NCBI GenBank assembly: GCA_964477705.1
Contig: CAYZFJ010000003.1
Coordinates: 1-50,645, forward strand
Length of the DNA: 50,645 bases
Direction: 5' to 3'
Source of the DNA: an uncultured Myxococcia bacterium
GTDB lineage: Bacteria; Myxococcota_A; JAVEVO01; CAYZFJ01
How positions within the stretch are numbered: position 1 is the first letter of the stretch; every line of letters begins with the position of its first letter. Below are positions 1-50,645 of this stretch, one piece after another. Made by a program: the position numbers and the translations under genes. Under the pieces are notes generated by a model. That model did not search any database. It was not told the DNA's origin and saw nothing but the letters and a program-made list of their open reading frames with translations.

Positions 1-1
1 A

Positions 2-1753
2 GTCGGTGGTGCAGAGCCCGAGACTGAGACCGTATGGCGTCAGGCAGGTCGATATGAGGCGCCCAGGATTGCGTTTATCAACAAGATGGACCGCACCGGT
101 GCCGATCCCGACCGTTGTATCAGGATGATGAGGGAGCGCCTTAAGGCTAACCCGGTAGTTATCCAACTGCCAATCGGTCTTGAAGAAAACTTCAAGGGTG
201 TGGTTGATCTGATTAACCGAAAAATGTTGGTCTGGGATGAGGAGACCCTTGGTGCCAAGTGGCGCATAGAGGAGATCCCTGAAGACCAGCTTGTGCGTGT
301 GAATGCAGCCAGGGAAGCCATGATTGAGGGTATTGCCGATGTTGATGAGCAGATCATGGAAAAATACCTTGCTGGCGAAGATATTTCAGTCAGCGAGATA
401 AATGCAGCCCTTCGACGGGCGACCATTTCCCTGAATGCAGTTCCGGTTCTTATGGGTTCTGCCTTTAAGAACAAGGGCGTTCAGCCCCTGCTCGATGCGG
501 TGCTGGCTTATCTGCCTTCTCCTTCTGAAGTTAAACCTCCCATGGGGTTGGGCCAGGATGAGGAGATGCATGAAGTGCCAGTAAAGGACGACGGGCCATT
601 TGTTGGGCTGGCGTTCAAGATTGCCTCTGACCCCTATGTGGGTGCACTTACATTCATCAGGGTATATTCGGGGCGTCTCGATTCGGGTACAGCGGTCATG
701 AATTTGCAGAAGGGCAAGCGTGAGAGAATCGGTCGTTTGCTCAAGATGCACTCTAATAAGCGGGAAGAGATCAAAGAAGTCTGGGCTGGTGATATTGCGG
801 CCGCTGTTGGACTTAAAATGACCTCAACCGGTGATACCCTGTTCCTTGGCGATAACCCCGTATTGCTGGAAGCCATGAACTTCCCGGCCCCGGTCATTCA
901 GATTGCGATCGAGCCTAAGACCAAGGTCGATCAGGAGAAGCTTGGAAGGGGACTCCAGTCCCTGGCCCTTGAGGACCCCACCTTTAAGGTCAACTCCTCT
1001 GAGGAGACAGGACAGACTCTGATCTCTGGTATGGGTGAGCTTCACCTGGAAATCATTGTGGACCGGCTCCGCAGGGAATTCGGCGTGGAAGCTGACTACG
1101 GCAATCCCCAGGTCTCTTATCGAGAGTCCTTGCAGAAGCAGGCAACTGCTGAAGGAAGGTTTGTCAAGCAGTCTGGCGGACGCGGCATGTTCGGTGTGGT
1201 CACCCTTGAGGTCGAGCCCTACGATGGTGAAGAGAACTTTATCTTCGTTGATAAGACCAAGGGTGGAGTGGTCCCCAAGGAGTTTATCCCTGCAGTTGAG
1301 GCGGGTGCCAGAGAAGCCATGGACAGTGGACCTGTGGCAGGGTACCCCCTGGTGAAGGTGCAGGTGGCGTTGACCGATGGTAAATATCACCCGGTTGACT
1401 CTAATGAGATGGCATTCAAGATGGCTGGCTCAATTGCGTTTAAGGACGCTGTCAAGCTTTGCGCTCCACAGTTGATGGAGCCCATCATGGATGTTGAAGT
1501 TGTGGTACCCGATGAATACATGGGCGAAGTGATGGGTGATGTTGGCTCCAGGCGAGGCCGGGTCAACGGCTTTGAACCACGCTCAGGGATTCATGTTGTC
1601 GAGGCTGAAGTTCCCCTCTCTGAAATGTTCGGTTATGCAACCCAGCTCAGGAGCATGACCCAGGGAAGGGCCACTTTCAGTATGCAGTTCTCCCACTACG
1701 CGGCTATGTCCGCCAATGTGGCGAAAGATGTTATTGCAAAAGGAAGAGGCTGA
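2..1753 (+). CDS. fusA: Elongation factor G, 5'-truncated by window edge
   Basis: The frame is open from the window edge. The translation runs from ...VWRQAGRYEAPRIAFINKMDRTGAD (NKxD box) through ...MTQGRATFSMQFSHY, typical of EF-G domains G' to V. It sits directly upstream of rpsJ. Confidence 0.95.
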   Translation, partial: VGGAEPETETVWRQAGRYEAPRIAFINKMDRTGADPDRCIRMMRERLKANPVVIQLPIGLEENFKGVVDLINRKMLVWDEETLGAKWRIEEIPEDQLVRVNAAREAMIEGIADVDEQIMEKYLAGEDISVSEINAALRRATISLNAVPVLMGSAFKNKGVQPLLDAVLAYLPSPSEVKPPMGLGQDEEMHEVPVKDDGPFVGLAFKIASDPYVGALTFIRVYSGRLDSGTAVMNLQKGKRERIGRLLKMHSNKREEIKEVWAGDIAAAVGLKMTSTGDTLFLGDNPVLLEAMNFPAPVIQIAIEPKTKVDQEKLGRGLQSLALEDPTFKVNSSEETGQTLISGMGELHLEIIVDRLRREFGVEADYGNPQVSYRESLQKQATAEGRFVKQSGGRGMFGVVTLEVEPYDGEENFIFVDKTKGGVVPKEFIPAVEAGAREAMDSGPVAGYPLVKVQVALTDGKYHPVDSNEMAFKMAGSIAFKDAVKLCAPQLMEPIMDVEVVVPDEYMGEVMGDVGSRRGRVNGFEPRSGIHVVEAEVPLSEMFGYATQLRSMTQGRATFSMQFSHYAAMSANVAKDVIAKGRG

Positions 1754-1837
1754 CAGTCGCTTGACGAATTCTGTTGCATTCAGAAGCAACTGGCTGTACT
1801 CAGTGTGCAATGCAGAATTACTTAGAGGAATTAAATT

Positions 1838-2149
1838 ATGGCTGCGCAGCACAAAATTCGGATACGTTTAAAGGCATATGACTACAAGTTGCTGGATCAG
1901 TCTGCTATGGAAATAGTGGATACAGCAAAGCGGACTGGTGCCAAGGTTGCGGGACCGATCCCACTGCCTACCAAGATTAACAAATACACGGTGCTGCGTG
2001 GACCCCACCTTCACAAGAAGTCCAGAGAACAGTTCGAAGTGCGGACGCACAAGAGACTGCTGGATATTCTGGAACCCACCCAGCAGACGCTGGATGCACT
2101 GATGAAGCTCGACTTGTCGGCAGGGGTTGACGTCGAGATAAGGTCCTGA
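1838..2149 (+). CDS. rpsJ: 30S ribosomal protein S10
   Basis: 103 aa, IRIRLKAYD...GPIPLPT...[12 protein letters not shown], with RBS AGAGGA upstream. First gene of the S10 cluster. Confidence 0.97.
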
Positions 2150-2160
2150 AGGAGCAATAA

Positions 2161-2787
2161 ATGGCCACTTTCGAGGTCTATAATCTGGAGCGCCAGAAGG
2201 TCGGCGACATCGAACTGGCTGATGCGGTCTTCGGGGCGGAAGTCAAGGAACACCTGTTCTGGGAGGTGATCCGGTGGCAGCAGGCCAAGACCCGCAGCGG
2301 TTCTGCCAAGGCTAAGACAAGGTCTGAAGTCAGCGGCGGCAATAGCAAACCCTATCGTCAGAAGGGTACTGGTCGGGCAAGGCAAGGTTCCACCAGGGCA
2401 CCTCAGCATGCAGGTGGTGGCCGGGCATTTCCGCCCAGACCCCGCGATTGGTCTTACACCATCCCGAAGAAGGTTCGCAAAGGCGCACTTCGTTCTGCCC
2501 TCTCTCTGAGAGTTCAGGAAAACAGGTTGCTTATTGTGGACAGCTTTAACCTGGCAGAAACCAAGACCAAGGTGGTCTTGGGAGTTCTGGATAAGCTCGG
2601 TCTGAGCAATTCCAGTTGCCTGATTGTGGACGAGCCCAATGATGTGCTCGCACTGTCAACCAGGAATCTGCAGAAGGTTAAGTTTCTGCCCCGCATCGGC
2701 CTGAACCTCTTTGATCTGCTTAAGCATGAGACCCTGATTATGACAAGGGACTCCGCTAAGATGGCAGAAGGAGTCTTGATGCCATGA
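2161..2787 (+). CDS. rplD: 50S ribosomal protein L4
   Basis: 208 aa with the L4 motif [17 protein letters not shown]...GGGRAF. Starts 11 nt after the rpsJ stop. Confidence 0.95.
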
Positions 2788-3077
2788 ATAGGGACGCATA
2801 CAGCATATTGAAGCGGCCTCTGGTTACTGAGAAGACTCAGGATCAGAAGGAAGACAATAATAGTGTTGCTTTCGAGGTCGTTAGGGACGCAAACAAGATC
2901 GAAATTGCCCACGCTGTCAAGGCTGTGTATGGAGTCAATGTACTCGCTGTTCATACCATGAACATGCACGGCAAGATCAAAAGAGTAGGCAAGCGATTTG
3001 GAAAGTTGCCTAACTGGAAAAAAGCCGTGGTGACCCTGGCAGAGGGCGACACCATCGACTTCTTCGAGGGAGCCTGA
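2784..3077 (+). CDS. rplW: 50S ribosomal protein L23
   Basis: 97 aa, ATGA overlap with rplD, L23-like [10 protein letters not shown]...AFEV...KIEIAHAV, in the canonical position. Confidence 0.94.
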
Positions 3078-3078
3078 G

Positions 3079-3906
3079 ATGGGCATTAAGATTTACAAGC
3101 CCACATCCCCTGGCCGTCGTGGGATGGAAGGGATGGATACCGCTAAACTGGCCAAGAAGGGACCGGAAAAATCCCTTACTCTTCCGTTGAAGAAATCAGG
3201 TGGCAGAAATGTCGCCGGACGGATCACCAGCAGGCGAAGAGGCGGTGGGCACAAGAGACTGTATCGGATTATTGATTTCAAGCGCGACAAAATGGGAGTT
3301 CCTGCCAAGGTAGCTGCCATTGAGTATGATCCGAACAGAAGTGCGAATATTGCTCTGTTGCAATATGCAGATGGAGAAAAGAGGTATATCCTCTGCCCCA
3401 ACAAGCTGGAACTCGGCAACACAGTCATCAGCTCCGATAACGCTGACATTAAGCCAGGTAACTGCTTGCCTTTGAAGAACATTCCTCTCGGTACTGTTAT
3501 TCACAACATCGAGATGAAGATCGGCAAGGGTGCACAGCTTGTAAGATCTGCCGGTGTTGGTGCCCAGCTTATGGCCAAAGAAGGCTCCTGGGTACAGGTA
3601 AGACTGCCTTCAGGGGAAGTGCGCTATGTGCACTACCTCTGCAGGGCCACCATTGGCAACGTGGGCAACGAAGAACATTATAATATGTCCCTAGGTAAGG
3701 CCGGTCGGAGCCGTTGGCTCGGAATGCGGCCCAAGGTCAGGGGCGTTGCCATGAACCCGGTTGACCATCCGCTCGGCGGTGGTGAAGGCAAGTCCTCCGG
3801 TGGACGACATCCTGTCACACCGTGGGGTAAACCGACAAAAGGCTACAAGACCCGTAACAACAAGGCTACTGACAAGTATATTGTCAAGCGCCGGGGTCAG
3901 AAATAG
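3079..3906 (+). CDS. rplB: 50S ribosomal protein L2
   Basis: 275 aa with GGGHKRLYR and [14 protein letters not shown] motifs. Confidence 0.97.
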
Positions 3907-3924
3907 TAGGACCAGGAGGAGAAT

Positions 3925-4209
3925 GTGCCTCGTTCTGTAAAGAAGGGACCATTTATTGATGGCCACCTGATGGAAAAAGTCATCAAGGTGAATCGGGAAG
4001 GCAAGAAAGCTGCCATCAAGACTTGGTCCAGACGGTCGACAGTCCTTCCCGAGATGGTTGGTGTGACCTTTATGGTCCACAACGGTAACAAGTTTATGCC
4101 GGTATTCGTGTCTGAGAACATGGTCGGCCATAAGCTTGGAGAATTTGCCCCTACCAGAAAGTTCCTCGGACATGCGGGGGACCGTAAGGGTAAGGTCAAA
4201 AAGAAATAG
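3925..4209 (+). CDS. rpsS: 30S ribosomal protein S19
   Basis: 94 aa, GTG start, [11 protein letters not shown]...VHNGNKF...GHKLGEF. Confidence 0.97.
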
Positions 4210-4226
4210 CTGCGGAGGTCACTAAA

Positions 4227-4562
4227 ATGGAAACAAGGGCAAAATATCGATTTGCCAGGGTAGCCCCTCGCAAGGCCCAGGACGTGTGTGACCTGATTCG
4301 CGGCAAGCAGGTGGAAGAGGCCTTGACAGTGCTGGAGTTCACTAAAAAGTATGCTGCTGGTTTGGTCAAGCAGGTACTTGCATCAGCAGTGGCCAATGCC
4401 ACACAGAAGCCCGGAACCAATGTGGACCTCCTTAGAGTGAAGTCCGCAGAGGCTGGGAAGGGGCCCACAATAAAGAGGTTCAGACCCAGGGCTCAAGGTA
4501 GGGCGACTCGTATCAGGAAGATGACAAGTCACATCACGATTGTCCTGGATGACGCCATCTGA
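4227..4562 (+). CDS. rplV: 50S ribosomal protein L22
   Basis: 111 aa, RVAPRKAQDVCDLIRGK..EEAL..L, in the canonical position. Confidence 0.95.
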   Translation: METRAKYRFARVAPRKAQDVCDLIRGKQVEEALTVLEFTKKYAAGLVKQVLASAVANATQKPGTNVDLLRVKSAEAGKGPTIKRFRPRAQGRATRIRKMTSHITIVLDDAI

Positions 4563-4703
4563 GAATTATCATATGGGTTTAGACCCATGTCGAATCGGCA
4601 TGGGTTCATCCCAATGGCAAGCAGGATGATTGGCACTTTCGGGAACGGACTTGGAGCCTGTCATTGTTGACAGCATGCTCTTAGGTTCAAGGAGGAATGA
4701 CCC

Positions 4704-5381
4704 GTGGGTCAGAAGGTTCACCCGACCAGCATGAGGCTGGGGATCACACGTACGTGGAATTCCATCTGGTTCAACCAGAAGGATTATGCCAAATGGGTCC
4801 ACGAAGATTTCAAGCTGCGGAGTTACCTCAAGGATAAGCTCTACGGTACAGGTGTTTCCCGTATCGAGATCGAGCGAGCGGCTAACAAGATTAAGGTCAC
4901 CATCCAGACCGCAAGGCCGGGTGTGGTTATCGGCAAAAGGGGTGCCGGTGTGGATGTGCTCAGGCAGGATATCCAGAAAGTAACCGGCGGCATGGATGTG
5001 ATTCTGAACATCCAGGAGGTCCGCAAGGTTGAAGTGGATGCCCAGCTTGTTGCAGAGAGCATCGCAACCCAGCTTGAGCGAAGGGTGGCTTTCAGGCGGG
5101 CCATGAAAAAGGCTGTCGGTACTGCGATGAAGATGGGTGCCAAAGGTATTCGTCTGGAAAGCTCGGGCCGACTGGGTGGTGCTGAGATGTCTCGGCGTGA
5201 ATGGTATCGTGAAGGTCGTGTGCCTCTGCATACACTCAGGGCCGACATTGATTATGGGTTTGCCCAGGCCAAGACCACCTATGGGATCATTGGTGTAAAG
5301 TGCTGGGTTTACAAGGGTGACGTTCTGCCCACCAAGCAGGCTGCTGTTGCACCTGCCGCTGCTCCAGCAGCCAGGCGTTGA
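4704..5381 (+). CDS. rpsC: 30S ribosomal protein S3
   Basis: 225 aa, GTG start after [21 protein letters not shown]... KH domain, Ala/Pro-rich tail. Confidence 0.96.
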
Positions 5382-5510
5382 CAGATAGACTTCCCTTGAA
5401 TTAATACCGATTTGTTTTCTTTATTTCGTTAAATTTTTCGGATACGTCAACTTGCGATTGTTGGCATTAGATGATGTTGTGTCCGACTGGATTTGAAGGG
5501 AGCGTTCTCG

Positions 5511-5930
5511 ATGCTGGCGCCAAGGAGAACTAAATACCGTAAGCAGCAAAAGGGGCGCATGCGGGGTCTGGCCACCCGTGGAAGCGAAGTTTCCTTTGGA
5601 GAGTTTGGGCTCCAGGCGACCGAGTGCGGAAGAATCTCTGCCAGACAGATTGAAGCTGCCCGTATTGCGATGACCAGGAAGATTAAGCGTGGTGGCAAGG
5701 TGTGGATTAGAGTCTTTCCTGACAAACCGGTCTCAAAAAAGCCCGCTGAAACTCGAATGGGTAAGGGCAAGGGAGCGGTGGAAGAGTGGGTTGCCGTAAT
5801 TCACCCTGGCAAAGTCCTCTACGAGATGGAGGGTGTTTCCAGGGAACTTGCTGAAGAAGCTTTCAGGCTTGCAGAACACAAGCTGCCACTGAGGACTAGG
5901 GTAATTCGCCGCGAGGAGTTCAAGGTATGA
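5511..5930 (+). CDS. rplP: 50S ribosomal protein L16
   Basis: I prefer the ATG at 5511 ([16 protein letters not shown]...) over the TTG at 5493 in the ORF track. GAAGGGA RBS upstream. Confidence 0.94.
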
Positions 5931-6154
5931 AAGCGCAGGAAATTCGCATTAAGAAAACTGAAGATCTGAAGGAGCTTGAAACACAGCTCGCAGGAGAGAT
6001 TTTCAAGCTGCGCTTCTCCAAGGCGACAGAACAGCTCGAGAAAACCTCAAAGATCCATGTTGCCAAGAGGAATCTTGCCAGGATTAAGACCATTCTCAAA
6101 GAACGGGAACTGGGCATTTCATCCAGTCGGGATACCGCAGCAGGAGAGCAGTAA
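5927..6154 (+). CDS. rpmC: 50S ribosomal protein L29
   Basis: 75 aa, ATGA overlap with rplP, helical L29-like sequence ([16 protein letters not shown]), correct position. Confidence 0.9.
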
Positions 6155-6414
6155 TGAGCCAGGGTAGTCGTAGAACCCTTGAGGGTATTGTTAAAAGCGA
6201 CAAGATGGACAAGACTGCGGTGATAGAGGTCACCCACAGGGTGCAGCACCCGGTCTATCAAAAATTCATGAGCCGGAGGGTCTGTTACAAGGCCCACGAT
6301 GAGGCTAACGAGAGCAGAATTGGCGATCGGGTGCGCATCGAGGAGACCAGGCCTATTTCCAAAGATAAGAGATGGGTCATTACAGAGATTTTAGAGCGGG
6401 CTCCTATAGTCTGA
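6154..6414 (+). CDS. rpsQ: 30S ribosomal protein S17
   Basis: 86 aa, TAATG overlap, [20 protein letters not shown]...H..Y.K. Confidence 0.93.
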
Positions 6415-6445
6415 CTCTTCCGAAGCTCTCCGGGAGGAACGTGCA

Positions 6446-6814
6446 ATGATCCAGGTAGAGACAGTAATGAGCGCCGCTGATAACTCAGGCGCCAAAAAAG
6501 TGCAGTGTATAAAGGTCCTTGGAGGCTCCAAGAGACGGTATGCCAGGCTTGGTGACATTGTTGTGGTGAGCGTCAAGGAAGCAATCCCCAACGGTAAGGT
6601 CAAGAAGGGCGACGTGATGAAGGCCGTGGTAGTCAGGACTGCCAAGGAAGTTCGGCGAGCTGATGGATCATACATCAAGTTTGATGAGAATTCCGCAGTT
6701 CTGCTGAACCAGTCCAGAGAGCCTATCGGGACACGTATCTTCGGGCCCGTGGCACGTGAGCTGAGGGCCAAGAAGTTTATGAAGATCATCTCGCTGGCCC
6801 CGGAGGTTTTGTGA
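6446..6814 (+). CDS. rplN: 50S ribosomal protein L14
   Basis: 122 aa, [28 protein letters not shown]... Confidence 0.97.
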
Positions 6815-7200
6815 TGCGCCAGATTAAGAAGAACGACCAGGTTCAGGTCATGGCCGGACGGGATAAGGGCAAGCAGGGCAAAGTGCTCAAGGTGCTCACC
6901 GATAAGGACAAGGCCATTGTGGCAGGTGTGAACCGAGTCAAGCGGCATCTTAAGCCCGGTGCTCGTAAAACTGCAGAGCAGGGTGGTATCATCGAGATTG
7001 AAGCACCGATCCATATCTCGAACATTCTCCCCTATTGCAGCAAATGCTCGAAGGGTTCCAGGGTTTCGATCCGCTTTGTAGGAAAGAGTGGCGAATTTTT
7101 CACTACTCAACTGGACGCGGTCAATTCCTTTGGCGAGAGCGCGCCTGAAAAGATACGAAAGATTCGAGTCTGCCACAAGTGTGGCCAGGCTATGGACTAG
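6814..7200 (+). CDS. rplX: 50S ribosomal protein L24 with C-terminal CxxC...CxxC insertion
   Basis: KOW motif [15 protein letters not shown], canonical slot. The start is either ATG 6814 or GTG 6811. At 128-129 aa it is longer than the ~104-aa E. coli protein. Confidence 0.9.
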
Positions 7201-7211
7201 GAGTTACAGGT

Positions 7212-7757
7212 ATGGCCGCACCGCGCTTAAAGCAAAAATATATTGACGATGTTTTGCCAAAACTGAAGTCAGAGTTCAATTACAAGAACCCTATGCAGAT
7301 CCCAAACCTTGAGAAGGTGGTCCTTAACATGGGCCTGGGTGAGGCGAAAGAGAACGCAAGAGTTCTTGAGTTGGGCGTGGAACAGCTCAAAATTATTTCC
7401 GGTCAAAAGCCGGTGGTTACCAAGGCCAGGACCTCTGTCGCTGCATTTAAATTGCGAGCCGGTATGTCCATCGGAACCATGGTTACACTGCGCGGTGACA
7501 GGATGTGGGAGTTCCTTGAGAAAATGTTCAGTTTGGCTCTGCCCCGTGTAAGAGACTTTAGGGGTGTCAGTACCAAAGGTTTCGATGGAAAAGGCAATTA
7601 TACTTTGGGTGTGAAAGAGCAAATCATTTTCCCAGAGATTAATTATGATGAAATCGAAAAGATTAAGGGTCTCAACATCACCATCGTGACAACAGCGAAT
7701 ACCGATGAAGAAGGAAGAGCCCTTCTGCGAGAACTCGGGATGCCGTTTCGCAGGTAA
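7212..7757 (+). CDS. rplE: 50S ribosomal protein L5
   Basis: ATG at 7212 preceded by AGGAG. PRLKQKY...[15 protein letters not shown]. Confidence 0.95.
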
Positions 7758-7777
7758 CCGGGGCAAGGGAGGCTAAA

Positions 7778-7960
7778 GTGGCCAAGAAATGCAAAATGAT
7801 ACCCGGTAAACCCAAGAAATTCCAGGTTCGGGTTCATAACAGATGTCGGATATGCGGAAGGTCCAGAGGTTACCTCAGGAAATTCGGATTGTGTAGAATT
7901 CATTTCCGGGATCTCTCGGCAAGAGGTGACATACCCGGCGTCGTTAAGTCGAGCTGGTAA
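7778..7960 (+). CDS. rpsN: 30S ribosomal protein S14, short zinc-type form
   Basis: 60 aa, GTG start, [24 protein letters not shown]...GVVKSSW. Confidence 0.93.
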
Positions 7961-7973
7961 GAGGGAGACCAAG

Positions 7974-8372
7974 ATGGCTATGACCGATCCCATTGCGGAT
8001 ATGTTGACCCGAATGAGGAATGCCATTTCGGCGAGGCATGAAAAAGTAGTGTGCCCTTCATCGAACCTTAAAGTGAGCGTTGCTCAGGTTCTGAAGGACC
8101 AGGGTTACATCCGTGACTTTGATGTTACTGATGACGGAAAACAGGGCACTCTTCAGATTCAACTCAAGTACCTGGATGAGCGGCAGAACGCAATTGCAGG
8201 TTTGAAAAAAGTGTCTAAACCCGGCCGAAGGGTTTACGTCAAGCATAATGAAATTCCTTCAGTCCTCAACGGACTTGGAATCAATATTCTGTCCACCTCC
8301 AAGGGGATCCTCAGCGATGGGGATGCCAGGAAGAGTAAGGTCGGAGGCGAACTGATCTGTTCCATCTGGTAA
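7974..8372 (+). CDS. rpsH: 30S ribosomal protein S8
   Basis: In-frame ATG at 7974 (MAMTDPIADMLTRMRNA) after GAGGGAGA. The upstream part of the track ORF overlaps rpsN. Confidence 0.95.
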   Translation: MAMTDPIADMLTRMRNAISARHEKVVCPSSNLKVSVAQVLKDQGYIRDFDVTDDGKQGTLQIQLKYLDERQNAIAGLKKVSKPGRRVYVKHNEIPSVLNGLGINILSTSKGILSDGDARKSKVGGELICSIW

Positions 8373-8399
8373 CAGACAGTTGTCTCAAAGGAGGCTAAG

Positions 8400-8942
8400 T
8401 TGTCCCGTATAGGCAAAATGCCCATCCAGGTGCCCAAGGCGGTGAAAGTCGTCCTCGATGGTAATCTGGTTAAGGTTGAAGGGCCCAAAGGAAAACTGGA
8501 GCGGACAATGCCCCCGAAAGTGGTGGTCGGGATGGAAGACTCCACAATCGTGGTCAAGCCCGTTGACGAAACCAGGGAAGCAAACGGCTTCCATGGTCTT
8601 GCCAGAACCCTGATCAATAACATGGTCGTGGGTGTTTCACAGGGTTTCAGCAAGGTTCTTGAAATCAATGGTGTTGGATACAAGGCCGAGGACAAGGGAA
8701 GTGGCGAACTTCAGTTTGCCTTAGGATATTCCCACCCGATCCTGTATAAATTGCCGGCGCAAGTCAGCGTTGTGGTGGAGAAGGGCGTAAAAATCACGCT
8801 TACATCCGCAGACAAAGAAGCTCTCGGTCACGCCGCAGCCAAGATCAGATCATTCAGACCACCCGAGCCATACAAGGGCAAGGGGATCAAATATTCTACC
8901 GAGCACATTCGGCGCAAGGCTGGTAAGGCTGGAAGCCGATAA
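8400..8942 (+). CDS. rplF: 50S ribosomal protein L6
   Basis: 180 aa, TTG start after AAGGAGG, SRIGKMPIQVP..V. Confidence 0.95.
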   Translation: MSRIGKMPIQVPKAVKVVLDGNLVKVEGPKGKLERTMPPKVVVGMEDSTIVVKPVDETREANGFHGLARTLINNMVVGVSQGFSKVLEINGVGYKAEDKGSGELQFALGYSHPILYKLPAQVSVVVEKGVKITLTSADKEALGHAAAKIRSFRPPEPYKGKGIKYSTEHIRRKAGKAGSR

Positions 8943-8969
8943 GAGGTCGAGCATCAGGAGGGTCTTGAG

Positions 8970-9341
8970 GTGAGGACCACACAGAAAAGTCATGAACTGA
9001 GGCTTCGCAGAAAGCGAAGGGTTCGCAGGCATGTACTCGGCACAACCGAGCGGCCCAGAATCAGCGTATACAGAAGCCTTCAGCACATATACGTTCAAGT
9101 CATTGATGATACCAATGGCAGCACACTTGCGGCCACGTCAACTCTAGATCCTGCAGTGAAGGCTGATCTTGGCGATGACCTGGACAAGAAGGGTGCAGCC
9201 AAGGTGGTTGGAAAGCGGTTGGCCGCAATCTGTAAAGAGAAGAACATCGCTCGGGTGGTGTTCGACAGGAACGGCTTCCGTTATCATGGTAGGGTCTCTT
9301 CCCTGGCGCAGGCTGCCCGGGAGGGGGGGCTCGAGTTTTAG
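8970..9341 (+). CDS. rplR: 50S ribosomal protein L18
   Basis: 123 aa, GTG start, [20 protein letters not shown]...[12 protein letters not shown]. Confidence 0.93.
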
Positions 9342-9359
9342 GATTCCCAGGAGGATACT

Positions 9360-9884
9360 GTGGCTGACAAACACGGGCCCATTGAAGAACAGCAGAGCGA
9401 ATTTTCCGAGCGCGTGGTGCACATCAACAGATGCGCTAAGGTCGTCAAGGGCGGCCGGCGGTTTTCGTTCAGTGCTATAGTAGTTGTTGGTAATGGGAAA
9501 GGTCAGGTCGGTGTTGGCCTTGGCAAGGCTAACGAGGTCCCCGAAGCTATCCGTAAGGGTGGAGATCGGGCCCGAAAGAACCTGGTTGATATTCCCATTG
9601 TTGATGGAAGAACAATCAGCCATGAAGTGCTTGGCCACTATGGCGCTGGTAAGGTGCTGCTCAAGCCCGCTCCCAACGGGACAGGCGTTATCGCAGGCGG
9701 TGCTGCACGAGCAGTAGTGGAACAGGCCGGGTTCAAGGATATCCTGGCCAAGAGCCTTGGCAGTGCAAACGCACATAACGTGGTCCATGCGACCATGAAA
9801 GCGCTCCAGTCTCTCACTTCAGTGGAAGAAACCGCAAAGCGTCGTGGAATCTCGGTTCAGTCGCTTACCGGTGAGGAGGGCTGA
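9360..9884 (+). CDS. rpsE: 30S ribosomal protein S5
   Basis: 174 aa, GTG start, [34 protein letters not shown]. Confidence 0.95.
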
Positions 9885-9885
9885 A

Positions 9886-10164
9886 ATGGAAAGTTTTCTG
9901 AAAGTTACCCAGATCAAGAGTACGATCAGGCGGATCGGCAAACAACGCCTTGTGCTTGAATCCATCGGTCTTGGCAAACTTCACAGAACGGTCTTCACCA
10001 AGAACACTCCCGACATGCGAGGTGTGGTGCAGAAGGTAGAGCACCTGGTTGAGTGGGAAGTTGTTGATCAGAAGGCTGTTGATGCCTGGATGACAAAGCG
10101 AGAGGCATCTAAAGCTCCGGCATACTCTGTAGTTCCGGCTGAAGGTGATGGAGAAGCAAAATGA
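9886..10164 (+). CDS. rpmD: 50S ribosomal protein L30 with ~30-aa C-terminal extension
   Basis: ATG at 9886 ([36 protein letters not shown]), 1 nt after the rpsE stop. 92 aa, against about 60 typical. Confidence 0.85.
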
Positions 10165-10601
10165 GTCTTGATAGACTTAGTCCCCCGGCTGGGGCTAAAA
10201 AGAACCCAAAGCGGCTTGGAAGAGGTAAAGGATCTGGTACCGGCAAAACTGCTGGTAAGGGTCACAAGGGCCAGAAGTCAAGAAGCGGCGTCTCTTTGCG
10301 CGGCTTTGAAGGTGGCCAGATGCCACTGCAGCGTCGACTCCCCAAGCGCGGATTCAAGAATCCTTTCAGGGTGGAATTCCAGGTTGTTAACGTGGAATTT
10401 CTGAATCAGTTTGACGCTGGAACAGTGGTTGATCTGGACCAGTTGCGTGAGAGTGGTCTTATTCGGAACAATCCGAAAATGGGTGTGAAGATTCTTGGCA
10501 CCGGGGACCTTACCAAGGCTCTCACAGTCAAAGCCAACTGCTTCAGCGACAGCGCCCGCCGGAAGATTGAACAGGCGGGAGGATCCACGGAGGTCATCTA
10601 G
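10161..10601 (+). CDS. rplO: 50S ribosomal protein L15
   Basis: 146 aa, Gly/Lys-rich N-terminus [21 protein letters not shown]. Confidence 0.93.
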
Positions 10602-11929
10602 TGGCAGGTCAAGGCTTCGCCAACATCGCAAAGGTGCCCGAGCTAAAGAAGCGCATTCTGTTCACCATTGGGATGCTTGCCGTTTACCGTATTGGCGTCT
10701 TCGTTACTACACCAGGCGTTAATCGAAACGTGATGAGCAAGATCATCTCTACTGATGCAGGTTTTTTGGGCTTCTTTAACATGTTTTCCGGTGGTGCGGT
10801 AGAGCAGCTCTCCGTCTTCGCACTGGGAATCATGCCCTACATCTCATCCTCCATCATTCTTCAATTGCTTACCGTGGTAGTACCGACCCTTGAGCGTTTG
10901 AAGAAAGAGGGTGAAGCTGGACGACGGAAGATCACGCAGTGGACCAGATATGGGACCATCATTCTCTCATTCATCCAAGGTTTCGCCATTGCTCTCTGGC
11001 TTGAGAGACTCAACGATACATCGGCATATGGAGATGTGGTTATTGCCACTGGCTGGGGATTCAGGCTGCTTACGGTCATCACTCTGACCACTGGTACCGC
11101 ATTCATCATGTGGCTCGGAGAGCAGATCTCTGAACGGGGTATTGGCAACGGCATCTCCCTAATCATCTTTGCTGGTATCATTGCCCGGCTGCCCGATGCA
11201 ATCTGGCAGACGTTCCAACTCGTCGGTCTGGGAAGAATCTCCTGGATGGTTTTACTGCTGATTGGTGTCATCATCTTTGCGATTGTTGCCGCTATCGTGT
11301 TTTTCGAGCGTGGACAACGGCGAATCCCAGTCCAGTACGCTAAGAGGGTGGTAGGCAGAAAGGTTTATGGTGGACAATCCACACACCTTCCTCTGAAGAT
11401 CAATATGTCGGGCGTTATTCCGGCCATCTTCGCATCTTCAATCCTGCTGTTCCCTGGTACGTTGGTTACATTTTTTAATACGCCTGCTATGCAGAGTATC
11501 CAGAATATACTCACCCCGGGTACCTGGGTGCATAACTTGTTGTATGTTCTGTTGATTGTTTTCTTCTGTTACTTCTACACAGCCGTGACCTTCAATCCGG
11601 TTGATGTGGCCGATAATATGAAGAAATACGGTGGATACATACCTGGTATCAGGCCTGGCAAAAAGACTGCCGAATACATCGACCGGGTTTTGTCTAGGAT
11701 CACCTTAGGTGGTGCAGCATACATCTCTGCAGTCTGTATTCTGCCTACCTTCTTGCAGAGCAGTTTCAGTGTTCCTTTCTACTTCGGTGGAACATCATTG
11801 CTGATTGTGGTCGGTGTGGCTCTGGATACGGTTCAGCAGATTGAGTCGCACTTGATTACCAGGCATTATGATGGCCTGACTGGACCTAAGGGGCCCAGGA
11901 TTAGGGGCAGGAGAACCAGGACTGCTTAG
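10601..11929 (+). CDS. secY: Preprotein translocase subunit SecY
   Basis: 442 aa, GTG start, 10-TM pattern, [12 protein letters not shown] and [12 protein letters not shown] motifs. Confidence 0.96.
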
Positions 11930-11944
11930 CAAAACCGATTAGGT

Positions 11945-11970
11945 TCAATCAATCAATCAATCAATCAATC
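11945..11970. repeat. Tetranucleotide microsatellite (TCAA)x6.5
   Basis: A perfect tcaatcaatcaatcaatcaatcaatc run read directly, in the secY-adk spacer. It is flanked by the 7-nt inverted repeat ACCGATT/AATCGGT. Confidence 0.9.
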
Positions 11971-12127
11971 GGTTACCTGTTCTCTATCAGTTGCAGTCTA
12001 ACAGGACGGCGCCACATTCAGAATATCATTGGAAGCATTTGAGTCTTCGAGTGCAAATAACACTGGTGTTTTTGTGTGGAATGTGGAATAAGACTGCAAA
12101 TGCATGCCCTCGACCAAAGAGGAAATC

Positions 12128-12811
12128 ATGCGAATCTGTTTGCTAGGGCCTCCTGGGGCAGGCAAGGGTACTCAAGGGAAACTAATTGCTGAATTGTTGG
12201 GGGTGCCGGTAATCTCTACTGGTGAGATTTTCCGAAAAGCCATCAGTGAAGACACTGATCTAGGGCGCTTGGCTGATTCCTTAATTAATAGAGGAAACCT
12301 GGTGCCTGATGAGGTGGTGTGGGAGCTGGTGCGCAAGAGATTGAGCCAGCCGGATTGTAAATACGGTTACATACTGGATGGATTCCCGAGGACAATTGCC
12401 CAGGCGGATCTGCTTGAGGTGAGCGAATTTGCTCCACAGGTGGTGATTAATATTGTTCTTCGTGACTCGGATGTCATGGACCGGATTTTAGGGAGGGTGG
12501 TTTGTAGAAACTGCGGATCAATCTGGAATGTGAGCATGTTGCCTGGCGGTAAACTTGCTAAAATCTGTCCAAAGTGTGGCGGCGAGTTGGGCAGGCGAGA
12601 AGATGATACCGAAGATACGGTTATAAAGCGGTTGAAAGTCTACAGAGAACAAACCAAGCCGCTTATCGACTATTATCGAAAATCGGGTCACATTTTAGAT
12701 ATTGACGGTACCGGAGAACCAGTTATGGTTTTTCGGCGCATTAAGAATGCATTGCTTCAAAAGAGATCGCAATTCGGCCCGGTTTCTGGCAATACTGAAT
12801 CGGTTTCTTAA
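12128..12811 (+). CDS. adk: Adenylate kinase with zinc-type lid
   Basis: ATG at 12128 (MRICLLGPPGAGKGTQ P-loop) after AAAGAGGAAA. Lid CRNCG...CPKCGG. C-terminal tail of about 20 aa. Confidence 0.93.
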   Translation: MRICLLGPPGAGKGTQGKLIAELLGVPVISTGEIFRKAISEDTDLGRLADSLINRGNLVPDEVVWELVRKRLSQPDCKYGYILDGFPRTIAQADLLEVSEFAPQVVINIVLRDSDVMDRILGRVVCRNCGSIWNVSMLPGGKLAKICPKCGGELGRREDDTEDTVIKRLKVYREQTKPLIDYYRKSGHILDIDGTGEPVMVFRRIKNALLQKRSQFGPVSGNTESVS

Positions 12812-12816
12812 GGAAT

Positions 12817-13575
12817 GTGATGACAGTCATTATAAAGTCAGCCGCTGAAATTGAAGGCATGCGAAAAGCGGGCAGGATTGTTGCCATGGTTCTTGAAGAA
12901 CTGGGGCGAGTGATTAAACCCGGCATAAGTTTGTCTGAACTTGACCAGATTGCTGACGGTTTGGCTCGAAAGAATGGGGCCAGATCTGCTTTCAAGGGGC
13001 AGTATGGTTTTCCCAAGAGCCTGTGCACTGCTGTTAATGAACAGGTGGTTCACGGTATTCCCCATCAGAGCATTGTACTGAAAGAAGGGGATATTGTGGG
13101 GTGTGATTATGGGGCCTGGCTGAATGGATGGTATGGTGACGCCGCCTACACTTATATGGTAGGTAAAGTCTCACCTGAGGCTGAGAGGCTTGTAAAGACC
13201 ACCCAGGAAGCACTGAATGCAGCGATTGAGGTTTGCAGGCCTGGTTACAGGGTCTCTGATATTGGGCATGTTATTCAGACCTACTGTGAAGAGCGGGGAT
13301 TTTCGGTGGTTCGTGATCTGGTTGGTCACGGAATCGGAAGAAAACTTCATGAGGATCCTCAGGTGCCAAATTATGGTTCACCTGGGCGTGGGCGTAGGCT
13401 TCAGGCTGGTATGGTTCTTGCCATCGAGCCCATGATTAATATGGGTGGCTGGGAGGTTGAGACCCTGGACGACGAGTGGACTGTGGTCACTCGGGATCGA
13501 AGCCTTTCTGCCCATTTTGAACATACAGTAGCTATTACAGAAGACGGACCTCAGATTCTTACGGCTCTAAAGTAG
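12817..13575 (+). CDS. map: Methionine aminopeptidase type I
   Basis: 252 aa with metal ligand context D..GW.GD, GHGIG, EPM, EHT. Confidence 0.95.
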   Translation: MMTVIIKSAAEIEGMRKAGRIVAMVLEELGRVIKPGISLSELDQIADGLARKNGARSAFKGQYGFPKSLCTAVNEQVVHGIPHQSIVLKEGDIVGCDYGAWLNGWYGDAAYTYMVGKVSPEAERLVKTTQEALNAAIEVCRPGYRVSDIGHVIQTYCEERGFSVVRDLVGHGIGRKLHEDPQVPNYGSPGRGRRLQAGMVLAIEPMINMGGWEVETLDDEWTVVTRDRSLSAHFEHTVAITEDGPQILTALK

Positions 13576-13718
13576 CCAGATATAATTTTGGCTGAGGTTG
13601 CCATCCCCACCGGCAGAATCAACGGAGTGGTTTGGGGATTAGGGTGCGGTAGCAGGAACTTGAATGTTCCATGGTTGTCGGTTCTGGTTGATGACAAAAT
13701 TGTAAGAGGTACTACTCA

Positions 13719-13937
13719 ATGGCCAAGGAAGATTCGATAGAGGTCGAGGGGATCGTTATTGAACCATTGCCAAACGCAATGTTCAGAGTTGAACTGGATA
13801 ATGGTCACCAGGTGCTGGCCCATATTTCGGGTAAGATGCGAATGCACTTTATCAAGATCCTCCCTGGGGATCGGGTGAAGGTTGAACTTTCGCCTTATGA
13901 TTTAAGCAGAGGCCGGATAACTTACCGGTCTAAGTAA
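13719..13937 (+). CDS. infA: Translation initiation factor IF-1
   Basis: 72 aa, [37 protein letters not shown]. Confidence 0.97.
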
Positions 13938-13959
13938 ATGGAAGCATAGGAGACGTGAC

Positions 13960-14073
13960 ATGAAAGTCCGCTCATCAGTAAAGAAGATCTGCGAAAACTG
14001 CAAGATCATCAGAAGGAAAGGGATTGTACGAGTCATCTGCACCAATCCCAGGCATAAGCAACGACAGGGTTAA
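13960..14073 (+). CDS. rpmJ: 50S ribosomal protein L36 (absent from the ORF track)
   Basis: Hand translation gives [37 protein letters not shown] (37 aa), with AGGAG RBS and a TAA stop. Canonical slot between infA and rpsM. Confidence 0.9.
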
Positions 14074-14161
14074 AAAACAATTGCATCTACTTATTGGCGG
14101 AGTTAGTCTATTCCGCTCTTTAGTTTGAGGATGACAACTGTAGGACCCAAGGAGGCTAAGG

Positions 14162-14539
14162 GTGGCACGTATAGCGGGTGTTGATCTCCCGAGAAACAAA
14201 AAACTCGAAATAGCGTTGACCTACATTTATGGTATCGGTCTTCGAACTTCTCAGGAGATCTTGCGCAAAGGTGATCTTTCTGGAGAGATTCGCACCGATG
14301 ATCTCAGTGAAGACCAGGTTAGGCGAATCAGGGAAATCATTGACACGGAATACAAGGTCGAAGGCGATCTTCGTCGTGAAATATCAATGAACATTAAACG
14401 CCTTATGGACCTTGGTACATATCGCGGTCTGCGCCATCGTCGTGGTTTGCCGGTCAGAGGGCAGAGGACTTCAACCAACGCTCGGACCAGAAAAGGTCCC
14501 AGGCGGGCAATCATGAAGAAGAAAAAGGCGGTGCGTTAA
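14162..14539 (+). CDS. rpsM: 30S ribosomal protein S13
   Basis: 125 aa, GTG start after [19 protein letters not shown]...[15 protein letters not shown]. Confidence 0.96.
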
Positions 14540-14958
14540 TGGCAACCCAGCAGCCGGCAAAGCGGAAGGGCGGTGGCCCTGGCCGCGGTGGTAAGAAGAA
14601 GGTCAGGAAGAATGTACAGAGTGGCGTAGTCCACGTGTCGTCTTCTTTTAATAACACTATTGTCACCATTACCGATGTCAGCGGTAATGTGGTGGCCTGG
14701 TCCTCATCGGGGACCAAGGGCTTTAAGGGTTCACGTAAATCGACCCCGTTCGCAGCCCAGCTTGCAGCAGAAGACGCTGCCCGTAAGGCACAGGAGCATG
14801 GAATGCGGATGGTGTCGGTTCAGGTGAATGGTCCTGGAGCCGGTAGGGAAGCTGCTCTTAGGGCTCTCCAGAGCGTGGGATTCAAGATCAGTCTCATTAG
14901 GGATGTGACTCCTATTCCTCACAATGGTTGCAGACCTCCTAAAAGGCGGCGTGTCTGA
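14539..14958 (+). CDS. rpsK: 30S ribosomal protein S11
   Basis: 139 aa, TAATG overlap, [20 protein letters not shown]...W.S.G. Confidence 0.96.
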
Positions 14959-14976
14959 TAAAGATGGAGGAGAGCC

Positions 14977-15603
14977 GTGGCTCGGTATATTGGATCGGTT
15001 TGCCGCCTGTGCAGGCGGGAAAACCTGAAGATGTTCCTCAAGGGTGGGCGTTGTTTTTCTGAGAAGTGTGCCATTGAACGTCGTGCTTATCCCCCAGGAC
15101 AGCATGGACAGGGTAGGCACAAACTGTCTCCTTATGCAGTACAGCTTAGGGAAAAGCAGAAGGTTAAGCGTATATACGGCCTGCTGGAGAAGCAGTTCCG
15201 TCGCTACTTTGAGCGCGCTGAATCTATGAAAGGTATCACTGGTACCAATCTGCTGGTGCTCCTCGAGCGACGGCTTGATAACCTGGTTTTCAGACTGGGA
15301 TTTGCAAGCACCCGCAACCAGGCTCGTCAGATGGTCAGGCATGGCCATTTCACGGTCAACGGACGGAAGGTAGATATTCCTTCTTTCCTGGTCAAGGTTG
15401 AGGACACTGTACAGTTGAGGGAACGCAGCCGAAACGTGCAGCCCATTGTGGACTCTCTTGAGTTTGTTGCTCAGAGGGGGCTCCCTGGGTGGCTCGAGCT
15501 GGACAAATCAACTTTCTCAGGTGTTGTGAAGTCTATGCCTTCGAGAGAAGATATTACAATGCCTATTCAGGAACAGCTCATCGTTGAGTTGTACTCCAAG
15601 TAA
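14977..15603 (+). CDS. rpsD: 30S ribosomal protein S4
   Basis: 208 aa, GTG start, [22 protein letters not shown]. Confidence 0.96.
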
Positions 15604-15615
15604 TCTGGAGGCGCA

Positions 15616-16647
15616 ATGTTCATTGCCAAGAACTGGCGCGATCTTATCAAGCCCAGGGCGCTCGAAATTGAGCAGGAAAGCGCCACTTCAACCTACGCCA
15701 AGTTTGTGGGTGAGCCCTTCGAGAGGGGCTTTGGCCTGACACTTGGTAATGCTCTGCGGCGGGTACTGCTGTCGTCATTGCAGGGGAATGCAATAACTGC
15801 GGTCAGTATTGAGAATGCATTGCACGAGTTCACGGCGCTGCCGGATGTGGTCGAGGATGTGACCGATGTGGTTCTCAATCTCAAGGAAATCCTTCTCAGG
15901 ATAGATACTCACGAACCCCAGTTCCTGAGCCTTGAGAAGAATGGTCCCGGCCCTGTCAAGGCAGGTGATATCGTCACCAATCAGCATGTGGAAATCCTCA
16001 ATCCTGAAAAGCATATCGCCACAGTTTCTGAAGGTGGTAGGCTGAAGATGGAGTTCAAAGTTCAGACTGGTCGTGGATATCGCCAGGCTGACCGGAATGA
16101 TCTTCCCGGTGTAAACTGGATTCCCATTGATGCGGTTTTTTCGCCTATCCGAAAGGTCAACTACACTGTGACTAACGCCCGTGTGGGTCAGGTTACAGAT
16201 TTCGACAAGTTGACCCTTGAAGTATGGACCGATGGCTCGGTGTCTCCCCAGGATGCCGTTGCTTTTTCGGCTAAGATCCTCAAGGAGCAGCTCCAGATCT
16301 TCATCAACTTTGAAGAAGAGGAAGAGCCAGTTATTGAAGAGACTCATGAAGAGACTCCCTTTAATGAGAATTTGCTCCGCAGTGTTGATGAGTTGGAATT
16401 GTCTGTCAGATCAGCCAACTGTCTCCAGAACGCTAACATTCGATTGATTGGCGAGCTGGTTCAGAAGACTGAGGCTGAGATGTTAAAGACTAAGAATTTT
16501 GGCAGAAAGTCCCTTAAAGAGATTAAGGAGATCCTTGCCGAGATGGGCCTGAGTCTGGGCATGAGGCTGGATAATTGGCCGCCCAAACAACTCAATCAGC
16601 ATCTTCAGGCTAAAGAGCCTGAAGTTGAATTCGAGGAAGAAGATTAG
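15616..16647 (+). CDS. rpoA: DNA-directed RNA polymerase subunit alpha
   Basis: 343 aa, [12 protein letters not shown]-terminal domain [20 protein letters not shown]. Confidence 0.96.
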
Positions 16648-16784
16648 CCTCGTTTTCTCACTAATTTAATTGGTAATGGTTTCTCCAGGCTTTTTAATGG
16701 AAAGACTGGTGAAGCTCTGAGTTGATACTGCCGACTACAGTCAACAGTTAGTGTTAGATACGGCAGAAACGGGAGATTCCTGGT

Positions 16785-17264
16785 ATGCGTCACCTGAAGG
16801 CAGGTAGAAAACTTGGTCGCAATTCGAGCCATCGGAAAGCCATGTTCTCGAATATGGTGGCCTCTTTACTGCTCCATGAGCGGATTCAGACCACTGATGC
16901 CAAGGCAAAGGAAGTTCGTCGTCTGGCAGAGAGGATGATCACCGTTGCCAAACATGGAGCGGATTTTGAACGTCAAGCTTCCGAGGCGGCGGATGCCAAT
17001 GACAAGCAACGTTTCGCCGCTGCTTCGCTGCATAAGAGGCGGCAAGCGGCTGCATACTTGAAGAACGCAGATGTTGTGCAGAAGCTTTTCGGCAACATCG
17101 AAGAGCGATTCCGTGGACGGCCCGGCGGATACACCAGACTTATTAAGCTCGGATTCCGTAAGGGTGACGGCGCTGATATAAGCTTTATTGAGCTTGTTGA
17201 TCGCGATGCTGTTCTGGCTGCAGGTGCTGCCAGCGCTGCTGAAGAGTCTAAGAAATCGAAATAA
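16785..17264 (+). CDS. rplQ: 50S ribosomal protein L17 (long form)
   Basis: 159 aa, [21 protein letters not shown]....L..ERI.TT..KAKE.R. Internal insertion and an Ala-rich tail. Confidence 0.93.
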
Positions 17265-17320
17265 GTAAGTTACTGCCGTACTGACTTAAACCTTGGTACG
17301 TACAGCATGAGACGACATAA

Positions 17321-17356
17321 GGCTGCTTCCTTGCACAAGGGAGCAGCCTTTTTTTG
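17321..17356 (+). terminator. Intrinsic terminator of the ribosomal/alpha operon
   Basis: GGCTGCTTCC-ttgcacaa-GGGAGCAGCC stem-loop followed by a T-run, about 55 nt after the rplQ stop. Confidence 0.85.
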
Positions 17357-17443
17357 TTTCGATACTTGATTTTTCTCATTTGTTTGGGTTACAGCAAGTC
17401 TTTGGTCTGTCTGTCTTGTTTAGATTGTGATGCTGCCGAAGGG

Positions 17444-19681
17444 ATGGATTGGATGTTTCATCGGTGTTTTAAGCCTTTGTTTACCATTACCATTACTGTT
17501 TTGCTGATAAGTTGCTTTATGTCGGTAACTAGTGGATTGCTGGTATTGGCTGATGATGGGGACGGGGACGGGGACGGGGCTGAATTTCAGGTGGCTGGCG
17601 GCCAGTTGGCGGACAAAAGAGAGGGGGAAGATGGTGTTGATTTGGGCGTGGCTGCGGGTGACTCGGGTGGAGCAGGAGCGTTGGTTGGCGAGGGCGAGAT
17701 TGAGGTATCAGGAGATGGGGCGCCTGCGGAGTTGCATGCTGCTGCTGCTGAGCTGGATCCAGTTGAGATCTCGCCTGTGATATATTTTTCCACGGTTCAA
17801 TCCAGCCGTTTCTCCATCGGTGATGCTGTGGGTTCCCAATCAGGTTATACCCGCTCTGAGATGGAATTTAAGCCTCTCATTGATAACGATATTTTAAGGG
17901 CGATCACGGTTTTTCCTTCTGCCCAAGGTGATGATTTCTCTGCCAGATTTACTGTTAGGGGCGGTCGTAGTCATGAGACTGGGGTTAAACTTGATGGCAT
18001 GGAGCTCTATGAGCCGTTCCACCTTCAGGACTACGGTGGGGCCATTTCTGTCATTGACCTGGATATTGTCAGTGAAGCTGACCTTTTCGCCGGTGCTTTT
18101 TCTGCAATCCACGGCGATAGTATGAGTGGTATCCTGGATATTCGTTCCCGCACTGGTCGTGCTGACCGATTCCACGGCAAATTTAGTCTGGATTTGCTTA
18201 GTGCCAGTGTCCTTCTGGATGGGCCACTTCCTGCCGGATCTTTTCTCGTATCTGCCCGGCGTGGATACATCGACCTGTTTCTAAAAGGGTGGGCTCCTGA
18301 TTTGGGATACATGCCACAATATTGGGACACCTTCGCTCGGGCTGATCATCATTTTGGGGCAAAAGATAAAGTCACCGCCTATATGATTTATAGTGGTGAT
18401 CGTAATGAGATGTTCCATGAGGGAGAGCAATCTCGGGTCAACTCTCAGTACGATAGCTTCAGCTCATGGCTCAAGTATTCGCATCGACTGGGGAGCGGGG
18501 TTTCTGGTCAAGGGGGCAGCCTGGATCTTTATTTGTTTGGGGGGACCATGTTGCAGGACCGTGTGGCATCCTATGGACTGGTTGATGACCGGGATCTGGT
18601 ATTTGGTGGTGTGAAGGGTGAACTTGAATTGCCTCTGGCCAGTGGGAACCATGTGCTCCAAGCCGGGTTTCGCACCAGGTGGATGGGGGGTAACTATGAC
18701 TATAACAACCCCCGTTCTGTTGACCTTGGGCGAAATATTGTCCGCAATGTTGAGCTGAGTGTGGATGAGCAGGCGGTTGAAGGTTCCTTGTGGGTACAGG
18801 ACCAGTGGCGGCTGTCCCGGTTTCTGATGGCCAATGGAGGGTTCAGGGTTTTAGGACTGACTGGCACTGAGAATCTCATGTGGGAGCCAAGGTTGTCTGT
18901 TGCGATTACACCTGGTGGAGGTTTCCTGCTCAGGGGGGCGGCAGGCCTGCATCATCAGCCTCTTACTCCGCTGAATTTGCCCGTTGAGGAGGGGGGACAT
19001 GACTTGGGGTCGGAGCAGCGGGCGATGCACTATGTGGCTGGTGTTGAGTATCGGCCTGCTGGGATTCCTCTGGCGATGAAGGTGGAGGCCTTCCGAAAAG
19101 ATTACTGGGATCTGGTTGGCTTTGTGCCCAATCTGGGGCGGGAAGAGACTGCTTATATTTCGGGGGACGAAGCGGTGGTGGAGGGAGTGGAGTTTTTTGC
19201 GCAGGGCAGGCTGGGTGGGGCTGGGGGGCGATTCGGGTGGAATGGGGGGTACAGCTTGATGAGAGCGGAAGAGAAGCTGGCTGATGGCAGGGTGGTTCCC
19301 CGTGATTCGGAACGGAGGCATAGCGTGACGCTTGGTGTTGATGCCAGGTTGTGGAAGAATGGCCAGGTCAATCTCATGTGGCGGTATAATACCGGGGCTC
19401 CATATACGGAAGTGCTGGCCATCGATGCGGATGGTAATCGGACCTATGGTGCGATCAACGGTAAGAATCTGAAGCCTTACCATTCCCTTGATGTGAGGGT
19501 ATCCCATGGTTGGAAGTTTGATTCTTGGGAATTGTCCGGCTATCTGCAGATTATGAATGCCTATAACAGGGATAATGTGGAAGAGATCTCCTACACCAGG
19601 GCAGACGATGGCACCCTGGTGGCCCAGGAAGGCGGATTCCTGCCTCTGATACCCACCTTCGGAATTTCCGGCATACTCTAG
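17444..19681 (+). CDS. TonB-dependent-receptor-like outer membrane protein (plug plus beta-barrel)
   Basis: Plug-like VRGGRSHETGVKLDGMELYEPFH...GDSMSGILDIRSR, followed by a long alternating beta-strand-like sequence. ATG at 17444 gives a signal-like N-terminus. The track's TTG at 17354 would overlap the terminator. An acidic DGDGDGDG tract is encoded by (GACGGG)n near 17555-17578. Confidence 0.7.
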   Translation: MDWMFHRCFKPLFTITITVLLISCFMSVTSGLLVLADDGDGDGDGAEFQVAGGQLADKREGEDGVDLGVAAGDSGGAGALVGEGEIEVSGDGAPAELHAAAAELDPVEISPVIYFSTVQSSRFSIGDAVGSQSGYTRSEMEFKPLIDNDILRAITVFPSAQGDDFSARFTVRGGRSHETGVKLDGMELYEPFHLQDYGGAISVIDLDIVSEADLFAGAFSAIHGDSMSGILDIRSRTGRADRFHGKFSLDLLSASVLLDGPLPAGSFLVSARRGYIDLFLKGWAPDLGYMPQYWDTFARADHHFGAKDKVTAYMIYSGDRNEMFHEGEQSRVNSQYDSFSSWLKYSHRLGSGVSGQGGSLDLYLFGGTMLQDRVASYGLVDDRDLVFGGVKGELELPLASGNHVLQAGFRTRWMGGNYDYNNPRSVDLGRNIVRNVELSVDEQAVEGSLWVQDQWRLSRFLMANGGFRVLGLTGTENLMWEPRLSVAITPGGGFLLRGAAGLHHQPLTPLNLPVEEGGHDLGSEQRAMHYVAGVEYRPAGIPLAMKVEAFRKDYWDLVGFVPNLGREETAYISGDEAVVEGVEFFAQGRLGGAGGRFGWNGGYSLMRAEEKLADGRVVPRDSERRHSVTLGVDARLWKNGQVNLMWRYNTGAPYTEVLAIDADGNRTYGAINGKNLKPYHSLDVRVSHGWKFDSWELSGYLQIMNAYNRDNVEEISYTRADDGTLVAQEGGFLPLIPTFGISGIL

Positions 19682-19767
19682 CAATAAATCACTTCCCTCA
19701 TCAGGGCGTTGTGTCCATTCTTTTCGGGAAATGTTTTTTTCAAAATTTCTCAAACAAGGAGAAAAAA

Positions 19768-19986
19768 ATGGCTAATGAACCAAAGCGCCCCGTTACCGCT
19801 ACTGATCTCTCCCACGCCCTGAGAGGCATAGACTTCCCATGCTCCAAGGAAGATCTGAAGAGACATGCTGTTAAAAATGAGGCACCCCAGGACATCATGG
19901 GCACCATTGAGCGCATGGAAGAGAAGCAGTTCCTTTCTATGGCAGATGTGGAGCACAGCTTTCACCAGGTGAGGGGACGACGCTAA
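19768..19986 (+). CDS. DUF2795-like small protein
   Basis: ATG at 19768 after AAGGAGAAAAAA. The pattern ...ATDLSHALRGIDFPCSKEDLKRHAVKNEAPQDIMGTIERM...F.S..DV resembles DUF2795. Confidence 0.6.
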   Translation: MANEPKRPVTATDLSHALRGIDFPCSKEDLKRHAVKNEAPQDIMGTIERMEEKQFLSMADVEHSFHQVRGRR

Positions 19987-20090
19987 TCCTGAGCGTTTAC
20001 TCGCTTATGCCAGCCTTCTCTGCATCTATGCTATGATGAACTTGCCTGTTGTCTGAAAAGCATGCAGGGTAATTGAATATGTTTGGGGGA

Positions 20091-20125
20091 TAAAAAAAGA
20101 TGAGGCGCTCCTTTCGGAGCGCCTC
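20091..20125 (-). terminator. Intrinsic terminator downstream of glnA
   Basis: GAGGCGCTCC-TTTC-GGAGCGCCTC hairpin, followed on the minus strand by a T-run (the plus strand shows AAAAAAA just upstream). Confidence 0.75.
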
Positions 20126-20342
20126 TGGTTGCTTGGTAGCGGGGGGGGGACCACCGAAGCAACAAGGGCAATCTACTAGTAGATTGGTATTTTGTCAAAA
20201 CAATATTTTTTTATTAGCCAACTTTTTATAAGAATGAAGAATATCGATTTTCTCAATCATCTTCATTACTTGCGGTTAGAACGGTCTGGAGATGTTTGAT
20301 TTATTAAGCGAACATACCGTGGAGTGTGGATTGCAGTCCTGA

Positions 20343-21755
20343 TTAAATATCGTAATAAAGCTGAAACTCCATAGGTACCGGCCGCCTTCTTACCTCATCT
20401 ACTTCACGCTTCCTTTTGTATTCCAGCCAAGTCTCGATCACATCCGGAGTGAATACATCACCCTTGAGCAGGTATTCTTGGTCTTGCTCCAGCTCATGGA
20501 GAGCTTCGCTCAGAGAACCACAGGTGCTGGGCACTCCATGGAGCTCCAGGGGACTCATGGAGTAGATGTCCTTATCGAGAGGCTCCCCAGGGTCGATCTG
20601 GTTTTCCATCCCATCCAGCCCTGCCATCAAAAGCGCTGCAAAGGCCAGATAGCCATTGGCAGATGGATCGGGGAACCGGATCTCTACCCTCCGTGACTTA
20701 GGGTTGACTGAGCCCATAGGAATCCTCACCGAAGCAGACCGGTTGCGGCTGCTGTATGCCAGATTGACAGGAGCCTCATATCCAGGGACAAGACGCCGAT
20801 AGGAGTTGGTGGTTGGATTAGTGAATGCGTTGAGGGAGCGTGCATGGGCCAGGATGCCACCAATGAAGAAAAGGGCCTCTTTGCTCAACCCTGCATACTG
20901 GTCGCCGGCAAAGATGTTGTTCCCGTTTTTCCAGATGCTGATATGCACGTGCATCCCGGAACCGTTGTCTTCATAAATCGGTTTTGGCATGAATGTTACG
21001 GTGCGGCCGTGCCTGTAAGCCACATTTTTGATTACATATTTGAACCATTGGAGCTGGTCACCGGCCTCCCTGAGCCTGTTGAAGCGGATATCGATCTCGC
21101 TCTGTCCGGCAGTTGCTGCCTCATGGTGCTGGGCTTCAACAATGATCCCCAGTTTCTGGAGCTCTTCCACCATCTCATTGCGGATGTCGACCAGGCTGTC
21201 AGTGGGTGGAACCGGAAAGTACCCTTCCTTGTAGCGCGGCTTGTAACCCAGGTTGGGGTGCTCATCCCGCCTGGTGTTCCAATGACCTTCAACAGATTCA
21301 ATGTGGTAAAATGCGGAGTTTCTGGTGGACTCGTACCGGATGTCGTCGAAGATGAAGAATTCGGGTTCAGGGCCGAAGTGGGCAGTGTCTCCAGCACCAG
21401 AGGCCTTGAGATATGATTCCGCTTTAGAGGCAATGTTTCGGGGGTCCCTGGTGTATTTTTCCCTGGTGACCGAGTCGGCAATATCACAGATCAGGGATAG
21501 GGTAGGAGTCTTGATGAACGGGTCGATCTGGGCTGTGGCTGGGTCAGGAATGACCAGCATGTCGGATGCGTGGATTGGTTGCCACCCTCTGATGGAGCTG
21601 CCATCAAAACCGAAACCTTCTTCAAAGGATTCGACAGAAAATTCTGAGACAGGCACTGAGAAATGCTGCCACATCCCGGGAAAATCCATGAATTTCAGGT
21701 CAACCATTCTCAGGTGCTTTTTTTCAATGAGAGCGAGAACGTCACTTGGTCCCAT
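20343..21755 (-). CDS. glnA: Glutamine synthetase type I
   Basis: 470 aa, [39 protein letters not shown] motifs. Confidence 0.96.
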
Positions 21756-21773
21756 ATATGCTTTTCCTCCTTA

Positions 21774-22151
<378 letters not shown>

Positions 22152-22414
22152 TCAGCCCTCAGATGGAATGCTGCTCAGACGTGGGCAAAAATGTTTGCAC
22201 CTTATCATAAAATAGAAGACAGATTACGAGAATGCTCAGTACTTTTTTACATTTTTTTTGCGTTTCCAGACCATGAGTGTTGGTGATGGAGATGGATTGT
22301 GTGTTTGGATGGCTGACAAAGGGATTGGTGCTCGAAAAGATTCGTTTATGAACTGGCGATTTTAATCTACCATCAGGCCCCATTTCAGTTTTTGAGCAGG
22401 AAAGGTTTGGATTG

Positions 22415-23248
22415 ATGAATAATGGTTTATTGGGGAGCATGGACGGTGGTGCAGAGGATGGTGCAGAGGAAGGAACAGCCGGTGGTGCGGGACAGGGGCC
22501 GGACCGGGTGGGTAAGCTGTTCCATGTGGTAGGGGAAACCATCTCCCGGTACCGGATGATTGATGAGGGGGACCACATTCTGGTGGGTGTGTCAGGAGGC
22601 AAAGACTCTTACGTCCTGCTGGATCTGCTGGCAGGCCTGCAACGGCGATCCCCGGTTCACTTCCGGTTGAGCGCCTTTCATCTGGATGCTGGCTGGAGCG
22701 GTCACCAGGGGCAGGTGGTGGCCAGGGAGCTGGGAGAGAGGTGGCCTGACGTGCCCAATTGGTTCGATTCCATACCTATGTCTGATCTGGCGCACAGGAA
22801 ACTGACCGGTAGCGAAAATACGCCTTGTTCATTCTGTGCCAGGGTGAGGAGGGGAATTACCTATTCCTGGGCACTCAAGCTGGGGTGTAATAAGGTTGCT
22901 CTTGGGCATCACCGGGATGACATGATTGAGACTCTGCTGATGAACATGTTTTTTAACGGAACCATCAAGGGAATGCCAGCCATATTGAAGAGCAGCAGGG
23001 GACCAGTACTGATCAGACCATTGATTGGGGTTTGGGAGGACCAGATTCGTTCTTACGCAGAAGACTTGGGAGTATTTCTGCAGACCTGTCAATGTCTCGA
23101 TTCGGGCGATGGTGAATCCAGGCGGAGGTGGGCCAAGGAACTGTTGGCTAATCTGGAAAAAAGCAACCCTGGTATTAAGTCTACCCTGGCCTCATCAGCA
23201 GGACGGATTATGCCCGAGTATCTGTTGGGACATGGGAGAGTTAAGTAG
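22415..23248 (+). CDS. ttcA: tRNA 2-thiocytidine biosynthesis protein TtcA-like PP-loop ATPase
   Basis: VGVSGGKDSYVLLDLL PP-loop, PCSFCARVRRG, ALGHHRDDMIETLLMNMFFNG.IKGMP. Colinear with E. coli TtcA as I recall it. The Gly/Ala/Glu-rich N-terminal leader leaves the start uncertain. Confidence 0.8.
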   Translation: MNNGLLGSMDGGAEDGAEEGTAGGAGQGPDRVGKLFHVVGETISRYRMIDEGDHILVGVSGGKDSYVLLDLLAGLQRRSPVHFRLSAFHLDAGWSGHQGQVVARELGERWPDVPNWFDSIPMSDLAHRKLTGSENTPCSFCARVRRGITYSWALKLGCNKVALGHHRDDMIETLLMNMFFNGTIKGMPAILKSSRGPVLIRPLIGVWEDQIRSYAEDLGVFLQTCQCLDSGDGESRRRWAKELLANLEKSNPGIKSTLASSAGRIMPEYLLGHGRVK

Positions 23249-23361
23249 AGAGCGTTTCATGTTGCCTAGAACTGCCATAGGGCATCTGGTACTTGTTCAT
23301 GGATGATTACAATGCTAATCTGCCTGCCATCAAGCAGCTATTAATGAGTAAAGTGATGTAG

Positions 23362-24459
23362 ATGAACTTCAGCGATAAGAACCATAAGGAAACGGAAGGT
23401 GTTTGGTGGCCTGAAAACCTTGAAAACCCTGAAAAACTCACCGGTTCTGAATTGGACAGTCAGGGCTTCGAGCAACAGGCGCAGGATCAGGAGCAGTGGC
23501 TGGGGCAGGGGCAGGGGCAGGGGCAGGGGCAGGAGACCTTTATCAATGGTTGTGCAATGGCTGACAATTTCCCTGGCGAAGCACTGACCATGGAAGAAAT
23601 CCTGGACCAGGAGTTCTGGAAGGGGCCAGAGGTCAATCTTGAGCATGACCATGGGCATGATCTTAGTGTTGATGGTGACAACCATGATGCAGGTGTCAAA
23701 CCTGTACGACCTCTAGTGGTGCTTGGCATAATCTGTGCTGTGACACTGGTGCTGGTCGGGGTGGGCGTGCTAACTTCGAGCAGTCTTTTGGATGACTCTA
23801 AGAATGATTTGCCGGGGGGAGCATCCTTAGCCACAGGCGCAGGTGAATCCGCCAAGTCAGCATCTGGAAAAGCCAGTATGGTGGACAATGATCTAGACCC
23901 GTCTGGGGATGCTTTGTCAGATGGGGTGGCTGCAGCAGCGGTGGAAAAAACCGATGATGATCCTGCAATGAAGGATTCATCCGTAGTGGCAGATTCCTCA
24001 GTCGCTTCAGGTGGAAAGACAGCAAAAAAGCGCCAAGGAGCAGCCTCTGCCGGTGGTGGGCAATCCTCATCTGGATTGTCCTACTCCATTGTAAGCGATG
24101 ATGGGATGGTTACAAAGAAGCGTTCTGCCTTGCCCTCCGCCCAGGCGTCCCGTGACTATCTTCCCGATACCCTTACTACTAACCAGATAATGAATGTGAT
24201 TCGGACAAAACGCCGTTCCCTCCAGTCTTGCTTTGAACGTCAGCTTCGCAGGGAAGGCATGCTCGGTGAGCAGAAGACAACTATTAAATTTGAGATCGGA
24301 CAGCAGGGGAACACGGGCAGGATTACCGTTGAGGGAGGAGGAGATAACTCGATATTTTCCCAGTGTGTGGAACAGCAGATCAGACGCTGGAAATTCCCCC
24401 CATTTTCCGGTGCCCCGATCCCAGTTGAATACCCGATTCTGTTGACCGCTACCCACTAG
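23362..24459 (+). CDS. Bitopic membrane protein with TonB_C / AgmX-PglI-like C-terminal domain
   Basis: Acidic N-terminus with a GQ repeat, one TM (PLVVLGIICAVTLVLVGVGVLT), a low-complexity linker, and a C-terminal pattern I.NVIR.....L..CFE..L.....G....IKFEI...G......V.......F..CVE..IRRWKFPPF.G....V.YP. Confidence 0.6.
   Translation: MNFSDKNHKETEGVWWPENLENPEKLTGSELDSQGFEQQAQDQEQWLGQGQGQGQGQETFINGCAMADNFPGEALTMEEILDQEFWKGPEVNLEHDHGHDLSVDGDNHDAGVKPVRPLVVLGIICAVTLVLVGVGVLTSSSLLDDSKNDLPGGASLATGAGESAKSASGKASMVDNDLDPSGDALSDGVAAAAVEKTDDDPAMKDSSVVADSSVASGGKTAKKRQGAASAGGGQSSSGLSYSIVSDDGMVTKKRSALPSAQASRDYLPDTLTTNQIMNVIRTKRRSLQSCFERQLRREGMLGEQKTTIKFEIGQQGNTGRITVEGGGDNSIFSQCVEQQIRRWKFPPFSGAPIPVEYPILLTATH
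23502..23531 (+). repeat. In-frame hexanucleotide repeat (GGGGCA)x5 encoding (GQ)5
   Basis: Read directly as ggggca x5 inside the 23362 ORF. Confidence 0.9.
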
Positions 24460-24567
24460 GCCCTACCTTATCAGGTACGGGCACTAGGGACAGTGTCGGA
24501 TGAGCTGTGTTGACTTGTAGGCTCGCACCTTGGTAATAGTCTAGGTTGGATATTTGTGGAGTCGCTC

Positions 24568-25002
24568 ATGAATCGTTGGGTTGTGCCACTGTTCATTCTA
24601 TTATTGCTGGAGCTTACCGGATGTGCGCCCGTTCTGGGTGTGTCTGCAATCGGAAGGGCCGAGCTCGCCATTGAGGCAGCCACACTGGCGGGGAGCAGGG
24701 AGCATGCCCCATATGAATACACTGCAGCCAAGTTGTATTACGACAAGGCCAGGGAGAAACAGAACAGATCCCAGTTTGGCATGGCCCGCAATTATGCACA
24801 AAAGGCCCAGAGTTTTGCCCAGAAAGCCAGAGTGATGGCAGAGGAGCGTTCTGGGGAATCTAAGGTCAATGTGCCGACTGGAAGCTCACCCGCAGTTAAT
24901 GATGGTGCACATGGCAGCGGCCAGGCGGGGGCCTTCTTCAGGGATGTAGATGGTGGGGGCATGGCACCGGTAACACCAGGTAGGACTGATGGAACAGATT
25001 AA
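24568..25002 (+). CDS. DUF4398-like lipoprotein
   Basis: Signal plus lipobox LELTGC. Helical [34 protein letters not shown]...ARNYAQKA resembles DUF4398. Start is ATG 24568 or GTG 24556. Confidence 0.65.
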
Positions 25003-26269
25003 ACACAAATTATCTGGCCTGGTGATGCTGTTGGCGGTTCTTCTGTTTTCCCAGACTGCCCTCCTCCTGACAGGTTGCAGTATGGGGATGAAGGCCAGCC
25101 TTAAAGGCGAACAGGTTTATCGGGAGCTGTCTGTAATTCAGGACAGAGCCTACCGGTGTACGCCGGAGGAGCTGGCGAAAGCTACTGTTCATCTGGAATT
25201 AGGTCGGGCTGAATTGGAGCGTGGAGACCTGCTCAGGGGGCAGGAGCATATGGATCAGGCGCTCGCCAGCGTGAGAGCTGCAGAGGTTGGGTCCAGGGGG
25301 ACCGAATGCAGGGCTCCTATGCCTCTACTTGTTGTGGATACGGATAATGATGGTGTGGAAGACCAGTTCGACAACTGCCCGCCCATCTATAATCCCGATC
25401 AGGCGGATATGGACGGGGATGGGGTTGGAGATGCCTGTGATCTGGACATGGAAGGGGACGGTGTGCCCGATGATCGTGATAATTGCCCATCCTTGTATAA
25501 CCCTGATCAGGCGGATATTGATGGTGATGGCATGGGTGATCTCTGTGACCCTGACATGGATGGCGATATGGTGCCCAATGAAGAGGACAACTGCCCCATG
25601 GTGGCAAACTCCGATCAGGATGACATGGATGGCGATGGAGTAGGAGATGCCTGTGATCCGGATATGGACGGTGATAGGATTCTCAATGATGTAGATAATT
25701 GTCCCTTCGATGTTAATCCGGATCAGGCTGATCTGAATGGGGACGGGATCGGGGATGTGTGCGATTTCGATATTGATGGAGATGGGGTTGATAACGCTGA
25801 GGACAATTGTCCCACCATTTATAACCAGGAGCAGGAGGATGCAGATGCTGACGGGGTGGGGGATGCATGTGACCCTGATTATCTCTCCTCACTCAAGCAG
25901 TCATACCAGTTGGTCAAGCTTACCGCAGAAAAGATTGAGCTCTCCCAGAAGGTCCATTTTGGTACGGCCAAATCGGTGATCCTGCCCCAGTCTTTTGCCT
26001 TGTTGAACGAGGTCGCCAGGGTTCTGCTGGACCACCCACGGTTGAGGGTGAGGATTGAGGGACATACTGACGATAGGGGCAAGGCATCCTACAACCTCAA
26101 GCTTTCCCAGGAGAGGGCAGATTCGGTTCGGATTTACCTGATTAGACAAGGAGTTGATCCCCAGCGGATGGATTCCGTTGGGTTCGGCATGGAGCAGCCC
26201 ATCGGTGACAACCGCACGACACAGGGACAATCCGATAATAGACGTGTTGAATTTGTTGTCTTAAACTGA
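24989..26269 (+). CDS. OmpA-family lipoprotein with thrombospondin type-3 (TSP3) Ca-binding repeats
   Basis: Lipobox LLLTGC. At least 7 repeats of D.D.DGV.D..DNCP...NPDQ.D.DGDG.GD.CD. C-terminal OmpA-like domain (...[10 protein letters not shown]...YN..LS..RA..V...L...G......GFG...P...N......NRRVEF). Confidence 0.85.
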
Positions 26270-26333
26270 TGCGCCAAATGACTGGGTGTGTATGGGTTAG
26301 AGAAGCATCGGGTGGGGCATGGCGGGTAATGCG

Positions 26334-26368
26334 GGAATGGGAGGATGGAGGATGGAGGATGGAGGAGC
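26334..26368. repeat. Imperfect heptamer tandem repeat (GAGGATG)x~5 in a G-rich spacer
   Basis: Read directly as gggaatg gaggatg gaggatg gaggatg gaggagc. Confidence 0.8.
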
Positions 26369-26523
26369 GTGGGTAATAATAATATTTGTAACCAAAGCCT
26401 CTGGTCGGTGATAATGCTGGCCAGATTAAGTTGTTATCAGAGCCCGGCAATTAACTGGGTTCATTGTTTATATAACCGGCAGGCAGCTTGAATCAGCCAC
26501 CGGAGATCAAGGGAAATAGCCCG

Positions 26524-28269
26524 ATGGAGTTTAGCAGATTAGGCGTCCGCAGATTGGAAGGTGGATTGGGGGGAGCAACCGTATTTCTGCTGATGCTGGT
26601 CATTACCAGCCTTCCTGTTATGCTGCCGGCCCTTGCTAATGCGTATGGCAGCGTGGAGGAAGAGGTAGAGGACTTATACTACCGGAGCCTGGATGAGTAT
26701 GACGATTTTCAACTGGATGAGGCTAAAAACTTGCTTGACCAGGCGATGTCTGTTGCTGCTCAGAGCGGATTAAAAAATACTCTTACTGCCCAGATCCACC
26801 TTCAGTTGGGTGTCATCCTCTTCGCTGAGGGGGATTCTGATGGTGCCCGAGGGGAATTCGCCGATGCGCTGAATGATGATCCCTATATTGAATTGGATCC
26901 CCTTATGTCGAGCCCGAGCCTTCAGAAAACCTTTGACGAGATGAAGGCTCAAGCCGCCACTAGCGGAGGCGGTGCAGGTGGACCAGGAGGCGGTTCCGGG
27001 TATGGTTCGGCTGAAGGTGGCTACGGGGAATATGGTGGGGGTGGTACCATGGCCGGTTCAGATTCAGGTTCCGGCGACGGCTATGGAGCGCCCGTTTCAG
27101 CAGCGCCTGCTGCCGGGGCAGGACTCTCCCATCAACCGGTGCTCCAGGCAGTTCACGGTGTGGGGATCGCCCTTTACATGGAAGTCCCAAGGGGGCTGCC
27201 AGTGGCTCGAGTATTTGCTGTTTATCGGAATCAGAATGCTCAAGAGTGGAACAGCATTGAGATGGAGCCAAGGGGGAGATCAGGATTCGCCGCTGCAATC
27301 CCCGGTCATGATGTCTCCGGCGAGGTAATCTTCTACCACCTGGAAGTAATGGATGCTGGCGGTAACATTGTAGCTTCGGCTGGTACAGCGAATAATCCAT
27401 ATCGGATCCGGCTTTCGCCTGCTGCCCCGCCTTCACCACCGCCACCACCCGCATATCCTTCAGCCGGTTCTTCTGGTAGCGGAGGTTATCAGGGGCAGCC
27501 TTCGTCCGGCAGTCAGTATGGGGGAGGATATGGGTATGGGGGGCAGTCATCAGGAACAGGGGCCGGTTCAACAGGCTCATCAGCCTATGGGGATTCGTCC
27601 TCCTCATATTGGCAGCAGCCTTCATCCCAGGGAGGGTATGGTTCACAGGGAATGGGCGGGGGCGGAGGTGGTGCTTTCAGTTTCAGTGGTTCCTCTGGTG
27701 TGGGTGCTTATTCAAGTCCAGATCGGACAGTCTCCCTTTCGCTGGAAGGTGGGTTCGGTTTCGGTGTGGCAAAGGGGCCGACCCTTCGCACTTCCCAGTA
27801 TGTAGAGGTTGGTCCCGGTTTGGCATGGTCTTCTATTGCCCAGCTCAAGGTGGATGCAGGCTATTTTATTAAAAACAACCTGCAGGCGGGACTGGGGATG
27901 AGACTGCAATTCATCGGTGATGAGGATGCGGGGATAGTCATGGAACCCATGGTCACTGTAAAGGGGAGGTATTACTACGGGCTGGCTCCGGTTTACAGGC
28001 TTTATGTGGGAGGTGGCGCAGGCTTGGGGAGCGTACAGCATACGGTAAATCTAGGCGACCAGTACGGTGGTTATCTTGATACTACCAGGGCCGGAGGAAC
28101 TGAACCCCTGTTCGCTGGGTTGTCCGGGTACCATGTGATGGCCATTACTGGTATGGAGTACTCTATTTCGGATGAATTATCATTGGTAGGCGGGATTGAT
28201 CTGTATCTTCTTCTGCCCAGTGTTTCGGTGCATGCTGACGTGAGTGCGGGTATGGCCTTCTCGTTCTAG
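26524..28269 (+). CDS. Secreted TPR-like / low-complexity / C-terminal beta-barrel outer-membrane protein
   Basis: Signal-like MEFSRLG...LPVMLPALANA, a TPR-like helix pair, and Gly/Ser/Tyr/Gln-rich tracts. The C-terminal ~200 aa have alternating hydrophobic strands ending ...AGMAFSF (OMP-type terminal Phe). Start is ATG 26524 or TTG 26488. Confidence 0.55.
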   Translation: MEFSRLGVRRLEGGLGGATVFLLMLVITSLPVMLPALANAYGSVEEEVEDLYYRSLDEYDDFQLDEAKNLLDQAMSVAAQSGLKNTLTAQIHLQLGVILFAEGDSDGARGEFADALNDDPYIELDPLMSSPSLQKTFDEMKAQAATSGGGAGGPGGGSGYGSAEGGYGEYGGGGTMAGSDSGSGDGYGAPVSAAPAAGAGLSHQPVLQAVHGVGIALYMEVPRGLPVARVFAVYRNQNAQEWNSIEMEPRGRSGFAAAIPGHDVSGEVIFYHLEVMDAGGNIVASAGTANNPYRIRLSPAAPPSPPPPPAYPSAGSSGSGGYQGQPSSGSQYGGGYGYGGQSSGTGAGSTGSSAYGDSSSSYWQQPSSQGGYGSQGMGGGGGGAFSFSGSSGVGAYSSPDRTVSLSLEGGFGFGVAKGPTLRTSQYVEVGPGLAWSSIAQLKVDAGYFIKNNLQAGLGMRLQFIGDEDAGIVMEPMVTVKGRYYYGLAPVYRLYVGGGAGLGSVQHTVNLGDQYGGYLDTTRAGGTEPLFAGLSGYHVMAITGMEYSISDELSLVGGIDLYLLLPSVSVHADVSAGMAFSF

Positions 28270-28554
28270 TCTTGGCATTGGGCCATCTCACATCACCCAT
28301 TCACTCTTTATACATCCATCCTGACCATTCGTTCTTCCTCTTTTTCTACTTTATCAAGTATCCTCCGCACTCGATCTCTGCTTGACCTATACCTGGCCAC
28401 CACCTGTTCGGTTTGGGCTTTGTGCTTATTCGCTTTTTCTTAACTTTTATTTCAATGCAGGTACAATGCGGCGGCAGTGAGTGGCAGTGCGGTCATGACC
28501 TTCTTTGATGAGCCAGAGGCGGATTTTATCAGTTGTCGAACCTGAGAGGCAAAG

Positions 28555-31500
28555 ATGAGCGGTGTTGGAATGATTCCCAGTGGTTGTGAAAGGGGCGGAA
28601 AAAACTCGCTTTATAAGAAGGTTGACTCTGGTACACCTTTATCCACGGAGCAAGTGGTAGCCCGACGATGGGTTCTGCCAGTTCTGTGTGATGCAGTTTT
28701 GATTGCCATTCTCGTGGTGGTCATGGATTTGGTGGTGCTGCTCTCTGGCAAAGGACCCCTCTTCAGCTCTGTTCGGGAGCCGGTACTTCTGTTTCCTGCC
28801 TTGCTCGGTATCTCCTGGCCGTGGATGCTGCCTCTCCTTTTTCCCATACTTGCCATTGTGGACAGAAGCAGGAGATGGTTCTGTAGAGCAGGGACCGGGC
28901 GATTGGCGTTCTGTTTGAGAACAGTTCTTATGGCGATTCCTGCACTGTTCTTTTTTCACTGGGTCATATGGGATGTGCTGCAAGGGCCTACTTTTGCTTT
29001 CCTGCCTGGGCTGCCAGTGCTGGGTTGGCTGGGAGCATCTGTTGCTGCTGTGCTGTGGTCGATTGGAGTGGTGGGTGCGGCTGATGGAGGGGTTGGTTCG
29101 AGATGGCGGTGGACAATCCTGTCTGGCGGTGGAAAGCTGGCAGCAGGCGCTCTGTTGCTGGTTGTGGCATTGGGCTTGCATTGGTTCGACGGCAACGTTC
29201 TGATCAGGCTCTATCCAAGGCTGCATGCCACGGTTTTTCTTTTCACCTGCACCCTGCTGTTTATGGTTGTTGTGGTTAGTGGGCTGGGACGTAGGCTGGC
29301 TGTATGGATGGGCCGGTTCTGCGGGGGCGGGGGGAGCGGGGGGGCCGGGGATAGAGGACGGGGCAAGGTGGGTGTGGGTGTGGGTGCGGGCCTGCTTGTG
29401 GTGATTCTGTTGGCTGGTTCTGCTTTTCTCGGTTCGGACTACTTTTTGAACAGTCAGGCGAATTTGCGGTTCCAGATTGTGAGTAAATGTCCTGGGGCTG
29501 GCAAACTGGCACTGATGCGGAATCGAGCCTCAGACTTGCTCTTTCAGGCTGTTCTGTTTGCTGGTGGGACAGGGGGCACCCATGGAGATGGAGGCCGCGG
29601 ACTGTGGCTGGGATCAGCAGGTGAAGACCCAGGCCCAGGTCAAGGCCAAGGCCCATACGGTCTTATTGGAGATTATGATGGGGAGCTTTGGCCTTATGGT
29701 CCAGGCGATGGTGGCAGTCAAGTTGGCGATACCAGTGAGTCTCCAGATGAGGAGGAAGCTGCAGCAGGTGGGGAGAGCAGGGGAAGCGGGGGTGGAGCTG
29801 CCAGTGATACTGCATTAGATGGAGCGCATATAGCAAAGTACGCCCTCTCAGGTATGCCAAGGCTTCGTCCCAATGGGAATAACGTGGTGCTGGTTACCAT
29901 GGATGCTGTCAGGGCATCCCATTGCAGTGTTTATGGGTTTGAGCGTCAGACTACCCCCTTCTTAGAAGAGCTTGCCAAAGAATCAGCATTGTTTATCAAG
30001 GCATATACCCAGTCCAGTCACACCTCATACTCCCTCTCCATGCTTATGTCTTCCAGATATATGTATCAGCCAGAGACCCACAATCTGGCCGAGCTGCCAA
30101 CCATGGCCAGCGTACTTGGGAAGGCAGGGTATGCCACCATGGCGGTTTACTCCCAGTACCTTTTCTTCAGTAGAGAGGATCTGTTTCAACCGATGATTGC
30201 ACGGCGGTTTGGGTTTGAAAAAACCGATAACAGGCACCTTGATGGCCGTCAGGCTGTGGATAGTGCCATTGAGATGCTTGATGAGCATTTTGCCGGGCAG
30301 GGTAGGGAATTTTTCTTGTGGGTTCATCTTTTTGATGCACATGAGCCCTATGATACTCAAGAAGAGTTCTCATTTGGGAATAAGGACGTTGATCGATATC
30401 ATGGGGAGATCGCCTTTGCAGATAGCCAGATTAGAAGGCTGGTGGAGTATCTGAACACACAGGGGGCCGTTGGGGAGAACACCGTGCTGGTGGTGGCAGC
30501 GGATCATGGGGAAGAATTTGGCGACCATGGGGGGGCCTATCATGGATCTTCTCTATATGATGAACAGGCGCGGGTTCCTCTGTTGATCAGGTATCCGGCT
30601 GGATTAGAGAAGCAAAAGGAGAAGGCGAAGGAGAAGTCCCTGTCATCTCCAACTGGAGAGGCAGGAGTAGAGGTTGATGCTGCTCTGGTGGTGGATGAAC
30701 CTGTTCAATTGATAGATATTTTCCCTACCCTGCTCACTTTGACGGGCCTAAACCCACCACAGGGATTCAAATTGCAGGGTACAGATCTGTCACCTGCACT
30801 CCTCCATGGGAGAGAGATTAACCATGGCGCCTATGGGGCTGTACTTACTAAGCGTATGGTAGTGTCTGGACAGCATAAGTTCATCGTTAATTTTGCTACT
30901 GACACCAGAGAACTGTACCACCTGGCCGATGATCCGTGGGAGCGCCGCAACGTGTTGGATCAGGAACCGGAGCGGGCCAAAGTGTTGGAGCGAATGCTAT
31001 CTACATGGGTTGATGGGGTGCTGGTAGGAACCCGTGACCCGGTACGCTGGGGGCTTGCTCTTGCAAGGCTGGGCGATCCCAGATCTGTTCCCATTCTTAG
31101 GGCTATCTTAGCTAATAGCCGGCTTGCTACTGAGATAAGGATTGAGGCAGTATTGCTTCTTGGGAGTATGGGTAACGGGGACCCTGAAACAGTGGCAGCG
31201 CTCCAGCAAGTATCAAAGAGTGGGAATCTGGTGGGTGACTGTGCGGTTGTGACCCTTGCCATGTTGGGCGTGGAAACCGACCAGGTACGGTTGGGCAGTC
31301 TTCAGGATGCCAGCGCCATTGCTGTCAAAATGGGACGGAATGAGACAGACTGGCCCCGTCAGATTGCTCGCAGGGCGGCGATTGCAAGGGCTAGGACGGG
31401 GAATGTGGATGCAGTTCCATTTTTGCAGAAAATCCTGGATGAAGAAGACAGGGATTTCGAGGAGGTTGCCCTGGCAGCCCTCGGTTCTCTCAAGGCTCCT

Positions 31501-32343
31501 GAGGCCCTGGCACCGTTGCTCTATGCTCTGCAGCCCTTGAGGACCAGGCATTGGGCAGTGTGTGCGCTAGGGGAGTTGGGGCTCCCCGATGGAGCTGTTC
31601 CTCTGCTCCAGATTGCTCGGAATGATCCCTATACCAATATTCGAGAGTCAGCCATTTGGGCTCTGGGCATGATCGGGAACAGAATTACACCTGCTGCCGG
31701 GGAGATGCTCCATGAACTAATTTTGGACGAGCCCTACCTGAAGGGCGGAGCCCAGACCCTCATAAATACGGGGCTGGTTGCGGTCCATGATGCTGGTGCA
31801 AAGGGGGCTGCGGGGGGGAGAGGTGGGAATCTACAGCCATCAGTCCGTGGGGCTGGAGTGGTGCTTGGAGCTGGTACTCTGGTCAGTGCTGGGAGAGGGC
31901 TGACCGAGGCAGGGGCAGGGGCAGGGGGTGACAGGATTGGCGGCGCCTTTCGGGTGGGTGGTGCCAATGGTGCCAGTCTCTGTCTTGAGGATGGAGGGGA
32001 AGGGTATTTGGTCATGCCGGCCCTGGGGACTGGTGATTATAATCTTTTGGCATCAGCATTCTTAGCAGATGGGGTGGGTGAGGGTGACCTCAAGTTCATG
32101 GTGGTTCAGGGGGCTGGAGCTCATGGGGCTCTCCCGGGGAAGGCTGCCATGAAGAAGGCTGTGTGTGGTGGGGAGCTTCATCTGCCTGATTCTACTATGA
32201 GAGGGTGTGATGGCAAAGAGACCTTCAGGTTGCGGCGGGGTAAGCATCTGGTCGCAGTGAAGAATCATGGAACAACGGTTTGTCTGGAGAGTGTGGTTCT
32301 TCTCAAAGCTCGCAAGGGGAAAGGTAAGGGAGCAGGAAAATAG
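28555..32343 (+). CDS. Polytopic membrane protein with sulfatase-fold (LtaS/EptA-like, Thr nucleophile) domain, HEAT repeats and CBM-like tail
   Basis: Several TM segments in aa 38-300. Sulfatase-fold motifs VVLVTMDAVRA, QSSHTSYSLSMLMSSRY (Thr where sulfatases have Cys/Ser) and VVAADHGEEFGDHGG. HEAT/PBS-lyase-like repeats (LGDPRSVPIL..., NDPYTNIRESAIWALGMIG). Confidence 0.7.
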   Translation: MSGVGMIPSGCERGGKNSLYKKVDSGTPLSTEQVVARRWVLPVLCDAVLIAILVVVMDLVVLLSGKGPLFSSVREPVLLFPALLGISWPWMLPLLFPILAIVDRSRRWFCRAGTGRLAFCLRTVLMAIPALFFFHWVIWDVLQGPTFAFLPGLPVLGWLGASVAAVLWSIGVVGAADGGVGSRWRWTILSGGGKLAAGALLLVVALGLHWFDGNVLIRLYPRLHATVFLFTCTLLFMVVVVSGLGRRLAVWMGRFCGGGGSGGAGDRGRGKVGVGVGAGLLVVILLAGSAFLGSDYFLNSQANLRFQIVSKCPGAGKLALMRNRASDLLFQAVLFAGGTGGTHGDGGRGLWLGSAGEDPGPGQGQGPYGLIGDYDGELWPYGPGDGGSQVGDTSESPDEEEAAAGGESRGSGGGAASDTALDGAHIAKYALSGMPRLRPNGNNVVLVTMDAVRASHCSVYGFERQTTPFLEELAKESALFIKAYTQSSHTSYSLSMLMSSRYMYQPETHNLAELPTMASVLGKAGYATMAVYSQYLFFSREDLFQPMIARRFGFEKTDNRHLDGRQAVDSAIEMLDEHFAGQGREFFLWVHLFDAHEPYDTQEEFSFGNKDVDRYHGEIAFADSQIRRLVEYLNTQGAVGENTVLVVAADHGEEFGDHGGAYHGSSLYDEQARVPLLIRYPAGLEKQKEKAKEKSLSSPTGEAGVEVDAALVVDEPVQLIDIFPTLLTLTGLNPPQGFKLQGTDLSPALLHGREINHGAYGAVLTKRMVVSGQHKFIVNFATDTRELYHLADDPWERRNVLDQEPERAKVLERMLSTWVDGVLVGTRDPVRWGLALARLGDPRSVPILRAILANSRLATEIRIEAVLLLGSMGNGDPETVAALQQVSKSGNLVGDCAVVTLAMLGVETDQVRLGSLQDASAIAVKMGRNETDWPRQIARRAAIARARTGNVDAVPFLQKILDEEDRDFEEVALAALGSLKAPEALAPLLYALQPLRTRHWAVCALGELGLPDGAVPLLQIARNDPYTNIRESAIWALGMIGNRITPAAGEMLHELILDEPYLKGGAQTLINTGLVAVHDAGAKGAAGGRGGNLQPSVRGAGVVLGAGTLVSAGRGLTEAGAGAGGDRIGGAFRVGGANGASLCLEDGGEGYLVMPALGTGDYNLLASAFLADGVGEGDLKFMVVQGAGAHGALPGKAAMKKAVCGGELHLPDSTMRGCDGKETFRLRRGKHLVAVKNHGTTVCLESVVLLKARKGKGKGAGK

Positions 32344-32614
32344 ACGACAGCATGATAGATCCACATTGTGCGCACTATTACAGACCAGACTTTTACCGTT
32401 CGTCCCCAATAGTTGACTGTCTGCGATTGGCTCGGGAATGTGCCATTTGTTCTGCACAACAGAACAAGGCTGGAGATTTGTGCTACAGTAGCTTGAAATA
32501 TAGATGGGGATCGGGCGCAGGAGCTAGTGAAGCTGGTCAGATGGTGTTGGATCCCAGACGTGTGAGTCCCTCCCATCTGTTCTTCTCGGTTCATTAAACA
32601 GGAAGGGTAAAGCC

Positions 32615-35600
32615 ATGCTCCAAACTGCACAACGCATGAACACCTGGGAAGCAATTGTTGACCAGTTGAAGAGCCTGCCTGATGAGCCCGAATCCAGTGT
32701 GCGGTCTGGAATCCTTGCAGAACTGTTTGCTCACCTTGCCTTATTGGGCCAGGAACAGGAGATTCCTGATTTACGCATGCGCAAGAGCCATTCCGATGAA
32801 TTGCTTATATGGCTGCATCAGGAGATTAGAAGGATTCTGGACAAGCTGCCTGTGGACCCTGACACTGATGAGTTCTATTTCTTGCGGGAAGTGGTTAAAA
32901 GGCTTCCTCTGCGGGTGACCGCCAACACCCTGATTGAAGATATTCGCAGTGCTGCCGAGGAGTTCGAAGAAGCTCGCCTCGATAGTGATCCCCTCCGTTC
33001 TTTTGCTGCTGATCTCCGTAAGGAGACCCACCGGAGGCTCTCGCCCCGAATTCTGCACACTTTTGTGAAGCCTTATCTGGCGCTGGTGGATCATGGAGAT
33101 CCGGAACCAATCAAACAGGCCGGGTATCCCTTGGTGGCTTTGAAGTTCAACCGTGCTGAAGAAGGAGAGATGTTCCTCAGGCTCGGGCATGAGCTTGATC
33201 ACAATTTGTCTTATCTATGGGATTACGAGAATGGTGACATTCAGAATCTCAGTATCAGTATGGCCAACCAGATTCCACTTTTTGAGAGGTGCTTTCTGCA
33301 GCACGAGATTCACGCTATCCTGGAGCTCCTCAAGCCCCAATACCTGGAATCCAGGGAAGTCCTCTTCGATCTTCTCAAGCGGCTGGTGAGCATTCAGCAT
33401 TTTCTGCGAACATCATTCAGAGAAGGCCGTCTCCATCTCCTCGATTATCTTCTTGTTGATCTCGATATTGGCAGATTGGTTTTTATTTTTGCGGCTGACC
33501 TGAGCAATCGGTTTCTGGCAGAGATTACTGCGGGTAATCTTCGAGATTCTTTAGCACTTTTGAGAGAGATGCTTGCCATCATCGCCACCAGAGGCCCGGC
33601 GGTGTGGAAGCTTGAAGGGGTTATGACTGAGCTGGATCGGCTCCGTGAGGATCCTGTGCTCAACCATAGCCATGTGCGGCGCTGTGTTCAAGCCATCGTG
33701 AATGATGTGCAGTCGTACCTGCAGACCTACATCATATCGCGTATGGGGCCAATTCTCAACTGGACCTTTGAGGTTTACCCGGTCCCCACCACCAGACTGT
33801 CTCCGGCCAAGACCAGGTTCTTTAATAATCTGATCCGCAGTACCCATTTTCATCTGCTCACTGAATTTGCCGAGAAGGTGCTCTCTTTTCTGGATCACGA
33901 GATGTCTGCCCAGATCGAGGAGAGCCTTCTTTATAGCTACCGTTTGGGGCAGGCCGGGCAGCCGCCCCAGCAGCCAGAAAATATTGAGGAGATGGTGGCC
34001 TGTACCTGGGAGTCTGCTCCTGCTGCTTTAAGGCCGTTTCTGGGGGGTAAGGGAAATAGCCTCCTTGATATGGTAGCCCTTGGTCTGGCGGTGCCGCCTG
34101 CCTTCATTCTGGGACTGCCCCTTGGGGACAGGTTTCTCTCTCCCGATGAGCCCCAGGAGCCTTTGTTCAATCTGTTGCAGGACTGGGTGCATAAGCTGGA
34201 GAAGCAGACCGGCAAACAACTGGGTTGCCCGTCCAATCCGCTCCTGGTGTCGGTGCGATCCGGTGCCCCATGGTCACTGCCGGGCTCCATGCTCACCCTG
34301 CTTAACGTGGGCCAGACCCGGGAGGTGATTGATGCCATCGCATCCCGTCATGGCAAACGGTTTGCTCACAGTATTCATGCCCGGTTTCTGCGCAATTGCT
34401 TGCAAGCCATGGGGCAGAAGGTGTCTCCCAAGGATAATAACCTGTCCCGGCTTCGTGCCATGGTAGAATACCACACAAACAGCCAGTTTCTTTGGGACCC
34501 AATGGCCCAGCTTGAGCAAGCGGTCAGGTGGGTGTTCGCATCGAGCCGCAACAGTGTGGCTGGTGAACTGCTCTCGCATATGTCGCCGGGCGACAGGCCG
34601 GTTACTGCTGTGACTGTGCAGCAGATGGTGTTCGGCAACCGAAACAGGGACAGCCTGAGTGCGGTGTTGATTACCCGCAATCCTGTCACTGGAGCCGATG
34701 AGATGGTTGGCGAGTTCAGAGAGGAGACCCAGGGTGAGGAGGTGGTGATGGGGCAGGTTGTCCCCAAGCCTTTGGAGAAAATGAAGCCCCAGTATCTGGC
34801 CGAGCTGCGACGGATGAAGGAGGTGCTCGAAGGCTTCTACCACAGGGAGCTTAATCTGGAAGTCACCGTGGAGAATGGACAGCTTTGGATTCTGCAGGCC
34901 AGGCGAACCAATATTGGGACCTGGGCCAGTCTGGTGGTAAATGTTGACTTTCTAGCCAGAGGGCTGCTCACCCTCAAGGATTTTCATCACAGGCTTGATA
35001 AACTGCGTACTGTCCACGAGGCGGTTGCCCTCCCCCGCCTTGATGACTACATGTATGCGAACTTCAACCCCCCTATCGGGTCAGGCATTCCAATTCACAG
35101 TGGTATTGTTACCGGCACACTGGTGCTCTCGCAGGCTCGGCTTGATGAAGCTAAGACTCGGCGGGAGACCGTTGTGTACATGTCTTACAATACCAAGCCT
35201 ACGGATTTTGCCATCATGAATGCGGCCCATGCACTGGTGAATATCTATCCTGGTCGCACTTCCCATGCGGCCATTATGGCGATGACTCTCAATAAGCCAT
35301 GTATTGTGGGTATCCAGAATGCAGAGATAGATGCGCCTGGAGGGCGGGTGGTTTTTCGGGGACAACCGGATGTTGCGGTGCGGGAAGGGGAGCGAATCAC
35401 CATAGATGCCAATACTGGGGCCATTTACAGGGGGCTGGCGCCCATCAGCCCATGCTATGTGCGGCTCCATGATATTGCTTCAGCCATTGAAGGAGTCAGC
35501 GATGGGGCGAAGGCGGCTGAAATCCTCCAGCGAACCCTCCATGCTCACATGTCTGATTTGAGGCGGGAGACTGCTTTCGAGCGTTTTGCATGGACCCATA

Positions 35601-36856
35601 TCCCTCATGGTAAGCTGAGAGGCAAAAACGTGCTGGCTCGCCTAGATCTTAACGTGCGTCTGGAAGGCAGCGTTGTGGTGGATGCCCGCCGTATTGAGCA
35701 GGCTGTCCCCATCATTAAGGGGATTCTTGCGTCCAAAGGTACCCCGGTGGTGTTAGCACACCTGGGGGACCCTGCTTCAGAGGGGGTCCCGGGAATGACC
35801 AGGGAGGAGATCTATTCAATGTACAGCCTTAAGCCCGTTGCCAAGTACCTGGAGAGGTATTTCCCCGGGCTGATCTTTTTTCACGAGGCATCTATTGCCT
35901 CGTCGGGGCTCTTGCTCCACAAGGCTGATCTGGTGCCCGGCAAGGTTAATCTGCTCGAAAATCTCCGGTTTGCCAGTGGCGAGAAGGAGAATGATGAGGT
36001 ATTTGCCCGGGCCCTGATGTCTCTGTCTGACGGTGTTTTTATTAATGATGCCTTTAATGTGTGCCACCGTCACCATGCCAGCATTACCGGTATTCCCCGA
36101 TTTGCGGAGATCAGCGCCGCAGGGCCTCTGGTGCAGCGGGAGCTGGATGCTCTGCGACTGCTTCTGGTGGAGCCGGCCCAGCCTTTTGTGGCCATCATGG
36201 GCGGCAATAAGGATGCGGTCCGTATGGGCATGATGGAGTCTCTGCTCATGCGGGTGGATCGGATGATTGTGGGTGGCTCTCTAGCCTGTACCATGCTCCA
36301 TGCAGCCGGGTGTTCCATGGGGCGTACGTCTGTGCTGGAGTCGGTGGGGGATATTTGCCGTTCATTACTGACCAGATATCGGCATAAGATTATCTTTCCC
36401 CGTGATTTCAGGGTTTTGCGCGAGCATGAAGTGGGTTGCAGCCAGGCAGCAGCCGTCAAAGTGGTACCAGCCAATGCAGTCCCTAATGACTGCGTCTGTG
36501 TAGATGTCGGGCCAGGGACCAGGCAGGTTATGGAAGATGCTCTTCGAGATGCCCGCTCCATCATGTGGAGTGGCTCTTTGGGGCGTTATGAGCTGGGTGA
36601 CGTGGCGCCATCCACCCTTCGTCTGGCCAGGATGCTGGGCGATTATGCAGAGGGCGGTGCAAGGGTGGTTATCTGTGGGGGTGATACAGGGCTGGCGGCC
36701 CTGAATGCGGGAGCGGTTGATAAATATGAGCATGCATCTACCGGTGGGTCAGCGTTTCTGGAGTTCATGGGGCGTTTGACATTGCCTGGTATAGCTGCAC
36801 TGGATGCGGTGTCGCCCAAAGACCGGGAATCGGGAGCAAAGGGACTATTCTGTTAG
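32615..36856 (+). CDS. Fusion protein: unknown N-domain, PPDK-type ATP-grasp, phospho-His swivel domain and phosphoglycerate-kinase fold
   Basis: aa ~470-800: LGGKGNSLLDM, LLVSVRSGAPWSLPGSMLTLLNVG, VQQMVFGN, GEF..ETQGEEVVMG, EVTVENGQLWILQARR (PPDK nucleotide domain). aa ~815-945: PGRTSHAAIMA (His at 35264-35266). aa ~1000-1400: RLDLNV, AHLGDP, YSLKPVAKYLE, LLENLRF, INDAFNVCHRHHAS, AIMGGNK, IVGGSLA, DVGPGT, MWSGSLGRYE, CGGDT, HASTGGSAFLEF..G..LPGIAAL (PGK). RBS AGGAAGGG before the ATG. Confidence 0.8.
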   Translation: MLQTAQRMNTWEAIVDQLKSLPDEPESSVRSGILAELFAHLALLGQEQEIPDLRMRKSHSDELLIWLHQEIRRILDKLPVDPDTDEFYFLREVVKRLPLRVTANTLIEDIRSAAEEFEEARLDSDPLRSFAADLRKETHRRLSPRILHTFVKPYLALVDHGDPEPIKQAGYPLVALKFNRAEEGEMFLRLGHELDHNLSYLWDYENGDIQNLSISMANQIPLFERCFLQHEIHAILELLKPQYLESREVLFDLLKRLVSIQHFLRTSFREGRLHLLDYLLVDLDIGRLVFIFAADLSNRFLAEITAGNLRDSLALLREMLAIIATRGPAVWKLEGVMTELDRLREDPVLNHSHVRRCVQAIVNDVQSYLQTYIISRMGPILNWTFEVYPVPTTRLSPAKTRFFNNLIRSTHFHLLTEFAEKVLSFLDHEMSAQIEESLLYSYRLGQAGQPPQQPENIEEMVACTWESAPAALRPFLGGKGNSLLDMVALGLAVPPAFILGLPLGDRFLSPDEPQEPLFNLLQDWVHKLEKQTGKQLGCPSNPLLVSVRSGAPWSLPGSMLTLLNVGQTREVIDAIASRHGKRFAHSIHARFLRNCLQAMGQKVSPKDNNLSRLRAMVEYHTNSQFLWDPMAQLEQAVRWVFASSRNSVAGELLSHMSPGDRPVTAVTVQQMVFGNRNRDSLSAVLITRNPVTGADEMVGEFREETQGEEVVMGQVVPKPLEKMKPQYLAELRRMKEVLEGFYHRELNLEVTVENGQLWILQARRTNIGTWASLVVNVDFLARGLLTLKDFHHRLDKLRTVHEAVALPRLDDYMYANFNPPIGSGIPIHSGIVTGTLVLSQARLDEAKTRRETVVYMSYNTKPTDFAIMNAAHALVNIYPGRTSHAAIMAMTLNKPCIVGIQNAEIDAPGGRVVFRGQPDVAVREGERITIDANTGAIYRGLAPISPCYVRLHDIASAIEGVSDGAKAAEILQRTLHAHMSDLRRETAFERFAWTHIPHGKLRGKNVLARLDLNVRLEGSVVVDARRIEQAVPIIKGILASKGTPVVLAHLGDPASEGVPGMTREEIYSMYSLKPVAKYLERYFPGLIFFHEASIASSGLLLHKADLVPGKVNLLENLRFASGEKENDEVFARALMSLSDGVFINDAFNVCHRHHASITGIPRFAEISAAGPLVQRELDALRLLLVEPAQPFVAIMGGNKDAVRMGMMESLLMRVDRMIVGGSLACTMLHAAGCSMGRTSVLESVGDICRSLLTRYRHKIIFPRDFRVLREHEVGCSQAAAVKVVPANAVPNDCVCVDVGPGTRQVMEDALRDARSIMWSGSLGRYELGDVAPSTLRLARMLGDYAEGGARVVICGGDTGLAALNAGAVDKYEHASTGGSAFLEFMGRLTLPGIAALDAVSPKDRESGAKGLFC

Positions 36857-37066
36857 TTGTGCCCTCCAGTTTTCATGCCTCGATCTTATTTCATCTCTTC
36901 TTTTTTATCCGATTTATTTATGTCCATCGACCTGATCAACCAATCAACAAATCACCTCGTGCATCGCTATTAAAACTCTATGGTTTTCAACATGTAACTA
37001 TTCATTCAAAGCATCTGGAAATGCGGATTAGCAGACTCCATTAATAGATCATGATGGAGGTGCATA

Positions 37067-37399
37067 TTGCGACCACATAAATTTACTCTGCACATCAACC
37101 CGGAAGAAGAAACCGAAATCCGGGCAGGTATGAAAACCATCGACGCCCGGATTCAATCGGGCGACACCAGCGGACTCTCGGTGGGCGATTTAATCCACTA
37201 CAACAGTGCTGTTGTCCGGGTTCTGGGCATCAGACGTTATCCTTCATTTGAGGATCTGATTCATTTCGAGGACTTCAAAAAGGTGGTGCCATCGGCCCGG
37301 AGTGGTGGAGAAGCTTTGGAGAAGATGCAATCCAAGAACCGAATTGATGAGAAGGATCTGGGGGTGGAAGCCATTGAATTTGTGATTCTGGAGGGGTGA
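37067..37399 (+). CDS. ASCH (PUA-like) domain protein
   Basis: 110 aa, TTG start after GGAGG. The pattern F.L.I...E...I..G.KTIDARI......GLSVGDLI.........V.V.GIRRY.SFEDL resembles ASCH. Confidence 0.6.
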   Translation: MRPHKFTLHINPEEETEIRAGMKTIDARIQSGDTSGLSVGDLIHYNSAVVRVLGIRRYPSFEDLIHFEDFKKVVPSARSGGEALEKMQSKNRIDEKDLGVEAIEFVILEG

Positions 37400-37743
37400 T
37401 GGAGTTTGTAATTACAGGTGTTCGCAGGGAGCTGACCCCTGATCTTAAACAGTTCATCAACGATAAAATCAGAGAAAAGATTGTCAGGCATACAGACAAG
37501 GTTACCCTGCTAGAAGTATGGGTGGACAAGGAGTCTGCGCACCATGAGCAGGGGCTGGAGCGGGTGAGGGTTACGGCCTGGGTCCCTGGAAATGCTAAGA
37601 CCAGGGATGGGAAGAAGCGTCTTACAGTACAGGCGGTGGCCAACAATCTCCACGATGCGGTGAATATGGCATCGAAGACTATCATGAGGCGTATCCATGA
37701 CTGGGCAGATGAGACCAAACCAACTCGAAAGGCCCGGTCATAG
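37399..37743 (+). CDS. hpf: Ribosome hibernation promoting factor / RaiA family (short form)
   Basis: 114 aa, MEFVITGVRRELTPDLKQFINDKIREKIVRH.DKV....V.V..E.......V.V.........L.V.A...NLHDAVNMA..TIMRRI. TGATG overlap with the ASCH gene. Confidence 0.7.
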   Translation: MEFVITGVRRELTPDLKQFINDKIREKIVRHTDKVTLLEVWVDKESAHHEQGLERVRVTAWVPGNAKTRDGKKRLTVQAVANNLHDAVNMASKTIMRRIHDWADETKPTRKARS

Positions 37744-37819
37744 GCTCAGGTTGCAGTTGGGACTGAGGCTGGTGTGAGGTGGGGTGATGTGGGGATTGGT
37801 GCGAAGGCGTTGGGCAGGT

Positions 37820-40684
37820 TCAGCGCTGGGTGAATCGGGCTGGACCACGATAGCCTGGTGGAACAGTACAGATGCTCTCCAGGAGCAGGTCCACTTCTTC
37901 CGCCATAGTGTCATCACCCAGGTCCAGGCTGTTAATGTTGTCCGCATCGATACGTATGCGGCCTACGCCCCCCTCTCCTCCTTGAGCTGAACCAGTATCG
38001 TCTACCTGAGCGCGGCTACCTCCGAGGGCAGAGATGGTTCCGCTCATGTTTATGGTTTGCCCCACCAGCCAGATAGTACCCCCAGCACCGCTGCCACCGG
38101 TCCCGGTTAATTTATTGACTCCCTGCTGGCCCTGTTCACCGTCTGCGGTCAAGGTGCCTGCAATGGAAAATTGTTCGGCAATAATGAAGATGATGCCGCC
38201 ACCATTGCCTCCTCTCCCTCCACGGCTGTCCACGGTGTCCGGGATGCTTGAGTCGAGCATGGTTCCGCCACCGTCCCCTCCGCCACCACCCATAAAGATG
38301 CGACCAAGCATATGATTGCCCGCCACCGGGCCACCACCGCCCCCGCCTCCGCCGTAACTGGCGCCACAGGAGCCGCCGCCAGTTCCACCCCTTCCTGTCT
38401 CACCGGCATTACTCACACTGGGGATGGTAGTATGGTCCGGGCATAGGCTGCTTCCTGGTTCTGAGCCGTTTCCGCCTGCGCCGCCCGGACAGGCGGCCGA
38501 GCCTCCTCCGCCCGCATGTTCGCCAGTCTTCCCAGCCAATCCTCCAGCGCCCCCGCTCTGCTCCAGGCAACTACCTCCACCCCCGCCACCCCCGCCGGAG
38601 CCATGGCCCCCGCCTCCTCCTGCCCCCGCCCGGCCCGCCTCGGCTCCACCAGAATGAATCCCTGAAGCGCCCCCTCCGCCCGCTCCTGTTCCTGCTGTTC
38701 CTGTAGTGAGGTGAATTCCTGCCATGGTGGCTTCACCGGCACCGCCACCCATGGAGCCTGGCTCCCCTGGTTCGCCACCTTTTTCAGCACCATCAGTCGA
38801 CAGGTAGTAGCACTCACCCCCAGTACCGCCCAATTCTGTTGCTGCTTCTTCGCCCTGGGGGACAATAGTCTCTCTAACACCACCACCGCCGTAACCGAGG
38901 CCTGCCACAGAGATCTGTCCACCGGATTCCACTTCAACAGGACCACTCACTTTAATGATGATTGCCCCGCCACCGCTGGGGCTGGTAGCGCCGTTCTGCT
39001 TGTTTCCCCCTCTGCCTTTGCCTTTGTCGCCGCCGTTACTGCTGTCGCCATTGTCACTGGTTGCAAGTGCGGGTTGAGCGGGGTGCCATGGGTCTGTAGA
39101 TAGAGTGCCACCATTTTTAACCACAAGCCCAGACAATTGGGGAACCCGCTGGACAATGGTGGTACTGCCTGCATCTGTGCCGGGGTATTCGGTGGACAGG
39201 GGATGGGTGAGCACAACTGTGAACCCGATTTGATCGGGCTGGTCCGCGATGATCTCCTGGATAATGGCAAACTGGTACTGTCCGGGGTTGTTGGTCTCCT
39301 GCGGGTTGGCATTTTGTACAGTGGTGGAGAGCCAATGGACGAACACCTGGTCGCCGGGAGCCAGCCCAGCGGGTGTGCCGGCCAGAAGGAGACGGTCTGT
39401 TGCTGCGGGAGCAGTAGCACTAAGGGTCCACCTTGGGGCCAGTGGGGTTGAGCGATCTACGTCTGGTCCTTGACGGGTTAGCATCTGGAGGGTGGGGATG
39501 GTGGTGGCCATGTTGAATGCGCCTTCTACAGTAAGGTGCCCATCCATACCCGTGCCGGCTTCTGCCTGGATACAATTAAAACCATCTCCCAGCCATCCAT
39601 CCACGCAGTTGCAGCTGTATGAACCAGAGCTGTTAGAACACTCAGCCTGAACGTGGCAGCGGTTAAGGGACTGATCTGCACATTCATTCATGTCGGTGCA
39701 GGTGTTGAGCGAGACGTCCGGGTTCCAGTAGCCCGGCAGACATGCGATCTGGCAGCCCCCCTCTGTGCATACGGCCACCCCATTGTCAGCAGAAGGGCAG
39801 ACATTGCCGCATCCACCACAATTGTTCTTGTCTGTGAGTGGGTCTGTGCAGAGATCAGCGCAAACCAGCTCTCCTTCCAGGCACTGGATGGAGCATTCCC
39901 CCTCAGTGCAGATGTATCCCTGAGAGCAACCTGCACCGCAATGTCCACAATGGGACCAGTCGCTGAGAAGGTTGACGCAGCTCCCACCGCAATCGGTAAG
40001 CCCAGTCTGGCAGGTGAGAAGGCACTCGCCCTCTGAGCAGACGGTGCCGGGTTCGCATTGAATGCCGCATTGGCCACAATTAGTCCAGTCCGACCCCAAG
40101 TTTACGCATGAGCCCTCACAGTTGGTAAGCAGACTGGGGCAGGTGAGACTGCACAACCCCAAAGAACAGACCTCGCCGTCTTCGCATTCATTACCGCAGG
40201 CTCCACAGTTTATAGGGTCTGTTTGAATGTTGATGCAGGTATCTCCGCACCGGGTGAAGTTGAGGGGGCATGAAATCTGACATTCCCCCCGGATACACAC
40301 CTCGCCGGTTGCGCATTCGTTGCCGCACTGGCCACAATGGAAGGTGGAGCGTTGCAGGTCATAGCATCCGCCGTAGCACTCTGTCTGGTTTCCTGGACAG
40401 AGAATGGCACATTGGCCTGCAAGACAAACCTCACCAATGATGCATGACACGCCACACCCGCCACAGTGCTCCATATCTGTTTCAGGATCCACACACCGGT
40501 TGTCGCAGGGGATCAGGTTGTTTGAGCAGTCCAGGGCTGCGGCATCACTGAGGGCCCCGTCGTTATCATTCTGGTTGGAGCCTGTATCTGCCACTACGTC
40601 AATATCAGTGGTGTTGGCACTGGTCCCATCACACCCGGCCGGGAAGAGGGCGAGTATTGCCATGGTCATGACTGGAATAAACAT
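37820..40684 (-). CDS. Large lipoprotein: six 8-Cys CGxCG repeats, a cbEGF-like module, a beta-rich domain and a ~350-aa Gly-rich region
   Basis: I prefer the internal Met (MFIPVMTMAILALFPAGC, lipobox) over the track start at 40909. Six ~43-aa repeats C.{6}C.{3}C.{9}CG.CG..C..G..C..G.C. DMNECADQ...C.C..G. Long GGxGG tracts. The track gives 1029 aa and my call gives 954 aa. Confidence 0.75.
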   Translation of the reverse strand: MFIPVMTMAILALFPAGCDGTSANTTDIDVVADTGSNQNDNDGALSDAAALDCSNNLIPCDNRCVDPETDMEHCGGCGVSCIIGEVCLAGQCAILCPGNQTECYGGCYDLQRSTFHCGQCGNECATGEVCIRGECQISCPLNFTRCGDTCINIQTDPINCGACGNECEDGEVCSLGLCSLTCPSLLTNCEGSCVNLGSDWTNCGQCGIQCEPGTVCSEGECLLTCQTGLTDCGGSCVNLLSDWSHCGHCGAGCSQGYICTEGECSIQCLEGELVCADLCTDPLTDKNNCGGCGNVCPSADNGVAVCTEGGCQIACLPGYWNPDVSLNTCTDMNECADQSLNRCHVQAECSNSSGSYSCNCVDGWLGDGFNCIQAEAGTGMDGHLTVEGAFNMATTIPTLQMLTRQGPDVDRSTPLAPRWTLSATAPAATDRLLLAGTPAGLAPGDQVFVHWLSTTVQNANPQETNNPGQYQFAIIQEIIADQPDQIGFTVVLTHPLSTEYPGTDAGSTTIVQRVPQLSGLVVKNGGTLSTDPWHPAQPALATSDNGDSSNGGDKGKGRGGNKQNGATSPSGGGAIIIKVSGPVEVESGGQISVAGLGYGGGGVRETIVPQGEEAATELGGTGGECYYLSTDGAEKGGEPGEPGSMGGGAGEATMAGIHLTTGTAGTGAGGGGASGIHSGGAEAGRAGAGGGGGHGSGGGGGGGGSCLEQSGGAGGLAGKTGEHAGGGGSAACPGGAGGNGSEPGSSLCPDHTTIPSVSNAGETGRGGTGGGSCGASYGGGGGGGGPVAGNHMLGRIFMGGGGGDGGGTMLDSSIPDTVDSRGGRGGNGGGIIFIIAEQFSIAGTLTADGEQGQQGVNKLTGTGGSGAGGTIWLVGQTINMSGTISALGGSRAQVDDTGSAQGGEGGVGRIRIDADNINSLDLGDDTMAEEVDLLLESICTVPPGYRGPARFTQR

Positions 40685-41323
40685 GGCTGTTCGTTGTGGG
40701 GTCAGACGTCTGCGCTTGAGATGCCTGTTATAAAAAGAAAAAATCATCACTATTTCCGAAATAAAGTCATAGAGGTACATGGCTCTGGTGAGTCGGGAGC
40801 CCAGGTGGAATCCTGGTGCCTTCAGGTCGGCGCAGTGTTTTTGAACGGGAGGCTGTTCTGTGGTCGCCGGTTCAAATAGCGCAGTGTGCCGAGAACACCT
40901 GTACGTCATGATACCCTACTGTTTTCTCAGCTTCTGGTCAATGGGATGGATGGCTCATATTCTTCCCATCCAGCCCTGGCAACACTATCTAAGACTCCAG
41001 CCCCATCGTTAATGCTCTCAATTGCTTGCAGACGCTGCCGCTCTCTCTTGGGGAGGGTGTGGGTGTCCTCCAATTCATGGGCTTTTATTGCATGTAGGAT
41101 ATTGTGTGCTAATGTGGGGGCAGGTAGGGGATTGGTGGTCGGTTTCGTCGACTGAACAGGGGGGGGGGAGCGAGTGGGTGTGAGTGAGTGGTGTAAACAG
41201 CCTTCATCATATTGAGGTGGCTATCTGCAAAATTCAACTTTTCTGGTGGATGACTAACGGTCCTTCTCGCCGGGGTGAATATTGCAGCGCGCTGCCGCTG
41301 ATTGGACAAGAGGTCAAATCAAA

Positions 41324-41629
41324 GTGCAACCACAAACATGTAGCAGATGTGATCAGATGCTTATGCCTGGTGAGGAGAAATACGTGGTCAGTATCAAGGT
41401 TTCATCCGATAGCGACTCGGATGATGATCATGGGACTGCTCAAGGTGGGGATAGCGAGTTAAGCTGGCTTTTCAGTGAGCAGTGCGAGGACGATTGCGCC
41501 GATGATGACCACGCCCCTGATGGGGGTAGGCTGGCATTCACTCTCTGCAAGAAGTGCAGAGAGGCTTTTCTTCGCAACCCCCTCAATCTGGATTCTCCCA
41601 AGGGCCTCCTGTCCATGCGCCTTCATTAA
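41324..41629 (+). CDS. Small acidic zinc-ribbon protein (CxxC...CxxC)
   Basis: GTG at 41324 after AAGAGG gives MQPQTCSRCDQ...KYVVSIKV...(acidic DSDSDDD...DDCADDD)...LAFTLCKKCREAFLRNPL. The start is uncertain (the track uses 41282). Confidence 0.45.
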   Translation: MQPQTCSRCDQMLMPGEEKYVVSIKVSSDSDSDDDHGTAQGGDSELSWLFSEQCEDDCADDDHAPDGGRLAFTLCKKCREAFLRNPLNLDSPKGLLSMRLH

Positions 41630-41633
41630 GTTA

Positions 41634-41654
41634 CAAGGTCCAAGGTGCAAGGTT
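41634..41654. repeat. Tandem heptamer (CAAGGTN)x3
   Basis: Read directly as caaggtc caaggtg caaggtt, immediately after the 41629 stop. Confidence 0.8.
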
Positions 41655-41669
41655 ACCCAGCAGGTGTAG

Positions 41670-41689
41670 GGGCACGGCATGCCGTGCCC
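41670..41689. terminator. Perfect 20-nt GC-rich palindrome between convergent genes (possible bidirectional terminator)
   Basis: GGGCACGGCATGCCGTGCCC read directly. There is no clear T-run on either side, so terminator function is inferred from position only. Confidence 0.45.
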
Positions 41690-41916
41690 TCAAGTTGCAG
41701 TAGGAATAAGAGAACCACCTTGTTCCCTCACTAGTTGCTGAATCACCGCCAGTCAGCACACTTACCCCATACTCAGCACTTTGTTCCTTCGTGTCTTCGT
41801 GTGAGGTTACATTCCTGTTCACACCAATTCCGTCTGTATCCTATGCACCACCCTGAACTGCTAATAGATCACGGTTAACTTGCCTCTTTCAACTTTTACC
41901 TTGTAACTCATTACTT

Positions 41917-42672
41917 CTAAGTTCGTGCGGCCAGGTAGTCCAGGTAGATCTCTTCCACTTTTAATCCGGCCAGTTTCTGCCCAAGGTTGATCTCATTATC
42001 GGGAGAGGTGTCAACGCTTTGGTGTGGTTTAACTGTCTCAAGGAAAATCCGGTAATGGTTCTGGCGGGGCAGGTGGTGGATTATGCATAACCTCTGGGGG
42101 ACCAGCCCGTTCAGGGTTACAGCACATAATGCTTCGGTCAGCAGTTCGGCTGGATAGACCATCAGCATCCGGCCACCAGGTTTGAGGGCGGTGGCTGCAG
42201 TCTCGCAGAACTGGTCAATGGTTCCGTTTAACTGGTGGGTACATGCGGCTGCAATTGAGCTGCTGGATGGCCTCCCTGTGCCTGGGCTGTAGTAAGGAGG
42301 GTTGGTGACCACCATGTCGAAACTCCCCTGTTCAATGGGCGCGTTTCGCACATCGGCAATGGTGACAGCGCACCTGTGCCCGAGACCGTGAATCTCCAGG
42401 TTTTCCCTGGCAAGAGCTGCCATCTCGGGTTGAAGCTCCAGTCCAAAACCCAAGCCGCCCCCGTGGTTGTCAAGGCCACAATGGGGGCTCTTGAACAGAA
42501 GCACAAGAAGGATGCCCGAGCCACTGCCCAGGTCCAGGATGCGGGAATCTGGTGCGAGCTGCCCTATGAATTGTGGAAGATAGAGCAGTTCTGGCGAGAA
42601 CCTATAGCCCCTGCATGGCTGAAGTATGGAGCCCAGCCCTTCCCCCAGCTTTACTGCAACTCTTTTGTTCAC
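41917..42672 (-). CDS. SAM-dependent N6-adenine methyltransferase, TrmN6/YfiC-like
   Basis: ILDLGSGSGIL (motif I) and VVTNPPYY (NPPY motif IV). ATGA overlap with the upstream amidase gene. Confidence 0.75.
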   Translation of the reverse strand: MNKRVAVKLGEGLGSILQPCRGYRFSPELLYLPQFIGQLAPDSRILDLGSGSGILLVLLFKSPHCGLDNHGGGLGFGLELQPEMAALARENLEIHGLGHRCAVTIADVRNAPIEQGSFDMVVTNPPYYSPGTGRPSSSSIAAACTHQLNGTIDQFCETAATALKPGGRMLMVYPAELLTEALCAVTLNGLVPQRLCIIHHLPRQNHYRIFLETVKPHQSVDTSPDNEINLGQKLAGLKVEEIYLDYLAART

Positions 42673-43718
42673 TGGCTGTTGTCTCCATCTATGGTTTGAT
42701 CTTGGCGGTGGGCTAGATATTCCCAGATGGCATCCGCCAGAGCGGATACGATTTTTTTCTGCATTGCCGGTGATGAGAGGGCTGGCCCATCTTCAAGGTG
42801 GTTGATAAACCCCAGCTCTACCACTACCGCAGGCATGGTTAAGCCTCGAAGAACCTGGAATCCGGCCTGTTTCATTCCCCGATCGGGCCATGGCAGCGCT
42901 TTGCCCAGGTTTTGCCGGATCACACTGGCCAGATCAGCACTTGCCCGGTGCGCTTCCTGTCCTGTCAGGTCTGCCACAATTTTTTCGGTGATATCGTAGG
43001 TGTGCTGGGGTGAGGAGGGGAGCAATGGAGTCAGATAGGCCTCGGGCGTGAGGATATAAACTTCAAACCCCCGGGGGCCGGGTGAAGGAGAGCTGTTGCA
43101 GTGGATACTTAGGAACAGATCTGCCTTTAGCCTGTTAGCCATCAGGATTCGGTCTGAGAGGCTCAAGGTGTAGTCGTCTTGTCTGGTCCGGAATACCCGG
43201 ATGGGAAAAATTGGAGATAAGGCTGGGGATAGTTTGGTTGTCTCACCATCAGGGGTTTGTCTGAGAGCGTTATCATGGTGGTGGTCTGTGGAAAATTCAG
43301 CCTGTGCCGGTTGTGCCAGTTGTGCCAGTATCAGATGCTCCTCAAGCCTCTTTCCGATGTTGAGGGTGATCTCTTTCTCTATCAGTCCTCCAGAACCAGG
43401 GGCGCCCCAGACCAACCCACCATGCCCCGGGTCTATGACCACCATAAGTTCTTTGCGCTCTCCCTCGTCATTAATGACCTGTCCAATCTCGTTGTCGGGT
43501 TCGGCTGCTTCGGCGGGGGAGGAGGCAGCTTCTTCTGTATTGGTGCTCTGTGAGGCTGGTGGTCGCGGTTCCATATTGCTGCCGCAGCTGACATAGAGCA
43601 GGGCTGGGCCGAGCAGCAGCACGATCAAGCCTGCAATGAGCTCTTTGCCATCATATGATGGGCAGGAGACCCAGCCAGGCGGCATTTCTACTTTATTTTG
43701 TGGGGCAGAAAACTTCAC
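42669..43718 (-). CDS. N-acetylmuramoyl-L-alanine amidase (Amidase_3 family), probable lipoprotein
   Basis: VVIDPGHGG, ADLFLSIHCNS, GFEVY, LRGLTMPAVVVELGFINH. Lipobox-like LYVSCG. Confidence 0.85.
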   Translation of the reverse strand: MKFSAPQNKVEMPPGWVSCPSYDGKELIAGLIVLLLGPALLYVSCGSNMEPRPPASQSTNTEEAASSPAEAAEPDNEIGQVINDEGERKELMVVIDPGHGGLVWGAPGSGGLIEKEITLNIGKRLEEHLILAQLAQPAQAEFSTDHHHDNALRQTPDGETTKLSPALSPIFPIRVFRTRQDDYTLSLSDRILMANRLKADLFLSIHCNSSPSPGPRGFEVYILTPEAYLTPLLPSSPQHTYDITEKIVADLTGQEAHRASADLASVIRQNLGKALPWPDRGMKQAGFQVLRGLTMPAVVVELGFINHLEDGPALSSPAMQKKIVSALADAIWEYLAHRQDQTIDGDNSQ

Positions 43719-43898
43719 GATTCCTGTTTGTCCTCACCGCTAGAGCCTCCAGGCGATCAGAGGGATAGATTAATCGGTTTCCCATGCTTGCAGGCTTCTC
43801 AATCATGGTTTGAGGACACAAATAACAGTTGTGGCCTTGGTTGTGAACCTAAAAACGTGCGGCAGCCGGACAGGGGGTCACAGGAAGGGAGGCGGTCC

Positions 43899-44114
43899 TT
43901 GCCCGAAGTTGTTCCTCATGAGAGCGAGGCTTTTGAGAAAACCTTAAGACGGTTCCGCAGAAAGGTGCAGACTGCCGGAATTATGGGTGAGTTGCGCAAA
44001 CGGCGGGCTGCCCAGTCTGCGGGAGAGAAGAAGCGATCAAAGCATCAGGCAGCACTGGCAAGAGCCCGGAAGCGTGCTCGACGTAATGCAGCCAGGATGC
44101 AGCGGGATTATTGA
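43899..44114 (+). CDS. rpsU: 30S ribosomal protein S21
   Basis: In-frame TTG at 43899 after GGAAGGGAGG gives MPEVVPHESEAFEKTLRRFRRKVQTAGIMGELRKRR... (71 aa). The upstream part of the track ORF looks non-coding. Confidence 0.85.
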   Translation: MPEVVPHESEAFEKTLRRFRRKVQTAGIMGELRKRRAAQSAGEKKRSKHQAALARARKRARRNAARMQRDY

Positions 44115-44291
44115 GTGGGGGGGGAGGTAGTGGAGGACGACGGGAAGCGATGAGGGGGGGGGCGGCAAAGGTGTAGGGTGTGGGGTGCAGGGTGTGCCTT
44201 CGGGGATGGGTACCTACGGGTAGTTACCGGGTGGAGAATAGGTGGTGTAAGGCCAAGGATGGTGGTGGGGGTAATGGTAATGGGGGAGTCA

Positions 44292-44331
44292 GGGCAGGGT
44301 ACGCTGGTCGTACCCTGCCCGTTTGTTTGTT
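44292..44331 (+). terminator. Intrinsic terminator after rpsU
   Basis: GGGCAGGGTACG-ctggt-CGTACCCTGCCC followed by GTTTGTTTGTT. Confidence 0.8.
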
Positions 44332-44390
44332 GGCCAGCAGTAATCGAACTCGAATCAGATGCCTGACAATGTGGCACGCAACCCAGTTGG

Positions 44391-45854
44391 TTATGGCATG
44401 GGAGCGTTTGCAGTTTCCTGCTTCAGGTAAGCAGCCGGATCACGCTGGAGCTGGCGGACCACATGCTCGCCCAGTATAAACGACACGTTGTAGCCATCCA
44501 CGCCCGCATAGTATTCGGCTGTTTCAGGCTGGTACATGCTGCCGATGGACAGGGTGTAGGTGCTGCCATCATCCATGGTGAGGATTACTTTTCCGCCTGC
44601 TGGTTTAGATCCTAACCCGCTTTGTGATTCTGAAACCCCTTCAAGCACCTCTGCAGCTTTCAGGTTGCTCAGAGTATTGATCAGCCCATTCAGGTGGGCC
44701 ATGTTAAGCACCTTGCCCTTGAGAATGGCAGGCTCAGTTGCACTCCATCCCTTCTCGTCACGCTGGAAGGTGAGCCCAATCTTGCCTGCCTTATTGGTAA
44801 CGGCAATAGAGGTTAGCTTATCCCTGGTGAAACTGAGCATGTTCTTACTGCGCAACTGGGAAGATCGTTTTTTAAGCCCTTCTAGTGCGTAGTCTTTAAC
44901 TATGTATAGGGCATTGCCGCCTTCCAGGGTTACATACCAGTCATTCTCATACTGACCATCAAGAGCGTTGGGCCCAACCTTGGCACCGATGATCATGATG
45001 ACCGGGTCTTTGCCAATTCGATTGATGGTCAGTCGGGTTGAATCAGGGGTGAATCCGGCATCTTCGAACTTGATGTTGTCGGCAAAATCCGTGGCCCTCA
45101 GGTTGAGCAGGGTGCCCAGCATGGTCCCAATGGCCGAGCTGTCCCCATCGGCGGTAACTGGTTCTGTCAATTGCCATGACTCGGCCTTACCCTCACCTGT
45201 CGTGGACCCAGTATCCGTCTCTGTGTCCGCCTCCACCGCCGTCCGGACAAGCACGATCTTCTCTGTGGGGTTGGAGATCTCCAGCCCGGTAACAGATTCT
45301 CTTTCTACTGCCAGAATCTTCTTCTCCCGCCAGTCATTAACTTCCTTGTCAATCTGCCATCGCAGGTTGGTTCGGGCCCTATACACATGCTGGTCCCCCG
45401 GCCGCATCACGAAGGTCCGGTTGCCCACGGCTTTGCCTACCAGTATGTCGAACAAGGGCTTGTCTTCGGCGGTCATTTTCAGGCTGACTCTCTCGCCATC
45501 ATTGAGCCCATACCTGGCAAGCTCATCCTCACTGACCGGAATCTTCAGATCCATCCCGATTGGTTCGGTGAATAGCTTGAGCAGGTTCTCGACGTTGCTG
45601 TCATTGGCCTTAAATTGGATGGGGCTCTCCATCTTCCAGGAGGCTGCCGCATCTCCAGCAAGCTCGGGCTTTCCGTCACGGACCAGTCGAATAATGGTGC
45701 CGGACTTATTTATCTCAATCACATCCGCAACCCCACTTGCCCTGGCCAACTCAAAATCGAGCTTCTCTGCCTTGTCGGGGAGGAACTTTGGAATCAGTAC
45801 CGCTGCCAACAGGATTAGAAAGATACTCAGTGCGATTACTGTATTCTTTTTCAT
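44391..45854 (-). CDS. DUF4340-like protein (accessory to the GldG-type ABC system)
   Basis: ATG at 45854 gives MKKNTVIALSIFLILLAAVLI (signal anchor). It lies immediately downstream of the gldG-like stop. The repeated beta-rich modules resemble DUF4340. Confidence 0.65.
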   Translation of the reverse strand: MKKNTVIALSIFLILLAAVLIPKFLPDKAEKLDFELARASGVADVIEINKSGTIIRLVRDGKPELAGDAAASWKMESPIQFKANDSNVENLLKLFTEPIGMDLKIPVSEDELARYGLNDGERVSLKMTAEDKPLFDILVGKAVGNRTFVMRPGDQHVYRARTNLRWQIDKEVNDWREKKILAVERESVTGLEISNPTEKIVLVRTAVEADTETDTGSTTGEGKAESWQLTEPVTADGDSSAIGTMLGTLLNLRATDFADNIKFEDAGFTPDSTRLTINRIGKDPVIMIIGAKVGPNALDGQYENDWYVTLEGGNALYIVKDYALEGLKKRSSQLRSKNMLSFTRDKLTSIAVTNKAGKIGLTFQRDEKGWSATEPAILKGKVLNMAHLNGLINTLSNLKAAEVLEGVSESQSGLGSKPAGGKVILTMDDGSTYTLSIGSMYQPETAEYYAGVDGYNVSFILGEHVVRQLQRDPAAYLKQETANAPMP

Positions 45855-45855
45855 T

Positions 45856-47655
45856 TCAGTTACCCTCCTGCTCCTGATTCTGATTCCGGTCCTTGGTCTG
45901 CTCCAGGTCTGACTCTCCTGACCCTGGGGAGCTCTCCATGCCGCTCTCATCTGGAGTGGCCATCAGCCGATTGGTGAAGGTGGGAACCTTGGTTCGATAA
46001 GCATCCCTGATTTTCTGGCGCTTGCTTCTCCTGACTGCATATCGGATCATACCGAAGAAGATGAATGCCAGTGGCAGCCCGATGATGTTCACATACTTGA
46101 GCTTGTCCTGGGTCTCGCCATCTACAGGTTCTAACTGCCTGGTGAGCTGTCTGGACCTGATGCTGATCAGATCCTCATCGGCGACCAGCCAGTCTACGAG
46201 ATTCTTAAGGAATGTGATTGATTCCATCTGTAAACGGTTGGATTGAATCAGAAACTCTCCATTGGACATTACAAACAGTCTGTTGGGTGGACTCTTCTCA
46301 ATCCGCTGCCGGCTCGCATCCTCTGGCCGCAGTGAAGGTACCTCGTTATCCATTGCAGTGCTTCCGGGGGCGGGGATGTTCCGGCCTTTAAAAGCACTTT
46401 CGAAGGAACCCGTAAGGGTGGCTGCAATAGTGAAGGGCCCGGCGGTTTCGCCATCCTGTTCCTTAAACAGCTCCTCAGGGGTTAAATCCTGAATGTTGCT
46501 GCGGGACCGACTGTTAGCGCCAGATTTAATCAACTCAGTGGTGGTAATCCCTGCCGCTTCTAACTGCTCAGTCTTAAGCATGAGGGGGCTGGAGAAGGGC
46601 AGAGCCAGGGCTCCCAGGTCCCGCACGATGATATGATCAGAGTCCAAATCTCGTGCAATGATGGCCACCGGGTTGTTAGCGATGGCCAGGCCTTCCTGGG
46701 TGGGAATAAGCATCTGGGTGCTGTCAACCCGGTCCAGGATTAAATCCCTCTTCAGGTCAACACCATACTTGGCCAGCAGGGACTCCATGCCGGAGACTAC
46801 CGCATTCGCCCTGGGCAGCGGGAATCGCCTGTCCTGAGTGTTGGTGGAGATCATGAAAGCCACGGGCTTTCCTTGCATGATGAAATCATCGATCTCGAAT
46901 TTAGCCCTCTCGCTCACCATCTTGGTGGGGTTGAGGACTACCAGTGCATCGATGTCATCGGGAATCATGGTCCCATCATCCACATTAATCGGGCGGATGT
47001 CATACAGATCACCCAGGAGTTCCCTGTGCTGGAATGCCTCTATCACCCCTTCCATGTCGACAAGTTCGCCGTGCCCACCTAAAAAGCCGATGGCTTTTTT
47101 CCTGTAGTCGCTGGTTACCTTCCTGATGGCGTTGGAGAACTCATACTCCATATTGTCCCACGGCTTGAGCTGGGGGATGACCTCCTGCCGGTCCTCGTAA
47201 ACAAAAGCGATGCCAGAATAGACGTTCTTCATCTCGATAGCCGTCTTACCGGTGAACTGCATGGGAGTCGGATGGATGCCGAACCCTGAGGCTTCGTCGC
47301 TGATGTCGTCGTTGACGCCGGGGCTCTTAATCTGGATGTCCATATTGTTGCCGGCATATGCCCGGTAGTCGTCAAGCAGGTCTTTTACTCTCTGCTTGAG
47401 GGTGTGGTAGGGGGGCTGCAAATCTTCAGAGAAGTAGGCCTTAATCACCAGGGGCTTGTTCAGGTTCTGAACCATGCTCTTACTGGCTGCACTCAGGGAA
47501 TACTGCTTATCTTCGGTCAGGTCGAGCCGCCCAAAGAAATTATTAGACATGATGTTAATCAGAATTAAAACACCGAGAACCGAACCCACATATATCAGAG
47601 TATTAGCGGCGGAACGGCTCTTCTTTCCGGCGAGTTTGTTCATGTTGTCTGCCAT
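45856..47655 (-). CDS. GldG-like ABC transporter auxiliary protein (ABC_transp_aux)
   Basis: 599 aa with N- and C-terminal TM anchors. FFGRLDLTEDKQYSLS..., GGHGE and a large periplasmic domain are typical of GldG. Confidence 0.75.
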   Translation of the reverse strand: MADNMNKLAGKKSRSAANTLIYVGSVLGVLILINIMSNNFFGRLDLTEDKQYSLSAASKSMVQNLNKPLVIKAYFSEDLQPPYHTLKQRVKDLLDDYRAYAGNNMDIQIKSPGVNDDISDEASGFGIHPTPMQFTGKTAIEMKNVYSGIAFVYEDRQEVIPQLKPWDNMEYEFSNAIRKVTSDYRKKAIGFLGGHGELVDMEGVIEAFQHRELLGDLYDIRPINVDDGTMIPDDIDALVVLNPTKMVSERAKFEIDDFIMQGKPVAFMISTNTQDRRFPLPRANAVVSGMESLLAKYGVDLKRDLILDRVDSTQMLIPTQEGLAIANNPVAIIARDLDSDHIIVRDLGALALPFSSPLMLKTEQLEAAGITTTELIKSGANSRSRSNIQDLTPEELFKEQDGETAGPFTIAATLTGSFESAFKGRNIPAPGSTAMDNEVPSLRPEDASRQRIEKSPPNRLFVMSNGEFLIQSNRLQMESITFLKNLVDWLVADEDLISIRSRQLTRQLEPVDGETQDKLKYVNIIGLPLAFIFFGMIRYAVRRSKRQKIRDAYRTKVPTFTNRLMATPDESGMESSPGSGESDLEQTKDRNQNQEQEGN

Positions 47656-47675
47656 CGTGAATTCCTCCGCTCAAA

Positions 47676-48401
47676 TTAAGCTGTTGCCCATTTTCTGCTC
47701 ATCAGAGACTGGGTCGCTACGAAGAGACAGAATCCAATCACTGAAAGGAAATAAACCACATTTCTGGTGTCGATAACCCCGCGGCCCAGGGCGCTGAAGT
47801 GGTAGTCGAAGGAGAGGAACTCCAGCACCCCGGCTATCGAATGGGAGAAGTAGGGCAAAATCTTGTTCAGGATAATGGTGAAGAAGCAGATCAGGAACGC
47901 GACTATGAAAGCGGCGATCTGATTTTTTGTCCATGAAGAAACCATTATCCCAATGGCTGCAAATGCCCCGCTCAGTAGAAGCATGCCCAGATAGCCGCCC
48001 GCAATCATGCCCCAGTCCGGGTTACCCACTATGGCCACTGTGATTGGATAGGTGATGGTAAGACAGAGGGCAATGATGATCAGACCCATGGCTGCAAGGT
48101 ATTTGCCCATGATGATCTGGTGATCTTTTATTGGCATGGTGCTGAGCAGTTCAATGGTGCCATTGCGTTTCTCTTCTGCGAGGAGGCGCATGGTAATGGC
48201 AGGTGCAAAAATCATGTAAAAGAATGGACCGGTTCCAAAGAACGCTCGCAGCGAGGCTTCCTGAGCACCCCGGGGGTCAAACAGGGCACTGAAAAAGAAG
48301 AAGCCGGATAAAAGTAGATATACAACTATTACTATGTAGGCAACCGGGGAATTGAAATATGCCGCCAATTCCCTTTTGAAAATCGCCCAAATGTTTTTCA
48401 T
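47676..48401 (-). CDS. ABC-2 type permease, GldF-like
   Basis: 241 aa, 6 TM, MKNIWAIFKRELAAYFNSPVAYIV.... Confidence 0.8.
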   Translation of the reverse strand: MKNIWAIFKRELAAYFNSPVAYIVIVVYLLLSGFFFFSALFDPRGAQEASLRAFFGTGPFFYMIFAPAITMRLLAEEKRNGTIELLSTMPIKDHQIIMGKYLAAMGLIIIALCLTITYPITVAIVGNPDWGMIAGGYLGMLLLSGAFAAIGIMVSSWTKNQIAAFIVAFLICFFTIILNKILPYFSHSIAGVLEFLSFDYHFSALGRGVIDTRNVVYFLSVIGFCLFVATQSLMSRKWATA

Positions 48402-48534
48402 GTGAAAGCTCCTTGTTCTTGTTCAGAAACAAAGCATTAACTAAATTGCCTGAACTCACCCAGACCCACCAAACCTGATCATGACAGGAGCAGCCGTCGT
48501 CCATGGCGGCAGACGGTCTACTGTGTTCCCATAG

Positions 48535-49476
48535 TCAGTTGTTGATGGTCAACCTGCGGAATACATCTTCCAGTACCATCTCTTCTCTGCGGAGCTCCAT
48601 CAGAACCCACTTTCTGTCAACGGAGATATGGAAGAGGCTCTCCCTTATATCTGTGTCGGATGCTGTCTCCAGGGCGAATCCAACGACTCCGTCAGGCTCT
48701 CCAGGGGCGGGTTTTATCCCTTTAACCCCGGGGATTGTGGCGAGAATCTGTTCGAAATTATCGGTTTCGGTCCCCTTAGTTTTGAGCTTGATGTGCACCT
48801 TGCCAGTGTCGCCGCTGTGTCTGAGGTCGTCCAAAGCACCATCGGCAACTATGTGGCCCTCATTGATGATCACCGCCCTGGTGCAGGTGGCTTCCACTTC
48901 GGGCAGGATATGGGTGGAGAGGATCACCGTCTTTTCTTTGCCGATCTCCTTAATGAGATCCCTGATTTCTACAATCTGGTTTGGGTCCAGGCCGCTTGTG
49001 GGCTCGTCCAGCACCAGAATCTCTGGTTCGTGGATTAACGCCTGGGCCAGGCCGACCCGCTGGCGATAACCTTTCGAGAGCTCTCCGATAGGGCGCCCAA
49101 CCACCATTCCCAGTCCACATATGTCGACAACATGGTTCATTCTAGCTTGACGGCTGCTCTTGGGGATCTGACGAACCTGAGCAATCCAGGAGAGGTATTC
49201 GGCTACGATCATGTCCTGGTATAAAGGAGCGTTTTCAGGCAAATATCCGATCAGCTTCTTCACCTGGAGAGGTTCTTCCTCCACATTGTGCCCAGCGATC
49301 TTGACGCTTCCCCGGGTGGGGTTGATGTAGCAGGTGATGATCTTCATCATGGTGGTCTTGCCGGCGCCATTTGGCCCCAGGAACCCCAGGACCTCTCCCC
49401 GGTTCACATGGAACGACAGGGAGTTAAGCGCCCTCTGCTGACCGTAAAATTTAGTTACGCGGTCCACAGCTATCAT
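48535..49476 (-). CDS. ABC transporter ATP-binding protein, GldA-like
   Basis: Walker A GPNGAGKTT, signature LSKGYRQR, Walker B ILVLDEPTSGLD, H-loop STH. Confidence 0.93.
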   Translation of the reverse strand: MIAVDRVTKFYGQQRALNSLSFHVNRGEVLGFLGPNGAGKTTMMKIITCYINPTRGSVKIAGHNVEEEPLQVKKLIGYLPENAPLYQDMIVAEYLSWIAQVRQIPKSSRQARMNHVVDICGLGMVVGRPIGELSKGYRQRVGLAQALIHEPEILVLDEPTSGLDPNQIVEIRDLIKEIGKEKTVILSTHILPEVEATCTRAVIINEGHIVADGALDDLRHSGDTGKVHIKLKTKGTETDNFEQILATIPGVKGIKPAPGEPDGVVGFALETASDTDIRESLFHISVDRKWVLMELRREEMVLEDVFRRLTINN

Positions 49477-49678
49477 CAGTATTCCCTTCCTTTCCGGCCT
49501 AATTCTCTTCTGGAGCCGGCTCCTGGATAAAAATTACTGAAATGGAATTAATGAATGCTCTCAATAACACCTTGAGGTTGATGGAGCTTGTACGTTTTAA
49601 GCCGATAAACACAAGCCCTTTTGCTGGTATTCCCAGATGAAGGTAGGAAAAGGTTAAAAAAAGACTCTTGAAACAGGC

Positions 49679-50119
49679 TTAGTTGTCTGTGCCGGACCTG
49701 GTGGTCATACTCTCCCGGTGACGCTTCAGACGCCGGCGTTCGGCGATCACCCTCCGCACTTTGAAGTCCAGCTCACTGAATGTGAATGGTTTGTCTATCC
49801 TGTCATCGGCACCGAACAGCTCTGCGGTCAATTCCGTGAGATTCTGACCGATGGCGGTTAAGATGATCACTCCCGTATCCACGAATTCCGGGTTGCTTTT
49901 TATCAGTTTACAGACTTCCCAGCCGTTCATTCTTGGCATCATTACATCCAAGATGATCAGGTCAGGCTTATGCTCCCTGGCTGTGTTAAGGGCAGTCAGG
50001 CCATCCCTGGCGGTCAGTATTCGACAGTGGTAATCTTGAAAGTGTTCTTCAAGCATTTCCAGGATTTCAGAGTCATCGTCGGCTATCAGAATAAGAGGCG
50101 GGCTGGCGTTGGCGTTCAT
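49679..50119 (-). CDS. Single-domain response regulator (CheY-like receiver)
   Basis: LILIADDDSEI..., phospho-acceptor context DLIILDVMMPRMNG, ILTA, K(P)F. No output domain. Confidence 0.9.
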   Translation of the reverse strand: MNANASPPLILIADDDSEILEMLEEHFQDYHCRILTARDGLTALNTAREHKPDLIILDVMMPRMNGWEVCKLIKSNPEFVDTGVIILTAIGQNLTELTAELFGADDRIDKPFTFSELDFKVRRVIAERRRLKRHRESMTTRSGTDN

Positions 50120-50428
50120 TGAAGAAAGACCTCAACAAAATTGATGACTGACGGTTGGGCACAGGAGTGTTGGAGTACAACCGTTCTATTATGCATGAAT
50201 ATATGCAATCGCTTTATTTGCAAGCAATTGCGTATTTGCCCCATAATTGGTAACCCTGCAAGTAAAAGAATAGCCACTCTCTTAACTCCGCTGGTCCGTT
50301 GACCCTTGGCGGAGGCGAACTCTTTCGGGGTGCTTGTTGTAATGGCCTGAGGCTATATCGCAAGCAATATCTACAGAATTCACAGGACTGCAATAATTAT
50401 GATTTCTTTTTGCGACTTTTTCGCTTTT

Positions 50429-50645
50429 ATGCGCGTTCTTTCGGTCTTTGTTGGCCGTGGGGGGCGACTCGGTCCCCGATCTTATCCCCTCCCTCTTTTT
50501 ATTCCCTCATTTGTCACCATCTGCTGTTGCCTGGCTTCTTGTGCAACTGCTCCAGAGAAGGCGGATCAACTACTGGAGAAAGGGGATCGGGCAGGGGCCA
50601 GGATGGCTTTACGGGAGATGGTTGATTCCTGCTTGGATGCGGGGG
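50429..50645 (+). CDS. Putative lipoprotein, 3'-truncated by window edge (not in the ORF track)
   Basis: Hand translation gives MRVLSVFVGRGGRLGPRSYPLPLFIPSFVTICCCLASCATAPEKADQLLEKGDRAGARMALREMVDSCLDAG, open to the window end, with the LASC lipobox. I prefer it over the compositionally odd 50299-50625 ORF in another frame. Confidence 0.35.
   Translation, partial: MRVLSVFVGRGGRLGPRSYPLPLFIPSFVTICCCLASCATAPEKADQLLEKGDRAGARMALREMVDSCLDAG

Follow-up and report, generated by a model that had tools for sequence, protein, structure and literature searches.

A PPDK-type swivelling-histidine module fused to a phosphoglycerate kinase fold in uncultured bacteria

One gene in a 50,645-nucleotide stretch of DNA (the window) encodes a 1,413-aa protein in which a dikinase module of the pyruvate orthophosphate dikinase (PPDK) type is fused to a phosphoglycerate kinase (PGK) fold. 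The fusion, present in about 70 uncultured species, is confirmed as a real, uncharacterised kind of swivel-histidine dikinase. A plausible reading, tentative and somewhat short of probable, is that its acceptor site is the 3-phosphoglycerate (3PG) lobe of the fused PGK fold. The enzyme may carry out a new AMP/pyrophosphate-linked form of a core glycolytic step.

Architecture of the 1,413-aa protein

The open reading frame lies on the forward strand at positions 32615–36856, opens with ATG, and encodes 1,413 aa plus a stop codon without internal stops. The ATG is 7 nt downstream of a ribosome-binding site, AGGAAGGG (32600–32607, +), which was found by sequence inspection in the 272-nt intergenic stretch that follows the upstream gene. 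The domain order is helical N-domain, PPDK-type ATP-grasp, swivel histidine domain, linker, and PGK fold. A sequence-only reading had proposed this uninterrupted frame with its ribosome-binding site and the four-part parsing. The frame was confirmed and the parsing upheld by Pfam matches to PPDK_N (E = 6.7e-21), PEP-utilizers (aa 852–935, E = 4.3e-15), and PGK.

The ATP-grasp nucleotide-binding domain spans aa 466–800 (34010–35014, +) according to Pfam, NCBIfam, PDB, and family alignments, and the swivel phospho-histidine domain, placed by the PEP-utilizers match, spans aa 801–945 (35015–35449, +). In a search of PDB sequences, the dikinase part aligned to residues 18–516 of Flaveria PPDK (E = 1.9e-56). 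K479, R548, E749, Q761, and R763 are unchanged in 84 of 84 family clusters, as is the motif P-G-R-T-S-H884-A-A-I, and the His884 codon is at 35264–35266, where it had been read. Residue 747, whose column corresponds to Asp in the Mg/ATP motif ‘DIEFTV’ of PPDK, is Asn in the window's protein (AAT, 34853–34855) and Asp in all 83 other family members. AlphaFold2 (AF2) confidence is low at aa ~845–892 of the His domain, consistent with a mobile domain.

The order of ATP-grasp and swivel phospho-histidine domains is that of PPDK (EC 2.7.9.1; C. symbiosum 1KBL, Flaveria 5JVJ). The catalytic set of nucleotide-site residues is retained together with the T-S-H motif, and identity to PPDK is 30–33% over ~480 aa (Foldseek E = 7e-36). 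Unlike PPDK, the fusion carries a PGK fold instead of the PEP/pyruvate TIM barrel and has an extra 465-aa helical N-domain; its 289 bits against TIGR01828 fall under the 843-bit cutoff. The module is much nearer PPDK than PEP synthase (NCBIfam, 289 versus 43–58 bits; PDB, E = 2e-56 versus 8e-9), which favours a Pi/PPi-using enzyme. An ATP-grasp that loads a mobile histidine, which hands the phosphoryl group on to a specificity module, is likewise the scheme of PEP synthase, alpha-glucan water dikinase, rifampicin phosphotransferase, phenylphosphate synthase, and PigC/RedH. To our knowledge, none of these has PGK as its specificity module, and similarity of the fusion family to them is marginal (20–60 bits, NCBIfam).

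The linker (aa 946–999; 35450–35611, +) is partly helical in the AF2 model. It measures 51–54 aa throughout the family and occupies the same place as the TIM-barrel linker of PPDK. A Pfam search of the 1,413-aa protein found no match to the TIM barrel PEP-utilizers_C (PF02896) and matched PGK over aa 1000–1385 (profile positions 5–376 of 379, E = 8.6e-89). In PDB sequences, the PGK part and T. maritima PGK aligned from end to end (E = 3e-64). The earlier claims that PGK replaces the barrel and is full length thus hold, and every motif quoted for the protein, including HLGDP, WSGS, and GGNKD, was found in it. The PGK part is 32% identical to human PGK1, and its AF2 model adopts a normal open PGK fold (TM 0.85–0.91 against bacterial PGKs).

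PGK alignments delimit an N-lobe, the 3PG lobe, at aa 1000–1189 (35612–36181, +) and a partly eroded C-lobe, the nucleotide lobe, at aa 1190–1372 (36182–36730, +). Retained N-lobe residues, with human PGK1 equivalents in parentheses, are R1009 (R21), D1011 (D23), N1013 (N25), R1026 (R38), H1049 (H62), R1118 (R122), and R1152 (R170). R65 is replaced by D1052 (codon 35768–35770), and HLGDP is followed by a family-specific insertion of 8–9 aa with a conserved S-R-E-E inside. Against T. maritima PGK the C-lobe reaches 128 bits; it retains K1199 (K215), E1326 (E343), and G-G-D1357-T and is changed at K219 (R1203), N336 (S1319), P338 (S1321), and A214 (N1198). By alignment, the remaining 36731–36856 (+) contains the PGK C-terminal segment HASTGGSAFLEF..LPGI, then a short tail that is not conserved, and finally the stop codon. 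G396 of PGK is S1379 here, and identity of the tail segment within clades is 86–96%.

Family distribution and erosion of the nucleotide lobe

The colinear fusion was found in 84 protein clusters (90% identity), always as a single ORF with the same domain order. Its loci occur in 67 species-level MAGs of Spirochaetota, Riflebacteria, Wallbacteria, and Elusimicrobia-labelled bacteria, whereas the window resembles Myxococcota. The fusion architecture is real and kept by selection. An artefact, whether a misassembled chimera, a frameshift-joined gene pair, or a decaying pseudogene, is effectively refuted by the uninterrupted ORF with its ribosome-binding site and by colinear homologues from independent assemblies. 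A chimeric join at 35450–35620, which had been flagged for checking, is excluded because 84 independent clusters share the architecture and the constant linker. The window's protein does depart from the family at 14 of 238 near-invariant columns, D747N among them; however, every catalytic residue bar D747 is retained, and the remaining long-branch members depart at an equal or greater number of columns (22 in P0002, 19 in P0033).

The fusion had been thought undescribed, and full-text literature searches found no description of it. Database entries carry automatic names only, among them ‘phosphoglycerate kinase’, ‘3-phosphoglycerate kinase/phosphohistidine swiveling domain-containing protein’, and ‘pyruvate orthophosphate dikinase’. 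Multidomain PGKs and catalytically dead PGKs are known, including kinetoplastid PAS-PGK and PGK-CNB-HTH, and a dikinase is absent as a fusion partner from the PGK review (PMC7729029). Thermotoga PGK-TIM is another PGK fusion.

The complete two-lobe fold of PGK (EC 2.7.2.3) and most of its 3PG basic patch are kept. R21, D23, N25, H62, R122, and R170 are near-universal in the family, and an R38 equivalent is present in 75 of 83 clusters. Unlike in canonical PGK, the R65 equivalent is always Asp or Glu (83/83 clusters), and most members have an eroded nucleotide lobe. Clades B and I additionally carry G166N, T167V, and A171R, whereas clade A still has G166 and T167.

In the nucleotide lobe, K215, K219, N336, E343, GGGDT, and STGGG are canonical in clade A only. 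Clade B has K215E/D, K219Q, S-E-E-E-K, and G-P-R instead, and the nucleotide-site residues are absent from 47 of the 84 clusters (spirochaete-type). Judged by these residues, the lobe appears canonical in one clade, eroded in others, and dead for catalysis in the 47 spirochaete-type clusters. Across the family, C-lobe scores against T. maritima PGK fall from 171 to 34 bits, while N-lobe scores go down just from 115 to 90 bits. The C-lobe also shortens from 182 to ~144 aa, with within-clade identity as low as 0.38 compared with 0.60–0.75 for other domains. The NCBIfam PGK match of one clade-B member ends at profile position 218. On a rooted tree, erosion occurred at least two times. In clade A the nucleotide lobe is the best-conserved region (identity 0.80); being canonical as well, it clearly appears to serve an ATP/ADP site still in use.

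Candidate acceptor site and reaction

In the acceptor reading, the ATP-grasp domain would take ATP and Pi and place the beta-phosphoryl on His884, releasing AMP and PPi; this loading step is proposed because all PPDK nucleotide-site residues and the TSH motif are conserved in the family. The His domain would then move via two linkers to the PGK cleft. There, the phosphoryl would pass to the carboxylate of 3PG, or of a very closely related compound, bound by the R38/D23/N25/H62/R122/R170-equivalent residues, to yield 1,3-bisphosphoglycerate (1,3-BPG). The net reaction would be ATP + Pi + 3PG <-> AMP + PPi + 1,3-BPG.

PGK takes precisely the place of the acceptor barrel in PPDK, behind a linker of fixed length, which argues for this acceptor role. 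Decay of the nucleotide lobe with the 3PG lobe kept is the pattern expected if His~P as donor made a PGK-bound nucleotide dispensable. Several observations count against the acceptor reading. The canonical nucleotide lobe of clade A would be superfluous to a simple acceptor model, the window's protein has Asn at the otherwise invariant Asp747, and comparison of genome loci found no conserved gene neighbourhood that would link it with either glycolysis or gluconeogenesis. The sequence-only proposal of PGK as acceptor stands in part: conserved dikinase residues, the conserved 3PG lobe, and nucleotide-lobe decay in most members agree with it, and the N-domain is a rival acceptor or target that it did not consider.

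Standard free energies are −45.6 kJ/mol for ATP to AMP + PPi and −49.4 kJ/mol for 1,3-BPG hydrolysis. From such textbook values, the proposed net reaction is about +4 kJ/mol, close to equilibrium, versus about +19 kJ/mol for ordinary PGK written the same way round; the enzyme could thus work in both directions. If the acceptor reading is true, the gluconeogenic direction would be pulled by pyrophosphatase, and the glycolytic direction would be a PPi/AMP-recycling counterpart of PGK, much as PPDK substitutes for pyruvate kinase in PPi-dependent fermenters.

In PGK, R65 is a ligand for the 3-phosphate of 3PG, and R38 positions the reacting carboxylate. With Asp or Glu in place of R65 throughout and G166N, T167V, and A171R in clades B and I, the true acceptor may differ from 3PG. 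With the swivel-His mechanism unchanged, it could be glycerate, 2-phosphoglycerate, a sulfo- or phosphono-analogue, or another small hydroxy-acid or phospho-acid that fits the N-lobe pocket without R65, and the conserved S-R-E-E insertion after the R65 position also suits such a compound. We consider a different acceptor quite improbable: the remaining 3PG ligands are all retained, and G166 and T167 persist in clade A. Yeast PGK R65Q/A/S mutants reportedly stay active, with anion activation as their sole defect, so loss of R65 need not abolish 3PG use.

In clade A, and perhaps in the window's protein, the PGK cleft might bind 3PG/1,3-BPG that carries phosphoryl between His884~P and ADP/ATP in the C-lobe, with AMP + PPi <-> ADP + Pi as a conjectured net reaction; alternatively, the protein would be the cell's own PGK with a built-in dikinase bypass. 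The full set of PGK catalytic residues in clade A, in its most conserved region, fits such a two-donor scheme, as do K215, E343, GGDT, and the 128-bit C-lobe score in the window's protein. This scheme is nonetheless doubtful, since K219, N336, P338, and G396 are substituted in the window's protein. A relay from His~P to ADP, also raised from sequence alone, fails as a family-wide function with nucleotide-site residues missing from 47 of 84 clusters; it would be conceivable for the window's protein and clade A.

The helical N-domain and PGK-less relatives

The first 465 aa (32615–34009, +) form a domain of unknown fold family, delimited by AF2 and null searches. AF2 predicts an all-helical structure with 21 helices (pLDDT 87.8, pTM 0.84). 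Pfam, NCBIfam, and PDB sequences gave no match, and neither did a Foldseek search of the model against PDB (best E 0.07, TM <= 0.18). The initial description as helical sequence of unknown family was accurate as far as it went; it overlooked that the domain also partners dikinase modules in proteins without PGK and so offers a rival site. An exhaustive profile search of 1.84 billion proteins confined the N-domain to the fusion family and ~13 distant relatives, which matched it in full (E = 6e-16 to 4e-4). These relatives run from N-domain to PPDK_N to PEP-utilizers, terminate directly after the swivel domain without PGK, and retain GGKG and G.TSHAA. N-domain residues R91, R111, R135, H139, S143, D282, and R408 are common to both architectures. 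The N-domain thus turns out to be a probable ancient partner of the dikinase module. In the acceptor reading, its role would be regulatory, oligomerisation, or docking, and this is the weakest part of that explanation. The phosphoryl group might have another destination, because N-domain plus dikinase occurs without PGK and keeps its Arg/His/Ser cluster.

The protein could instead be a metabolite-sensing histidine (di)kinase, in which N-domain, ATP-grasp, and swivel His would form a self-contained autophosphorylating unit and the PGK fold would sense 3PG. The phosphoryl would be destined for a partner protein, or for a site or ligand that the helical N-domain carries. The PGK-less relatives and shared N-domain residues agree with this possibility, and the sole retention of the PGK ligand lobe suits a sensor and an acceptor equally, since a sensor would need to keep only that lobe. 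Dead multidomain PGKs of kinetoplastids provide a precedent (PMC7729029). A second precedent is VadK (Rv1127c), which, like PRK05878-type truncated PPDKs, lost the TIM barrel and kept, as the fusion did, the ATP-grasp domain and catalytic His. Mycobacterium VadK regulates the methylcitrate cycle and shows ATP- and Mg-dependent autophosphorylation of its His (PMC13400623). VadK differs from the fusion in its length of ~490 aa and in having neither the N-domain nor a C-terminal enzyme fold; the window's protein scores 288 bits against PRK05878, under the 456-bit cutoff. A sensor kinase still seems unlikely. The PGK placement at the PPDK acceptor position with a fixed-length linker would be unneeded for sensing, clade A retains fully catalytic PGK residues, and no conserved partner gene adjoins the fusion. 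Retention of the carboxylate-positioning R38 in most clusters also speaks against it, although ligand binding would use R38 too.

The PGK-less proteins are 900–1150 aa long and uncharacterised, and come from Desulfobacterales and Planctomycetota MAGs (P0256, P0260, P0266, P0268, and others). Their dikinase modules are nearer to true PPDK than that of the fusion (439–539 bits).

The fusion gene and its family

The fusion gene (32615-36856, + strand) is one reading frame of 1413 codons with no interruption. It follows a 272-nt intergenic gap and has a ribosome-binding site (AGGAAGGG) 7 nt upstream of the ATG; no convincing promoter or terminator signals were seen at the gene. Profile searches of the 1413-aa product matched PPDK_N (E 6.7e-21), the PEP-utilizers swivel domain (PF00391; aa 852-935, E 4.3e-15) and PGK (PF00162; aa 1000-1385, profile positions 5-376 of 379, E 8.6e-89). 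The PEP/pyruvate TIM barrel (PF02896), which all true PPDKs returned by the protein search for homologues carry, was not detected. The sequence-only reading had parsed the protein into four parts with a full-length PGK and without the barrel, and this parsing is correct, as are its position for the His884 codon (35264-35266) and its three substituted PGK motifs. ATP-grasp, mobile phospho-His and a separate further module lie on one polypeptide, as in the swivel-His dikinase class.

In sequence searches of solved structures, Flaveria PPDK residues 18-516 aligned with aa 472-947 (E 1.9e-56) and Thermotoga maritima PGK aligned end to end with aa 1000-1397 (E 3e-64). Human PGK1 is 32% identical to the PGK part. 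Scores against curated NCBIfam models are far under cutoff for TIGR01828 (PPDK, EC 2.7.9.1; 289 bits, cutoff 843), the truncated PPDK model VadK/PRK05878 (288 bits, cutoff 456) and the PGK/TIM model (273 bits, cutoff 883), so the protein belongs to no named family. An AlphaFold2 model was built for aa 462-1413 with 13 homologues (pLDDT 79.9, pTM 0.71). Foldseek placed its PGK part on open-form bacterial PGKs (TM 0.85-0.91, rmsd 2.8-4 Å) and matched its dikinase part to PPDKs (E 7e-36). Together with the Pfam coverage, the Foldseek result identifies a complete two-lobe PGK fold. The His domain (aa ~845-892) has a pLDDT of 34-48 in the model, as expected for a domain that would have no fixed position.

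Among 5.8 billion proteins searched, 84 clusters at the 90% identity level carry the same three Pfam domains. These are 1170-1455 aa in length and share 37-48% identity with the window's protein across 83-99% of its length; ordinary PPDKs are the next matches (E 1e-56). Scanning one genome per GTDB species with the N-domain profile found 67 loci, every one in metagenome-assembled genomes (MAGs), from Spirochaetota (Treponemataceae, Rectinemataceae), Riflebacteria/Ozemobacteraceae, Elusimicrobia-labelled MAGs and one Wallbacteria. The fusion is a single ORF in essentially all of these loci. Misassembly, frameshift and the chimeric join that the sequence-only reading had wished to exclude are ruled out by the uninterrupted ORF and the same colinear architecture in 84 clusters and 67 loci. 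That the fusion ORF is an artefact of any kind is extremely improbable.

The window begins with a conserved fusA/S10-spc-alpha ribosomal operon (1-17264, + strand) encoding EF-G, L4, L2, SecY, Adk, Map, RpoA and L17. The RpoA shares 70-76% identity with Myxococcota proteins, and the contig, with a GC content of only ~52%, therefore derives from a Myxococcota-like uncultured bacterium. The window's protein is thus the family's representative in another phylum, on a long branch.

No description of a dikinase-PGK fusion or of a PPi-dependent PGK was found in the full-text literature, and within that search the earlier statement that the fusion is undescribed holds. A comprehensive review of PGKs gives PAS-PGK, PGK-CNB-HTH and PGK-TIM fusions, and a dikinase fusion is absent (PMC7729029). 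Database names of family members are assigned automatically only; more than 80 protein clusters bear the name 'phosphoglycerate kinase' or 'pyruvate phosphate dikinase', and probably neither name is right. This is a real, conserved and uncharacterised enzyme family. It extends the swivelling-histidine dikinases by a new type in which a PGK fold is the presumptive acceptor module and the N-domain is helical and novel.

Dikinase module, PGK lobes and proposed reaction

Conservation in the dikinase half was determined from the 84 clusters aligned with MAFFT. K479, R548, E749, Q761 and R763 are invariant (84/84) and align with PPDK nucleotide-site residues; the PPDK ATP-grasp counterparts checked were K22, R92, D321, E323, Q335 and R337. 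The glycine-rich loop S-x-P-G-x-M-x-T-x-x-N-x-G and the motif P-G-R-T-S-H884-A-A-I, with T-S-H as in PPDK, are also invariant. Position 747 corresponds to the Asp in the 'DIEFTV' Mg/ATP motif of PPDK; 83 of the 84 clusters have Asp there, and only the window's protein has Asn. The Asn747 codon (AAT, 34853-34855) is one transition away from GAT, and the change is one of 14 deviations specific to this protein at near-invariant family columns. It may weaken ATP/Mg binding. In NCBIfam and PDB sequence comparisons the module is much nearer to PPDK than to PEP synthase, from which we infer that Pi is used and PPi released, instead of water being used.

For the PGK half, human PGK1 numbering was transferred via the T. 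maritima PGK and human PGK1 alignments. In the 3PG lobe, R21, D23, N25, H62, R122 and R170 are kept in ~100% of clusters and R38 in 75 of 83. All of the 3PG basic patch is retained in the window's protein (R38, H62, R122, R170, D23, N25) except R65. R65 is replaced by Asp or Glu in every cluster (83/83; Asp in the window's protein), and an 8-9-residue family-specific insertion with a conserved S-R-E-E follows this position. The Arg of 'GRTSH' was considered as a family-specific partner of R65D and dropped, because PEP synthase and PTS enzyme I ordinarily have GRT[SC]H. The window's protein also carries G166N and T167V. The always acidic R65, and the changes at G166, T167 and A171 in clade B and the intermediates, would fit the same swivel-His mechanism acting on an acceptor other than 3PG; we consider this unlikely.

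Nucleotide-lobe residues vary by clade. Clade A (29 clusters, Riflebacteria-type) has canonical K215, K219, N336, E343, GGGDS and STGGG. D374 and the G395-G396 pair have been lost from clade C, whose 4 clusters nest inside clade A. The window's protein and homologues P0002, P0033 and P0048 are intermediate. It keeps K215, E343 and G-G-D-T, is changed at K219R, N336S, P338S, A214N and G396S, and does not have the full PGK set (K215, K219, N336, E343, G372-G373-D374-T375, G394-G396). Clade B (46-47 clusters, spirochaete-type) has lost all nucleotide and phosphoryl-transfer residues, with K215E/D, K219Q, S-E-E-E-K for G-G-G-D-T and G-P-R for G-G-G.

Alignment scores follow the same division. Median bits against T. 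maritima PGK for clades A and C, the intermediates and clade B are 115, 108, 107 and 90 in the N-lobe and 171, 128, 116 and 34 in the C-lobe, and median C-lobe lengths are 182, 186, 170 and ~144 aa. Within-clade identity of the C-lobe, computed for two clades, is 0.80 in A and 0.38 in B. Clade B values elsewhere are 0.64 for the N-domain, 0.60 for ATP-grasp, 0.75 for the swivel domain, 0.60 for the PGK N-lobe and 0.86 for the PGK C-terminal tail; the linker (0.41) is about as variable as the C-lobe. The match of a clade-B member to the NCBIfam PGK profile reaches position 218 only. With PPDKs as root, neighbour-joining of the dikinase module recovered a monophyletic fusion family on a long stem, divided into A+C and B+intermediates. 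This topology indicates that the nucleotide lobe was eroded at least twice. On these alignments, the 3PG site and the phospho-His engine read as the conserved functional core, with PGK-bound nucleotide dispensable. The family would then be a natural experiment in enzyme evolution, in which a fused phosphoryl-delivery engine made the nucleotide lobe of a two-substrate kinase redundant, with intact, partly eroded (the window's protein) and dead stages all in living lineages.

The sequence-only reading had proposed the PGK fold as acceptor, and this interpretation is partly supported. It is strengthened by the lobe-specific pattern, since asymmetric conservation of the lobes points to the PGK lobe as the probable acceptor. 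The PGK also sits at the acceptor-domain position of PPDK, after a linker of constant length (51-54 aa). The acidic residue at R65 in all clusters argues against 3PG as the molecule phosphorylated. In the proposed mechanism, ATP and Pi would load His884 with formation of AMP and PPi, and the His domain would swing to the PGK cleft and pass the phosphoryl group to a carboxylate, that of 3PG or of a close analogue. Overall this would give ATP + Pi + 3PG <-> AMP + PPi + 1,3-BPG. We favor this delivery tentatively, at somewhat below an even chance. Textbook standard free energies in the same direction are ~+4 kJ/mol for the proposed reaction, +19 for PGK and +16 for PPDK. The proposed reaction would thus be reversible, with a strong pull toward 1,3-BPG when PPi is hydrolysed, and it could plausibly serve as a gluconeogenic 'pull' or as a glycolytic step that recycles PPi and AMP. 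To our knowledge, the 3PG/1,3-BPG step is considered invariant and is catalyzed by PGK only. Were the PGK lobe the acceptor, glycolysis and gluconeogenesis would gain a new reaction at this step, with AMP/PPi coupling like that of PPDK at pyruvate/PEP, and energy-yield bookkeeping would be altered for anaerobic Spirochaetota, Riflebacteria and relatives.

The proposed mechanism leaves the perfect PGK nucleotide lobe of clade A unexplained. A relay from His-P to ADP, raised in the sequence-only reading, would use such an intact nucleotide site. It cannot be the family-wide function, as clade B has lost the nucleotide residues; for clade A, and possibly the window's protein, it can still be entertained at low probability. 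In a more doubtful version, His884~P and ATP/ADP of the PGK lobe would both act on the same 3PG, with 3PG/1,3-BPG as a catalytic shuttle for AMP + PPi <-> ADP + Pi. In clade B the second half of this scheme would be gone, leaving a simple 3PG,phosphate dikinase with free 1,3-BPG released or consumed. The shuttle enzyme would be a pyrophosphate:AMP phosphotransferase, and we know of no enzyme for such a reaction; the simple dikinase would catalyze a central-metabolic reaction that is itself undescribed.

Helical N-domain and PGK-less relatives

Searches of Pfam and NCBIfam, and of PDB by phmmer and profile, found nothing similar in sequence to the 465-aa N-domain. Its AlphaFold2 model is all-helical, with 21 helices (pLDDT 87.8, pTM 0.84), and Foldseek against PDB returned nothing better than E 0.07 or TM 0.18. 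The N-domain is thus confidently predicted to be a new, all-helical fold, and it carries a conserved site of Arg, His and Ser.

When 1.84 billion representative proteins were searched exhaustively with HMMER, only 40 matched the N-domain profile. Family members and fragments aside, ~13 of these (P0253-P0277) are 900-1150 aa in length and match the whole domain (E 6e-16 to 4e-4). Nine were scanned with Pfam, and none has a PGK or TIM barrel. Five have full PPDK_N and PEP-utilizers matches, four of them ending a few tens of residues past the swivel domain; in the other four proteins the PEP-utilizers match is partial or absent. These uncharacterised PGK-less relatives are encoded in MAGs of Desulfobacterales and Planctomycetota, and GGK[GA] and G.TSHAA are retained in most of those examined. 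They share 10 of the 61 family-invariant N-domain positions, including R91, R111, R135, H139, S143, D282 and R408, which look like an anion- or phosphoryl-binding site. The occurrence of N-domain plus dikinase without PGK indicates that this unit is older and that PGK was appended C-terminally. The N-domain thereby marks out a larger group of dikinases that lack the barrel, all of them unstudied.

A rival to acceptor phosphorylation also draws support from the PGK-less relatives and the conserved Arg/His/Ser cluster. In it, the protein would be an autophosphorylating His kinase, with the PGK N-lobe sensing 3PG and the target or ligand site in the helical N-domain. A precedent is VadK (PMC13400623), a PPDK lacking the barrel; it autophosphorylates on His and has a regulatory role in the methylcitrate cycle. 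VadK/PRK05878 proteins consist of ATP-grasp and His domain only (~490-530 aa), and the window's protein has 1413 aa and two extra domains. We rate a His-kinase role as rather unlikely, behind delivery to 3PG and ahead of the other alternatives.

Gene neighbourhood

ORFs at the 67 loci and in the window were clustered. No conserved neighbour was found, families being common to at most 5 of the 67 loci except for one generic family in 11, and no functional theme was seen across the loci and the window. Recurring neighbours (MFS-like, PAS kinase, GlmS-like, PfkB-like, formate-THF ligase, PanB) reflect local synteny among close relatives. No stand-alone PGK is present in the flanks of the examined loci. 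An anti-phage defence role is not supported, as PADLOC gave no match. The fusion gene looks stand-alone. Gene context was uninformative for the closest relative of the window's protein and for the PGK-less relatives, with one exception: one PGK-less gene (locus L069, 8001-11273) is divergently oriented to an adjoining gene for a canonical 924-aa PPDK.

Upstream of the fusion gene, a 1262-aa sulfatase-HEAT protein (28555-32343, + strand) has a sulfatase catalytic domain at aa 443-814, C-terminal HEAT/PBS-lyase repeats and ~440 N-terminal residues without assignment. Two small ORFs with a 4-nt overlap (37067-37743, + strand) lie 210 nt downstream. The first has no family match and the second (115 aa) is ribosome-hibernation-factor (HPF)-like (Ribosomal_S30AE, E 2e-7). 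Convergent with the fusion gene is a Cys-rich 1029-aa protein (37820-40909, - strand) with five plant-type Stig1 repeats and a calcium-binding EGF domain, an unusual mix for a bacterium; GC content there is 60%, with surroundings at ~52%. Elsewhere the window encodes a TonB-dependent receptor (17354-19681), a TonB_C protein (23362-24459, + strand) and, adjoining the latter, an OmpA-family protein with five thrombospondin type-3 repeats (24989-26269, + strand). A cluster of four genes at 44391-49476 (- strand) encodes DUF4340, an ABC_transp_aux/DUF7088 protein, an ABC-2 permease and an ABC ATPase. Genes are nearly all on the + strand over the first 38 kb, and GC skew is strongly and persistently positive over 1-38000 (0.07-0.23, with a dip to 0.02 near 20-22 kb). 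Past 38 kb the strand turns to - and the skew is ~0.
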